Of a DNA stretch of 64,000 bases, positions 1 to 64,000 are shown piece after piece. How positions within the stretch are numbered: position 1 is the stretch's first letter; every line of letters begins with the position of its first letter. The position numbers were made by a program, and so were the translations under genes. Source of the stretch: Oopsacas minuta (Eukaryota; Animalia; Porifera); NCBI GenBank assembly GCA_024704765.1, contig JAKMXF010000310.1, positions 434,001 through 498,000 of the forward strand, written 5' to 3'. The notes beneath the pieces were generated by a model. It made no database searches, was not told the DNA's origin, and worked only from the letters and a program-made list of their open reading frames with translations.

Positions 1-54
1 TGTGATAAAGTTGTAGCAAAAATCATTGAAATTCTACCATTTATTGCTTCTATC

Positions 55-960
55 ATGAAGACGGACTTTGAGAGTTCAATGTACAGTTCATTTGCGAAAG
101 GTTTTCCCTATGCAAGGGTCAGCGGCTGCTTATTTCACTATGATAGAGCGCTATACAAAACTGGTATTCTCAAAAAGGGTTTATCAAATGCTAACATCTC
201 AAGCCTAGAATTTAGACAGTGGGTTGAACAGTTAATGTAATTGCCACTACTTCCGTCAGATCTTATTGTTCCGATATTTAGTTGCATAAAACAAGAAAAA
301 CTTTTGTTACCACATTCTGAGAATGAAAAACGTAATTAAGTTGTTAAAATATTATGAGCGATACTGGCTAGGTCAAGTTGGTCCTTCTAGACTATTAGTT
401 TTCCATACAGAGAAACGTACCGCAAACGATCTAGAGAGCTTTCATGCAAATTTGAAAAGAAAAGTTAAATCCCATAACCCAAATTACTTGGAATTATCAA
501 AAACTTGAATAAAGTAATTCAAACAACCGAAAAAGACATCGAGAGAATTGATAATCATGTTCCAATAAGGCGTAAGAAAAGGCCAGTAACTATTCAGAAG
601 GAGAAATATATAGACGTGCTACAGCAACAACAAATTAATGGTGATATTACTCCAAATAATTACTTGAAAACTATAACTCATCAATATACAACCCAGTTTG
701 CGAGATTTGAAGGGTTAATTGAATCAGTTGAAGATGTAGATACAGAAAATGAAGATGAAGATTTGGTTCAAGATGTGAGTACAGAACAAAACTCAAACAT
801 GTGTAGAATATATTTAGTGAATGTACCAGATACAATAATTATGCCCTGCCGTCATGCTCAAACTTGCTTCAGCTGTGCAGAGAGGATTGTAAACTCTGAT
901 ATTAACAACTGCCCTATTTGTAGAGAACCTATAGAAAACTTCATCAAAATCTTTTTGTGA
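55..960 (+). pseudogene. MULE/Mutator-family transposase (5' part outside window; one in-frame stop and frameshifts) running into a C-terminal C3HC4-type RING finger
   Basis: MULE motifs DFE..FP...GCLFHY (55-240), LPLLP read through the TAA at 238, RYWL..RTANDLESFH..HNPN (323-508). After a frameshift, 505-960 ends in CRIY..PCRHAQTCFSCA..CPICR (one RING Cys appears decayed). Confidence 0.85.
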
Positions 961-1147
961 TCTCTCATTCTCTAACTTATATGTTCACTCATTTCACTTT
1001 TCATTTATTTATCTGTATTTTGTTACAACGCATTATCATTTATTAGTCAATTATTTATTATTTTGGTCCATTCATTAATTAAATACCCTAAGTCATTTTC
1101 AATCCTATTCCAGGGTTTATTCCAGTCTTGAATTATATTCGGTCTTA

Positions 1148-1258
1148 CAGACTTGCCAACCCTCCAGGGATACCTGGATTACCCCGGGATTTCACTTCAA
1201 ACCCAGGTATTTGGAAATGAAAATTCAGGGAAATTTATAAAAGGGGTTGGTAAATCTG
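1148..1258. mobile_element. 111-bp MITE, P-element/hAT-like, inserted in the MULE subterminal region
   Basis: Ends CAGACTTGCCAACCCT ... GGGGTTGGTAAATCTG form an imperfect TIR; GGTCTTA is duplicated at 1141-1147 and 1259-1265. A related end (GGTTGGCAAGTCT) occurs near 28231. Confidence 0.7.
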
Positions 1259-1484
1259 GGTCTTATTCCAGTCTTGGAAAAATATATTTTTCACACTGTA
1301 AATTCGGTCTTATTCAGTCAACCCTAAAATGAAACTAACATGAAATAGTGCCATTTATCTTAACATCCTTGTAGAAAGAAGCGGATCGTATTTACAAATG
1401 AACAGCCTCAAAAATGTATATAGTAATACATACGTAGAATGGTATTGGCTTTTCTCCATAATTAATTCTCTCATTTTATTGATT

Positions 1485-1879
1485 AAAATGGGTTCGCACC
1501 TCGGAATAGAGAGCTTACCCACCATCCTACTAGAGGACGTTGACTTTTGCAACAGGAGTAGAGTTGAATGAATAAGAATTGGATACCAAACGATTTAAGT
1601 CTGATTTAGAAAGAAAAGTTAAGGGTCTATATATATTTATTGGAGTATTGTATTACTTGATACTCCACAAACCAACAGGATCTTGATATCTTATATCTGA
1701 TATCTGTAATCTAAATAGATTCATTTTACAACACAACCACATTAATAAATTTCATATCAGAAATATATTCTCTCAATTCCAAATATAATTAGTTTCAACT
1801 ATTGCTCATGTTGTAAAAAGTTAACATCCTCAAGTAGGATGGTGGGCAAGCTCTCTATTCCGAGGTGCGAGCCCATTTT
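1485..1879. mobile_element. Non-autonomous element with roughly 70-85-bp TIRs
   Basis: AAAATGGGTTCGCACCTCGGAATAGAGAGCTTACCCACCATCCTAC at 1485 is the reverse complement of GTAGGATGGTGGGCAAGCTCTCTATTCCGAGGTGCGAGCCCATTTT ending at 1879, with few mismatches. No clear TSD. Confidence 0.75.
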
Positions 1880-2489
1880 CACTACAAAAAAGACATTATT
1901 TTAATTTATTATCTGTAATTTTCAAACCATTTTTTGTTTGAACTAGAGGTAGAACCCCGATTTGGTTCAATATTCTTCTCTGGGGGAGACTTACTACATA
2001 GTATTCCCTCCCCCTCAGGAAATTACTATAGGGGACTTTTATTATATGCAACCGGCGTAGCAGACATTGTTTAACCTAAGTGGAGATTCTTTGCAATGGC
2101 TTACATATCCTTCATCGTTTACTCTTACGAACACGTCAGTGACAGCCCTATATCTTGAAAATCTTTCAGAACACTTCAGTGTCTTAATAAATGTTCAAAG
2201 TTAGACTTGCAACATTTCGGAAAATTAGTAATTAGTTCAGCAGCATCATTAGTACTATTAGAGCGTCATTAGTATTAGAGCACTAGTTAACATTAGTATT
2301 CTTACTAGTCTTATAATTATTAGCTTCTCAATTACTTTTTCTATAGAAAACTTACACTATCTGGGTAATTCGAATGCGTAGAACACAAATTTAATATCGG
2401 AAATGCAATTCATGGTATATTTTGTACGAATTCTCTTTCACAAATTTGCCAATTTTATCACTATTATGATGGAAAATATTGGAGCCCGC

Positions 2490-2666
2490 TCGGTATATAT
2501 CAGGGTTGGGGGTATAATCTGTCCTAGGACAGTTTATACCGGGTATATTCTGTCCTAGCCCAGAATGCACTCCCATAGGGGTGTATTCTGGGCTAGCCCA
2601 CTTCATACCCGGGGGTATAATCTAGGCTAGAACAGAATATACCCGGGTATAATCTGGGCTTTTACA
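2490..2666. repeat. Ginger-family terminal/subterminal repeat remnant
   Basis: Tandem GGGTATAATCT(A/G)GGCTAG units like those at 18096-18290 and 20735-20926; ends in ...GGGCTTTTACA followed by CCAG. Confidence 0.65.
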
Positions 2667-2849
2667 CCAGCTATAATATCTATATCTTACGAAATTCAGT
2701 TCGACGGTGTGTTCATTTGACTAAATGTCTGTCGACGAAGTGTCCGCTATTCGATATTTAGATAATTAGAACAAATTTAGTAGGACAAGACTTAGTAGGT
2801 AGTATGGATGTGTTTGCTTCTTTCCTAGGAGCGCAGCAATGTTTGGTTC

Positions 2850-3620
2850 CGTATTCGATAGCGGTACAGTAAAGGCTGGCAATTTAATATTCCTCTTTTG
2901 TAAAGTCTGGATTCCTATTCCGTACTTAGCCGAGAAGCGATGCAGGTATTCGCTATCCCAGCTACTAGACCAGGCAGGACCGCCAAAGTGTTGCGGGCAC
3001 CTCTGGTACTGGCACTGGCCTAAAACCCAAGTTTTCCCATCTTACACCATTTCCCTATTTCTTTGTAATTAAAACGCACAAAAGTCTGAGTGCCATAGGT
3101 TATCCAATACAGCTTATTTTAGTTCCTCGTCGAGCCGTATGGATATGCTTAGCGATCAGCACATCCGACAGAAACAAGAAAATCGCAAGGCATTAGATCT
3201 GATATTTGCGACTATCAAAATTATGGTACACAGGGCTTGGCGATTCGTGGGTACATATTAATGAATCTGATATTTATAGCGTTATTGGGGATGAAACAAG
3301 TGATATTACGATGCTGGTACTAGCAACATACTATATCAGATCCTATTCATCCAGATACATTGGTTGTAAGAGAGGATTTGTCGGTTTTTGGGGTCACTGA
3401 AACAGCTGATGGTGAGACACTTTTCGGAATTCTCAAAGAGAAACTTTCTGAATAGAAATTGCCATTTGAGAAATTCGAGGTCAAGCCTGATGGTGCTTGA
3501 GCTATGAAAGGCCACGTAAAAGGACTCCAGAGCCGAGTGATGAAGGTAGTTCCACAAGCATTACATTGTTACAGTACTGGACATGCTTCGAACCTCGTTG
3601 AACAAGATTCAATAAGAAAA
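2850..3620 (+). pseudogene. hAT transposase relic (DUF4371/ZMYM1-like)
   Basis: YSVIGDETSDIT, TADGETLF, DGA*AMKGHVKGLQSRV..P.ALHCYSTGHASNL, with stops and frameshifts. Confidence 0.8.
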
Positions 3621-4113
3621 ATATAAAATTACAACCTGTGCCGACAGCTGAGCCTATTAATTAAATTATTTAACAAAACAAGAAAAATACCAATATAATA
3701 TACATGTACAAAGTATTAGACGCTTCTTTCTTCTCTTCTAGCAACCAGAATTAGGTTTCATTACTCCTGTCTCTGAGGATTTAATCAAGTGTATGCGGAA
3801 TAACAACTAGTTACTAGAATTAATCATTTTGGTAAATTCAATCAAGCAAATTTCGTGGTCAAATCTCCGGTTGTGAATTAAAATTAAAGATTTTCAGTAG
3901 ATGGAATAGATAAATGAATAAGGGAAGATTACAAGGCTCTAAGCGAGTATCAGTACTACAGCCTTTCGAAATAGAATAATTAAGCAGAAGATATTCAATT
4001 ACAACTTATAATTCAGATTTGTTTACTCTTCAATTCAGGGATCCAAAATATATATAAAAGAAAGGAATTTTCAGTTGATTAACAATATTCAAGAACTACA
4101 ACAATTTCCAATA

Positions 4114-4455
4114 ATGGCAACACGAGGGAAAGACCAGATGCTGAGCGAAGCAGATATTACGAGACTTGACATCAAAGATTTAAATAAAAAATTAAAAGAG
4201 GAGCGTGTCTCGAAATGCGATTGTCAGCTCATCAAAAAGCAAAGGCGAAGAAATAAGATGAAAACCTATCGGAAAGAGAGCTGCCAACGCAAAGCAAAGA
4301 AGTACGAGAAGTTAGAACTCGAACGCCAGAGACTATCCGATGTGCTTGCCCTGCTGCAGCAAGAAGTAGTCCAACTCCGGAGCTCCAGATCTTCCATGAT
4401 GGAAAATATTATGAAACATGTCGAAGGGGAAGAAGAGTTCCTGATAGTAGATTAA
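4114..4455 (+). CDS. Small Maf-like bZIP protein, 113 aa, divergent basic region
   Basis: Maf extended-homology-like LSEADITRLDIKDLNKKL, basic region KKQRRRNKMKTY, leucine zipper L-x6-L-x6-L-x6-L-x6-M. First ATG at 4114. Confidence 0.8.
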   Translation: MATRGKDQMLSEADITRLDIKDLNKKLKEERVSKCDCQLIKKQRRRNKMKTYRKESCQRKAKKYEKLELERQRLSDVLALLQQEVVQLRSSRSSMMENIMKHVEGEEEFLIVD

Positions 4456-5582
4456 CTGTTCATCCCTCTTCGATATGTCACTCATTAAGCCCGAGCACAC
4501 TATTAAGTAATTGTATATTGTAGATTTATGAGCAATAAAATATCTACCTTGTCCCAATTCTGAATTCTATATTATTCTTATGAAGATGAGTATTCTGCTT
4601 TTGTCCTATAAACCTTTGAACTTTGAGCGCCAGAAATCAGACAATTTAATGATAAATTAAGGGAGACAAATAAAATAATCTTAAGCCTTAGTCATGATAT
4701 AAATATGTGTGACGACTTTCAGCTAACTTCTTAGACCATCGTTGCTGTAGTCTACATACTCCATTCAGGTGTAATAGCTCCTGCAACTCGTGATGTAACA
4801 GCGTATACAGGATCCGCTCCATCAAATCCAGCTGGGATTGGAACTTTTGCATGTGTACTGGCAGGGACATCAGGTAATATTGATGAGGTTCCAGGATAAT
4901 TGTCAGAATAAGGAATATCCGTACCTGGACTAACAGTAATAGTATCAAGATTATTATTAGCCAATCTCCATATTTCCTTCTCATCCAGCTCAAGTCCATA
5001 GCGCGAGACAACGAAGCGGCTCGTACATTTGTAAATTGATACTTTTATATTTCGTGCTATGTAGACTGATCTAATTTCTTAGAAAGTAATCATATGATCG
5101 GCTTTTTTATATTTTGCATCAACAACAATTGCTGTGTACCTCCAAAATAAGTAAGAATTTCATTAACGAGATATTATGGCTTGCGAATAGATGATAATTC
5201 CACTAATTAATATTTAACTGAATTGTAATTCTTATGCAAGCAAGTATTTATCAAATTGGATGAATTATTCATAATAAACTTCCCCAGGTGTCTAGATTAA
5301 ATATAATAACGAATGTATTATTGTTATTCCAAAACGAACCTTACTAGTATAGGTAGTAAAATGTTAATTAGTACACATCGTGATCTTTATTAAGGCTATT
5401 ATATTTCAATTGTATATCTGTTTTGTACCTATAAGCTGCAAATTTGCTTCAATCCCGATTTAATCATGTTTGTCAGATTCAGTAACATAATTAAATCGTG
5501 ATTGAATCTAAAAATAAATATATACTTAAATAGTAAAATAAATCTATATTATTAAATCTCAATTTGTGTTTATCACCCTCCC

Positions 5583-6381
5583 CAGTGGCGTTTCTAGACT
5601 TTTTGTTAGGGGGGGTGCAAATTTATATGGATTGACATTGAATTAATTATCCTATACTTTTATAATAACCATCAAGTGGTCAATCAGTGGGATTGATATA
5701 CTACGCCGGTAATAAGTAGATGGAGTGTCAGCAGGAATATTATTGCGGTGAAATGACGTCACAAATTCGAGGTAAAGATGGTACTGTACAAACACTTTTG
5801 CACATCTCCACAGTAAGAAACCACCTCCTGTGATATGAATCAATATTTCTCTAACTTCTTGCAAAGCTAACTTCACGTTGTTTATTCTGATACAGCTTCA
5901 ACGATGTCTTTAGTTTCTGCTTGTAGACTGGAGGTCAAAGTTTCTATGTATTTAAAGCTGTAATTTGTTAACACTAATGCACAAATAAAATCTGTACTAC
6001 ATATTGCTATTTGTAGAGTCCTTACATCAGTAATTGCATCTGATGTCCACAGGGTAGGACCATCACTACAAACATTATCGAAACAGGTTACTACGGAAGC
6101 CTAGAGAGACTGAAAAATTACTAGTGTATTAATACATTGTACCCATCCATCGGCATTGTTTGTGAAATTTAAGACAAAGAATATTTATGTATAATAATAA
6201 ATATTAGTCAGACTATAAATGGATTCTTCTCCATCACTGAAGTAAATTTGATATTTGATTGTTGAATTAATTTTGACTAACATGAAACCGCCAGCGGAGC
6301 TAAATCACAATAAATTACCATCATTGAAATTTAAGGGGAGTGCTGGAACACCCGCTGCGCCCCCCCCTGGATACGCCACTG
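5583..6381 (-). mobile_element. Internally deleted hAT element with a transposase fragment (THAP12/PRKRIR-like)
   Basis: TIRs CAGTGGCGT (5583) and ACGCCACTG (6381). Minus-strand fragments TSSLQAETKDIVEAV and HRNNIPADTPSTYYRRSISIPLIDHL at about 5650-6100. No clean 8-bp TSD. Confidence 0.75.
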
Positions 6382-9300
6382 CTCCCATATAAAACACATA
6401 TAGGTTCAGTTCATAAAGTCCACAACCAAATATTACACGACATAACAACAACAAAACAACATTATACTGAGGTAATTGAGTATGCTGAGTCCAAATATGA
6501 TCTTGCAAACAACATATCATTAATATTTGTTCAATTTTGGGAACATAAAGTTAGCAGATTTAATGATTATGACAGTATCATGTTTGCTACGGTTAATATT
6601 ATGAGTTTATGTACTCGAGGGCCGAAGGCCCGAGTGCGGACACGAAGTATTCGCAACCGCGTAGAGCAAACGAATCGCTAGTTTAGTTAAATTTTCATCC
6701 ATATGTGACAATAATAGCTTTGTATCGATGGCAATGGAAGTGAAAATGTCAGTCAAATTTTGATTAATTAATACGTAATGTATTAATATATATATTTCCC
6801 ACTATATCAATTCTTTGATCGTCACTGATATAAATACTTAACTTTGTAACTAATTACAAATACATAATCGAAATAATCTTAAATCCTACGGGAGAAGAGG
6901 TGACCGCAGATGTGGTGGGTCTGGACGAGGAGGCTATGCATTTCTGCATGAAATGCTCAAAACTTACGAAAACATTATAATGGTAAGTATACATAATTAC
7001 AATTTATATAAATCAACCGTTCGCCCTTTATTTCAATTTGGTGCGAAAATGGGAGCTGCCAGAGGACACAAAGCAGGCGGCAACAACGACACCACCACCA
7101 CTTTCAGATCGGGACCCATCTAATAGTAGCCTCTTAAACCTGACTAGGGAAAGCAGCCATGAACCACAATATTTTTTCTCTATTCGCAATCGAGAAGCTC
7201 GTACAGTCGCTATTAACAATGATATAGATTTAGCTACAGCACTGAGCGAATTATCTGGGAAAGATACTTAGCTCACAGATGTCATTATCCACGCATTCAT
7301 TGTATAATCTATTTTTGTTTATGAATGAATGAATTTATTTGCCAATTTTCAATAGCTATCTTACATAATCATTTCCCTAGAATTCAGGGATTGAAAATAT
7401 AATCGAAAGGTTGCAACTTTATCCGAATAGCATCATACAAATTCACTATGACAAGAGAAAATATACTGGGTAAAAAATCAAGCATATTTAGGCTGACAAT
7501 ATATTGATTGTATAAGTTGCTTAGTGGTTTGTATTCATTTTTATTGCCTATGAAACTGAAAATAGATAGGCTTGGGATAAACACATTACATTCGATTCTA
7601 ACAACTAATTTCATGATCATCATATTATAATTTTGTTATACAATAGCTACCCCTCGGACACGAAGTGTTCACAAGCCGCGGAACGCAAGCATGCGAAGTT
7701 TGTATGTGTTTCTGAATGAAATGAGAATGTTCACAAGTCGATTCTACAATTTTGGTGACAAGGTTATATTTAGTTTCTTTCTTCTCTATGACTTAATGGT
7801 TGATTCCTAACCACACGGGGGTTAGTACAGTTCTAAAGAGAGAAATCAATCTGAATCTAAGTGGGACTTAATTTCTGTTTTAATGAAATCACAAGAAGTT
7901 TGGATTTATTAAATGTATAGATTTGGGATATTTCTTGTTCCTCGCATTTTCTATGGTGTAAATGAGTGTCGTCTGTATTTGGCGTTCTTCAACTATTATT
8001 AGTTTAGAAGATTGTTTGAAAAATTAAGAAGAAATTCTACTTGATTGAGATCGAAATGGCCCCAGAATTGGGAGGTGAATTTTAAAGCAGTTCTGTTTAG
8101 ATGAGATAAAGGAAGAAGTTCTGTAGGGCTTGGAGTGAAGATGAATCAAACAAATCAGTAAATATCAAGTTCGTAGTTGTTTGTATTGCTTATCCGTTTG
8201 TTCAAATTCGTATATTTTGTTAAAGTATTTACAATTTGTGTGTTGGTATTAGTATTTCGAAAAATGAGTACTCAGTTGGAGATTAGAAATTCATATTGAA
8301 AGAATTCAGAATTGTCTTTCCTAGTTATTGGTAATCTATCTTCTTGCCCAGAAAATGGAAATGAACAAATAAACGAACTCTCCCATTTGTATTCTGAAAA
8401 AGCTGGTGCTTCAGTTGGGGTGAAAAGAATCATAATTAGCTAGAACAGACGCTTCGCTATCTTGCGCCGCGCTGTGAGGCTTATGAAAACCTAGAGTCTA
8501 CTCAGGCAAAAGCAGCAGCTCTTGTATAGCAATCAAATTTAGCCAGATCCTACAATCTGACTTTGTTGTTAGAGTCGAATGGATAGATGTAAGGTTTGGT
8601 AAATGTATTTTTCCATAAGCCAATCAATCTACAGTGTGATATAGTAGCTATTGCAAATCTAAACACTGGAAATTTAATCCATAAAATCTAACATTACCAT
8701 ATGTGCAGAATTAAATTTCACAAAATTAACTTCAGTGTTTATTGAACTATATAATTCCTACTAAATTTCTATTTAATAGTTTTAGAACATTTCCAAAGGT
8801 TGTATAACCTTTGGAAAATGGGTCTACCGTATTAATATATAACTAACAAAGGAATTATAGGAAATCCATAAATTTCCAGTTAATTCGGTTAGCCGGGTAA
8901 TCGGTTAACCGCCGTTACTTCCAGCTAACTGCTAAGCAGTGGATAGTGCAGGGGGAGCGGCCCCCACTACGAATTCAAGGGGGAGAGGCGCTCCCTCACT
9001 TTAACTTGATCATTGTTATTTTATTATAATAAAGGTAGATTAAGTTTTCCGGAGTTGCCCTTCTTTCGTACTCTAGTCAACTCCTCTTAATGGGGTAACA
9101 TCGGCACCAGGCGATTTCCAACCAATTAAGCGGATTGAACTTGTTGGCCCGTTTCAGGAATTATTTAACATCGCACTGCACTATTTTGGCCAAGTGATCC
9201 TATCAACCGTGTCGCAATTTTGCATATTCTGGACCATTATAACAACAGTGCAATTGAGGTTTGCCATACTGTCTCTCAATAATTAATGGCCTCCTACACC

Positions 9301-10095
9301 TACAGCCATGTGAAATTCCATAAAAGATTATTTCATTATTCTTCAACTTACTCAGGGATGTGGCAAAGAGTAGTAAAAGGACCAATAATTCAATACTGAG
9401 GCTTTGAGACGATTTTTAATATAGAATAGTTAGGCAAGAATGGATTGCGAAGTCGACTGTTTTATAATGTACTGAATGCATTTTTGTTTACTTTCTCTTT
9501 GTCTAACATCATGATTCTGTTTTTGGCGTGTAGAACTTTGAAAGATAAAACATCTGCACCGAAGAAGGACAACATTATTTGGAAGTATTTTTAGTTGATA
9601 TTACTCGTAATGTGGATTACAATATGTTTCCTTGATAGAAAATATCTTTGTTTTACCAATTTTTTGCTTAATATATTCTTTTATAAGCTCTCCTCCACTA
9701 GAAATTTGAGCACTACACCCCTGGTGCTAACGGCTACTAGCAATGTGAGTGAGCTACCCAAAGCTCCACTTTCTACTAAATCATTGTCAAAACAAGGATA
9801 TGTTAAAGTTAGCAATTGCCTAGACTGTTAGTTTGTATTAAATTACAAGCTCAAAATACCTTCTATTTTTTAGCGAATTCGGCGACATCCACATAGTGCA
9901 TTAAATACGTCATATCTCCACCCAATAGACATGATAAGGCAGTTTCCAAATGATGAAATTATTTTTAGGGAGTTCAGCGGGATGAGAAGCTGTCAAGAGT
10001 TGTTTTATTACAGGAAAGAGATTTTTTGTCGAATAATCTGCTTTTATTGCTCTTTGTTAGTATACTGATAGTATGGAATCTGTATACCTTGGTTG

Positions 10096-10594
10096 CAGTG
10101 GTGTAGCCAGGCCTCTGCCTGGCTCTAAATACCATTCTTCACAATCATTGAAATTACATAGCTTGCACAAATGAAATCGTTAACTTTCTTTCTGCACAGA
10201 GGGATACTGTTCCTACTTCCATTCCAATAACTCCACTAATTTCATATCAAGCCTTTTATTCAGGTCTGCATAAGGTTGTGAAAGTGAACTCTTAGTTCTT
10301 AGGGATCCTATTACCTCATCCTTCATTAAAGAGAACTGATCAACGATTTCTTCTACCATTATATTTATATTCTTCATGAATTACAGGAATGTGTTCTTAA
10401 GTTTGGTGTATTTATGAATGCATTAATTTCTTCTTCACTAAACTCGATGTCGTCTGGAGCTTCAGACTTGGTATGCTTGTTTGCTAGTATATCAGATCTT
10501 TTTCTGGCTGGGTGCGTGATTTTTTGGAAATATTTATGAGGGTGTACCAAATCTGACCTGCATCAGGCGGTATCCCTATGTTCTTAACTCACTA
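10096..10594 (-). mobile_element. Degenerate hAT-like relic
   Basis: Terminus-like CAGTGGTGTAGCCAGG at 10096; 10510-10594 is the reverse complement of a segment similar to 51145-51235. Confidence 0.45.
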
Positions 10595-10780
10595 GGCCAG
10601 TGTAAATTGTGCGCATAAAAAGGATGTAAAATGTAGAACAAATCAATTCACCCATATCCTATTACGAAAGTTGCTAAAGACCCTGCACAGATTTGTCATA
10701 TTATATAACATTAAAATCCAAAATGTCAAGAGATCAAAGTTAGATCTTTGAGAGACCAACTTGTGACAAAGGATCTACTA

Positions 10781-10849
10781 CAGGGCTCCATCTAGAGTCA
10801 GGAAACCCGCGCACCTTGTGTGTGCAAATATTAAACTTGGCGTACCCTG
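10781..10849. mobile_element. Short hAT-like MITE/terminus
   Basis: CAGGGCTCCATCTAGAGTCAGGAAACCCGC closely matches 51084 onward; ends in ACCCTG. Confidence 0.45.
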
Positions 10850-11309
10850 CTGACTATAAATAGGCTGATTTTGCTATTAGACGCAATTCTAATAGGCGGT
10901 TTCCATCATAAATCATGTATTAGGAAGATTTCTAAGAGCAAAAATCGACTTACAATTGAGCGAAAACCTCTGTTATGGCTAAAATAGTTCCGTATAAATT
11001 ATCTACTATGTATCTGGATCTCAATATCCAAACAGTGAAGCACGAAACAACCTTCAAAAAGTTTCATTCTACGAATACCTTGAAAGAACAATTGGTACAG
11101 TCACTCAAGGCGTAATTTTACTTAAAGGAGTAAATTATTATTTAGCAAACCTACAGTTGGAGACTATGTATATTGTATTGAAATGCACAACAAACAAAAT
11201 ATTCTTATCACACGATAGCATATAAAGGATCAAACATGCTGGGGAACTAAATGTCTTAGTATCACTAGCTAAAAGAAACACACTATATACATTAAATAGT
11301 TAAGATTAG

Positions 11310-14300
11310 TCAAATATTGTAGTCAATGAAAATCTTGACAATAGCTTCATTAACCATTTCCTTGCCCACCTTTTGGAATTGACCACACAGTTTTCCTAGA
11401 TTTCCTTTCATTGTCTCTTCAAACTCTGGAAATGTCGTTCCCGTACTTATCCCATAATATTGAATATCAGCATTGTGCATTTTATCCCAGACATCTATAT
11501 TCCAATCGAATTTACATAAAGTACCATGATTGCAACAACAACAATTTTCTTTACTACTTGCAGAGGTATGCATTTTAAAATTTGGTAAACCTCCATGTGG
11601 AGGAGCATCATAGATGTGAATGACAATGTTTCGAACATCTAATTTACGTTCCCAAGTATAGGAATTAATTGCGGTTGCCAACCCATCAAGAACAGCTTCT
11701 GGCCCATCTCCTCCACCAAAAACCTTTACTCTATTCAGAAAATCGGTTATAGTGTGATGATGCTTCGTGAAATTGCGATCATTCGGAAATACTTGAATTA
11801 TATCCTTAGCATCACAGTGATCACGATAGATAACTATAGCAAACCTTGCTGGATTACCACGTTTTTCATAATGGCTAATTAGCTGTCCAACAGAGACTCT
11901 CGCCTTATCGATATCTGTAGTCATGGACCCAGTCCCATCTATCACGAAACAGATATCATACCCAACTTTTTTATGCCTGATTTCCCCAAACGATGTGTAA
12001 GGTGTATATGCGATATCAGTACCTTTACTGGCGTGGTAATCAAGTATTCCTCTCCCAAATTTATTCCAAATTTTTATCATATTGTTGCGGTTCTCTTCTA
12101 GCAATTTTTCGTAATCTTTATCTTTTGGTAGTGTCCAATCCCATTCGTTGCCGGTTTTTTCCTTAAATTTTCCCCATGTCATTTCGTATCCAGGTAGTTT
12201 AACCTTGGTATCATCAATATAATCGTCGCATATGGATAAAACTGCAGTTCTATCTTTGTCGTTTTCCCATACCTTACCACCCATAGAGCTAATTTGATGA
12301 CCTGTTTTTATAAGACATTTTCCATTGTGTGAATGGAGTTCCCTCTCACAAAGTTTACCACAACTAGGACATTGAGATGGACAGTTGATCACAAGCGTTT
12401 CATATTCATCTTTTATGTGTTTAACTGTTTCTTCAAATTCAGATCTAGTAATTTCATACTCATAACATTTTAGAACGGACAAGAATTCTTTGACGTATTC
12501 GTAGATATTAAATATATTCTCTGAATTGAATATCTTTGTATTGAGTAATCTTTTGTAGGAATATTGATCAAGCTTAAGCGTTGGTTTTTCAAAAATCAGG
12601 TTCGATTTGCTGCACTTTACCTTTATCCCCTCTACCTTAAAGGTTCCTTTAAAATGCTTTTTCATGTCATTTGAGGACACTTTGGGATCAAGATACATCT
12701 TGAAGTATAATAATGTAGCGTTTTGTAGACTTTCTTTATGTTTGGTATTATCGGCTTTTAGCTTTTGCATGAATTGATTAGGGACGACCTCAAAAAGGAG
12801 ATCTGAATCGAAATTTGTTAATGGTAATGGTATTTCTTCTTTTTCTACCATGGATAAAGTATCTAGAAGATTCTGTTGTAAAGTTGAAAGAATAATTTGT
12901 ATCTTCTCGTTCTGTACAGAGAATTCTTCTTTCATAATCCTGACGCATTCAACGTAGAGTTTTTCTACAAACTCAGCCCACTGAGCTTGAAAAGTATCTT
13001 TAATTAAATCTTGACGATTGCAAATGGACTGAATTATGATATTATTTTTATCAAATACTTCTTTTCCTGGACTTTTGTTTAGTTCTTGTTGTATTAAATC
13101 ATTAATGATTAAGGATATATTCTGATAGGACACTTCCTTTATTCGTTCTCTAAACTTCTTTTCAACTAAATATTGCTTGTCAGTTGCGATACCACGCTTC
13201 AGCCCTTCTAAGAAATCTGATGCATACTGATTGGAAATCTTTTTATCATTTTCTCTCCTCTTGGGTCGATTCAAATTTCCTCTGACCATTATTCGATTTT
13301 CAACTTTCTGCAAAAAGTATGCAAGCATTTTCGATTTCTTATTTTCTGTTTGTTCACTAGGCTTTAATCTTCGTTTATTTTTTGTCTCCCTTAAGCATTT
13401 GAATACAAAAGCGAATACTAGTGTCGTTATTGTCCTTTCAGCTGTGTTAGTTAATTTAGCTTGTATATGCATGATTTCATAGTTTACCCATTTGAATATA
13501 GAACACAAGTAATCAATAATTTGCTTAACTGAAGCCTGAGAAACTGTCGGATCCTTCTCAAGCAATTTCTCAACCTCAAATAGTATATTTTCGATTAACT
13601 TTAACCATGTGCTTTTCTCAGGATTACATGGATCCTTTAAGATGGAAGCAAGCAATCGTATTTGAATTCGTTTTTCCTTCTTCCCCCAGACTATATCTGC
13701 ATGATTAAAATAACCAGAGCAACATTTGACAAGAGGATGACAGTGATCTGGTATCCATTTACTGATTGTAGGTTTTACTGGTTCAATATAACCACTTTTA
13801 TCTGCACGCTTATCAACTATAAACAAAGATTCCTTACTTAGATATTGATAATGATTTTCTCCTTTGTAAAAAGTCATTTGTTTTATCGGCACATTGTTCT
13901 CTCTCCATGGAAATATGAAATCACTTGTTTCAGCAAAAGTGTCCGGAACGTATTCAAATCCTCTCTTGATCCTTCCCCTAAGAGACTCTATGATCAAATT
14001 CATATCGAATTTTAATTCCTCAAATTCGTCAAAAATATTTTTCTTATTTTCGAGGGCATTAGACGCCAATTTGAAAATCATATATAGGTTCTCAAAGTCT
14101 TCAATATGCTCTTTTTCTTCGTCTTTCTTGCCATCATCTTGGAAGCATTGCATCCAAAGGCCCTCGAAAGCTTCCTTTTGGTGCTCAATGCTGAAATCTA
14201 GATATTTGTCTAGGTTTTTGTTTATCTCATTCTGGAAATTTTCCATGTTTTTAGATACTTTGATTTCAACTAATACAGCCTTTATGTGGAACTTCAATCT

Positions 14301-17300
14301 GTCCTCGTACTCTTTCTTCTCAATATACAATAGCCTCTTTAGATTACTCCGCATTTCGTCATAAATGTATGTCATATTTCTTAGCAATATCTCAGTGTTA
14401 CATTCTTTATCGAATAAAGTCAAGCATTTTTCCTGATCAGTTTGAAAGACATCATTAAATTTCTCTATATATTTGGTCGACATTGTAGTGTAATCTTCTA
14501 GTAGATCAGTATTTTTGATTTTATCAACCAAATTATCTAAGGCAGAGGAAAAGTCTTTCTTCTTGCAATAGATATGCTTTTGCATTACTTCCTCAATTAT
14601 TCCTGTGAGAATTCTATTACAGATTAATTCATCAAAGTTACTATATCTGACAATATCTTGATAGTTAATTATGGTGTCCCAGATCACTCCAGACATTTCC
14701 ATCCAGTCGCTCATTGTTTCAAAAGGTGCTCTGTCTCCTTGAGGCATATCAGTCAGTTCATTGATAACAGCCGTTCGTAATTGTGCACACTTACTTGCAA
14801 ATATAGGTGTGGGAGAGAGTTTGATAAGTTCTGAATTAAAAAGATTTGCAGATGGCGTGTTCAGTTGGATCGAATTAAAGGCAGCTGGGAGGACAAATAA
14901 ATTTTTCCTAGTTACTTCTATGAGATCTGATATCTTTACCCCTTCGAGATCCATAAAATCAGATTCTTGTTTGAGTTTATCCAATAAAATGTTAATCGAT
15001 TCAACATGTTTACTAGTATCTAGAACAGCTTGCTGATTGAGTACAAAGAATATTTTAGGAACTGATACTTTGCTTACTCTAAGCTTGTGTAGAGAATATG
15101 CGCATATATGAAGGAGGTTCTGCATCTCGTCACCTAATTCGCCTTTCACATTGATTATCACAACCTGAGATACAGCCAAACAGAACAACACCATTGTCCT
15201 GTCAAAGTGAATCAAAGAAGTCTCTTTTAAGCCCCCCTTCTTCACAGCATCTAGCCCTTCTGTATCGAGGATCAAGAATTGATTTGTGAGGTTAAATGGT
15301 TTGGTGAGTTTACAGAGAGATCCATAAATTCCTCTCGTACATCTTCCAGCGCTAGTTAAGAATTTACAACCAAAGCAATAATTCAATAATGTTGATTTTC
15401 CGGAACTTTGTGGCCCAAATATGCTTAATACAATCGGTGCTTGTTTCATCTTCATTGTTTTGCCTTCATTGATTCTAGACAGCTCATCAAACTGATTCTT
15501 ATATAATATCGATAATAATGCATTGATATCTTGATTGAAGAATCTTAGATTGTCACCGTCAATCAACTCAAATGCCTCTCCATTTTCCACATAATTGCTA
15601 AAGTTTGTGGCGAATCTTTTTTTGTATTTTTCACGTTCTTTACATTTTGTTTTCTCTCCGTACTTACTTGACAGCAATGCTTCTCTCCACAGAATTTCCA
15701 GAGTGTATCTATCATTACAATTGCCAGTCGTCTTAGTTTGCATTATTTCGTGTTTTTGAAATATTGCCTTATTAGTGAGAGCAGATAGTTCTTGGGATAA
15801 TTTCCAAAGGATAAGACCAGAATGGCTTTTCTCCAATATGTCGTTGAAGCGAAGAACTATTTCACCCATTTTAGCATTTCCTAATTGCTGACTGAGCTTC
15901 TCACGTTGTTCCTCCAACGTACAGATAATTTCCCTTCTGGTCTCGATTGATTCTTTATAATAACAACTCATGTAATCAACGAACTGAGGATAGTACTTTA
16001 AGAATGATAGATCAATTTCCCCGTTAGGTTTAGTATTCACTTTGACAAAGTTTGTAATACTATTGATTAATTTTTTATCCGATTGAATCTCCTTCAGATC
16101 TGGGCAAGATAGGCGTTTCATTACAGATTCCATGAATTCAATTCCGATTAGATTAGCATTCTTACACTTCAAGTGAAGAATTTCATATCCGATTTCTTTC
16201 AGAGATGTTTTGATATTCAATTCTGAGTTTGTTAGTTTAGGAATAAGGATATATTTCATTTTTTCATCTAATTTCTGAGTCACTACATTTGTTACATCGC
16301 TATCTCGAACAAACACGTAAATGTGTTCCATATAAGGTTTAAATAGTGCAATTTCTTCCCTAAGCTGAGTGGTATCCGATATATAATCAAAGTTACTAAT
16401 ATGAATTAATGCAATTTCCAAATTTTTGCAGAGAGATTGAATAACACGTATATCAGAATTTCCATGACAGTCAATATAAGCCCATTTTGTCGCCTCACCT
16501 TCGTCTAGCTCTCCAAATAGATTCTTAGTCATTTGTATATCAATAGAGTTGGGATGGAATGGACTATTTCGCTCACTTCCTTTAACAAAATCTGTCTCAA
16601 AAATAAAATCCAATAAATGAGACTTCCCTATAGGATTCCACCCTGCCCGCCCTAAACCGAAAGATATTATACCGTTGAATTGTTGCATGGAATACCACAA
16701 CTCACTGCAAAATTTGAAATTAATTTTGTCTTGAGGGCTAGAGTAGGAAAGGAGAGCTGGGTAGTACAGAGGGACAGGATTACTGAATGAATAATGTTCA
16801 ATGCAGAAACCCCTCAATACTGGATCAGATGTTTGAAATATAATGTGAAATAATTCATGTGTATTGAGGGTGACATTGCTTGCTTTGTGAATTATTGGAG
16901 TAATATCCTCAAATGATAGACTACATTTAAGGTAATAGAAAATCAGGGGTAAAAGTTTATTGAGCACTTCACTTGGGTTATTTCCCACTTCTTGTGCTGT
17001 TTTTGTCATACCATCAATTGAGTCTGAAATTATCATTCTATAAGAATCAAATTTCTTCATATCTGTACCGAACATAGCTACTAATTGTCCAATTTGTTTC
17101 TTCTGCAAATCTACATAATGGTCTTTCTCAACTTGCTTTGGTGCATAATCTTGCAAATACTCGTTGATTAAAGATTCAACCCGGTGTAATTCAGTGCTGA
17201 GCTGTTCTATATTGCTATTGCTTTCCTTGATTTTGGAGATTTCAAGCATTGTTAATTCTTTATTAATATTACAGAAATCCCTTGACTCTGAGAACTTGTT

Positions 17301-18014
17301 AAAATATTGATTAAGTTTTGAGTAGTCACGGTTATTGGTTTTAGGTAAAATATAACATAATTGATCTTGTAATTTCAAATCCCGTTTTATAACTCTCTGG
17401 CGGAAATTTTTTTCTTCAATGGGTCCAATGCGGTCCTCTATTATCTTTCGCGCTATTATACCCTCTTCACTACTGAAATTTAGATATGTGACTTCAATGT
17501 ACGACTTAATCTTATGATTGGATATTTCCAAGTTATTACTAATATAATTGATATTGAAACCACTGATGAATAATTGGTCAATCTCTGATTCTTGCCTTTT
17601 GCTAATGGGTTTATTATCCAAATAGTCCCCGATTAAATGCACTTCTTTGATGTTACAATATAATGCTATTTGCTTTGCTGTATCAAATTGACCAGGGTGA
17701 TCTTTCAAACATTTTTCAATCCGGTTTTTCTCTTCCTTAGTTAAAGTCCTATCTCTGCCAGTGTCTGCCTGTGTGAATGATTTTAAGATTTCCAGCGCCT
17801 CGATAGCGGTTTCGATTTGAATTTTTAGTGATAATCCCAAGACCTTGGGTTCAGAGAAAAACTCTTCTCCTCTCTCTATCATAAAGTCAACTTGATCAGT
17901 ATTAAGTCCTAATTTAGTTAACTTAACGCGTAGCGGACTTTCAACTGAATCTGGTGATTGTGTTAATAACTGTTCCTGTTCCTTTCCTCTTTTAGGATTG
18001 AGATTTTTCTTCAT
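11310..18014 (-). CDS. Very large GTPase (GVIN1/URGCP, VLIG family) with HTH-like N-terminal repeats and a C-terminal vWA domain; 2234 aa, single exon
   Basis: G1 GPQSSGKST, G2 RCTRGIY, G3 DTEG, G4-region RNQ/NQQ-type LNQQ, and FDRTMVLFCLAVSQVVIINVKG typical of VLIG. Cys/His module CPSCGKLC..H..C..GH. vWA with DICFVIDGTGSM, YRDH, GGGDGPEA, YDAPPH. Confidence 0.9.
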   Translation of the reverse strand: MKKNLNPKRGKEQEQLLTQSPDSVESPLRVKLTKLGLNTDQVDFMIERGEEFFSEPKVLGLSLKIQIETAIEALEILKSFTQADTGRDRTLTKEEKNRIEKCLKDHPGQFDTAKQIALYCNIKEVHLIGDYLDNKPISKRQESEIDQLFISGFNINYISNNLEISNHKIKSYIEVTYLNFSSEEGIIARKIIEDRIGPIEEKNFRQRVIKRDLKLQDQLCYILPKTNNRDYSKLNQYFNKFSESRDFCNINKELTMLEISKIKESNSNIEQLSTELHRVESLINEYLQDYAPKQVEKDHYVDLQKKQIGQLVAMFGTDMKKFDSYRMIISDSIDGMTKTAQEVGNNPSEVLNKLLPLIFYYLKCSLSFEDITPIIHKASNVTLNTHELFHIIFQTSDPVLRGFCIEHYSFSNPVPLYYPALLSYSSPQDKINFKFCSELWYSMQQFNGIISFGLGRAGWNPIGKSHLLDFIFETDFVKGSERNSPFHPNSIDIQMTKNLFGELDEGEATKWAYIDCHGNSDIRVIQSLCKNLEIALIHISNFDYISDTTQLREEIALFKPYMEHIYVFVRDSDVTNVVTQKLDEKMKYILIPKLTNSELNIKTSLKEIGYEILHLKCKNANLIGIEFMESVMKRLSCPDLKEIQSDKKLINSITNFVKVNTKPNGEIDLSFLKYYPQFVDYMSCYYKESIETRREIICTLEEQREKLSQQLGNAKMGEIVLRFNDILEKSHSGLILWKLSQELSALTNKAIFQKHEIMQTKTTGNCNDRYTLEILWREALLSSKYGEKTKCKEREKYKKRFATNFSNYVENGEAFELIDGDNLRFFNQDINALLSILYKNQFDELSRINEGKTMKMKQAPIVLSIFGPQSSGKSTLLNYCFGCKFLTSAGRCTRGIYGSLCKLTKPFNLTNQFLILDTEGLDAVKKGGLKETSLIHFDRTMVLFCLAVSQVVIINVKGELGDEMQNLLHICAYSLHKLRVSKVSVPKIFFVLNQQAVLDTSKHVESINILLDKLKQESDFMDLEGVKISDLIEVTRKNLFVLPAAFNSIQLNTPSANLFNSELIKLSPTPIFASKCAQLRTAVINELTDMPQGDRAPFETMSDWMEMSGVIWDTIINYQDIVRYSNFDELICNRILTGIIEEVMQKHIYCKKKDFSSALDNLVDKIKNTDLLEDYTTMSTKYIEKFNDVFQTDQEKCLTLFDKECNTEILLRNMTYIYDEMRSNLKRLLYIEKKEYEDRLKFHIKAVLVEIKVSKNMENFQNEINKNLDKYLDFSIEHQKEAFEGLWMQCFQDDGKKDEEKEHIEDFENLYMIFKLASNALENKKNIFDEFEELKFDMNLIIESLRGRIKRGFEYVPDTFAETSDFIFPWRENNVPIKQMTFYKGENHYQYLSKESLFIVDKRADKSGYIEPVKPTISKWIPDHCHPLVKCCSGYFNHADIVWGKKEKRIQIRLLASILKDPCNPEKSTWLKLIENILFEVEKLLEKDPTVSQASVKQIIDYLCSIFKWVNYEIMHIQAKLTNTAERTITTLVFAFVFKCLRETKNKRRLKPSEQTENKKSKMLAYFLQKVENRIMVRGNLNRPKRRENDKKISNQYASDFLEGLKRGIATDKQYLVEKKFRERIKEVSYQNISLIINDLIQQELNKSPGKEVFDKNNIIIQSICNRQDLIKDTFQAQWAEFVEKLYVECVRIMKEEFSVQNEKIQIILSTLQQNLLDTLSMVEKEEIPLPLTNFDSDLLFEVVPNQFMQKLKADNTKHKESLQNATLLYFKMYLDPKVSSNDMKKHFKGTFKVEGIKVKCSKSNLIFEKPTLKLDQYSYKRLLNTKIFNSENIFNIYEYVKEFLSVLKCYEYEITRSEFEETVKHIKDEYETLVINCPSQCPSCGKLCERELHSHNGKCLIKTGHQISSMGGKVWENDKDRTAVLSICDDYIDDTKVKLPGYEMTWGKFKEKTGNEWDWTLPKDKDYEKLLEENRNNMIKIWNKFGRGILDYHASKGTDIAYTPYTSFGEIRHKKVGYDICFVIDGTGSMTTDIDKARVSVGQLISHYEKRGNPARFAIVIYRDHCDAKDIIQVFPNDRNFTKHHHTITDFLNRVKVFGGGDGPEAVLDGLATAINSYTWERKLDVRNIVIHIYDAPPHGGLPNFKMHTSASSKENCCCCNHGTLCKFDWNIDVWDKMHNADIQYYGISTGTTFPEFEETMKGNLGKLCGQFQKVGKEMVNEAIVKIFIDYNI

Positions 18015-18095
18015 GATTAAATCTATAAATGAGATATAATTGTACGATCCGGGCAGTACCGTCTGGAGAATGTACGTATATTAGAATATACCCGG

Positions 18096-20926
18096 TGTAA
18101 CAGCCTAGATTAGCCTCCCCACCCAGTTTAACCCCGGGTATAGTCTGGGCTAGCCTAGATTAACCCCCAGGTATAAACTGGGCTAGGCCAGATTAAGCCC
18201 CGGGGTTAATATAGGCTAGCCCAGAGTATACCCTTTAGCCCAGATTAACCCCAGGTATAGTCTGGGCTAGCCCAGATTCTACCCCTGAGTTAATAGTCAA
18301 CAAATTATGATGTTATCTGCTTGTAGAATACAAGTGATGTGTGTGGCGGTGACACTTACAATGTCTATATTAGTGTTTCAACTATTATAAATATACTAGA
18401 AGAGCATATGTACTTATTTGATCTATCAATTATATTTACTGCATTGTTTTGATGGATGATCAACTCTACAATCAAATATTGCATTTTTTTATATCCAACG
18501 AAAACAAATATCCAGGAGAGATCTATAAACTTCCAGCTGAAAAACGAGTCAATGCGAAATCACAATTCAGACAAACTGTTAAGCCATATACTTTGAAGGA
18601 TGGGGTTCTGATGCATGCTGAAAAGCAAGTGTTACGAAAAAGTGGAGTGGACGCAGTACTTAAAATGTGTCATGATAACCCTGTAACCGGTGGTCATTTT
18701 GGTCGTGACAAAACCTACCAAAAGATCGCATCAAGATTCTACTGGAAAGGTAAATATTTACTAATACTTAATTTAACATTCAATCCGGGAGCAAACTTTC
18801 GCACTCAATGGGTAACTCAATGCCACTGTTGGCATATTAAAGCTTAAGTAAATTCCTTAATTAGGCGATGAAACTTACCTACAATCAATTGTTAGACCGT
18901 TGTTAATACATTTGGGTTTATTTTTTCAATTGATGTTGTCAAATTCCCAAGATTTGGAATTGTAAACAAATTTCACAAAGTTTCATGATTCCCAAATGTA
19001 TTCTTTAGGTATGAAGCAAGAAATTGAAATATATTGTAAACAATGCATCAAGTGTTTTGAAGTCAACCCAAAACTTAAGATGGACCGTCCTCCACTGTCT
19101 TCGATACGCGTACCATCTCAAGTATGGAGTCTTGTAGGAATTGATCTCATCGGGCCCTTACAGGAGTCTACAAGTGGCAACAAATATATTGTAGCTATTT
19201 CAGACCACTTTTCCAAGTGGTCAGAAGCTAGTGCCATTCCTGACAAAACTTCTAAATCTGTAGCTGATTTTCTATACCTAGTAGTTTGCAGATTGGGATG
19301 TATGGACACACTTATAAGTGATCAGGGAAGAGAGTTTGTGAACGAAGTTATTGATTATCTCCTTGACATTCTGCAGACTGAGCATCGAATTTCTTCTGCT
19401 TATCATCCTGAAACAAATGGACAACGGGAGAGAGATAACCGTACCCTGAAATCTGCATTGGTGAAATTGGTAAATGAAAGAGGTGATGATTGGGATATGT
19501 ATATCCCAGGAATACTATTTGCTTATCACACAAGCATTCATGCTTCTACGAAATGTACTCCATTTCAAGCGATGTATTGTCGTAGTGCGAAGCTACCAAT
19601 TGATTTATCCATTAAACCTCCAAAATCAATTGAGCAGGCGAATCCAAAAGTTTTACAGGCGTTTGGCATGATGCGTGAAGCTATCAACGCCAAAATTGAT
19701 CTTAATATCACAAACGCGCAGAAACACCAAAAACGCAACTTTGATAACCGTCATTCTAATAGTAAAGTGTTATCACCTGGCGCAACTGTGTACATAAAAA
19801 ACAGCAAGCAAATACATCGAATGGGATCGAAAATGGAACCACGCTGGATAGGTCCTTACAAAATCATTGAGTTGCTAGATAAAGGACGTGCAATCCTAGG
19901 GAATATTAACACAGGTAAGAAACTAAAAAATATATATAATATTGCAAATTTTAAGGTTTATGATACAAATAACAAAGATGAAGATGGTAAATCAATGAAA
20001 AAGAAAACAATTTCAATATCACATTCCAAGATTAAGAAACTAGAGTGTAAGGATGAGCTAGTTTTAATTGGAGTTAAACAAGGAGTCAAACAATTCAACC
20101 CAAACAGACTGTTTTCTCCAATTTCCGCTGATTCTAGAAAAAATGTTGCCAAAGTTCTCAACTTGAACATATGCAAGACCCAATACTTTGGAAAACCTGG
20201 CTTCCTATCTAAACCCGCGCGGATATACAGAACTAAAGGTGATGGTAATTGCTATTTCCGATCAATAAGCTACATCCTAACAGGTTCAGAAGATAGCCAT
20301 ATTATAATTCGTAATAAAGTCGTCCATCACATGAGTGGTAGTTTGAGTGAAACACTAAGAAAGTATCTTTCTCAAACGGTTGCCAATTATGTCAGCGAAA
20401 GTGCCATTGACTCCAGTGGTGTTTGGGCAACCGAGGCAGAAATACTGGCCACAGCTAATCTTATTCAACATGATATCGTTGTGTATGCAAAGAGTGGGGA
20501 TTCAATGGAATGGCTTACATACCCTGCATCTTTTACATTGACAGAAACAACAGAAACTGCATTGTATCTGGAAAATTTAGCTGAACACTTCAACGTAGTC
20601 ATTAATATACAATGATACTAGAAACATAGACAATATTTTCCTATCTGTTCATTAGTACCATAGATTCATTATTGTATTAGCAGATGATTTAAAAGAACTA
20701 TTAATCACTATAATCTCATTGGAAATATTTACACAGGGTATAAACTAGGCTAGGCTAGTTTATACCCAGGGGGTTAATTTGGGCTAGGCTAGTTTATACC
20801 CAGGGGTTAATCTAGGCTAGGCTAGTTTATACCCTGGGGGTTAATCTAGGCTCAGAAGGTATAATCTGGGCTAGCCCAGATTATACCCGGGTATATTCTG
20901 GCGGGAGGTTAATCTAGGCTGCTACA
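18096..20926 (+). mobile_element. Complete Ginger1-type DNA transposon (Gypsy-like integrase), 2831 bp
   Basis: Starts TGT (18096), ends ACA (20926), CCGG on both flanks (18092-95, 20927-30). TIR TGTAACAGCCTAGATTAGCCTCCC versus TGTAGCAGCCTAGATTAACCTCCC. About 190 bp of tandem subterminal repeats at each end. No RT, RNase H or gag. Confidence 0.92.
18452..20615 (+). CDS. Ginger transposase: H2C2 zinc finger + DDE integrase + GPY/F motif + OTU cysteine protease. Exons 18452-18749 and 19009-20615 (634 aa)
   Basis: GT(18750)..AG(19008) intron restores FYWK-G-MKQEIEIYCKQCIKC. Catalytic GIDLIGP, SDQG and E exactly 35 residues later (NGQRE). RWIGPY. OTU motifs GDGNCYFRS, WAT and HFNV. Confidence 0.9.
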
Positions 20927-21257
20927 CCGGATCTTAGAGATAAATCTATCTCTTTATTGTGGTTAACGTACATCCAAAACACAATTTCGACGATTTACAC
21001 CTGTTTGACATGAAACTACAGCTAGGCAAATTCTACTTGTATTGTATTATGGGGAAATTGTATAAATATTGGAAACATTTTGAACTGACACAAAACAGCA
21101 CCAGCAGCCACTATTAGTCATATTATCCCGCTCTCACGTCAAACCCTGAAATCTCACACTTTTGACTTATCTCTTTGGAAAAAATATTTACTCAAGGCAA
21201 TTTTATAGTCTTGCAATGCATTGGAAACTGTTTGTTCAAATTCAACACAAATCATTA

Positions 21258-21727
21258 AAATACGAGCCTTTGGCTGGTCGCTTCGAGATGAACTCGGCGC
21301 ATTGCGCCTCGAGGTATCCATTATTCTCCAAATTGACAGCCCCTTTGAGTATTATAATATAAATATATTTAGACAATGTAATTCACAAATATACGTATAT
21401 GGTATAAATGTTATTGAAATATTTTGTAAGATCAACCCCCTTTGTAACTGTTGAGGGCAGGTATCTACCTAAACTTTGAGATTTTACAATTGTTTACTTT
21501 ATATTCATTAAAACAACAATAAATTTACATATGATTAATCCAAAAGTGTGAAAATCGGATTTAGCATGTTCGATATATTTAGTGAAGTTTTATTGAATTC
21601 TATCTACTTCCTTGATAAACACGATAAATACATAGTTATGTGACAATTTCAAAATTGCATACCGTAAATCTTTTCTTGACAACGGACAAACAAACAGACA
21701 ACAATTGAGATTTAATAATATAGATTT
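21258..21727 (+). mobile_element. Helentron-associated/DINE-1-like (HINE) non-autonomous repeat, copy 1
   Basis: Closely similar to 41620-42028. GC-rich hairpins at the start (ACGAGCCTTTGGCT.GT, GGCGCATTGCGCC); ends with GACAAACAAACAGACA..TAATAATATAGATT. Confidence 0.6.
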
Positions 21728-23017
21728 TGTGTTCAGAACTTAATGTTCGAAATTATTACAAAATAAACTGGAATAAGGTTCTATACGATTTATCGATTGA
21801 CGCGAAGTTAGCAGAGAACTAGCAGCGAGAATTCAGGTACACTTAGACGCGTTATAATTTGTCTTCAAAACAGGTAGAGAGATGCCATTTGGAGCAGGCC
21901 TAGGTAGTTCCTGTTATTTCAATTCCCAATAAAATTTGGAAAAATTGTCATTTGTCAAAGTCGAGCACACTTTACACCCCATAACAATCGCGCTCCATTA
22001 TTCCTGGAGCGGGAGCTGGACTGCGCTTGTGTCATAGTGTTCTTAGACCGTTGAGTTACATCATACAATCCCTTCATGGGTGTTCTAGTTTACTCTAGTT
22101 CTATTACTATATTGGGGAATAACATTCAGTCTCATTTAGTTACTTCTATTATTGTGATTGTGTATTAGTTATCTACTATCTTTACGTTATTATCGACTAC
22201 ATCACACGCTATTTTCTGAGTAAGGAGCGGAGGTTTTTCAGGGCGAGAGCACGCTCCGAAAAATGAGGAGCCCTTAATGCTCTCCTATCTTATAACTGGA
22301 CTTGAATGAATTGATCTCATAATGTGATACTGTGCTCTCTAAACCTACCGAATAAGATGGAACACCTTGCGCTTATTGTGTAAAATTTCGAATCTTTCCT
22401 ATCTAATGCTTCAACTATCATCACTGCTCTATTATCCGACATAAAACAGTTCAATATCTAGTTGATGCAGTAGAGGTGTAGTAGTATATAATTACTCCTC
22501 ATTAATATTACGTACGGTAATTCTTACCTAGGTTATTCTTACAAGTGGCGGATTGCCCAATAGGCAAAGTAGGCACTGGCTAGGGGCCCTGTTGCATGCT
22601 ATCTTCACAAACATGTTATTGTTACACAAACTATGGATATGCAACATCAATGCGACTATTACGTAATGAACTGTCATTATCAATGTTAGTTTCCCATGCA
22701 AATTTACTGCTAGAATATTTATACAACATCATTAAATTGGTGATGATTTTGAGAGATTCATATACAGATATACTACATAATCACACTAAACTGTCTTTAT
22801 CATTTCATATATCAAAGTAACGCAAAATTCTATAATTTTGACCCCCCCCACCCTATGTTACGCTTTTTAACTGTTTATAATACAAAAGGAATGAAGCTCA
22901 CACTTTGTATAGACTTCCCTCACCTTTGTATGAAACGTTTGAAATGAAGGCTACAATATTTACGTAGTATAGCCTGAATGGTGGGACTGGTAGATACGAT
23001 TGAAGGGTGGAACCTCG

Positions 23018-23417
23018 CAGTGGCGTAGGGAGGGGGTCCTAGGGGTCCTAGGACCCCCAATCTGTCAGACTGATTATTATTTCATTAGCAATAAAAACAG
23101 AGGAATACCCTTGTTTCAAAAGTACCTCAAAAACATACATAGGTTCTACTTTATAGTATTTGATTACCTTCTGTTAAGTATCATGTTTATTATTCTATCC
23201 TATCTTTTGCACATAATTAGATTACTTAGGAAATGTTACTTAGTATGTTTTGTTTGTTAATGAGTAGAGATTACGGCAATAGAGTTTCCCATACCGCAAA
23301 TCGGTCTTTTGTTAAAGTAATTTTTTAAAATCGCTGTGGCGATGCCCCCCAGACCCCCTTATTGACTCGCTTCGCTCGCTCAGGACCTCCCAATCCAAAA
23401 CCCTGGCTACGCCTATG
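23018..23417. mobile_element. 400-bp hAT MITE
   Basis: TIR CAGTGGCGTAGGGAGGG versus reverse complement CATAGGCGTAGCCAGGG; 8-bp TSD GAACCTCG / GAGCCTCG (1 mismatch). Confidence 0.75.
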
Positions 23418-23717
23418 GAGCCTCGTGGAATTTGATAAGCGGGCGCCAAATATCTATTGATTAACATTGATCACAAATATTTGATAAGGATCAGGTTTTG
23501 GTTGATAGTTCATTTGTCCTCCAACAACGGATGGAGTATGTTCTATTCCTCGCTACTAAGTGCTAACTGCACTCTCATGCTTTATTACGGGACAATTTTA
23601 TTCAAATAATTACTGCATACCATATTATTGTATTTAATTAATATAATAACACATTTATAATCGTAAACTGTTCGAATCCAAATATTTATCAAATACAATC
23701 ATACTTAGGTGTAATAA

Positions 23718-23948
23718 TATACCAAATTTTCTCGAATAAGCGGCAGGGGCTAGAAATTTGAACATAAGTATATCACCACCCTCTGGAAGAATACTTTTGT
23801 TGAAATTTACTCCATATATTACCGTGCTAGAATTTAGAATAATTCGTTTTCTATAATCTTATAATCTTTTTTCAAAAATTGAAATAAATTTTGACCAAAA
23901 TTCCCACGAAAAGAATAAGCGCCTTGGTGCTTATTCAGGGAAATACGT
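23718..23948. mobile_element. Degenerate TIR MITE (TA-flanked, Tc1/mariner-pogo-like)
   Basis: TACCAAATTTTCTCGAATAAGCG versus reverse complement TACGTATTTCCCTGAATAAGC. Confidence 0.4.
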
Positions 23949-24041
23949 AATATAAAAATTTACCTATAATCAGAAGCAAAATATCCAATTAGAAATACTC
24001 GGTTTTATTTTAATGATTAGTTCGCATATTATATTAATAAC

Positions 24042-24048
<7 letters not shown>

Positions 24049-24072
<24 letters not shown>
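24049..24072. repeat. (TA)12 microsatellite
   Basis: Direct reading. Confidence 0.95.
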
Positions 24073-25379
24073 CATCAAATAGACAAAGAAACCTTTTATT
24101 TTTTTGAGTGCATATTGTCATAGTAACATAATACGATGTATAAAATACTATTCTCTGCACCTTATTTGGATGAAGTTCCAGAAAGCATATTCGGAAATGT
24201 TGAATCAATTGTTGGTTATTAAATACCCCGCGATCATTTTCCGGCAACGCATCAATAATTACACACGGATAATGAGATTCTTCATAAATAAATATCTTAA
24301 TTACTGCTGGCAATTAATACTTGTAATTAATTGTACCAAAGTGTAATGTTACAAGTGTGAGTAACCTGTTGTAGCTCAAACAGGGGTGGGACGGGACAGC
24401 TGTAGTAAGTAGGAAATCGGCATTTTAGAGTACAATATTACATCCAATACCAAAATAATTAATTATATGAAACAGAAATACCTAACACACTGTGGCTTTA
24501 AATAGCTATCCGTAGGCTTTAGGGTCTTGGGTACATTTAAAGTACATAAATGTATATGTATCTATGGGTTATTGCATATAACTAGTTGATTGACAGCAAA
24601 ATATTTTTGGTATTGCTTCTATTTTTGAGTTATGATGACGTAATCACAATTGGCGAAACATATAAACCAGCGTAAATATATCTAGGCTGGAGTTAGGGGT
24701 ATAATATCTATTATTTACTTATGGGTACTCACTATTTAAAGTAGATTGACCAGATTGAGTATTTTATATGGCTTCTATTATTCTTGTTAAGATGACGTAA
24801 GCAAAATTATAAAAGTCGAATTCCCGAAATATCTGTGTTATTTCAGTTATTTTGATAAGGAGTTTACACTAAAATTATGTACCAAGGGATAAAGTGTTTA
24901 GATTATCACTTTAACTTTCTTTTTGCTGTATATTATTACGGCAATAGCAATTTTATGTATGAAACGAAAAAAATTGACTTGGATGTTTTGCGTGTTCTTA
25001 ATACCAGACGGTTAATTATCCCTTAAATTTAAATAAAACTGTTGTAGCCTTATTGCGATCCAAGTATTTCGTCCTGGCATGGACTCCTCAGTTGCGTCGC
25101 CTTTTCCGCAATACACTTCAGATGGATCAGAGTTACTTAACCTTTTCGCCACTGGGGATATGCCGTTGCGGGTCGCGTTTCCATTATCTGGGCTCGCCAT
25201 GATTGGTATTGCGTTGCCAGAATAGCCTCGGACAGAGGTCCCCACAAGGTTCAATGTACCTTGCCTTTGAGCGCTTTCGAAAACCATTTGTATGGAAGTT
25301 GAGAATGAAGGCAAGTCGCTGCTAAAATATTAAAGAATTAAATAGTATGTCTTGATTGTTAGTCTGGTGAAGCAAATTT

Positions 25380-27449
25380 GTACATTTCAGCCTGCAGGTG
25401 TGTCCGATTCCTCCACACTCCTTACACTTAAGGACATTGCGAAAACCTATCAGAACTGGATCGTTTTGGCTCAAGAGACAGACAAATATATCTCTGGAAT
25501 TTGTTGTGAATGAAATTTTCCTCGCAAGATGTTTACGATATTTTATCTTAGGATTAATTTATTGCAAACCTCCACTGCTTCTTCGAGAAATTCTTTAATC
25601 CAAATCCTCCATTACAATCTGGAATTAGTTCAGTGGAGTGAGCAAGTATACGATGGAGAGATGGAGTAACATTTGTCCAAGGAAAGTTAGAAAGTATCGA
25701 TTCGTAGGTGTCCTTACAAAGAGAATTCAGTTTGTCTGTATCTACTGTATGATTACAGTTGAAGATACGCAATAGAACTGATAGATTATTATGCAAAGTA
25801 TTAATTGGCTCTCTCATATCTTCTGAAATCAAAGTGGAAACCCAATAAATAAAGTTATTTTTATTGAGAAAACACTGTCTTGCCATATTTTCAGTTGAAG
25901 TTGTTCCTCCATCACTGGATGGTTGATCGATTCTCAGCCCTGATTTCTCGCATAAGAACTCCCGGGTAAATTTCATTGAATCCTTTATCACTCTAGAGGT
26001 TGGCAACCATGTAAAAGTTCCTGAACGCATGTGGTATATAAGAAGCATAAAACAACGAAAGACACAAGTGTAGGTATGTAGTGGAGATGCTGGTATTATG
26101 TCAATCTCAGATATGGGTTCGTGTGTTAAACCACAACGATCTTTCGAGGGAGTAATAAATAATTTTCTGTGTCCACAATAGAGAATATTTCCTTTGCTGA
26201 AGTTATCGTCCTGTTGATAGGAAACCCTGATCGGACAAGTTCTAAATCTGTTAATTCTGCAAAACTTGCAGTACAAAGTTGGCAACTTGCAACACCTGCT
26301 CCACTCAGAATACCAGACATTTTCACATCAAACATTGTACGGAGAATTTTAACTCTAACATTACCATATGGTAGCTCTAATCCGTCCTTTTCAATGGTAG
26401 TCACTTCAGGATTGATCATAAGATCCATTAAGAATATAGTATTCTATTCGTTTTCCTTTTGAGTTACTAATGCTATTGGTCTGACACAAAATGGTGAATT
26501 AGGAATTTGGTTTGGCCAAAGTGTATTTCCATCAGAATCAATAATTGATTGCATCTTGAAGGCAAAGAGAAGGAAATTTCTGTATTGAATTGTGAGTTCC
26601 CATCGAACTGGTTGTAAATTTTATGACAACCGGAACCATCCAATCCATCTGCAATGGTAAGCTCTAACGGAAATTTTGGACCATCGGGACATAAGGTAGA
26701 TTCAAGTAATCGTAAAGTTGTTTGTTGTAAGATAGATTTATATGAGATACCAATTCCTATTTTAACTTGATCATAGTTCCGAATTTCAATGATCTCAGAT
26801 GATGCTATCATGGTGGCACGATAATCAGCTACTTTGTTTTATGGGGGGTGAATATAATATTCTCTGGTTTACATAATTTCCTCATGTTAGTGTACTTGCC
26901 TTTACCAATCTCAAGAAAACCTAACAAGAACACAGATTTGTCAATCGGCAATCGCTTGACACTACAAGCAAATATCCCATTGGAAAGAAGGTCTTAACAT
27001 GAATTAGCTGTTCGTTGGTCGTTAGCTTCATTAGAGATTAGTTGTAGAGCATAGGTAGCTATTGTTTTAGTATGAACATTTCATTTTCTGCAATAGTAGC
27101 GATTAAATTCAAATGTGGTTTTAATCTACATCTGAGAGCCTTCAGTGCCAATTCAGGCAGAGCTTTTCTAGATTCCTTTGCAAGGTCAACTGCAAAACGA
27201 TTCGCTCTTCTCCAATAATACGTTTCTTTGTGGGACTGGGGGTTGAGTAGAATAAAACAGGAGTGGTTGCCATGTAGATAGATCGTTACACTTACTGAAA
27301 GCATCACGTTCAGACTTCAATTCACTGAATCTTCTCCGAATTGAGGAGAATTCGCCATCTGAAAGATCATATATCTGGATGAAGGAATCGACTGCAGTTC
27401 TGATTGATGGTTGAGAAAGAAGAAAATCAAATGCTTCCTGGTTATTCAT
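25380..27449 (-). pseudogene. Transib / RAG1-core-like DDE transposase, multiply frameshifted
   Basis: Fragments in order: N-terminus (27449-27059); GKYTNMRK (about 26890); ADGLDGSG (catalytic D1); TMFDVKM (D2); SCQLC; GGTTSTENMAR; TPSLHRILAHS (Zn His pair); after a 1-bp deletion near 25583, FSEEAVEVCNKLI (catalytic E). Confidence 0.88.
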
Positions 27450-28375
27450 TTAGAATTTAAAATATTTGCTAGAAATTTAGTAAATAGAAGTAGTATAATA
27501 TGAATTGCTTAAATTCGGAAATTCTTAAAAATTAATGTGTCGCTCTATTAAAAATGCTTGGTGTTCATTTGCGGGAGGCTGGATTTAGTTCTAAATTATA
27601 GATAATATTATGACATCACCCTAAAACTTGATATTACCTGGCCACGACTGACTACAGTGAGTTTTGAGGGGTAATTAGATCAAGGTATAATGTGTCCGGA
27701 CACATTATGTGATGTCAAAATTAACTGAACCATGAAAATATATTCAAAGTGAAATACTTAGCTCTTATCGTAATTGAGAAGAGTATGTTCTGAACTAATA
27801 ATAGGTTAAAACTTAGAGTTGTCATTCTAATGAGTATTTTTGGATAGAGGATTATATGCCGATGTATAAACATAAAATAGAGATGAATAATGAATTCAAT
27901 TATAGCCATCCACTAAGCATGACATTTGATTACAAAGTAATAGGAATTTTATAAAGAAAATTATGATTCCCAAGTTTCAGACTAGGCTGAATTTTATGGT
28001 AGCATTTTCGAAAGCTTATGGGATGATGAAAAATTCGCCCTAAAGCCTATGGTGAAGCCACTGTGCATACACCCAAAAGTGTACCTCTTATGATCATGAT
28101 CTGTGTCCTTTTAGTTATATGGAAGTTGGACGTATTGTGTTCCGCGCCAATTAGGAATTTGCACTAAGTAGGTATATTCCTACTTCAATAACATGCCGCA
28201 GATTTTAATTAATCCATTGTTATACTTTAAGGTTGGCAAGTCTCGTTGGATCATGTATTAGCCTCAAAACATGTCCGAAAGGCACGAAGTCCCGCTAAAA
28301 TCGGGATAATTGAGAAGACAAGTATACCAACGTTACGTTACTGATTGCGCTATCTAATCTAGATATACGTATATT

Positions 28376-30271
28376 ATGGCTACACTATCAGACGTATTGA
28401 AAGAAATATCTGTAGATACTCCAGCTGATAAGAAGAATAAAGAGAGAATAACAGCTGCTACAGAAGAGAGGGAGAAGAGCAAAAGAGTTAAGCTAAGTGA
28501 ATGTACGTTCTCTCGTGTAGTAGTGTACCAGGATCAAGCAGAAGTGAGAAGAGACTTGTCTTGCTGTCTGGCTGAGGGAGAGAACACAGTAACGATTGTG
28601 GGGTTCCCTGAAGTGATAGACCCTGATTCTGTCCGTGTTGAGCTGAAGGGAGGGAAGCAGAAGACAGATGTGACAGAGGGTGTGGTACAGATTACTGATG
28701 TAGTATACAATTCTCAGTATCGTGTGGAGTTTGAAGAAGAAATGACTGAGACAGGAGGAGGAGAGATTGATAAGGTGAGCTTGTCAGTATCAATGTCAGA
28801 AAGTGATCAGCTGAAGCGTGAGAAGGTAATGATAGAGAGGAAGATAAGTGTGTTGAAGAGACTGCTGAATTTGCTGAGTAAAATGAATGCAGTGCTGCTG
28901 GATGAAAAGGTACGATCATCTGAGGAAGCAATGACTCGAGTGAAGCAAGCCAGTACTAGAGATCATCTGTCGTGTGTTGTAGAGTTTGTGGAGTACAGCT
29001 GTTCACGACGAGATGAGTTGGATAAGAGAGTGAGCTCATTGAGAGAGCAGCTGAATAGTGTAGTTACGAAGCTAGAGACAATTGCACTGAATGAAGCGAG
29101 GAGTGGTGGTCGTGTGGGAGAGGGTGATAGGGAGAAGGGAGTAGGACATGAATACGTACGAGCTGTAGAAATAGTGTTTGAATCAGATCGTGAGAGGAGT
29201 GTTGAGGTGTTAGTGAGTTATATGGTGACTAATGCCAGCTGGAGTTCTCTTTACCATCTACGTGTGTCTACTGAGGATAGTAGTGTACAGGTACAATACT
29301 TCGGACAGGTGAAGCAGTGGACAGGAGAGGACTGGTCCAATACATACCTATCTCTATCTACTGCTACTCCCAGCAAAGGTGGTAATCCTCCAGAACTGCA
29401 GCCACATCATATTTCACGTTACTATCCACAAACTATGCAATATTACTCGGGGAAACAGAAACGTTTTTCTTCATTGTTAAATGCTTATGATCCTACGATA
29501 GAAGATGAAAGCTTAGCCGAATTACAAATGCTGTCAGGTGGACAGGAACGTTTCAGAACTATTACTTCTGCAATGCCTCGACCGATGCAAGCTGTAGAAG
29601 TAAGTACAAGTCAGGTCCAGACAGGAATGTTCATTCAGACATTCAATGTACAAAGACCAGCTAGCATTCCTTCTGACAGTACAGAGCATAAAGTGTCTGT
29701 AACTGTAATAAATCTGGAATCTACTTTCGAGAATGTATGTTTACCAGAAATGAACACAAACGTGTATTTGCTAGCAAAGGCTACCAACACGAGTGAGTAT
29801 CCTCTGATTAGTGGTCCTACTTCTGTATTCATGGACAATAACTTTATCTGTAAGTCTAAGCTGGATAGTGTGTCACCTGGCGAGGAGATCAGCTGTTCTC
29901 TGGGAATAGACCCGCTTGTGAGAGTGAGCTACAAGACTGGAGACAGTTTCCAGTCTCATCAGTCGGGTTGGATATCAAAGGGAACACTTAGTGAAGAGTA
30001 TAACAAGGTGACGAGTGTTAAGAACACGAAGAAGAAACCAGTCTCTGTCAAGATTGTAGAGAGTGTACCTGTTAGTCAGGATGACCGTGTCAAGGTGCAT
30101 CTGATAGAACCTGTGTGTGATAAAGTGGGAGTGAAGGTGGGTGTGTCAGGAGGGAGTGTGATAATGAATGAGAAGAATCATCTAGAGTGGCACATGCAGG
30201 TTGAACCCACTAGTCAGCGTAAATTCCTACTCAGTTATGTAGTAGAGTATCCTGTTCCTAAGTATTATTAG
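28376..30271 (+). CDS. DUF4140/DUF4139 protein (F37C4.5 / MuiA-like), 631 aa
   Basis: N-terminal VVVYQDQAEVRR..G.P..IDPDSVRV, a coiled coil, YMVTNASWSSLYHLR, WTGEDWSN..LSLSTATP, SIPSDSTEHKV, GEEISCSLGID. Confidence 0.88.
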   Translation: MATLSDVLKEISVDTPADKKNKERITAATEEREKSKRVKLSECTFSRVVVYQDQAEVRRDLSCCLAEGENTVTIVGFPEVIDPDSVRVELKGGKQKTDVTEGVVQITDVVYNSQYRVEFEEEMTETGGGEIDKVSLSVSMSESDQLKREKVMIERKISVLKRLLNLLSKMNAVLLDEKVRSSEEAMTRVKQASTRDHLSCVVEFVEYSCSRRDELDKRVSSLREQLNSVVTKLETIALNEARSGGRVGEGDREKGVGHEYVRAVEIVFESDRERSVEVLVSYMVTNASWSSLYHLRVSTEDSSVQVQYFGQVKQWTGEDWSNTYLSLSTATPSKGGNPPELQPHHISRYYPQTMQYYSGKQKRFSSLLNAYDPTIEDESLAELQMLSGGQERFRTITSAMPRPMQAVEVSTSQVQTGMFIQTFNVQRPASIPSDSTEHKVSVTVINLESTFENVCLPEMNTNVYLLAKATNTSEYPLISGPTSVFMDNNFICKSKLDSVSPGEEISCSLGIDPLVRVSYKTGDSFQSHQSGWISKGTLSEEYNKVTSVKNTKKKPVSVKIVESVPVSQDDRVKVHLIEPVCDKVGVKVGVSGGSVIMNEKNHLEWHMQVEPTSQRKFLLSYVVEYPVPKYY

Positions 30272-30656
30272 TTATATATTTTCGATAATTCACAGTTCCG
30301 GGTTTATACCATTTCTTAGCTTGGTTCTCAAGACGTTTTCAACTGTGTGTATGTGATTACTCTCAACTGATTTATTTATTCTGCCATTCTATCTTGATTT
30401 ATTATATTTTATCTTCTCTATCTAGTAGGCGTAGGTATATTTACCTTTTTGGTTCTCGAATTGTTTTGGGTTATTTTGCATTTTTGAGCAATCTCCTGAG
30501 ACTGCAGACGTATCGATAATTCCTTGTCATTATTACATCTATACAATATTATAGGTGTTTGATGTATACTACATTCACATATGTGGACACGTAACGTATA
30601 CCGAATTGTCCATACACAAATACGTATATATACTTTATATATTATTCTAGTTGTAA

Positions 30657-32126
30657 ATGAAACTCTACCAATTAGCACTAATTACAGTTATTTCACATTT
30701 TGGAATTGTTTCATTCGCTAATAGCAGTTGTATAGGTGATGATACGGGATTTTGTGAATTAGGCCTATCTGTCTTTCAACCATGGTGTTGGGGTTATGAA
30801 GCTAACTGTTCATTTGATGAACAGCTGTTCAATAGACCATTATGTGAAGGGTCACCAAAGCCATGGGTGAACACGATGGAGGAAAAAATAGAAAAGTTCT
30901 GGAGACAGGCTGACTTCGGTTATATTCAAGATTTCCTTTCCACAATAAGCGACTTCTGTGTGCCCAGAAAATCCCATCAAGGTCATCTCAAGTGCAGTAC
31001 TAACATGCGATACTGTCACTCAAGGAATCTCGTATTAGACTTCAAAGAATACAACTTTGATACCAGAGATAGGTTCCTAGAAGATATAGCAGAGCGTGTT
31101 GTTATAGGAGGGGATTGTATTGTGGAATCAGATAAGATAGATATGAATGGCCAGCAAGGGGGAGCTCTACAGTCATGGCATAGAGAACTTAGAAAGTTCA
31201 AGACTATGTCAATGGGACATAATTGTGACGTCACTATAGAACGTCCTGTTGTCTTTATGAAGCTAGACGCTGGTGTCAACATGTATCATCATTTCTGCGA
31301 CTTTGTTAATCTCTACGCATCTCAGCATCTAAACCGTTCCTTCTCTAGAGATGTAGAATTAATACGTTGGGACACTGGTACATTATATTATCAAGATTTA
31401 TTCAAATCTGTCTGGAAAGTATTCACAAGTCATGCAATCAGGTCTTTGTCAGAGTTTTCTGGTAAGATTGTGTGTTTTAAAGAAGCTATGTTCTCTCTAC
31501 CGCCCCGTATGTACTACGGTCTATTCTATAACATGCCGCTAGTACCTCAATGCTATGGTAGTGGTCTCATGAAGGCATTCTCTAGACATACCCTCTCACG
31601 TCTAAACATCAAACATAGACCATTAGACAAACAGGTACAAGTTACGCTGGTACCTAGAAATACTAAATTCAGGAACATACTGAACCAGGAGGAATTGATT
31701 TCTGCACTAAACACTGTAGGAGCTATCAACTTAACTGTAATAGAATATAATCCTAGGCATATGTCATTCATACAACAGTTAGACCAGACGTATAACAGTG
31801 ATGTGTTTATTACCATGCATGGAGCAGGACTCACACACCTGCTGTTCCTACCTGACTGGGGCTCAGTTATTGAACTATACAATTGTGATGATGCTGCCTG
31901 TTATCGTGACCTAGCTGCTATCAGAGGAGTTAAGTACTTTACATGGGAGGAATCAGAAGCTTTGTTTCCACAAGATGAGGGACATCATCCTAGCCTAGGT
32001 GCTCACAAGAAGTTTACCAATTATTCCTTTAAGCTCGAAGCGTTTCTAAAGTTAGTGCTAAAGGCAGTAGACTACATCATACAGCATAAACCTACAGTAT
32101 CTCATCACATTCATACTGAGTTGTGA
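30657..32126 (+). CDS. EOGT: EGF-domain-specific O-GlcNAc transferase (GT61)
   Basis: Signal peptide; CWGYE, FWRQADFGY, KLDAGVNMYHHFCDFVNLYASQH, MHGAGLTHLLFLPDW; C-terminal HTEL ER-retention signal. Confidence 0.95.
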   Translation: MKLYQLALITVISHFGIVSFANSSCIGDDTGFCELGLSVFQPWCWGYEANCSFDEQLFNRPLCEGSPKPWVNTMEEKIEKFWRQADFGYIQDFLSTISDFCVPRKSHQGHLKCSTNMRYCHSRNLVLDFKEYNFDTRDRFLEDIAERVVIGGDCIVESDKIDMNGQQGGALQSWHRELRKFKTMSMGHNCDVTIERPVVFMKLDAGVNMYHHFCDFVNLYASQHLNRSFSRDVELIRWDTGTLYYQDLFKSVWKVFTSHAIRSLSEFSGKIVCFKEAMFSLPPRMYYGLFYNMPLVPQCYGSGLMKAFSRHTLSRLNIKHRPLDKQVQVTLVPRNTKFRNILNQEELISALNTVGAINLTVIEYNPRHMSFIQQLDQTYNSDVFITMHGAGLTHLLFLPDWGSVIELYNCDDAACYRDLAAIRGVKYFTWEESEALFPQDEGHHPSLGAHKKFTNYSFKLEAFLKLVLKAVDYIIQHKPTVSHHIHTEL

Positions 32127-32572
32127 GTTTAGTTCTTTTGCATTTAAATTTGTTATTTTTATTTCAGAGGCTTTAGTTCACTACTAATTAGCATTTATGA
32201 GTTTTTACATTTATCATAGTCATACTATCATTATACAGTAAATGCTGGTTAGAATAACAATTGGGAGTAGCAGCAAATTATTATATATAAACCCACAATA
32301 CTCGATGCAACTGCAGGCTTGGGGCTGATTATGATCGCTCGTGTACTCATTAGTAATCAACCCAAGGTATGCATGTAAAAAGACCACATAAACGGTACAC
32401 TAATGTTGCATGCAAATTCTAACAAATATAATTACATGGAAATTTAACATACACGATGCACAGTTGCAAAGTGTATATTGAGCTTTAGTTGTTGTTATAT
32501 ATAACCAGTATTCATTAGATTGCATCTCTTGATATCTAAACTGATACAAGTACTTGCCTTGATATTATAAGT

Positions 32573-33418
32573 ATGTCCACCCAATCTATCTTTCTCTCTG
32601 ATACCCCACAGATCATAAGACCAGGTACAGGTGGGAGTGTGAGGAACTTCTTATCACAAGTTGAGTTGAGGATCCTTACTATTCCTCACCCTCACCCTCA
32701 CCTATATATAACCCCAGATACAATCTGTACTCAAATAGAGAGTACACGGACTATCAGCATTACTATTGGGAGACATGAGTCAGAGATACCATACTGTTTG
32801 TATGATGTTATACTAAATATGCGAGCAGGTGAGGTATTACTGTTACCTCTGTCATTCAGTGGTAAGTTGGGGTGTAAACACCTGGAAACTAGGTCACTCA
32901 CTCACTCACATACAGCTGTACAGATAGTTTCTTTTAAACGTTATGAAAGTTTACATACATTGTCTGCTGGTGAATTACTTGACGAAGCAGAGAGACAGAA
33001 ATTATCTGGTAATGATTTATTCAAGATGGAGTCACGAGGTTATGCAACATATCATTACTCAATGGCTGTTAAGCTATGTATTTTAGCTAATAGTCATGAA
33101 GATTCTGCAATACTATTAAAGAAAATATGTATTTCAAATCTATCTGCTTGTTGGTTACATTTTGGTAATTTTGAAAGAACAGTTGAAACTACTCAGAAGG
33201 TTTTAGAAATAGAACCAACTAATGAGAAAGCTCTCTACCGACAGGCTGTAGCATTAAAACAGTTAAATGAATTTGATAGAGCTTTGGTTAATATTAAGAA
33301 AATACTATCATTCAATTCTAATAATAGGGAAGCTATTCAAGAAATGACTTTAATTCGTAACAGACAGAAGGAATGTTTGAAGAAAGAACGTGAAAAGTAC
33401 TCTAAACTATTTTCATGA
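32573..33418 (+). CDS. Degenerate FKBP domain + TPR protein (FKBPL/FKBP6/AIP-like), 281 aa
   Basis: FKBP-like IPYCLYDVILNMRAGEV; TPRs KLSGNDLFK, SNLSACWLH, EPTNEKALYRQAVA. Confidence 0.75.
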   Translation: MSTQSIFLSDTPQIIRPGTGGSVRNFLSQVELRILTIPHPHPHLYITPDTICTQIESTRTISITIGRHESEIPYCLYDVILNMRAGEVLLLPLSFSGKLGCKHLETRSLTHSHTAVQIVSFKRYESLHTLSAGELLDEAERQKLSGNDLFKMESRGYATYHYSMAVKLCILANSHEDSAILLKKICISNLSACWLHFGNFERTVETTQKVLEIEPTNEKALYRQAVALKQLNEFDRALVNIKKILSFNSNNREAIQEMTLIRNRQKECLKKEREKYSKLFS

Positions 33419-33604
33419 TAATTTCACGATTGTTAATATTTTGGACTTGTCATTAGCTATTAATAAATTTAAAAGAGTACTGTCAACTCAGGTTACTGGA
33501 GCCCCAACCCTGTGATATTCTGTTCGATTAACCTTATTCAATTAAGTTGTAAAATGTAAATAGCATACAACTTTACATACATAAGTTATTTCACATTAGA
33601 CATA

Positions 33605-34939
33605 ATGTCCTCAGTCGCTGGTAAAAAGAGGAAGTTACCACCTACTGAATCAGCTCAAACGGAATCAAAGCGTACTTCAACAAAAGGCAAATATAGTCCC
33701 AAAGAAGATGTAAAAGAACCAGATGAATTACCTCTAGCTACACTTGGTGATAATACTGGCTTCATTTGTTCAGCTTGCCATTTGTCAATATCACCTGAAT
33801 TAGAGTCTAGAGTAGAAATCAAATCATCACCACCTGCTGCTAACAAGCTTAAAACACAATGGATATTGAAATGGAATGTTGACTGGTCTGCTACCCTTCA
33901 CTCCCTATGTTGGGATAATATCCATAAAACTGCTGGAGCTAGAGGTAAGAACAAGATACAATCAAGTGAGAAGAAAATGATCTTAGAGGCTGTTAAAACA
34001 GCTGAGAAGTTTGATTCTCTACAAACCTTGAATGAGGAAGCTATCAAAGCAGCTGGCATGGTTCTAGCAGCTAAACATTGTATATGTTTTACAGGTGCTG
34101 GTATCAGTACTAGTGCTGGTATTGGAGATTACAGGGGGAAAGATGGGAAATGGACACAAGAAGATAGACAGACAGATACAGATACAGCTGATGAGGAGGG
34201 AGTAGCTTATGAAAAGCTCAGACCTACCTATACACACGAGGCTATAGCTATACTGGTTGAGAGAGGATTGATTAAACATGTGATTAGTCAAAATGGTGAT
34301 GGTCTCCATCTCTTATCTGGTCTCTCTCCTGATAATCTATCAGAACTACATGGTAACGTGTTCCTGGAGAAATGTGAGAAATGTACTCGTGTATATGAGC
34401 GTGATTACTACACACTAGATGATACTACTAGTCAGTACTATGAAGAGTTAGAGGACTTTGGTAAGTCTGACCTCAAGCCACCCCGTTACGCTAAGAAGTG
34501 CTCTACCTGTGGTCTCAATCACAGGACAGGGAGGAGGTGTCAAGACCGGAAGTGCAGAGGATACCTGAAAGATATGATTATCAATTTTGGAGACTTACTA
34601 GACGACGATATTATCACACGTGCTGAGACAGAGGCTAATAAAAATGATTTATGTCTGTCTCTAGGTTCTACCATGCAGGTGCATCCAGCCTGTGATCTGG
34701 TAGGGATGGGACAAATTCCATTAAAACTAGCAGTATGTAACAGACAGGAGACTGAATTTGATGATCTCTGTTATAAGAAATCTGGTACTGATATATTAGG
34801 TGTACGAGTGTTTGGAGACTGTGACGTATTTATGAAGGAAATTATGAAACAGCTAATTCCGCCTGATGAGCTGAAGGAGTGGGAAGATAAGCGTAATGAG
34901 AGAATTATTAGTTATACTGCCAAGAGGCTGCAGGACTAA
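33605..34939 (+). CDS. Class IV NAD-dependent deacylase (SIRT6/SIRT7-like), 444 aa
   Basis: FTGAGISTSAGIGDYRG, PTYTH, SQNGDGLH, ELHGN (catalytic His), CEKC..C..C zinc module, LGSTM, CNRQET. Confidence 0.92.
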   Translation: MSSVAGKKRKLPPTESAQTESKRTSTKGKYSPKEDVKEPDELPLATLGDNTGFICSACHLSISPELESRVEIKSSPPAANKLKTQWILKWNVDWSATLHSLCWDNIHKTAGARGKNKIQSSEKKMILEAVKTAEKFDSLQTLNEEAIKAAGMVLAAKHCICFTGAGISTSAGIGDYRGKDGKWTQEDRQTDTDTADEEGVAYEKLRPTYTHEAIAILVERGLIKHVISQNGDGLHLLSGLSPDNLSELHGNVFLEKCEKCTRVYERDYYTLDDTTSQYYEELEDFGKSDLKPPRYAKKCSTCGLNHRTGRRCQDRKCRGYLKDMIINFGDLLDDDIITRAETEANKNDLCLSLGSTMQVHPACDLVGMGQIPLKLAVCNRQETEFDDLCYKKSGTDILGVRVFGDCDVFMKEIMKQLIPPDELKEWEDKRNERIISYTAKRLQD

Positions 34940-35009
34940 TTCTTTATTTTAGCTGTAATTACTGGTATTTAGAAGTAAATCTGTACATTAACAATTAGCT
35001 TAATTAACC

Positions 35010-36509
35010 ATGAGTCTGCGGGAAGTACTCCTACCTATACAGTTAACAAGTACTGACAAAGAGCTAGATAGATTGAAGAGATCTACTCTCATTATACGAG
35101 CTGTGTATTGTGGTACTGATCCTATAGCTGGGAGAGGAAGTCCTGAAATTATTCCTGTTAGCATTCAACTCAAAGATAAGCTACACTACATTTCATTCCG
35201 ACCAACTCTCCCTGGGTTCTACCGTCTGCATATCATACTTGAGGGGCGTGATTACTGTTCTCCTGTCCTGCTTCATATCCTTTCAGACGGGACCCTCCTT
35301 ACCTCAACTACACCAACCAATCCCCAGTCCAGCGGATTAGTTGATCCACGTCCTCCTATCCTACGTACAGAGAGCATTGATGCTGACGTCATAGAGCCTC
35401 ATACGCCAACAAAGGCTGCCAATGGAGGACAGGTTAACCAGAAATTCTCTGAGTTAGTCCAAGCATTTAAAGTTGTTACATCCCGTCACACAGATAAATC
35501 AGGTGTTACTATTCACACACACAAAACAGCTCCTCCCAAATTACAATCTAATAAGCCATTCGGACTACCTGACTTCTTGAAGAGGATTCGTATCCGTCAG
35601 AAACCTGACATAGCACGTCTTGTCCGAGAAATGTCCTCTCCTGCTACCCCACCCCATCAACTACGTGTATCTCGCTCAATAGATGACCTGTCTAACGGTA
35701 GTATCAGAATAGGTAGAGGCTCTGTACGTGTACACGAGTACAGACAGCAATCTCCCTCTCATCACCAGCAGGAGTATATATGTTGTATATGTGGGTATGA
35801 GTTGGATAAAACAGCTGTTAGATTATACTCCTCCAGGTTCTGTACTGAGGACTTCTCTCGTTTCTATCTGCAGAGAAATGTTAGAGAGCATTTCCTTGTA
35901 CCTGTCCTACAGGAGACCTATCTCCCGGGACTAGAGGAGTGGGGAGCTCTCCCGCAAGTTAATCTAAAGGGACTAGACATGAGATCTGTTAATATGGGAC
36001 TAGATTTCTTCAGAATACTTGATGACGATGAAGACGGATGGATAGGAAGACACCAACTGAGCTCTCTGCTTATCCGTATACTCTTGAAACTACTGAGAGA
36101 TGAGACACACATTAAGTACATACTCAACAGCTCTCCTTATAAGGCAATGACTAGTGGGATGGGTTTAGAGAAGAGAGGGAGAGTACATGAAATCGAATTT
36201 ATGGCCTGCTTCGCTTTCTGTGTAAGAGAGTATTTGGATATGAAAACTGTATTACAGAAACAAAACAAAGCTCGATTCATCGCAGACAGGAATGCTTCCT
36301 TCTTAGCGGATCCATACGACATAGATCTACCCGACCACTTAGCTAACCGGTCCTCCTACCACGCCCCCCTCTTAGATGATGATTTCTCTTTCAATATAGC
36401 CACCAGTGAGACTAAGTTACAGCCTAGAAGAGGTCTTCATAAAGACGTTAAGAACAGAGTATCACGAGGAGACAATCAGGAGCCTGATGAAAGCTGGATG
36501 ATGTATTGA
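35010..36509 (+). CDS. Uncharacterised 499-aa protein: filamin-type Ig-like segment, Pro/Ser/Arg-rich linker, Cys cluster, EF-hand
   Basis: FRPTLPGFYRLHIILEG (filamin-repeat-like), CCICG..RFC, FRILDDDEDGWIGRHQL (EF-hand-like loop). Long open frame with codon style matching its neighbours. Confidence 0.65.
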   Translation: MSLREVLLPIQLTSTDKELDRLKRSTLIIRAVYCGTDPIAGRGSPEIIPVSIQLKDKLHYISFRPTLPGFYRLHIILEGRDYCSPVLLHILSDGTLLTSTTPTNPQSSGLVDPRPPILRTESIDADVIEPHTPTKAANGGQVNQKFSELVQAFKVVTSRHTDKSGVTIHTHKTAPPKLQSNKPFGLPDFLKRIRIRQKPDIARLVREMSSPATPPHQLRVSRSIDDLSNGSIRIGRGSVRVHEYRQQSPSHHQQEYICCICGYELDKTAVRLYSSRFCTEDFSRFYLQRNVREHFLVPVLQETYLPGLEEWGALPQVNLKGLDMRSVNMGLDFFRILDDDEDGWIGRHQLSSLLIRILLKLLRDETHIKYILNSSPYKAMTSGMGLEKRGRVHEIEFMACFAFCVREYLDMKTVLQKQNKARFIADRNASFLADPYDIDLPDHLANRSSYHAPLLDDDFSFNIATSETKLQPRRGLHKDVKNRVSRGDNQEPDESWMMY

Positions 36510-36724
36510 CAGTATTTATTATAATAATAATAACCTTAATAATGATAATGTAATTATACTAGTCTGTATGTTATAATACTATACTATAATGTTGTTTTTA
36601 TTGTTTTACCAATAATATTTTTTATATTTTTACTGTATTTGCATATTTACTACTTGCTTCTACTGGCAACTATTTTCTGGTTGTATTTACCATGCATAGT
36701 AAATTTATGCTATGTATTATCGAA

Positions 36725-37299
36725 GGTATGATGGAAATAGTTCGACTTTCCGAAATCGGAAATAGTTCGACTGAGTTAATCCATTTTGGAAATGGTTCGA
36801 CTGTCTGAAATAGGAAATAGTTCGACTTTGATATATAGGAAATAGTTCGACTTTGATATATAGGAAATAGTTCGACTTTGCAAAAATAGGAAATAGATCG
36901 ACTTTACATATATAGGGTATGATGGAAATAGTTCGACTTTCCAAAATCGGAAATCAGATCCCTCTACAATCACATCAAAATCCTTCACTCCTATCCAGAA
37001 AGTCTACTCAAATACACTGCTTCCCCCCTTGAGCAAAGCTAGCTACATAATCCTATTGATGTAAAGTCGAACTATTTCCTAATTTTTGCAAAGTCGAACT
37101 ATTTCTAAAGTGAATACAGAAATGGTTCGACTAAATTCTACCGTCTAACTATTTCCCTATATGTGCAAAGTCGAACTATTTCCGAAATTGCTTTTTAGTC
37201 GAACAGTTTCCGATTTATGCACTTTCATTCGAACTATTTCTTAGATCTGCAATTCGAACCATTTCTGATTTTGGAAAGTCGAACCATTTCCGCATTACC
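36725..37299. mobile_element. 575-bp foldback-type MITE (Merlin- or MULE-like) made of inverted arrays of GGAAATAGTTCGACT
   Basis: GGTA..TACC termini, perfect 8-bp TSD TTATCGAA (36717-24 and 37300-07). Forward units at about 36735-36950, reverse units at about 37064-37292. Confidence 0.85.
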
Positions 37300-38773
37300 T
37301 TATCGAAGTGGTTTTCAACCTATTTCACCTTTGGACCTCTTGTCCAATTTATGCCATTAAACATATCAAGGGCGTTGTAAGATCATTTATGCAATAGCTT
37401 TCGAATTTTACGAAATTGTTATCCTGAATTGACCATAATCTACCGTTATGAACTTAGGATTATCTCATATCAAGGCCAGGTATTCCAATTCTTGTGTGAA
37501 AACACCTAACAATTGATAAAGCTTTGATAATAATGACAGGATCCTTGATACCAGTCCAGACGGAAACCCCCCGCAGGCCTCGCTATATATTTCATGTCAC
37601 TGAGAAATCAAAATTTTAAGTGTATTATTTTAACTCAATAATTCAATCATTATCCTAGCATTTATCACTACTACAGTCTTAACAACCATCATTTGAGCTA
37701 CTATATATGTTGAGTACTCGAGCATATACGCTCCTCTTTTCCAGACCTCCTCAACAGCTGTGGAGAGGCGGAGTTCGTTCAACCGCCAGGAACTCTTTAC
37801 CACACATTAAGCCGATCAGATTGTATTACAATTCTGACAAGTTCAGCGCTAGAACTCGGTGAGTTACGACTTATTACATTTGTCCTCATTTCTCAGATTC
37901 AAAACTTTCTCTAATGCGATTATTCTTCCATCTCGAATTAGATTCATACTGTGTTTCAGTAAATTATAGTTGTCCTGATATTACATAACACGGATATGAA
38001 AGCTGATATTTACAAATACAAATTTATTGTAATTCCCAGGGATTAAGAATCTATTACATTCTTACATGTATCAGTGATTATCACAGCTATCCATCATCAT
38101 ACCTGTGATACTGGTATCAGATAGGCTATACTACTTTTGTTGGTAACATGGGAGGCGCCTGTATTGAAAATCATTCATATTTGAAATTTTTATCAATTGT
38201 TTTTCTCAAATTCTGACATTGTCAGAATAGCTAGAAGTAGGATGTTTCGTACTCTTTTATACCTACTTGATACTTACAAAACGTAACGTGAACTTTACAT
38301 ATATGACCTGAGAGACTCAATTCTAAGAAGTAGAAACCGATTCTGTCATTTCAGAATGAAACATCTATCTTCACACATAAGGGATTCAAAATAATGTAAA
38401 AACTATGGTTAACATGTCAGGTGTAATTAGGTGTGTATACTCCAATTCTGAGGATTTTACAAATATCCAGGTTTATAATATGATAATCATATTTTCACAC
38501 CTTTTGGCAATAATCCAAATGTTGCCAAATATTTCGTTTCAACCGCTTGTCGGGGGCAATCGGGTATTAGAATTGTATTTTGTTATTTTTATATCAATAT
38601 ATGTACAAATCTATTTTTGGCTAAATTATTATGCAACGACTGCATGTTGTAGATTTGTAGTGTATTGCCATTTCCCCAATAAATTCCTATACTCTTGTTC
38701 AGGTAAATACAGTAATAACTACATTATGCTAACTCTATACTAGCATAAGTAAGATAATCACCAAGTGAAGCTG

Positions 38774-40306
38774 ATGGCACGACAAATATCTCGCATCACA
38801 TCAATCCTGATTCAAGAGCACTTCGGTATTCCAGCTCAACAGATTGTAGATTGTATACTGAAACGGGGAATGTCTACTCTACAAGAAATAATAACTGATA
38901 CAGTTCTACAGATAAGTGTTGTTAAGAGAGTACTGTGTATCCTCATTAGGCATGAAATGGTTACTTACAATGACGAATCAAAGTTCTCTCTCTTTACTGC
39001 TAACTTACATAAAATATATCTAATTGCTCGCTATCCGCGGTTTTTGGCACTCTTACGAGCGGAATTCGATGAGACAGCAGGGTTGATAATCTCTGAGCTA
39101 CTTATCCATGGTTACTGTAGTATAGAAGAACTCGTAGAGTACATCACAGCTAAACAAGATACGAAAACTGAAGAATTAGAAAATGAACTTAAAAAGCTAC
39201 AGACCATGTTCGTTACCATGGTAGACCATAGGTATGTGATTAAAGTGAAGCAGCAGTCTGAGTTGATTGAGGAGCTAGAAGCAGAGGTAGGAGAAGACAG
39301 AGAAAATAAATCTGTGACAGGTGGCATCAAAAGATCTGTTATAACTGCAGAAGTTGCTGAGAGCAAGCGGCAAAAGTTAGAGGAAGTGAAGGCTAAATAT
39401 GTTGATGAGAAGAAGGCTGGATTATGGTGTGTTAATTTCGAGCATTTCCATGAGAAGATGAGAGATAAGATAATCTCACAATATATCGCGACTATTCACA
39501 CCTCTCAGCTGTCCTCTATCATTAACACAATCCACGCTATCCTAGAGTTAGATCCTGATACCTCAATAAGACAGATACAATCTAAAGAGGTGTATGTACC
39601 GCAGATTCAGCCACAGGTTGATATACCGCGAGAAGAGTTAATGCATTGTCTAGAACTGGTATCTAGAGATATGAACGGGCTGTTAGTCAGAGTAGCTGAA
39701 GGAGGAGGCGGTGCTTATGCACTGGATTATACAGCCTGTTATAAACTACTGTTAAATAATACTATTGAGTCTATCATAGAAGAACGTTATGGTTGTAAAG
39801 CACTTAGAATTATTAAGAATCTACAACGAAAGAAATACTTAGAGTTAACTCAGTTATCTGAATGTACACTGATTCCACCACAAGACCTGAATGACATCAT
39901 CTCCCGTCTCTATAGAGAGAGTATGGTATCCTTACAGGAGGTACCACGACTAGATGAGTATGTACCTGGCAAGACATTCTACCTCTACTCATTTGACACA
40001 GACACTGTACGTAGGATTTTATTGGATAGAGCTTATCAGATTCTAGGGAATATGGTAATGAAGCGTCGTAGTGTGTTTGAAGAATCAGAGAGGGTTTTGC
40101 AGAAGGAAGCGAGAGTGAGTGAGTTGCTAGCGGAAGCCGGTGGTACAGCTACTGCTGAACAACTAGATGAGATAGAACAGTTGTTAACACCTGGAGAGAA
40201 GCTAGAAGCTAGGAATAGTAGAATGATGTTAGAGAGATTAGAAATGTCTGAGATATTTATTGATGAGAGTATATTCATTCTTTCACACTTTCATACATTT
40301 TCATAA
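38774..40306 (+). CDS. POLR3C: RNA polymerase III subunit C (RPC3/RPC62)
   Basis: LIQEHFG..IVDCILKRG, LCILIRH, RYPRFL, IEERYGCKALRI, QEVPR..P.KTFYLY, LEMSEIFIDESIFIL. First ATG at 38774. Confidence 0.93.
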   Translation: MARQISRITSILIQEHFGIPAQQIVDCILKRGMSTLQEIITDTVLQISVVKRVLCILIRHEMVTYNDESKFSLFTANLHKIYLIARYPRFLALLRAEFDETAGLIISELLIHGYCSIEELVEYITAKQDTKTEELENELKKLQTMFVTMVDHRYVIKVKQQSELIEELEAEVGEDRENKSVTGGIKRSVITAEVAESKRQKLEEVKAKYVDEKKAGLWCVNFEHFHEKMRDKIISQYIATIHTSQLSSIINTIHAILELDPDTSIRQIQSKEVYVPQIQPQVDIPREELMHCLELVSRDMNGLLVRVAEGGGGAYALDYTACYKLLLNNTIESIIEERYGCKALRIIKNLQRKKYLELTQLSECTLIPPQDLNDIISRLYRESMVSLQEVPRLDEYVPGKTFYLYSFDTDTVRRILLDRAYQILGNMVMKRRSVFEESERVLQKEARVSELLAEAGGTATAEQLDEIEQLLTPGEKLEARNSRMMLERLEMSEIFIDESIFILSHFHTFS

Positions 40307-40503
40307 CATTACATATATTCCTATATTCATGTATTAGTAAGATTGGATAAACATTCCTTTAAGTCAATTTTACCAAAATAGTTCAATACTGCTCTTTTAT
40401 GATTGTTATCTATTGTCTATTATTCATGGTGTGACAATCCATAAGTAATTTGTAGTATTACATATTAGGATAGTTTCTATTTTCTAGATATTTCTATGCA
40501 CTC

Positions 40504-42502
40504 ATGATGGGTACAGCTGCAGGAATAATCCTGTGGAAAACATCTGTTAAAGCTCATGCACTTTTTGGAATTGATGGGAATGAATCTATTCAAAAACCAG
40601 AAGATGTTAAATGGGAGGATGTCAGGAAGGATATTGTAACACTGATTGAGTCAAATTCGGATTATGATGACGGATCATATGGACCTCTATTGGTTAGACT
40701 AGCTTGGCATCAATGTGGCACTTACTGTCAATATTACAAGGTAATTATATGATATGTAGCTTAGGTGTATGTATTGTTTGTTTACTGTATTGAATTAGGA
40801 TGGTGGTAGTGATGGAGCAACAATGCGATTTAAACCTGAATGCTCAGATGACGCTAACAACGGCTTAGATATAGCTAGAAGTTTGATGGAAGGGATAAGG
40901 AAGAAACATCCAGAAGCATCTTATACAGATCTGTGGACATATGCAGGAGGAGTAGCTATTGAGGAGATGGGAGGGCCTGAGATCTCCTGGCGACCTGGCA
41001 GAACTGATTCAAAGTCTGGAGATACTTATCCTCCAGTAAATTGATATAATTAAATTGGCTTTAAATGTGTTTTTGTATCTATTCGTTGGCTGGGAATGAA
41101 GTGAAACAACTTAAATTTGATTTAAGATGTTAAGTTTTCAGAATTTTATTGTTATTAATTACAAAATTATTTTCCGTAATTCAAATTTTAAAATAGGATT
41201 CAGCATACTGATATATATTCTGTTTTATTGAATTATACACTCTAACCTCTCTTAAAAGGGAGATCCAATTATGAAATATAGGATAAGTATCGAGATACGC
41301 AATTGAATTGACGAATCTAGATGTTTTAACTGTTTTTAGTTACAAAGAAACTTGATAGATATGAAAAAGTACAAGTGAAGACAGCTCTATTATAAGGAAT
41401 ATTTACTGAAAATGGTACCCGTATCTCGGAGGTCTGGATAAGAGAGGTTCGAGTGTATTTACTTGATAACTATGATAATATACGTATAGTTTTACAATCG
41501 CAAAATTCGAATTCAAATAGCATACCATAAATCATTTGCTTGACAACGAACAGACAAACAAACAACATTTGAGATGTAATAGTATAGATTTGCCCAATAT
41601 TCACCCCAGATGAAAATATTTATTGTACGAGCCTTTGGCTCGTCGCTTCGCGATGAACTCGGCACATTCCGCCTCGAGATATCCACTATTCTCCAAATTG
41701 ACGGCCCCTTTTGAGTATTATAATATTTAGAACAATCTAATTCACAAATATACGTATATGGCATATATATTATTGAATTATTTTGTAATATCACCCCCTT
41801 TGTAGCCGGTGAGAGCAAGTATCTAGGTAAATTTTGAGATTTTGCTAACTTGTTTCCTTTATATTCATAAAAACAATAATAAATTTACATATGAGAAACT
41901 TGAAAATGCGAAATTCGGATTCAGCGTGTTACCCCTGGGTAGCCGTTTTGAGTAAGCCTACTTATAAAAACAATAATATATTTACATCTCAAAAGACAAA
42001 CAACGATTGAGATTTAATAATAAAGATTAATACTATCATTAATATTATCATTAATATCAGTGTACTTTCCTTCTAATTAAGTAACTATTACATTTATTAG
42101 GTGGGTCGATTGCCTGATGGAGCTAGAGGAGAGGATCATATCAGAGCTGTTTTCTATAGACTGGGTTTCGGAGATGAAGAGATAGTAGCACTGATCGGAG
42201 GAGGTCACGCATTAGGAAGATGCCATAATGAGAGAAGTGGGTTTCATGGACCATGGACATTTGCTCCAACCACTTTTTCGAACGAATTTTTCCGTTTGTT
42301 ATTAGAAGAGAAATGGAACGGTAATCCTCAATTTGAGGACAGTACCGGGGAGTTGGTTATGTTACCCACCGACATAGCTCTAATACAGACCCCTGATTTC
42401 AAGAAATTCGTAGTAAAATTTGCTAAGGATGAAGCCTATTTCTTTCAAGTATTTAGCAAGGCTTGGACTGAACTAATGGAACTTGGAACAAATATAAAGT
42501 AA
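40504..42502 (+). CDS. Class I heme peroxidase (cytochrome c peroxidase / APX-CcP type). Exons 40504-40740, 40799-41035, 42101-42502 (291 aa; a further 5' exon is possible)
   Basis: [16 protein letters not shown] (distal R, W, H), [26 protein letters not shown] (proximal H), SGFHGPWT (proximal W), MLPTD (proximal D). Both introns are GT-AG and phase 0, preserving frame. Confidence 0.92.
41238..41455. mobile_element. Tigger/pogo-like MITE in peroxidase intron 2
   Basis: TA|CACTCTAACCTCTCTTA ... TAAGAGAGGTTCGAGTG|TA. Confidence 0.7.
41500..42028 (+). mobile_element. HINE-like repeat copy 2 (41620-42028), preceded by a 3' fragment of the same family, in peroxidase intron 2
   Basis: Similar to 21258-21727; a third 3' remnant lies at about 54160-54232. 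Confidence 0.6.
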
Positions 42503-42972
42503 CCACATACAGGATCTAGCAACTAGATTCTCTAATCATATCTCTTATAAGGATACTAATATTCCGATAATTATTAATAATAATAATAATAATAAACTGT
42601 ATGAGCCTATATCGAACGTTTGTATTACTGGGGGAAGCAACCAGGATGTACCGTGATGGAAACCTTCACTAATTCCACTTAGCAGACTTTTGTTTTCTAC
42701 ATTATCACCACATTAATAATCTGATATTCTTGTGTTTGTCCATTAATACTGACTGTTTTATGTGAGTATTGCTACCACAAAGAAGTAATCAATTGCAATA
42801 ATTTGCAAGGTTCATGTACTATTATGCAATATAAATCTCAAATGAAATAATTATTCAATATTATGTCACATATAATCGACTAAAGGTATAATCCTATAGA
42901 AATGTATAGAATCTGTTTGGATACTAATTAGTATAAAAGTAAATTTGTGATAATAATACAATTAATAAATAA

Positions 42973-44154
42973 ATGAATAGTAACTATCCTGTTTACATTT
43001 ACCTATTTTTGACTACAAGTTGCTGTGTAGTTTTCTCCATTCACACAATAATACTAATTCTATGGACTATTGTATTATTTAATTGTATAATTCGTTCGCG
43101 AAGGAAAGTAAAGCATTCTAATATATCTCTGTGCAATCAAGATGACGAAGCCCTCAACACAGAAGTAGAATATCGTAAGTCTCTATTCCTGTTTGCTATT
43201 GTAATATCTGAGATACTATCTGCTATAACTATAATTGGAGTAGGTGCTGAAGGGTTCATATATTTGTTCAAGGTTAAATTTCCTGGGAATTACAATCATA
43301 CCAACATTTCTTCCCCTACTCTTACTCCATATCACAATGAATCTACCAATTATATCGGATGTAATATAGCTCATAATATTCCATTCATTTTGAGATTAAA
43401 TAACACCATTTTAAATCATTTTTTCTCTGTTGTTACAATAATCCCACTCGTAATAACATTCTCATTGGTTTACACACTGATGTCATACTATGTAATGGTC
43501 ACTGAGAAATCAGTAAACTATAATACCTCGTTGAAATCATTGGATTTGTCTCGCGAACAGAAGAATCTCATGTTTGGGTCATTCATCGCTTGTATAATAT
43601 TCTTAATACTGCTGGCGAGTAGACTGCTATTCATATTATTATCACTATCAGAATGTGTTGTTCTTACAATACAATTAGGAATTACCCTGTACTATAAACG
43701 TAGACTAGTTCGTGTAATAAAGTGGAAAATATTGGATTCTCGAATAGCATTTGGTGTAAATAATTATTTAGCCAATTCTTATACGAAAAGTCTTAGACAA
43801 TTCAGATTATTTGCCAATTTCTATATCTTCATTATTACTTCATTATGTCTCTATATCATAATACGTTCTCTCAGACAGCTATACGCACTAATAATATATC
43901 CTTATGAATTATATCTCCTATACGATATATGCATTAACTACCACTTTACTCAATATTTTATCGTGTTTGATCATTTAATGATGTTTTTTGATAAATTCGC
44001 TCTCTCTATTTCACTTCTATCTCTCTTCATTTTGAATCTATTAACTATTCCCTACTTGCTATCAAAGCTTAACGTAAGATGTTATTTCAATTGCAATTGT
44101 ATCAACTCTAAATCAAACAGTATCAATTATGCAAGATTACCTCTGCTAGCTTAG
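42973..44154 (+). CDS. Orphan multi-pass membrane protein, about 7 TM (GPCR-like topology), 393 aa
   Basis: About seven hydrophobic segments and an N-glycosylation-rich loop (NHT, NIS, NES, NNT). No rhodopsin DRY/NPxxY motifs. Very AT-rich but open for 1182 nt. Confidence 0.65.
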   Translation: MNSNYPVYIYLFLTTSCCVVFSIHTIILILWTIVLFNCIIRSRRKVKHSNISLCNQDDEALNTEVEYRKSLFLFAIVISEILSAITIIGVGAEGFIYLFKVKFPGNYNHTNISSPTLTPYHNESTNYIGCNIAHNIPFILRLNNTILNHFFSVVTIIPLVITFSLVYTLMSYYVMVTEKSVNYNTSLKSLDLSREQKNLMFGSFIACIIFLILLASRLLFILLSLSECVVLTIQLGITLYYKRRLVRVIKWKILDSRIAFGVNNYLANSYTKSLRQFRLFANFYIFIITSLCLYIIIRSLRQLYALIIYPYELYLLYDICINYHFTQYFIVFDHLMMFFDKFALSISLLSLFILNLLTIPYLLSKLNVRCYFNCNCINSKSNSINYARLPLLA

Positions 44155-44824
44155 CAATCTATAATTACAAATATTGTATCTTATCCTATTCTGTTATATT
44201 TCTATATTTTAACTGTCAAATTTTGTATATCTGTCACAGTTGATTTGTCCTGAATTAATTATTTAAAACTTTATCGTATTACTGCATTGCAAGAATATTT
44301 GTAGGTGTTTCATATTATTTAATTGACTATTACATGTTTCAATGTCTGATGTCAGTTACTTAATTGTTAGAATAGGGTTCAAATTCTTAATATAATTTTA
44401 ATCAAAATGCACGTGTAAGTATTGTAGTTATACGCATTTGTTGGTTGGGCATTGTGTTTCATTAAATTCCAGTAACGTTAATATATTTGTCTTTAATTTT
44501 ATTTATCGTTAATTTCCGAATTATTTCGTCTGCTCGATGTTCTGTTCAAGTGAGAGGAAGAATAACGATAATTTTTAAGCTATCTGGTTTGTGAATATAT
44601 TTATAAGGGTTCGCGGATTACCTAACTCTAGATGAAGGTCTGGAGTCGAGCGTTTGAACGATTGCACGGTTATTGCTATCTTTCTGCATCGGATATGTTT
44701 CCATGCATAAAATTCAGATAATCGAGGTTATTTGAAATACATACATAGATGCTAAACAACTAAAATAAGCCCTTGATAGTATCTATCTTAACAATAATAG
44801 ATTTGCACTATCTTAATAATTAGC

Positions 44825-45406
44825 ATGGAAGTACTAGAAGATAATATCCGTAAAAGAAACTTTAAAGAAGTACTCCAGCAGTGTGAAGAGGGCGAGATAC
44901 TCAATCCCTCAGGGTATGCTACAACAGAAGTATACATGATAATGCTTGGATGCTATCTAGCTACTGATGAGCTAGTACACGCTAAGTTTCTATGGACTAG
45001 GATACCTGATATCTTCAAGAGGGATAATCCTGTGTTAGGGAATTTGTGGAATGTTACTAAAACTCTCAAAGAGAGGGACATTGCTAAATTTCAAGAAGCA
45101 ATGACAGAGACCTGCTGGCCAGAAAACTACACTACTCTAATTGATGTAATTATAGAGTGTGTTACAGAGAGGAGAACTCTACTAATATCAAAATCCTACT
45201 CAGCTATACATATAGTGCATATGGGTAAACTACTAGGTTTGAGTCCTGAAAAAGCTAAGAGTATTTCATGTAAGTTAGGGTGGAGTGTGGATGAAGGTAC
45301 AGGGGTTGTTACACCTGTCATAAAACGTCTGGAACAGATGGAAGTTGTGAAGGGAAAAGAAATAATAGAACATCTATCTAAGTATGTTTCTTTCTTAGAG
45401 AACTAA
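44825..45406 (+). CDS. COPS8: COP9 signalosome subunit 8
   Basis: QQCEEGEI, YLATDELVHAKFLWTRIP, LISKSYSAI, PCI-like C-terminus LSKYVSFLEN; 193 aa. Confidence 0.93.
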   Translation: MEVLEDNIRKRNFKEVLQQCEEGEILNPSGYATTEVYMIMLGCYLATDELVHAKFLWTRIPDIFKRDNPVLGNLWNVTKTLKERDIAKFQEAMTETCWPENYTTLIDVIIECVTERRTLLISKSYSAIHIVHMGKLLGLSPEKAKSISCKLGWSVDEGTGVVTPVIKRLEQMEVVKGKEIIEHLSKYVSFLEN

Positions 45407-46186
45407 TTTAGCAATCAGACAATATATTGATATATGTAGTGATATTTGAATCTATTATTGACTGAGTTTTAAAATATTCAAATTTGGGATTATTAAACAT
45501 ACCGTATATTGCATAATATATGAACAATGCAGTACAAATTGATCGGGAAGGCATTTATTCGAAGCCCTAAAGTAGGACCGTAGGATAAACAACGAAAAGC
45601 TAGAAACAATGGAATGTAGTTTATTCCATTGTAGATTTGATTGTAAATTATATACAGTTAAAATAGGGTACTCATTAGAAAACAAAATCTGTTCGAGATA
45701 GTGAATATTCGAGTTAACGGTATGCAGTAAGTAATAAAAGTACAATAAGGGGAAGTGAGTATTCGTTCGAGTTACCGGATGTTGACTATATATAGTGTGT
45801 ATCTTTTGCAATTTTGACCCTATTCTAGGCCACATTGAAATATTATATTTATTATTTACCCTGTATTCTGTTCTCATTACTATAATATATATACGAATAT
45901 CCGGATACCAGCATTTATTTCCAGTCATATGTATAGTCAGCTCAGTTTATGGAACTCCTCTAGGTATTTGAGTGGGATTTCTGCAAAACAATTTACCATG
46001 GATGAGTGGAATGCCCTAAAACGAAATGTTGGACTTCCCGTATTTCATCTCGATTGTTGTTTGTTCAGAAATATTAAATCAATCAAGTAAATCGTATTTT
46101 ATTACATATTAATTTATATATTTCCTAAAATATTATTCATAGAAGTTTAATACTCTATTGAAATGCTAAGATTGATTGTATTATTA

Positions 46187-47098
46187 TTAATGCTTCCTCT
46201 TCTTCTTCTTTACTCTCCCAGATGTCTTAATTTTCCTCTTATCTCTTCCTCCTCTCATTCTCAGCTCTCCATCTTCTGAAAACTCAGTTCTTCCGAAATC
46301 CATAATAGAATCCATCTCAGACCTAACACCTTTCTCCTGTCTCTTCTGCTTCTTACTTATTGTTAATCTTAGAAAATTATCTTCTTCATATTTTTCTCTC
46401 TCTCTTCTCCTGTCTGCAACCTTCTCACTCCTGGAATATTCATTAGCTGATATCTCTCGGGGAGCATCTCTAACTTCCTCTCTCAGCTCTCGGATGAGAG
46501 AACTCTGAAGTGCCTTCTTCTTGTCTCTATCCCTCCCCTCTTCCCTGAACTCCCCCATAGTCCCTACTATCCCCGGGACAGCTGATATCCTGGGAGGTCG
46601 ATACACACGTGCTCCCTCCCCCTCCCCCTCACCACCTAAACTCAACCCTTCTTTTCGTGGCATCAAGTTAGAAGGATTAGGTTTATAGGACAATGGGTGG
46701 TGATTGCTCGTAGATCCTCTTGTTGCCAGGGTAACCAGTTTATCTATTTGGTATTTAGTTTTCATCTCAAGAGGTTTGATTTTCTCCAACACTACTCTCT
46801 CCTTTATCAGCTGATCGATTACGTCACTGTGTACAAGAGATAATGGCTTAGCTTCTAGCTTGTGTAGAATAACCTTAGTTAGGTTAATGATGTAATCTAG
46901 TAGTAAGTGTGACTTTAGAGATAACAGACTTATTCCTTCAGATTGAGTTTCTAATGCTGAGTCTTCAGATGAAGATGAATGGAAAGAAGACACAAATTCC
47001 TTCGCTTTATCAGTCTCAGTTTTAATATTACTTAACAGCTCTAAGAAGCGAGGTGTATGCTCTGCTACAATGTCTTCATCTTCTCCTTTCGTTATCAT
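46187..47098 (-). CDS. NGDN: Neuroguidin (Lcp5/Sas10-Utp3-C1D family)
   Basis: GISLLSLKSHLLLDY, RVVLEKIKPLEMKTKYQIDKLV, YRPPRISAV, YEEDNFLRL, basic C-tail. First ATG at 47098. Confidence 0.92.
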   Translation of the reverse strand: MITKGEDEDIVAEHTPRFLELLSNIKTETDKAKEFVSSFHSSSSEDSALETQSEGISLLSLKSHLLLDYIINLTKVILHKLEAKPLSLVHSDVIDQLIKERVVLEKIKPLEMKTKYQIDKLVTLATRGSTSNHHPLSYKPNPSNLMPRKEGLSLGGEGEGEGARVYRPPRISAVPGIVGTMGEFREEGRDRDKKKALQSSLIRELREEVRDAPREISANEYSRSEKVADRRREREKYEEDNFLRLTISKKQKRQEKGVRSEMDSIMDFGRTEFSEDGELRMRGGRDKRKIKTSGRVKKKKRKH

Positions 47099-47818
47099 AA
47101 TATCATTACTCAATATGAGACTAATTAAGTGTTTCAACGTTTATTAATTTACGACTTTATGATAGAATACAAAATTAGTATTATAATTACGATTAGTATC
47201 TCCATTGCAAGAACTGATACATAATTGAAGGTAATATCTGCCATAACTCTTCATTTGACATTTCCTGTAGAAGTAGAACAGTGATTCGGCCTCTTAAAGA
47301 GCTAAAAAGTCCATAACCACTAGCATTACTGATCCGACAATACCTAGACCACCTAACATGATGAGCAAAGTAGTTTATGCCACGCGCCTTTCGGTTTTAT
47401 CAAGTAGTTACTAATAGTTCGATATTTCGATACGAATTCATATTATTTTAAGAGTTTGAGTATCCACTACACTCATTTGAGTAATTATTTAGAACTATGT
47501 TGGTCAATTCAGTTAATTTGGTCACAACTCCAGTAGTCGTTCCAAACTTAAAAACGCCACCATACATGTGCAACCCTGCTAATAATATGCATGAATGAAC
47601 ACGTCCGTAACTACGTAGTTTACGATACGATTTTGTATTCTGGGTTTAATTGGCCTGTCAAATTGGTCCCGGTCAAAAGTAGTCATTTAACTCTCTTCAG
47701 ATTTGTTTGGAGAAATTTTTTATGGATTAGCGTCTAATATAGCTGTCTCCTTATATGCTGTGCCAGTATCTCTTTACTAGTTTAGGAGTTGTTAATAAAG
47801 TTATTCGATGAATTAGCT

Positions 47819-48932
47819 GAGCCATAGCCTACTAAATGTAAGGCTTAACAGTAAAAGTACCAGGGATGAAGTAATAGCTGAAAGCATTTATAGACATAGT
47901 TTCTTTATTGCAGAAAAATGCATTTTTTGGCTGAATAAATGTATTACATTTTTGTAGAATATCAAATTTTACACAAATAAATGGTAAAAACTTTTAGGAA
48001 TGTGTAAAAACTTTTAGGAATGTGTAGAAATATGTGTCTAGTAAGCATTTATTTTGTAAATATGTCATTCTTTGATGCCTTATAGAACATTAAATATTGC
48101 ATTTATCAACTCAAAGTGAATAAATGAAATGATCTATAGATCCTTTTATACAAAATGTCAAAAATTTGTCATTCAAAAGTTGGCTCGTTGTTGAGTTAAG
48201 GTAGAGACCATGGATGACAATTTTTTATGAATATTCAATTATAACTCGAGGATCATTAAAATTATCGTAAAATCAGGATAGTCAATTTAAACTATTAATC
48301 CGACTTCCCATACCCTTGCAATACATTTTGATATGAAATAATTGAAGAGTATTGCAGAATATTGGAAAATGACCATATATGAGCATCGTCACATTGGCGA
48401 GAGATATCATATCAAAATGTATTGCAAGGGTATGGGAAGTCGGATTAATAGTTTAAATTGACTATCCTGATTTTACGATAATTTTAATGATCCTCGAGTT
48501 ATAATTGAATATTCATAAAAAATTGTCATCCATGGTCTCTACCTTAACTCAACAACGAGCCAACTTTTGAATGACAAATTTTTGACATTTTGTATAAAAG
48601 GATCTATAGATCATTTCATTTATTCACTTTGAGTTGATAAATGCAATATTTAATGTTCTATAAGGCATCAAAGAATGACATATTTACAAAATAAATGCTT
48701 ACTAGACACATATTTTTACACATTCCTAAAAGTTTTTACACATTCCTAAAAGTTTTTACCATTTATTTGTGTAAAATTTGATGTTCTACAAAAATGTAAT
48801 ACATTTATTCAGCCAAAAATGCATTTTTCTGCAATAAAGAAACTATGTCTATAAATGCTTTCAGCTCATACTACATCCCTGGTGCCAAAAATTCGAATTC
48901 TGTTAGGCCATATGTTTAGTAGGCTATGGCTG
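47819..48932. repeat. Long near-perfect palindrome: arms 47819-48336 and 48407-48932, 70-bp spacer (probable non-autonomous long-TIR transposon, Sola2-like)
   Basis: Arms are reverse complements with only a few differences over the inner ~450 bp. Termini GAGCCATAGCCTACTA / TAGTAGGCTATGGCTG; flanks AGCT / AGCA. Confidence 0.9.
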
Positions 48933-49047
48933 AGCACATATCTATTAAATCTAGGCCAGGACCAATTTTCTCGTGACAGGTCCAACCTTGCTCACCTTCA
49001 ATTCAATAACACATATAACATTATAGTTAACTGATTAGTGTATACTG

Positions 49048-49860
49048 ATGGGACAATCTCACACCCTTTATAGGAACCAATCTAAAAGTAAACCATTCCC
49101 AGACCTCTCCCAGCTCCCAGCAGAGCTAGCAGTACAAGTACTATCCCATCTAGATGCTACTGACCTCTGTCTAGCTTCTTGCGTTAACGAGATTTGGCAG
49201 CAACTAGCAGATGACAATGTACTATGGCTTGATCTCTGTAAGAGACGCTGGGGCTTTACACGTCAATACGATAAGCCTCTATCTACACACTTTAAGAACT
49301 ACAAGCAACTCTACTTATCACTAGATACTGCTACTCTTTCTTGTCGTACTGACATGAGGGAAGGGATAGTATATCTAGTTGATCAAGAGGTTTTATGGGA
49401 CTGTATAGATGATATAGCACTATTCATATTAAACACAAGTTCTCTATCTTTCTCATCGTTACGTAGATATCTGAAAGAGCAACCTCTACTATTAGACACC
49501 ATCATTAAGAACTTAGATTTCCAAGGAGTGTTCCTCCCTGATGCTATCCGTACTTTCTTCCTACACATCCCTCCACCTAATAGTCTAACCCAACAAGCTG
49601 ATGAACTCATCTCTCAGTTCTGTGAGCACTTTATCCTCTGTAACTCAGATACTACCTTCTCTAAAGATGAGCTCTGTTACCTCTGCTACTCTCTCTTCCT
49701 ACTCTCAGTTGATCTCAACAGTCCGCAGGTAAAGAACAAAATGTCTAAGAGAGAATTTATCAGGAACACACGCAGAGGTCACGACCTGCCTACCGAGTAC
49801 TTAGGATATCTATATGATAATATATATCTGCATGGACACCTGGCTCCTAGACTAATATAG
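49048..49860 (+). CDS. FBXO8: F-box only protein 8 (F-box + Sec7)
   Basis: F-box LSQLPAELAVQVLSHLDATDLCLASCV; Sec7 LPDAIRTFF, CYSLFLLSVDL, KNKMSKREFIRN. Confidence 0.95.
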   Translation: MGQSHTLYRNQSKSKPFPDLSQLPAELAVQVLSHLDATDLCLASCVNEIWQQLADDNVLWLDLCKRRWGFTRQYDKPLSTHFKNYKQLYLSLDTATLSCRTDMREGIVYLVDQEVLWDCIDDIALFILNTSSLSFSSLRRYLKEQPLLLDTIIKNLDFQGVFLPDAIRTFFLHIPPPNSLTQQADELISQFCEHFILCNSDTTFSKDELCYLCYSLFLLSVDLNSPQVKNKMSKREFIRNTRRGHDLPTEYLGYLYDNIYLHGHLAPRLI

Positions 49861-50303
49861 CATGATAATGTATTAATATAACACATATGATACACCGATA
49901 ACTGAAGCACACCCCTAGTAGAGATCTTCAGTACTTTATACCCCAACAGCTGTGAGAGTATTGATCTGTCTTACATTGTCCGGATATCTATGACGTCACT
50001 TGAAGTTACAGATATGGATTTGTTGGAAATTCCGAATTCACTCCCTCATTCCCACCTTATATGAGAAAGCTAAAGTGAGTAGTTTATATGATAGGTAAAT
50101 AGAATTAGTCGTTGGTAATTATTATCCTGAAGCTAAACAATTACTGATAAGCTATATACTACTGACAAATAATTCGTTAGCTTTGATGATTATGTACTGT
50201 ACTGTACTGTTATGTTTTACAGACTTAAACTCTCACTGAGTATACAGCCTTAATATTATTCAATTGATGTTTGTCTATAGTAAGTACGTAAGGTAAATCA
50301 GAT

Positions 50304-50606
50304 CAGGGCTGGAGTTGGTTAACCAAATTAGGGAATGGTTAAACTTTGTATAATAAACTGCGGTTAACCGGTTAACTGCTATGAGAGAATATGTTCGGTT
50401 AACCGAATATTGTCGTTTCCACCAATTTATTTATTGTTCCTTAGGGTTTTTAACGATCAAAATTTGAGAATACGGACCTAAAATGTAACTTTTCATAAAT
50501 AACTAACTAGCAGAATTCTTGTATACATTTTCGTACGTCTAAAAAGGAACACTGAATATATTTTCTGGATATAGAGGCGGTTATCGGTTAACCAAATTCA
50601 GCCCTG
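50304..50606. mobile_element. hAT-like MITE
   Basis: CAGGGCTGGAGTTGGTTAACC ... GGTTAACCAAATTCAGCCCTG TIRs with internal GGTTAACC repeats; TSD imperfect. Confidence 0.7.
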
Positions 50607-50905
50607 ATCATATTTATGGAACGTCTCTTACCTCTCACGATCTCGTCTTGAGTTTGCGATGTCATGTTACCCTGACCATATAATCTTGGTCTCCTTTCCA
50701 TAGCAATGTAATATCCTCACAGAGAGTCGCGAGAAATCTCACTATGTTGGAGTTTCATAGTTAATAACCTTTCCTTTCAAATTATGTTCCTTATATGACA
50801 ACTGTAACCAGATACCGACTCAAATACAGTTAAATAAGTCAGATCCCTAATCTTCTTAAATAATTTTAATGATTAGAACCTCCAAACACCGCCACTACAT
50901 ACTTA

Positions 50906-50972
50906 CAGTGAACCTGCATAATCCGACACAATACTCATGCCCCGGCGAGTGTCGGATTATGCAGCTTCCACG
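50906..50972. mobile_element. Tiny TA-flanked hairpin MITE (Tigger/pogo-like)
   Basis: CTGCATAATCCGACAC ... GTGTCGGATTATGCAG, a perfect 16-bp stem. Confidence 0.6.
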
Positions 50973-51327
50973 TATAGCAGCTACAAATACATAACGGCTA
51001 CTTAATGCCGGTTCTTGTGTGGCGGTTACTAACAGGCTCAATATAATACAATTATATTATATCAACTCCGTAGATACCACTGACAGGGCTTCATCTAGAG
51101 TTAGGTAACCCGCACACCCAAGTGTCCATAGATTAAATTTCCCATACCCTAGTGTATTAAGAACATGAGGATACCACCTGATAAAGGTCAGATTTCTGCG
51201 CCCTCATAAATATTTCCCAAAATTCACGCACACTGAGAATACGTTACTTAGACTTCGTTATTAACCAGCTATACTTTAGATATATTTAAAGATGTAATAG
51301 AATTTCATAATAGTGATTTAGTTAATA

Positions 51328-52482
51328 ATGAGCTTCAACTGCTATCCATTATCCGAGTCATTGAAAATAACTTATGGATATTGCTCATTCAGATATAAAC
51401 ACAGAATATTCGTGTACGGAGGTTGTGATGAAGACAGTACCGATGAATACTTCAAACCTCCAGATATTATCCATGATCTTAATCTGTTCACAGGTATCTG
51501 GACTGAACACGTCATCAAAGAGAACCTAGCTCTCCCTAATCGTAGAGTGTACAGTTTAATGGTACCACATAATGATACAGCATACTTATTCTGTGGTTTC
51601 GATAGTATAGAATATAGAATTTGTGATTTTAGAGGTCTAGACTTAAATACCTTTGAATTTAAGATGTTGTCAAAACCTCCAGTTAGTGAGCGAGACAAGC
51701 TCGAGGGCTGGACTTATCAAAACGATATATATTTCTTTGGAGGTTATGGCCCAATGCCTGTTAATAAAGATCAAAGTAACTCCCATTCTACTCACAAACC
51801 TTATCAAGAATATTACAACTTTGGATGGAACAATGATCTAGTTGCTTACAACACTAAGACAAAAAGTTGGTTCCATCCTTCTATTAAAGGCCCTCTGCCT
51901 AGTGGACGGGCTGCTTACGGTCTTGTTCAGTTCGGACACAGAATATATTTCGTTTGTGGGCGTAGGATGGAGAGGAGATGTAGTGAGATTCATATCCTAG
52001 ACCTACATGAGGGAGAGTGGAGCGGTGAGATACAAATATCAGGGAAATCTCCAGTACCAGAGGGCAGGTCCTGGATGGCCTGTTGTCCGGTTGGAGACCA
52101 GTATATATACGTACAAGGGGGGATTAGCAATCAGGACAAGGCTCTCTCGGACATCTGGTTATTCAATATTAATACACACACATGGTCGGAGATACTAACA
52201 CAACAAGTACTAGCACCGAGGCTAGCTTGTAGAGGACATAGCGGTTTGAATGATAATTATGTAATAGTAATATCTGGAAGGAGGGAGGATATAACAGTTC
52301 AAGTATCTGATGAAGCGTGCAATAAAGATTATTTAGTGTGGGAGCTAGCTCCCAGGTCACTGAAGTTGTTAAGTCTCAGAACATTATATCACATGCTAAA
52401 TAAGGGTTCTATTCAGTGGACATTCCTAGAGAAAGTATTACCCTTATATCTCCAGACTGAGTATCTTGAGTTAATTAAATAA
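51328..52482 (+). CDS. Kelch domain-containing protein, KLHDC1/KLHDC2-like
   Basis: Kelch repeats (IFVYGG, YFFGGYG, GWNNDL, PSGRAAY, PEGRSW, YVQGG); C-terminal BC/Cul-box-like PRSLKLLSL..LP..L. Confidence 0.85.
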   Translation: MSFNCYPLSESLKITYGYCSFRYKHRIFVYGGCDEDSTDEYFKPPDIIHDLNLFTGIWTEHVIKENLALPNRRVYSLMVPHNDTAYLFCGFDSIEYRICDFRGLDLNTFEFKMLSKPPVSERDKLEGWTYQNDIYFFGGYGPMPVNKDQSNSHSTHKPYQEYYNFGWNNDLVAYNTKTKSWFHPSIKGPLPSGRAAYGLVQFGHRIYFVCGRRMERRCSEIHILDLHEGEWSGEIQISGKSPVPEGRSWMACCPVGDQYIYVQGGISNQDKALSDIWLFNINTHTWSEILTQQVLAPRLACRGHSGLNDNYVIVISGRREDITVQVSDEACNKDYLVWELAPRSLKLLSLRTLYHMLNKGSIQWTFLEKVLPLYLQTEYLELIK

Positions 52483-52752
52483 ATAATAAATAATAGTTCA
52501 TTAAATACGAGAATATTTGATAATTTAATATATGTTGTGTTGTATTTAATTTTGTAAATAAGAACGTATTTATAATTTATACTTGAGGTATTTGGAATTT
52601 CCTATATATGGTAATGTTTGTTAAATCAAAAATAGTTGAAGCATAAAATCCAGGATAATAACCGCGCATATAACTCGTTATAATACAGTAGATCTTGGTA
52701 TAATATAACTAGGCATATCTAAGCAAGTAAGTTAATTTTTATCTGAGTTAGA

Positions 52753-53418
52753 ATGGCACAAACAGATCAAACTCTGCGGTATACTAAACATGGTTGGAAG
52801 ATGATTAGAGAAGGAGAGAGGGGAGTATTCGACTTGGATGAACCTGAGTGGATAGACGATAACAAATTTGACAGGTGTCAAACTTGTAATTCTAATTTCT
52901 CTCTTTTTGTGAGGAGACATCATTGTCGCAGATGTGGTAAGCTCCTGTGTGGGAAATGCTGTCACTCTAAGGTAGAACTATGGCGTATGGGTTTCATGGA
53001 TCCACAACTAGTGTGTAACACCTGTGTCAGTATTTCACAGGTGGAGAAAGAGCTATACAGTGTAGCTGATATGTTCAGTAAAGGAGCTCTGCTCATGATA
53101 GAAGAAAATGATCGTTCATTTGGTCACGTTTCTAAATTCTATTTCGACATCAATACTGGAGTAATAGAGTACGAGAATAAACCAATGTCTATCTCTACAG
53201 CCAGTGATATTACATGTAGGATGACTAAAGACCCTATCAGTGGGAAATCTATTCTCTTTTCACTGAGCTTCAGGGCTATTCACGATGTAGATGAAGTCAA
53301 ACTTAAACTTAGTGTTTCTGCACCAGAAGTAGAGAACAAGAAAGAGTCTATGGACTGGCTATCTGGCCTAAGACTAGCATTCTCTATCTTGGGTAAAACT
53401 GTAGCTATATCGTCCTGA
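52753..53418 (+). CDS. ZFYVE21: FYVE zinc finger protein 21
   Basis: WIDD..C..C..F....RRHHCRRCG..C..CC, RMGFMDP..C..C, followed by a PH-like C-terminus; 221 aa. Confidence 0.85.
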   Translation: MAQTDQTLRYTKHGWKMIREGERGVFDLDEPEWIDDNKFDRCQTCNSNFSLFVRRHHCRRCGKLLCGKCCHSKVELWRMGFMDPQLVCNTCVSISQVEKELYSVADMFSKGALLMIEENDRSFGHVSKFYFDINTGVIEYENKPMSISTASDITCRMTKDPISGKSILFSLSFRAIHDVDEVKLKLSVSAPEVENKKESMDWLSGLRLAFSILGKTVAISS

Positions 53419-53497
53419 GTAATGCATTTGTTATTCATTAATTTACGAATTTCTTGAAATATTATGAAATTTCTTGGTTTTTACCTATATCAACCCC

Positions 53498-53527
53498 TGT
53501 ATTGTATTGTATTGTATTGTATTGTAT
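53498..53527. repeat. (ATTGT)n pentanucleotide repeat
   Basis: Five full units at 53501-53525. Confidence 0.9.
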
Positions 53528-53654
53528 GTTATGAGTAAATTTGCTACAGTTTGAGTTGAACAGTCATATTATGATGAAATATGATTTTGATATTTTATTA
53601 ATATACTTACATCATTGCATTCTAATGCACTAAGGCAATGGCACCAACTTTTTT

Positions 53655-54082
53655 CTAGGACCAGGGATTGGTTAAACAAGTTCGAGATTTGTTTTGCTAA
53701 GTGTATATCTCAGAAACAATGCACTTTGGGCCGAATGAATGTATTACATACTTGTAGAAATACATGTTATCATTCCATTAAAGCAAAAATTTTGTCAAAA
53801 TGTGCCAAATTATATATTTTGTAATAAATAATTCAACGAATTATCAAAAAATGATCCATCTTTAAAACCATGTAGAACGTTAAATATTGATATTTGATTA
53901 AAATGTTGAAATACAAAATGTTCTAAAATCGTTTTTACACAAAATATAAAAATGATGTCATGATAAAGTTAGCAAGTTTCTGAGTTATAGCACATATAAC
54001 TCGATAAGCATGGAAATTATTGTAAAATCAGGATGCCAATAATATACATCTAACTTCCCATACCCTGATAATACATTTTGAA
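53655..54082 (+). repeat. Degenerate single-arm relative of the 47.8-48.9-kb palindrome
   Basis: Shares ACCAGGGAT, ATGTATTACAT..TGTAGAA, TATAACTCGA, TAAAATCAGGAT and ACTTCCCATACCCT..AATACATTTTGA in the same order. Confidence 0.6.
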
Positions 54083-54663
54083 TTTGGTGCCATTGTCTTA
54101 GTGTATAGAATGCTATGACTTACACCATACAAATAATGAATTTTATTGTGTTTGTTAAGACAATTTCAAAATTGCAAACCATAAATCCTTTCCTTGACAA
54201 CAGACAACAATTGAGATTTAATTATTATACATTATTCTGATATTTGAGAAATAGTATGATGCATATGCATGTGATGATAATTATGATCTAGAAAATTCAT
54301 AAATCATTGGATATTTACGGTAAGAATCATACTTGCTGATTTCAAATTTCGAAATCAGGGTTAATACTTAATGTGTATTTATGTAAGATCTGTAGAAATT
54401 GCGTTCAGCAAGCTTGTTTGAGGATTAGGTGTGTAATTATTCGTGGATATGAAAAGCAAATTATTAATCTTATAAATATACAAGTAATGTAATATTTATT
54501 GAAATATTCCCTAAAATGAATATACACCGATATCCGATTTGGCTGGAAAAGTGTGGTTCCCAAATACAAATACAAATTAAGTAAATTCATAAAAGACATA
54601 AATCAAAAGCTATTACTAAAGTAACTTCATTTATTTGTTCAATTTAATCATGTAGCGTATAGA

Positions 54664-55740
54664 ATGGATACTTCTCTACTTCTCTACACAGTATTATTCA
54701 TTGGGATGTTCCTAGCATTTCCAAAAGAGCTGAAGAGAGCTGGTTTCAATATAGACTATGTATTCCATGGCTGGTTAGGAGATCCTCAGTTAGATTATCT
54801 TGGCTTTCATGTACGTCGTACCTCGCTAACATTCTTACTACACTGTTGTCTCCCTTTCCTCTATTTGGGTATTATCCATACTAATCTCGTATCCTTTACT
54901 CTCCCGGAGTATGTTGAAATGTCAATCACTACTCTAGGCGTATTAACAGCTAGCTATGGGATGATTTGTTTCTTCCTACATGTATCGTTACAGAGACATC
55001 CAGTATATAAACGTCTACAGAAATACGATACTCCTATATCTCGCGTTAAACTAGAAGTTAATTCACAAGCCAGGAGCATAGGTGCCTACCACACTGATAA
55101 CGGTGCATATCGGTTAACAGTAACAACTGAATGGTTACTAGCTCCCAGCTGTTACAATATTGAAGTAGCATTCCTCAACGATACTCATCTGGAGCTGGAG
55201 AGTAGCAGAACGCTTGAATTGTCTGAGAATGCAAAGGAGGGATCACAGCATGTTAAAGTTATCGCTACCAGTACTTCTGGGAAGTACAGACAATTCATAG
55301 TTATGCTAAACTCCCTGGATTACAGAGATTTCACAAATTCTCTTAAGATACCTGTACACAACACTCGTAGCATATTAATAAACCAGTCTCTTAGCGAGCA
55401 GTTTACTGACACATTCTTAACCCATATAAGAGAGAATCCTAAGTATTCAGTACGGAGATTCAGAGATGTGGATAATGAAGGAGAGCTGGAGAACTGTCTG
55501 GGGTGTGTAGTGAAGAAAGCTCAAGTGAAACTACGTAAAACATGTGCTAGCAGTAGACAAGGGGGTAGACCTTGTACTCAGTGCAGATGTAGACCAATGT
55601 GGTGCTCAGAGTGTATGGCTCGTTGGTTCTGCTCCAAACAGGACCAGTCCAGCCCCAACACCTGGTTAAGAGGGAAGGCACCCTGTCCCATGTGTAGACA
55701 AGTGTTCTGTATATTAGATGTGTGTATGATTGTTAATTAA
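54664..55740 (+). CDS. TMEM129: E3 ubiquitin ligase TM129
   Basis: HVRRTSLT, TM segments, C4C4 RING CLGC..C..C..CRCRPMWCSECMARWF..CPMCR..FC.LDV. Confidence 0.95.
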   Translation: MDTSLLLYTVLFIGMFLAFPKELKRAGFNIDYVFHGWLGDPQLDYLGFHVRRTSLTFLLHCCLPFLYLGIIHTNLVSFTLPEYVEMSITTLGVLTASYGMICFFLHVSLQRHPVYKRLQKYDTPISRVKLEVNSQARSIGAYHTDNGAYRLTVTTEWLLAPSCYNIEVAFLNDTHLELESSRTLELSENAKEGSQHVKVIATSTSGKYRQFIVMLNSLDYRDFTNSLKIPVHNTRSILINQSLSEQFTDTFLTHIRENPKYSVRRFRDVDNEGELENCLGCVVKKAQVKLRKTCASSRQGGRPCTQCRCRPMWCSECMARWFCSKQDQSSPNTWLRGKAPCPMCRQVFCILDVCMIVN

Positions 55741-56521
55741 CTGATGATTGAATCAGTGGCTACTATATTATGTGGTTAATTTGATTCATTTTATATTATA
55801 TACTGCTCTAATCTTATTATTATATCTCTGGAGTATGTAAGAACACAACTGGGTAGATAGCAAATTTGGCATACGCTCGGTAGTATAAAGTGTTCGCAAT
55901 TAGCACATAATCAAGATAGGCTCTAGGTCGATTTCTTCCAAACATTTCCCACTAATGACATAAATAATTTGAACTGTTTGAAATTCTAACGAATGAAGAT
56001 GTTAATATTTTAGTTACTTTCTCATTTTATAGATGTCCCTGAAATTTGTAAATTAAATCCGATTTTTATTACAATCTGGGAAAGAGAAGAGTTCAAACCT
56101 CTTTTAATCAACTCATCTTTTAAAAGTGTTAGTCATGCTCAATGGTAGTACTCAACTGTTTCCCCTAAGCTAGTGAAATAATATGAAGAAAGTTGTCGTC
56201 TAAGCGGTCAACGCGCTCTGAAACCCAATACTACATTCTTGGATACAAATTCAATTATCCATATTGAAGGAACGTGCTAACACAGCAACATAACACGGGA
56301 ATGATACACAGCAAGCACAATTATTTCAACTATAAAGGTATGTATTATTACCTTACCATGTTTTAGTGAAATTTCTGTGAATGCTACATACTGAGAACTG
56401 TAAATACTAGTTCGTGTTGATATCCTATAGTTTAATCAAGTGTATGATATCAAGAATCTTCCAATCTAGATCAGCTGGTATATTTATTTATTCGATATTA
56501 CACTCTCCTACATACAAACGA

Positions 56522-58153
56522 ATGATTCATTCCAAGATAATAGAATGTGTACCTAACTTCTCTGAAGGTAGAGATACAGCTGTTATAGAAGAAATATCAA
56601 AATCAATACAGGCTATTCTTGGTTGTACATTATTGCATGTGGATGCAGGAGTTGACACGAATAGGACAGTATACACGTTCGTGGGATCTCCTGATTCTGT
56701 GATTGAAGCTGCATTGGCTGCGTCAAAAGTCGCGAGGACAAGGATTGATATGAAAAAACATTCAGGAGAGCATCCTAGACTAGGAGCACTAGATGTATGC
56801 CCGTTTATCCCAGTAAAGAATGTTTCAATGGAGGAATGTGTAAACTATTCAAAGACATTTGGATCTCGTCTCTCAGCGGAGCTAAACATACCTATATATC
56901 TGTACGAGCAGTCTCAGCAGCTGGAGTACCGTAGACAACTAGCTGATATAAGGAAGGGAGAGTATGAAGGTCTAGCCGACAAGCTTATCAAGCCTGAATG
57001 GAAACCTGATTACGGCTCAACTATTTTTGTACCAGAGTGGGGAGCCACTGTCTGTGGAGCACGTAAGTACCTGATAGCTTACAATGTAAATCTACTGGGG
57101 ACCAAGGAGCAGGCTCATCGTATAGCTCTGAATATCCGTGAGACAGGAAGAGGTCCGAATGAGAGAGGTCTGTTCGATAAAGTACGTGCTATTGGTTGGT
57201 GGCTAGAAGATCGTAATATTGCTCAGATTAGTATAAACCTAGGAGACTGGGAAGTCACCAATTTCCATACTGTATTCGAGGAGTGTAAAAAACAAGCTAG
57301 AGCTCTCAAACTCACGGTTATGGGGAGTGAGTTGATAGGACTGGTACCTCTCAATGCTCTGCTACAAGCCGCGGAATTCTATATACAACAAGATGATTTG
57401 TTTATTATGGATGAGGGTCAGAAGGTGCAACTAGTCGCAGATAGAGTCGGTCTTAATTCTCTTTCTATGTTTGACCCTAGCAAGAGGATAATCGAGTACA
57501 TGCTGACACAGCCTCCTACCCCCCTACTGTCAATGTCTGTAAGAGAATTCATCCAGTCTGTTGGGGGTAGGACTCCTCTACCAGGAGGAGGGTGTGTAGC
57601 TGCTCTGACCAGTAGTCTAGGAGCAGCACTAGGATTCATGTACTGTCAGTTATCTTACGGACAACGTAAGTATTCAGACATAGATCATATAATGCGTGCT
57701 AATCTACCAGTATTAAATAAAGCTCATCAACAGCTAATGCTACTGGTACAGGAAGATAGTAATGCATATGAGAGTATACTAGAGGCTAGTAGGATGAAGA
57801 AGGGAACACCTGATGAGAATGATAAGAGGAATGAAGCTATACAGTTAGCTACCAAGAGGGCTATCAACTCGCCGTTACAAGTGATTAAAATCGCAAGTAG
57901 CTGTTGGGAGTCTTTGATACAGGTAGCAGAGGTTGGTAACGCGAATGCTCTGTCAGATCTGCAAGTTGGCGCTAAGTCCTTAGAGATTGGTATATGGGGG
58001 GCGTGTCGTAATGTAGAGGCTAATTTACCTGATTTGGAAGACAAACAGATGTGCAAAGAGGTGGAGCAGTTATCAGCTCGTTTGTACACAGAAGCACAGA
58101 CAGCTTTTGACAAGATACAGCAGATTATAGCTGGGAGATTACAAGCTAAGTAG
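56522..58153 (+). CDS. FTCD: Formimidoyltransferase-cyclodeaminase, 543 aa
   Basis: ECVPNFSEGRD, HPRLGALDVCPF, GARKYLIAYN, SVGGRTPLPGGGCVAA, SDLQVGAKSLE. Confidence 0.97.
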   Translation: MIHSKIIECVPNFSEGRDTAVIEEISKSIQAILGCTLLHVDAGVDTNRTVYTFVGSPDSVIEAALAASKVARTRIDMKKHSGEHPRLGALDVCPFIPVKNVSMEECVNYSKTFGSRLSAELNIPIYLYEQSQQLEYRRQLADIRKGEYEGLADKLIKPEWKPDYGSTIFVPEWGATVCGARKYLIAYNVNLLGTKEQAHRIALNIRETGRGPNERGLFDKVRAIGWWLEDRNIAQISINLGDWEVTNFHTVFEECKKQARALKLTVMGSELIGLVPLNALLQAAEFYIQQDDLFIMDEGQKVQLVADRVGLNSLSMFDPSKRIIEYMLTQPPTPLLSMSVREFIQSVGGRTPLPGGGCVAALTSSLGAALGFMYCQLSYGQRKYSDIDHIMRANLPVLNKAHQQLMLLVQEDSNAYESILEASRMKKGTPDENDKRNEAIQLATKRAINSPLQVIKIASSCWESLIQVAEVGNANALSDLQVGAKSLEIGIWGACRNVEANLPDLEDKQMCKEVEQLSARLYTEAQTAFDKIQQIIAGRLQAK

Positions 58154-58546
58154 TTAGTAATCTGTATTATTAATATAGTATTAGTATCACTTTTCTATCA
58201 TTCTTAATGACAGTATAATACTTACTTACAATAATATAGTAATTTCCGTATTCCTAGAATCGTAGTTCGGCCCTGAGAGTGGCTAAGAATTGATAATTTC
58301 CCGGGATACATTTGATTAAATACCTATTAGAGTGTAGTCTCGTTAATTAGTGAACATGAATACCTACCCTATGATTATACCCTTCTCAGTGCGTATCTAG
58401 AGAATGCATTCTCAATAATACTATAGTTGATATGTACTCCGGATAAGTAGTACACATCTCTTTTGTTATCTTATACACACACACATATATACATTAACAG
58501 AGTATACAATAAACAATTAGGTTACTCATTTCCTCCAGCTCTAGAA

Positions 58547-60951
58547 ATGAATGGTGAGTTATCTCAGTTCGTATCAGATAGTACTGCAGTATTCCGTATA
58601 TATCTCCTGGACTCATTGAATGCTATTTCATCTGAGACATCTAACGGACATTCTGAACAATTCTCTTATTTCAAGCCTAAATATACTTATCCGATATTTG
58701 GAGACGAAGAATCTATTTTCGGTTACAAAGATTTGATAATCTCTCTCTATCTAAGTTCAGCTAGTCTAGACCCTTTTATAAAGTTACAATTCTCAGAAGA
58801 AGTTAATTACAAGAAATATGGCGTAAAGCCTGATGATATTATCGCTAAAATTAACGAGGTAATTATTTGCGGTCGTATAAGACAGGTTAACCGCCAGTAA
58901 ATAATGGCCGCTATGTCTAGGTGGCCGTTATACAGAGTTAGCCGTTAAGCAGATTTGACTGTATAAATATTATAGTGGTATTAGTACAGTCAACTCCCGT
59001 TATAACGAAGTGATTCTCTCCCCTAAATTGCTTGGAAGTACAGTCAAACTTGTCTATAACGGCCACCAAAGGTACTAGCCAAAAGTGGCAGTATTGTACA
59101 GGTGGCCGCTATATATATAGAAGGCGTTTTATTGAAAATTGTCCCTCTGTAATTGATTTACTCCGCTTACAACGAATTTTGATCATAAAGAAATGAAACT
59201 GCTGTCGTATTATAGCGAATAACTAAATGAATCCGTAATGATTAATTGGCCGTCTGAGGCTATAGAAAGAGGATTGTCAGGCCATCCCTATTCTTACAGC
59301 CCTGTAATTATATAAGCACGCCAGATAGCTCTAGATATTTGGCATGTGGGTTAAAACTACCTATTTGTTGTTGCTTGTTGCTGGTGGCTAAGTTTATGAA
59401 TACTTCTGTCACATAATAGTATTTATAAACTACAAAATTGATTTATTGTTACAAAATAGGAGTTTCCTGTTGTTCCACTACTGAATACAGATGAATTCTC
59501 ATCTCAATTGGATAAGCAGGTCAGATTCCAACCTCACGGGACTCTACTCCATAAGTACAAAGTAGGAGACCGTACCTTCCAGATATACAGAGCTAGTTGT
59601 TATGATCCCGGGTTCCTAGACTATCAAAACAAACTACAGAACTTAATGCTATTATTCATAGAGGGAGCCTCACAGCTGGTTCTAGAAGGAGAAGATGATT
59701 ATTTTCGTTGGTTGTTCTATCTCACTTTTGAGTGCATTCCTGTATCTGGAGGGAATGATAGATTTGTTTTTGTTGGTTGTTTGAATGCTTACAAGTTAGT
59801 TAGATTTGTTTACATTGAATAATTTACTTTTATTCATTCGTCCCTGTAGTGTAGAAATAATTATTTCACAATTCGAATTGTGGAACATTTATTAGGAAAT
59901 TGGAATTTTTTCCTTACAACTCTTTATGGCAATGACCATGTTTACCAACAGAGTTTCATCCAGCAAGTTTTCAGGGTTATCCCTTATCCGCCTAGGGTCA
60001 TAGATTATACATTTTGTATTACGATATAGTCTTGGTAGAATTTCGTACAACCTATACATATATCAGCTGAAAAGCATGTGACTGTAGGTGGGGTTCATAC
60101 GCCTGGATGATACCCTGTTGTTTACCATTCCACTATTTTATATAATATTCATACTCTGACTAAACAAATAATGAAATAAATAAACACAATCTATTTTGAT
60201 ACTGCATATTATCTCTTAGATTCTACTCGTTTCCTGACAAGTTTAGAATTAGAGTTAGTCAGGTGTTAGTACTGCCTCCCTTTCAGAAGCTAGGACATGC
60301 TACCAGATTGATAGAAGCTATACACTCACAGTTAAGAGGAGATTCTACAGTATTTGACCTGGTAGTGGAAGATCCTTCTGATGATTTCGTCCGTTTGAGA
60401 GACTTTATAGACTGTAGAGATGCACTACAGTTTACTTGCTTTCAAAGAGAAAACATCAAACAAAGGTTAGTGATACAAACTGTGATGTGAGTTACATATA
60501 CATATGGACATTTAGTTCTGGTTAAAGAGGGTCCCTAGGTTTAAATCTTGTAGTGCTACCCTAATCAGTAATCTGTTATAAGAATTAATTACATTTCTGT
60601 AGTTTTACAAAAGAAATGGAGGAAGAGTGTAGAGATAAGCTAAAGTTACACTCTAAACAATCTCGTAGAGTACATGAGATACTCAGACTGAAGTACACTA
60701 ACCTCGTGGATAAGGCAGAGTATAGAGAGTATAGAATGTTTATAAAACAGAGACTGAATGCTCCTTTCATGAGGCTTATTAGGAATCACGAGCATGCACG
60801 CAAGAGGTTGCCTAAGTCTGATACCGAAACAGAACTCTGTCTTAACTTGTTTGTACCGAGTTCAGACAGACAGACAGAACTCCACAAGGAATACTCATCA
60901 GTGGAGAGTGAGTATCAGGGAATTATTGCTAAGTTACTCAAGATTGAGTAG
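58547..60951 (+). CDS. HAT1: Histone acetyltransferase type B catalytic subunit. Exons 58547-58858, 59460-59794, 60220-60465, 60603-60951 (413 aa)
   Basis: PIFGDEESIFGYKDL, FIEGAS, RVSQVLVLPPFQKLGHA, VEDPSDDF..LRD, QSRRVHEIL, KQRL. GT-AG junctions in phases 0, 2, 2 preserve frame. Confidence 0.93.
58880..59220. mobile_element. Nested Tigger/pogo-like MITE fragments in HAT1 intron 1
   Basis: TACAGTCAAAC / TACAGTCAACTC termini with ATAACG and GGCCAC/GTGGCC subterminal motifs. Confidence 0.55.
59946..60120. mobile_element. 175-bp MITE with 5-bp TSD in HAT1 intron 2
   Basis: TTTAC|CAACAGAGTTTCATCCAG ... CTGGATGATACCCTGTTG|TTTAC. Confidence 0.7.
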
Positions 60952-61500
60952 ACTCATTTATTAATCAGGTTTGTTCACTCTCTCAGTCAATTCAGCCATT
61001 ATTATATTAGCTTCTTGAGAAGGAAAACTACAGAATAGAATTGTATTATTCTTCTGATTTATGAAAATTTTATTTGATTGTGTAGCCCCGATGGCATTTT
61101 GAAATGGATCACTCATTATTTTACTAACATTTGGTATGTATGATACAGTATTAGAATATTAATTAAGGCTGGGTTTAGCTATATAAAATGTATTTACATA
61201 TTTGTTCTAATTGAAATTCTTGAATGGTCAAAATACTGATAGATTCTCTCCTAAATAAAGGTAAATTAACCAATGCAAAAAAAGGTTACAATTACAAAAT
61301 TATTGAGAATACACTTTAACAAGTATGACACATGTAATCCACCCATGCCTTGTTTTCCCTAATTATATAATGCTATGAATAATTTAAACTGAGGTTGCTT
61401 AAAAATTATTCTGATTGAAATTAAGAAATGCAGTCATGATTAGAGTGAGAAGAGTTTACTAATTAGAAAGATATTATCTAGAAATTTATCGAACGTAGTT

Positions 61501-61836
61501 CTATTTCGGATACATGTAATGCTTGAATAGTGCATTAATCTGAGGCTTAGATAATGTCCCTTCTTGATCTAAATCTAACTTCTTCTTGAGTTTACTCTTC
61601 TGTATTGCATTTCCTGTTTGAATACGTACACAATGCATGAAACGTACTATCTCATTCTTACACAGATCATCATCATACTCTGCTTTCTCCCAGCAATTCA
61701 TCACTGAGTACATTTCTGTCAAACAAACAGGGAGAGCTTGCATCTCTCTTGACCGAGCTATCCTCCATTTCAACTTTAGTGGCCCCTTTTTCGTGCCAGG
61801 AAGGTGAACAGCTCGTAACAACGGAGAAGCTAACAT
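61501..61836 (-). CDS. CHCHD1: CHCH domain protein 1 / mitoribosomal mS37, 111 aa
   Basis: Twin CX9C: CLTEMYSVMNC..CKNEIVRFMHC. Probable start MLASPLL at 61836, 7 nt after a splice acceptor. Confidence 0.8.
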   Translation of the reverse strand: MLASPLLRAVHLPGTKKGPLKLKWRIARSREMQALPVCLTEMYSVMNCWEKAEYDDDLCKNEIVRFMHCVRIQTGNAIQKSKLKKKLDLDQEGTLSKPQINALFKHYMYPK

Positions 61837-62912
61837 CTTTATTCTACATATAATATCAGTATTAGCTATTAACTTAGGCTCAATTCTTACATTAGTAATA
61901 CCAAAGGGAACCTCTAAGAAGTAAACAATTTGGCTGGTACCCAGGGTGTTCACTTGCTGAAGGTTTTCCTGTAGTATATTGATGGCTGCAAGGTAGGGTG
62001 ACGATAGGGTTTTGGCCCAACTCATGTATAATGAAGCACTTTTACAGAAAAAATACTGGAATTCCCTGGACGCCCCCCTGAGGGTCCTATAAATTAATTA
62101 TAGAGAAAGAAAGAAATACGTAGCTGTTATTTACTACATTTTGATCCAATGAATATCATTGAAATTCTCTGAATATCTCCTCTAATTGACATTTACAAAA
62201 GTTTGACAACTGAGGTGCCAGCTGTTCCACATTCAATAATATTTTGCTTCGGTTAAAACTTATGAGTACTAGATAATATTCGAATTAAAATCTTACTCAA
62301 AAGTGTCTATATCTGCATGTTACACTTTAGTATTAATAGTTACAAATATTTACCAAAATTATAAAATATCTGTACAAACCAGTGATTATTTCAAATAATG
62401 ACTGTGATTTGAACACTTAATCTCATAGTACATTAAATGGTAACATTATTTGCATTAGCAAATGTGCTAACAAGCCACGAAACTGCACTAGGCATGGAAA
62501 TGAATAGATATTAGTAGTTTAAACATAACAAATGTTCTAATTATCACGTACGAGACATAAGCAATTTGTATATCCGAGATCTCTCTATTTCTTTGTGACA
62601 GTTTTGTGGTAGAAACTTTGATCTGAGGTATGAATGAATAGAATTTATCAATAGATGCTAATCATCAATTAAATAAGTAAATTTCTTTACAAACTAGTTT
62701 GTAATTAATAATTGAGCCATCATTCGTCATCTCCCATTTGAAATAATTATTTTATCAAATTAACGAACTGTCTCATTAACACTATTCTTTCCTGAAGATG
62801 ATAATGAAGGTCTTTCGCGAATATCCACTAATAATTGAACGCTTTTTGTAAATTTGAATTTAATCAGATTTATAATTCTAACATAATTATTCAATTAGTT
62901 ATTCACTGTTAG

Positions 62913-64000
62913 TTATGTATTATACGGACACTGTCTTCTCTTATGAGAATAATCTTTACAAATATGACATTTACTTCTGGTATCTTCGGGAGCTAGACAT
63001 GCTACATTCACAGGATGGCATACTCTACATCTCAGACAGTGCTTGAAACTCTCTTTTACACATTTCCCGCATGTGTCACAATGGTGATTGCTGCATCCAT
63101 CAGCTGATTCACAGCTGTTACATTTACTACAATGACTTGCATTAGTAAATACAAACATATTGCAATCCTCACAAAACTTATATTCATTAGATCTTGTTGG
63201 TAGTTTGAATTGTTGTATCGGAATATTTGTAAATATTCTAACAGGACTGCCTCTCTTACATTTAGCATATTTATATTCGTATTTTACTCTGTACTGTAAC
63301 ATACAAAAATTCGTCTTTTGTATAATTTCTGTACCATTGAAGTAAGGAAATATCCAAAGAGTAGGTACTCCACCTGTTAGAACTGATTCATTCCAGCCTA
63401 CTAATTTCCACAGTCTCTGTAGGCTAGAATATATCACGTCAACCTTTGCACCAAACGGAATATCTAATACCACAAGAACCAGTGATAATTCGGTAGAAGA
63501 GATGAAATTCTGTAATTTTACTGCTCCATTTGAAGAATAGAAATGTGTATTAAATAGATTGAACCGTTGATATAGATTTGGGTTGAAGAACTGACCGTAT
63601 TTAGGATCTAGGTCTAGTAGGAAAGTACACACATCTCTTGAGCTATCAGATAATATAGATTCGTGTAATGTAGGAGTACCAATACATATAACTCGCTTGA
63701 CACCTAGCTCAGATATATTGTCATTAATAACCTGTAAAGTAGAGGAGGTAAAGTATTCCTGAGCAAATGAAGTCCTCTCTCTGTCAGGAAGGAATATTCT
63801 AGAAGGTTGTAACAGCTGTTGTACTGAAATACACTGTTGTATTGTATGAGTTTTGTGCTCATTTGTCTCATCAGATAAGAGTAGAGTCTCACAAGTTAAA
63901 CATACTCTGCGACACTCATCAGATGTATAATTAATAAAGGATTTGAGACGATTCCGTAATCTCTTCCATTTATTCTTTCTTTTGTTTCTTTCAAAAGTTT
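62913..64000 (-). CDS. ZCCHC4: 28S rRNA N6-adenosine methyltransferase, 5' end outside window
   Basis: Frame open from 64000: CLTC..H..H, QEYFT, VICIGTPTLHE, LLDLDPKY, FNLFN, DIPFG, WIFPYF, SPVRIFTN, DHHC-like Cys array, C-terminal CCHC knuckle CHICKDYSHKRRQC. Confidence 0.93.
   Translation of the reverse strand, partial: TFERNKRKNKWKRLRNRLKSFINYTSDECRRVCLTCETLLLSDETNEHKTHTIQQCISVQQLLQPSRIFLPDRERTSFAQEYFTSSTLQVINDNISELGVKRVICIGTPTLHESILSDSSRDVCTFLLDLDPKYGQFFNPNLYQRFNLFNTHFYSSNGAVKLQNFISSTELSLVLVVLDIPFGAKVDVIYSSLQRLWKLVGWNESVLTGGVPTLWIFPYFNGTEIIQKTNFCMLQYRVKYEYKYAKCKRGSPVRIFTNIPIQQFKLPTRSNEYKFCEDCNMFVFTNASHCSKCNSCESADGCSNHHCDTCGKCVKESFKHCLRCRVCHPVNVACLAPEDTRSKCHICKDYSHKRRQCPYNT

Follow-up and report, generated by a model that had tools for sequence, protein, structure and literature searches.

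The window analysed here, a stretch of 64,000 nucleotides, comes from the glass sponge Oopsacas minuta and carries at 11310..18014 a single reading frame of 6.7 kb that opens with ATG and runs in one exon for 2234 codons to its stop. This gene of the sponge is genuine, intact and without introns, and the identical 2234-aa sequence has already been deposited (NCBI/UniRef), which bears out both the single large ORF and the early-branching animal host of the earlier note. That note gave no strand; it is minus. The features of the gene and of its nearest neighbour are as follows.

11310..18014, minus strand: whole ORF (2234 aa and stop; soluble protein of about 260 kDa)
17763..17936, minus strand: conserved N-terminal four-helix module, aa 27-84 (AF2 model, pLDDT >90)
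17610..17744, minus strand: HTH-fold unit A, aa 91-135 (AF2; helices 93-105, 113-120, 125-134)
17481..17609, minus strand: HTH-fold unit B, aa 136-178 (AF2; helices 139-150, 155-162, 166-176)
17145..17255, minus strand: HTH-fold unit C, aa 254-290 (AF2; helices 256-264, 269-276, 280-288)
16095..16967, minus strand: first P-loop domain (LG1-like), aa 350-640; Walker A GWNPIGKS at aa 458-465 (window 16620-16643)
14565..15653, minus strand: URGCP/VLIG-type large GTPase domain (LG2), aa 788-1150 (Pfam, motifs); G1 at window 15393-15416
12405..14564, minus strand: long helical region (stalk), aa 1151-1870, colinear with ordinary VLIG-like paralogues (hhalign)
12228..12383, minus strand: Cys/His module, presumed zinc site, aa 1878-1929 (Cys/His conservation)
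11313..11969, minus strand: vWA domain, aa 2016-2234 (Pfam VWA_4, AF2, Foldseek, VIA, motifs)
18084..20935, plus strand: transposon copy, a neighbour outside the gene, with an integrase and OTU ORF at 18996-20615 (Pfam rve and OTU)

Neither a signal peptide nor a membrane segment is predicted in the 2234-aa protein, and the GTPase is cytosolic. One paralogue bears the NCBI name "Interferon-induced very large GTPase 1". Since no interferon system is known in sponges, "interferon-induced" in this name is simply a transferred label. Both flanks of the gene are rich in repeats, as the earlier note had stated of its setting. The transposon is young, with copies of 97-98% identity on four other contigs; its end lies some 70 bp upstream of the GTPase start codon, and it could have silenced this copy of the gene. 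The 3' flank contains interspersed repeats, and the flank repeats match unrelated loci rather than paralogue loci.

The gene belongs to the VLIG/GVIN/URGCP family of dynamin-like giant GTPases. Residues 788-1015 match URGCP_GTPase (PF25683) in Pfam at 89.8 bits (cut-off 55; profile positions 130-345 of 396), and residues 866-956 match RHD3_GTPase at 50.4 bits (cut-off 42.4). The motifs G1 (GPQSSGKS, 867-874), G2 (T893) and G3 (DTEG, 917-920) are each kept in 64 of the 64 full-length relatives on which the conservation counts are based, so that the GVIN1/URGCP GTPase with G1-G3 intact claimed for this reading frame is confirmed. G4 is non-canonical (NQQ..D999), as it also is in the ordinary VLIG-like paralogues. 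These occupy 12 loci of the O. minuta genome and reach 314-409 bits; compared with them, the GTPase domain described here is divergent, at 90 bits with partial coverage of the profile. The models GVIN1_C and GVIN1 (PF26772, PF25974), which we know from Atlas cluster annotations only, gave no match to this protein or to the ordinary paralogues in a Pfam copy that possibly does not include them.

A second P-loop domain, marked by GWNPIGKS, lies upstream of the GTPase and was overlooked in the earlier note. Next to the GTPase, it is the most conserved block of the protein (GKS in 64/64 relatives), and it resembles the G1-G3 region of the catalytic GTPase (E 2e-4). It has no sequence match in Pfam, PF25496 included, or in the PDB. 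The ordinary paralogues match PF25496 at 152-189 bits, and the first P-loop domain aligns with their PF25496-bearing region; cut out alone and compared with the ordinary URGCP N-domain by hhalign, it gives a weak match (E 0.024) at the expected positions. By sequence, the domain is probably the equivalent of the URGCP N-domain.

The long body of the protein follows the order of an ordinary family member. When the profile of the 64 relatives is aligned (hhalign) with that of 11 ordinary paralogues from O. minuta itself, aa 382-2015 correspond to 91-1622 over 1338 columns, with a probability of 99.85% and an E-value of 7e-31. The stalk includes variable stretches at aa 1151-1200 and 1701-1750. 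In the Cys/His module that follows it, C1878, C1882, C1885, C1889, H1894, C1900, H1906 and C1929 are invariant or nearly so among the relatives. The module noted earlier is thus present and conserved, but it is no novelty: it is common to the ordinary VLIG-like paralogues, aligns with the equivalent module of one of them and is ancestral to the VLIG family. As read from these alignments, the ancestral plan consists of the first P-loop domain, a helical linker, the catalytic GTPase, the long helical stalk and the Cys/His module. What is new here is that residues ~380-2015 are colinear with the 12 ordinary VLIG-like genes of this genome, leaving the HTH array and the vWA as the only add-ons. A subfamily that expanded in sponges has gained both modules, namely three HTH folds arrayed at the N-terminus and, at the C-terminus, a vWA with a complete predicted metal site.

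The first of these modules follows the conserved four-helix module, the fold matches of which are ambiguous (Z 5.5-6.3). The AF2 model of the N-terminus has a pLDDT of 87 and contains three three-helix units of pLDDT ~90, and HTH DNA-binding domains (Tc3, IS21, resolvase) top the list of fold matches. Unit B, in which helices 2 and 3 are separated by a short turn, is matched best. It superposes on Sin, Tn3 resolvase, IstA, GcrA and Tc3 with rmsd values of 1.0-2.0 Å over 39-48 residues (Z 6.6-7.7); the values are 1.0-1.2 Å over 39-42 residues for Sin, Tn3 resolvase and IstA (Sin resolvase, 1.0 Å over 42; IstA of IS21, 1.1 Å over 41), and the highest scores are those of the GcrA DBD (Z 7.7) and Tc3 transposase (Z 7.5). 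Units A and C have a helix pattern like that of unit B and fewer direct structural matches: unit A matches LUX ARRHYTHMO (Z 6.5), units A and B jointly match R2R3 MYB (Z 6.8), and unit C falls within the bipartite Tc3 match 1u78. The Z-scores of 6.5-7.7 lie in the "middling" range of VIA, and Foldseek with the whole N-terminus returned nothing significant.

At the sequence level, no unit of this protein reaches a Pfam HTH threshold. The best match is that of unit C to HTH_Tnp_Tc3_1 (16.1 bits, cut-off 21.1, E 0.01), and GerE stays below threshold as well (13.8 bits, cut-off 23.5, E 0.046). In two relatives, P0039 and P0047, unit B is tandemly expanded to 4-7 copies, and these expanded units exceed the thresholds (HTH_23, 49.5 bits; GerE, 45.5 bits). 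The copy number of unit B among the relatives ranges from 1 to 7. Units A, B and C resemble each other weakly (hhalign E 1e-4, 1.7e-4 and 0.02), which identifies them as separate domains sharing the HTH fold and not as repeats of recent origin. The HTH fold proposed earlier for the three stretches stands, as they do model as HTHs, the outcome on which the earlier note had made its reading depend.

The charge of the units bears on their ligand. Their net charge here is 0 (A), -1 (B) and -4 (C), with family means of -5.6, +0.3 and -1.3. Among the 64 relatives the N-terminus has a median pI of 5.5, the recognition helices are not basic, and by computed charge and pI the units present no basic DNA-contacting surface. 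They share their fold with HTHs of the resolvase, Tc3 and IS21 type (HTH_23, HTH_38, HTH_7, GerE) but differ from these in not being basic and in not being joined to a recombinase or transposase catalytic domain. Such neutral-to-acidic units make generic nucleic-acid sensing doubtful, and the nucleic-acid sensor of the earlier note is weakened.

The vWA domain matches VWA_4 (PF25106) over aa 2021-2118 at 41.9 bits (cut-off 27), or 44.1 bits with the C-terminal piece alone; the generic PF00092 scores slightly under its cut-off. Its AF2 model (pLDDT 73.5) has 448 Foldseek matches at E <= 0.001, the best at 6e-9, and the best VIA superposition (Z 17.7, rmsd 3.0 Å over 192 residues) confirms the fold. 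Like the intracellular MIDAS vWAs of Rpn10, TFIIH p44, Ku80, Sec23 and Med25 and the integrin beta I-like domain (Z 14-17.7), it has the DxTxS...D...D metal site, which is complete in sequence. All five residues are present, namely D2026, T2028 and S2030 (D-G-T-G-S), D2103 (GGGDGPEA), the fourth, assigned from its motif position only, and D2136 (YDAPPHG); they are kept in 49-61 of the 64 relatives. An insert on top of the domain recalls the specificity loop of integrin beta. In contrast to other MIDAS vWAs, the sponge domain is of the VWA_4 sequence class (GGGDGPEAVLDGL ... DAPPHG), and its Cys-rich insert (aa 2157-2167, window 11514-11546; CCCC 2158-2161 in 49/64 relatives) is specific to the family. 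The stand-alone proteins nearest to the domain are small ones from Chloroflexi/Anaerolineae (36% identity) and a single partial one from a rotifer. The vWA with intact MIDAS and CCCC insert was thus read correctly. The "adhesion" role attached to it is unlikely: without a signal peptide or membrane segment the domain is intracellular, and partner binding fits better.

The protein has at least 234 relatives. The O. minuta genome holds three intact copies, at least four disrupted full-length copies and several fragments. Tandem clusters occur, protein identity between paralogues is about 50%, and conservation among the relatives is lowest in the N-terminus and in some sections of the stalk. The architecture is not unique, since it is widespread within its own family. 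No publication on this combination with a VLIG-type GTPase was found; it is real, common in its gene family and unstudied.

The protein shares with vertebrate GVIN1/VLIG-1 and URGCP the PF25683 GTPase, the G1-G3 motifs and the giant size; it differs in its triple HTH-fold array and MIDAS vWA and in having no direct Pfam match to PF25496. No HTH or vWA domain is listed for the chordate GVIN clusters of the Atlas. The layout of the sponge protein, with its pair of P-loop or large-GTPase domains, its helical linker and its C-terminal region, agrees with the AF3 model of human GVIN1, which has two large GTPase domains (bioRxiv 10.1101/2025.03.24.645074). GBPs and atlastin/RHD3/Sey1 are likened to the sponge protein by its RHD3_GTPase match and by some relatives scoring on the GBP model PF02263, and they may have in common with it GTP-dependent dimerisation of G domains and assembly on membranes or microbes. 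Unlike them, it is of much greater size, lacks a lipid anchor, a membrane segment and a helical domain of the GBP type, and has HTH, LG1, presumed zinc and vWA modules in addition. Another fusion of a dynamin-like GTPase with a vWA exists in Basidiomycota. These GBP and vWA proteins form the nearest ESM Atlas cluster by features, a lead with a score of 0.88 that lies under the tool's 0.9 line. They have a GBP-type GTPase, a VWA_2-type vWA and about 1255 aa, and may represent a convergent fusion.

The reading we prefer, with a probability of roughly 0.55, is that of a cytosolic GTPase that assembles on an intracellular target, most likely in cell-autonomous defence. By likeness to human GVIN1 and the GBPs, the GTP-bound GTPase domains would pair, and the paired GTPases would build larger assemblies on a target within the cell. 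The metal site of the vWA would take hold of a partner or target protein by one of its acidic residues, in the manner of the intracellular vWAs of Rpn10, Ku, TFIIH p44 and Sec23. Recognition or regulation would fall to the variable HTH array; since the array is not basic, bulk nucleic acid is a less likely ligand for it than a protein or some specific ligand. The many relatives, the broken copies, the ~50% identity, the variable number of unit B and the variable N-terminus and stalk point to evolution of the defence type. Human GVIN1 coats cytosolic Burkholderia, and infection or interferon induction, GTP hydrolysis and coat formation are known for mouse and human members only (bioRxiv 10.1101/2025.03.24.645074). 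By analogy with these, we infer an immune role for the sponge gene.

Human URGCP is linked to proliferation, not immunity. The sponge protein might instead be a housekeeping or regulatory scaffold, nuclear or organelle-associated, in which the HTH array would contact a transcription complex or the host's chromatin, the vWA would dock into a multiprotein machine (such as those of TFIIH p44, Med25, Ku or INTS14) and the GTPase would serve as a timer. HTHs and vWAs alike are characteristic of nuclear complexes, the vWAs of TFIIH, Mediator Med25, Ku80 and INTS14 are among the strong fold matches (Z 14-15), and there is a weak Pfam match to Med25_VWA (E 0.016). However, many divergent and broken copies, tandem clusters and variable repeat number are unusual for a core factor, and acidic HTH units disfavour chromatin binding, so that such a scaffold is rather unlikely.

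It is less likely still that the HTH array truly senses nucleic acid, so that foreign DNA or RNA would license GTPase assembly with the vWA as output. Its top fold matches are sequence-specific DNA binders (Tc3, IstA, Sin, Tn3 resolvases, MYB, GcrA), and up to seven tandem copies of unit B could raise avidity for a polymer. Against this stand the unit charges of ~0 to -5.6, the acidic N-terminus, the non-basic recognition helices and the lack of a Pfam-level HTH match in this copy. A silent relic, or a family carried as mobile-element cargo, would explain the copy number, the transposase-like HTHs (a fold class common to transposases), the broken paralogues and the transposon-rich setting, with the young element close to the ATG and the repeats in the 3' flank, but is very improbable given a 6.7-kb open frame in 35% GC DNA with all catalytic and metal-site residues intact, no transposase catalytic domain in the protein (Pfam), flank repeats unrelated to the paralogue loci, no shared terminal repeats around the paralogues and a protein identity among copies too low for recent transposition.

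A bolder and distinctly speculative reading casts the subfamily as a self-contained immune receptor of sensor, switch and adaptor in which a dynamin-like GTPase takes the place of a STAND/NLR ATPase. The variable HTH array would recognise a pathogen ligand, either nucleic acid or protein, and thereby release GTP-driven oligomerisation via the two P-loop domains, and the clustered MIDAS vWAs would recruit an effector. If true, this would be NLR-like logic, invented independently in sponges.

The minus strand of the window carries a single ATG-started ORF of 2234 codons between positions 11310 and 18014, with no rival long reading frame found across the same interval, and the giant GTPase gene thus read is a single exon. 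The window has a GC content of 35%, sparse ORFs and no tRNAs in its 64 kb, and belongs to contig C310 of a eukaryotic assembly of 61.46 Mb in 365 contigs, where the gene has the coordinates 445313-452014. The exact 2234-aa sequence is already present in NCBI/UniRef, and the paralogue on contig C49 is residue for residue KAI6659793.1, which NCBI names "Interferon-induced very large GTPase 1 [Oopsacas minuta]". The gene model is therefore already known, with only a generic name.

The protein is a member of the VLIG/GVIN/URGCP family. From its N-terminus it has an HTH array, a first P-loop domain, a linker, the GTPase, a stalk, a Cys/His (presumed zinc) module and a MIDAS vWA. In our estimate, this family assignment and architecture have a probability of about 0.95. 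A profile comparison of 64 full-length relatives with 11 "ordinary" paralogues of the same genome (URGCP/VLIG-like genes) aligns aa 382-2015 with ordinary aa 91-1622 as one block in the same order (1338 columns, probability 99.85%, E 7e-31). Only aa 1 to ~345 and aa 2016-2234 fall outside the shared body. The Cys/His module, which the earlier note had listed, lies inside this block and is paired with an ordinary copy by BLAST as well, and is therefore a family feature common to the ordinary paralogues rather than a novelty.

The catalytic GTPase matches the Pfam model URGCP_GTPase at aa 788-1015 with 89.8 bits (cut-off 55), and RHD3_GTPase is also above its cut-off. Motifs G1-G3, described earlier as intact, are invariant in the 64 relatives (GPQSSGKS at 867-874, T893 and DTEG at 917-920). 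In G4 the sequence departs from the canonical motif (NQQ...D999), a departure that the ordinary paralogues share. Residue V997 is D in 61 of the 64 relatives; its interpretation as a G4 lesion was rejected, as V also occupies this alignment position in the ordinary paralogues and D999 is retained. A candidate membrane segment at aa 940-958 was likewise rejected, as the stretch forms one of the conserved strands in the GTPase core.

Upstream of the catalytic GTPase, aa 350-640 form a strongly conserved domain inside the shared block, more conserved than the vWA and absent from the earlier note. It contains a perfect Walker A motif, GWNPIGKS, at aa 458-465 (window 16620-16643, minus strand), the GKS of which is kept in all 64 relatives; the ordinary paralogues have a degenerate P-loop at the matching position. 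By profile alignment, this first P-loop domain is the counterpart of the stretch that matches PF25496 in the ordinary copies, and it shows a weak resemblance to the G1-G3 portion of the catalytic GTPase (E 2e-4). Cut out alone, it matches the ordinary N-domain at E 0.024. Single-sequence and profile searches gave it no significant PDB sequence match, and Pfam found nothing in eight pieces of the domain or in aa 346-805 of the window protein. The AlphaFold3 description of human GVIN1 has two large-GTPase domains with a helical linker between them (bioRxiv 10.1101/2025.03.24.645074). Judged by sequence, the first P-loop domain fits this two-GTPase-domain plan, with modest stand-alone evidence.

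The N-terminal repeats, which the earlier note had likened to HTHs, do model as HTH folds with AlphaFold2 and VIA-align. The AlphaFold2 model of aa 1-345, built from an input alignment of 55 sequences, has a mean pLDDT of 87 and exceeds 90 across aa 30-310 except near residues 81-90. Among other helices, it contains three units, at aa 93-134 (A), 139-176 (B) and 256-288 (C), each consisting of three helices (the first long, the second of 8 residues, the third of 10) with a turn of 3-4 residues between the second and the third. The HTH evidence comes from this helix pattern, from VIA-align and from Pfam matches in relatives. In an exhaustive VIA-align comparison of aa 135-177, HTH DNA-binding domains rank first, with GcrA (Z 7.7) and Tc3 transposase (Z 7.5), Sin resolvase (rmsd 1.0 Å over 42 residues), Tn3 resolvase and IstA of IS21 (1.1 Å over 41, 22% identity) among the matches, and units A and B jointly match R2R3 MYB (Z 6.8); these Z values lie in the tool's middling range, as expected for a domain of 42 residues. 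Foldseek with the whole N-terminal model found nothing in the PDB below E 0.1, an Atlas search gave weak HTH-family leads only (0.84), and Pfam on the N-terminal 345 residues gave sub-threshold matches only, to HTH_Tnp_Tc3_1 (E 0.01, aa 260-289) and GerE (E 0.046, aa 141-174).

Unit B is tandemly expanded in two relatives, with seven copies in P0039 (2626 aa) and four in P0047 (2468 aa). Summed, the expanded copies exceed the Pfam cut-offs for HTH_23 (49.5 bits, cut-off 24.6) and GerE (45.5 bits, cut-off 23.5), as well as those for HTH_Mga, HTH_17 and Sigma70_r3, and these matches are independent support for the predicted HTH identity. Units A, B and C are present in 102-104 of 123 large relatives, which have between 1 and 7 copies of unit B, and the three units are weakly alike (hhalign E 1e-4 to 0.02). 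In P0039 and P0047, the 45-residue copies of unit B are near-identical, and from their sequences the expansion looks very recent. P0039 also carries the entire N-terminal leader module twice, near aa 45 and near aa 432, and one 312-kb contig holds several genes of this kind.

The earlier step from an HTH fold to a nucleic-acid sensor is weakened because the units are not basic. Their net charges in the window protein are 0, -1 and -4 for A, B and C, unit A averages -5.6 across the family, and the whole N-terminus has a median pI of 5.5 among the relatives. Sensing of nucleic acid by the array is therefore unlikely.

At the other end, VWA_4 matches aa 2021-2118 with 41.9 bits (Pfam cut-off 27). 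The model of aa 1860-2234 has a pLDDT of 73.5 and, from aa 2018 on, a core in which strands and helices clearly alternate. Foldseek with this model returned 448 PDB matches at E <= 0.001, headed by integrin beta I-like domains (6e-9); VIA-align gave Z 17.7 with an rmsd of 3.0 Å over 192 residues, and Z 13.5-16.3 against Rpn10, TFIIH p44, Ku80, Med25, Sec23 and INTS14. Single-sequence and profile searches of the C-terminal piece against the PDB found nothing significant. The MIDAS proved intact as claimed, with D2026, T2028, S2030, D2103 and D2136 all in place and retained in 49-61 of the 64 relatives, of which 49 have the CCCC insert. Outside the sponge family, the closest stand-alone vWA relatives are small bacterial proteins (Anaerolineae and other Chloroflexi) and one partial protein of the rotifer Rotaria, whose alignment is confined to the vWA; they have the GGGDGPEAVLDGL and DAPPHG motifs in common, at 34-36% identity. 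A word search with the vWA among proteins of 600-1900 aa gave members of the sponge family and no others. The adhesion role once suggested for the vWA is unlikely for a protein of 2234 aa in which neither a signal peptide nor a membrane segment was found; the domain is therefore taken to be intracellular, and partner docking is the more apt reading.

A word-based search with the full-length query found at least 234 relatives, nearly all from ENA assemblies with contigs of up to 2.5 Mb; among the 120 listed, identity is 42-58% and most are full length (~2200 aa). The O. minuta genome has three intact full-length copies (the window copy, that on C49 and C321:806982-813551), at least four full-length copies disrupted by stops or frameshifts (on C312, C144 and C311, and C321:770863-777358) and at least six fragments. 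The paralogues are ~50% identical, and synonymous sites are saturated. Twelve more loci encode ordinary URGCP-like proteins, mostly of ~1600 aa (314-409 bits on the URGCP_GTPase model), with shorter frames of 1045-1183 aa in three. In the two of these scanned with Pfam, the URGCP N-domain PF25496 is present, and no HTH or vWA was found. One ordinary VLIG-like gene has directly upstream of it, on the same contig, an ORF of 549 aa that encodes a domain of the piRNA-pathway protein Maelstrom (G000:C310:97128-98774; L014:128-1777).

The following features surround the gene:

~18084-20935, plus strand: transposon copy with an integrase core + OTU protease ORF (18996-20615)
5585-6690 and 8945-9725: interspersed repeats with 81-92% identity to dozens of genome loci
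28376-36509, plus strand: DUF4140/DUF4139 gene, GT61 glycosyltransferase, TPR protein, SIR2-family protein, unassigned 499-aa ORF

The TE-rich setting noted earlier is thus borne out by a young transposon upstream and older repeats in the 3' flank. The transposon shares 97-98% identity with copies on contigs C199, C188, C323 and C277, and its end lies ~70 bp upstream of the ATG, where the insertion could affect the promoter of the window copy. The repeats occupy part of a 10-kb ORF-poor stretch downstream of the gene. The sequence 'ttatag' stands 8 nt before the ATG (window 18015-18035, minus strand), and in most VLIG-like paralogues (including loci L002, L003, L014, L021 and L024) a (t/a)tag-like motif precedes the ATG by 0-25 nt; such a motif may act as a 3' splice site, either in trans-splicing or for an intron in the 5' UTR. 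The co-oriented genes at 28376-36509 are intronless and coincide with peaks in GC content of 0.425, compared with ~0.35 in the background. Several of their families are mainly bacterial, and a horizontal origin is worth checking.

Every catalytic and metal-site residue is intact, and the gene family shows expansion, divergence and decay. By analogy with GVIN1, GBPs and atlastins, GTP would drive pairing through the G domains, followed by higher-order assembly on a target. The vWA, like other intracellular vWA domains, would capture an acidic residue of a partner in a metal-dependent manner, and the HTH array, given its variability and repeat expansion, may be the recognition or regulatory end. 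The chances that the giant GTPase serves in defence are roughly even.

No paper was found on a VLIG/GVIN architecture with a vWA or an HTH, or on VLIG/GVIN genes in sponges, and neither Kaur et al. 2020 nor Kaur et al. 2021 contains any mention of GVIN, VLIG or dynamin. The Atlas gave a lead to a fungal cluster of GBP + vWA proteins (score 0.88). The HTH + vWA giant GTPase has a real, tidy architecture. It does not constitute a new kind of system, and its function is one that we infer. Human GVIN1 was assigned a function only in 2025, as a coat of cytosolic bacteria that requires further cofactors (bioRxiv 10.1101/2025.03.24.645074). The sponge subfamily, in which candidate recognition (HTH) and partner-binding (vWA) modules are fused to a GVIN1-type chassis, offers hypotheses on the inputs and outputs of the GVIN1 family. 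It also shows that giant GTPases were already a diversifying multigene family at the base of the animals.
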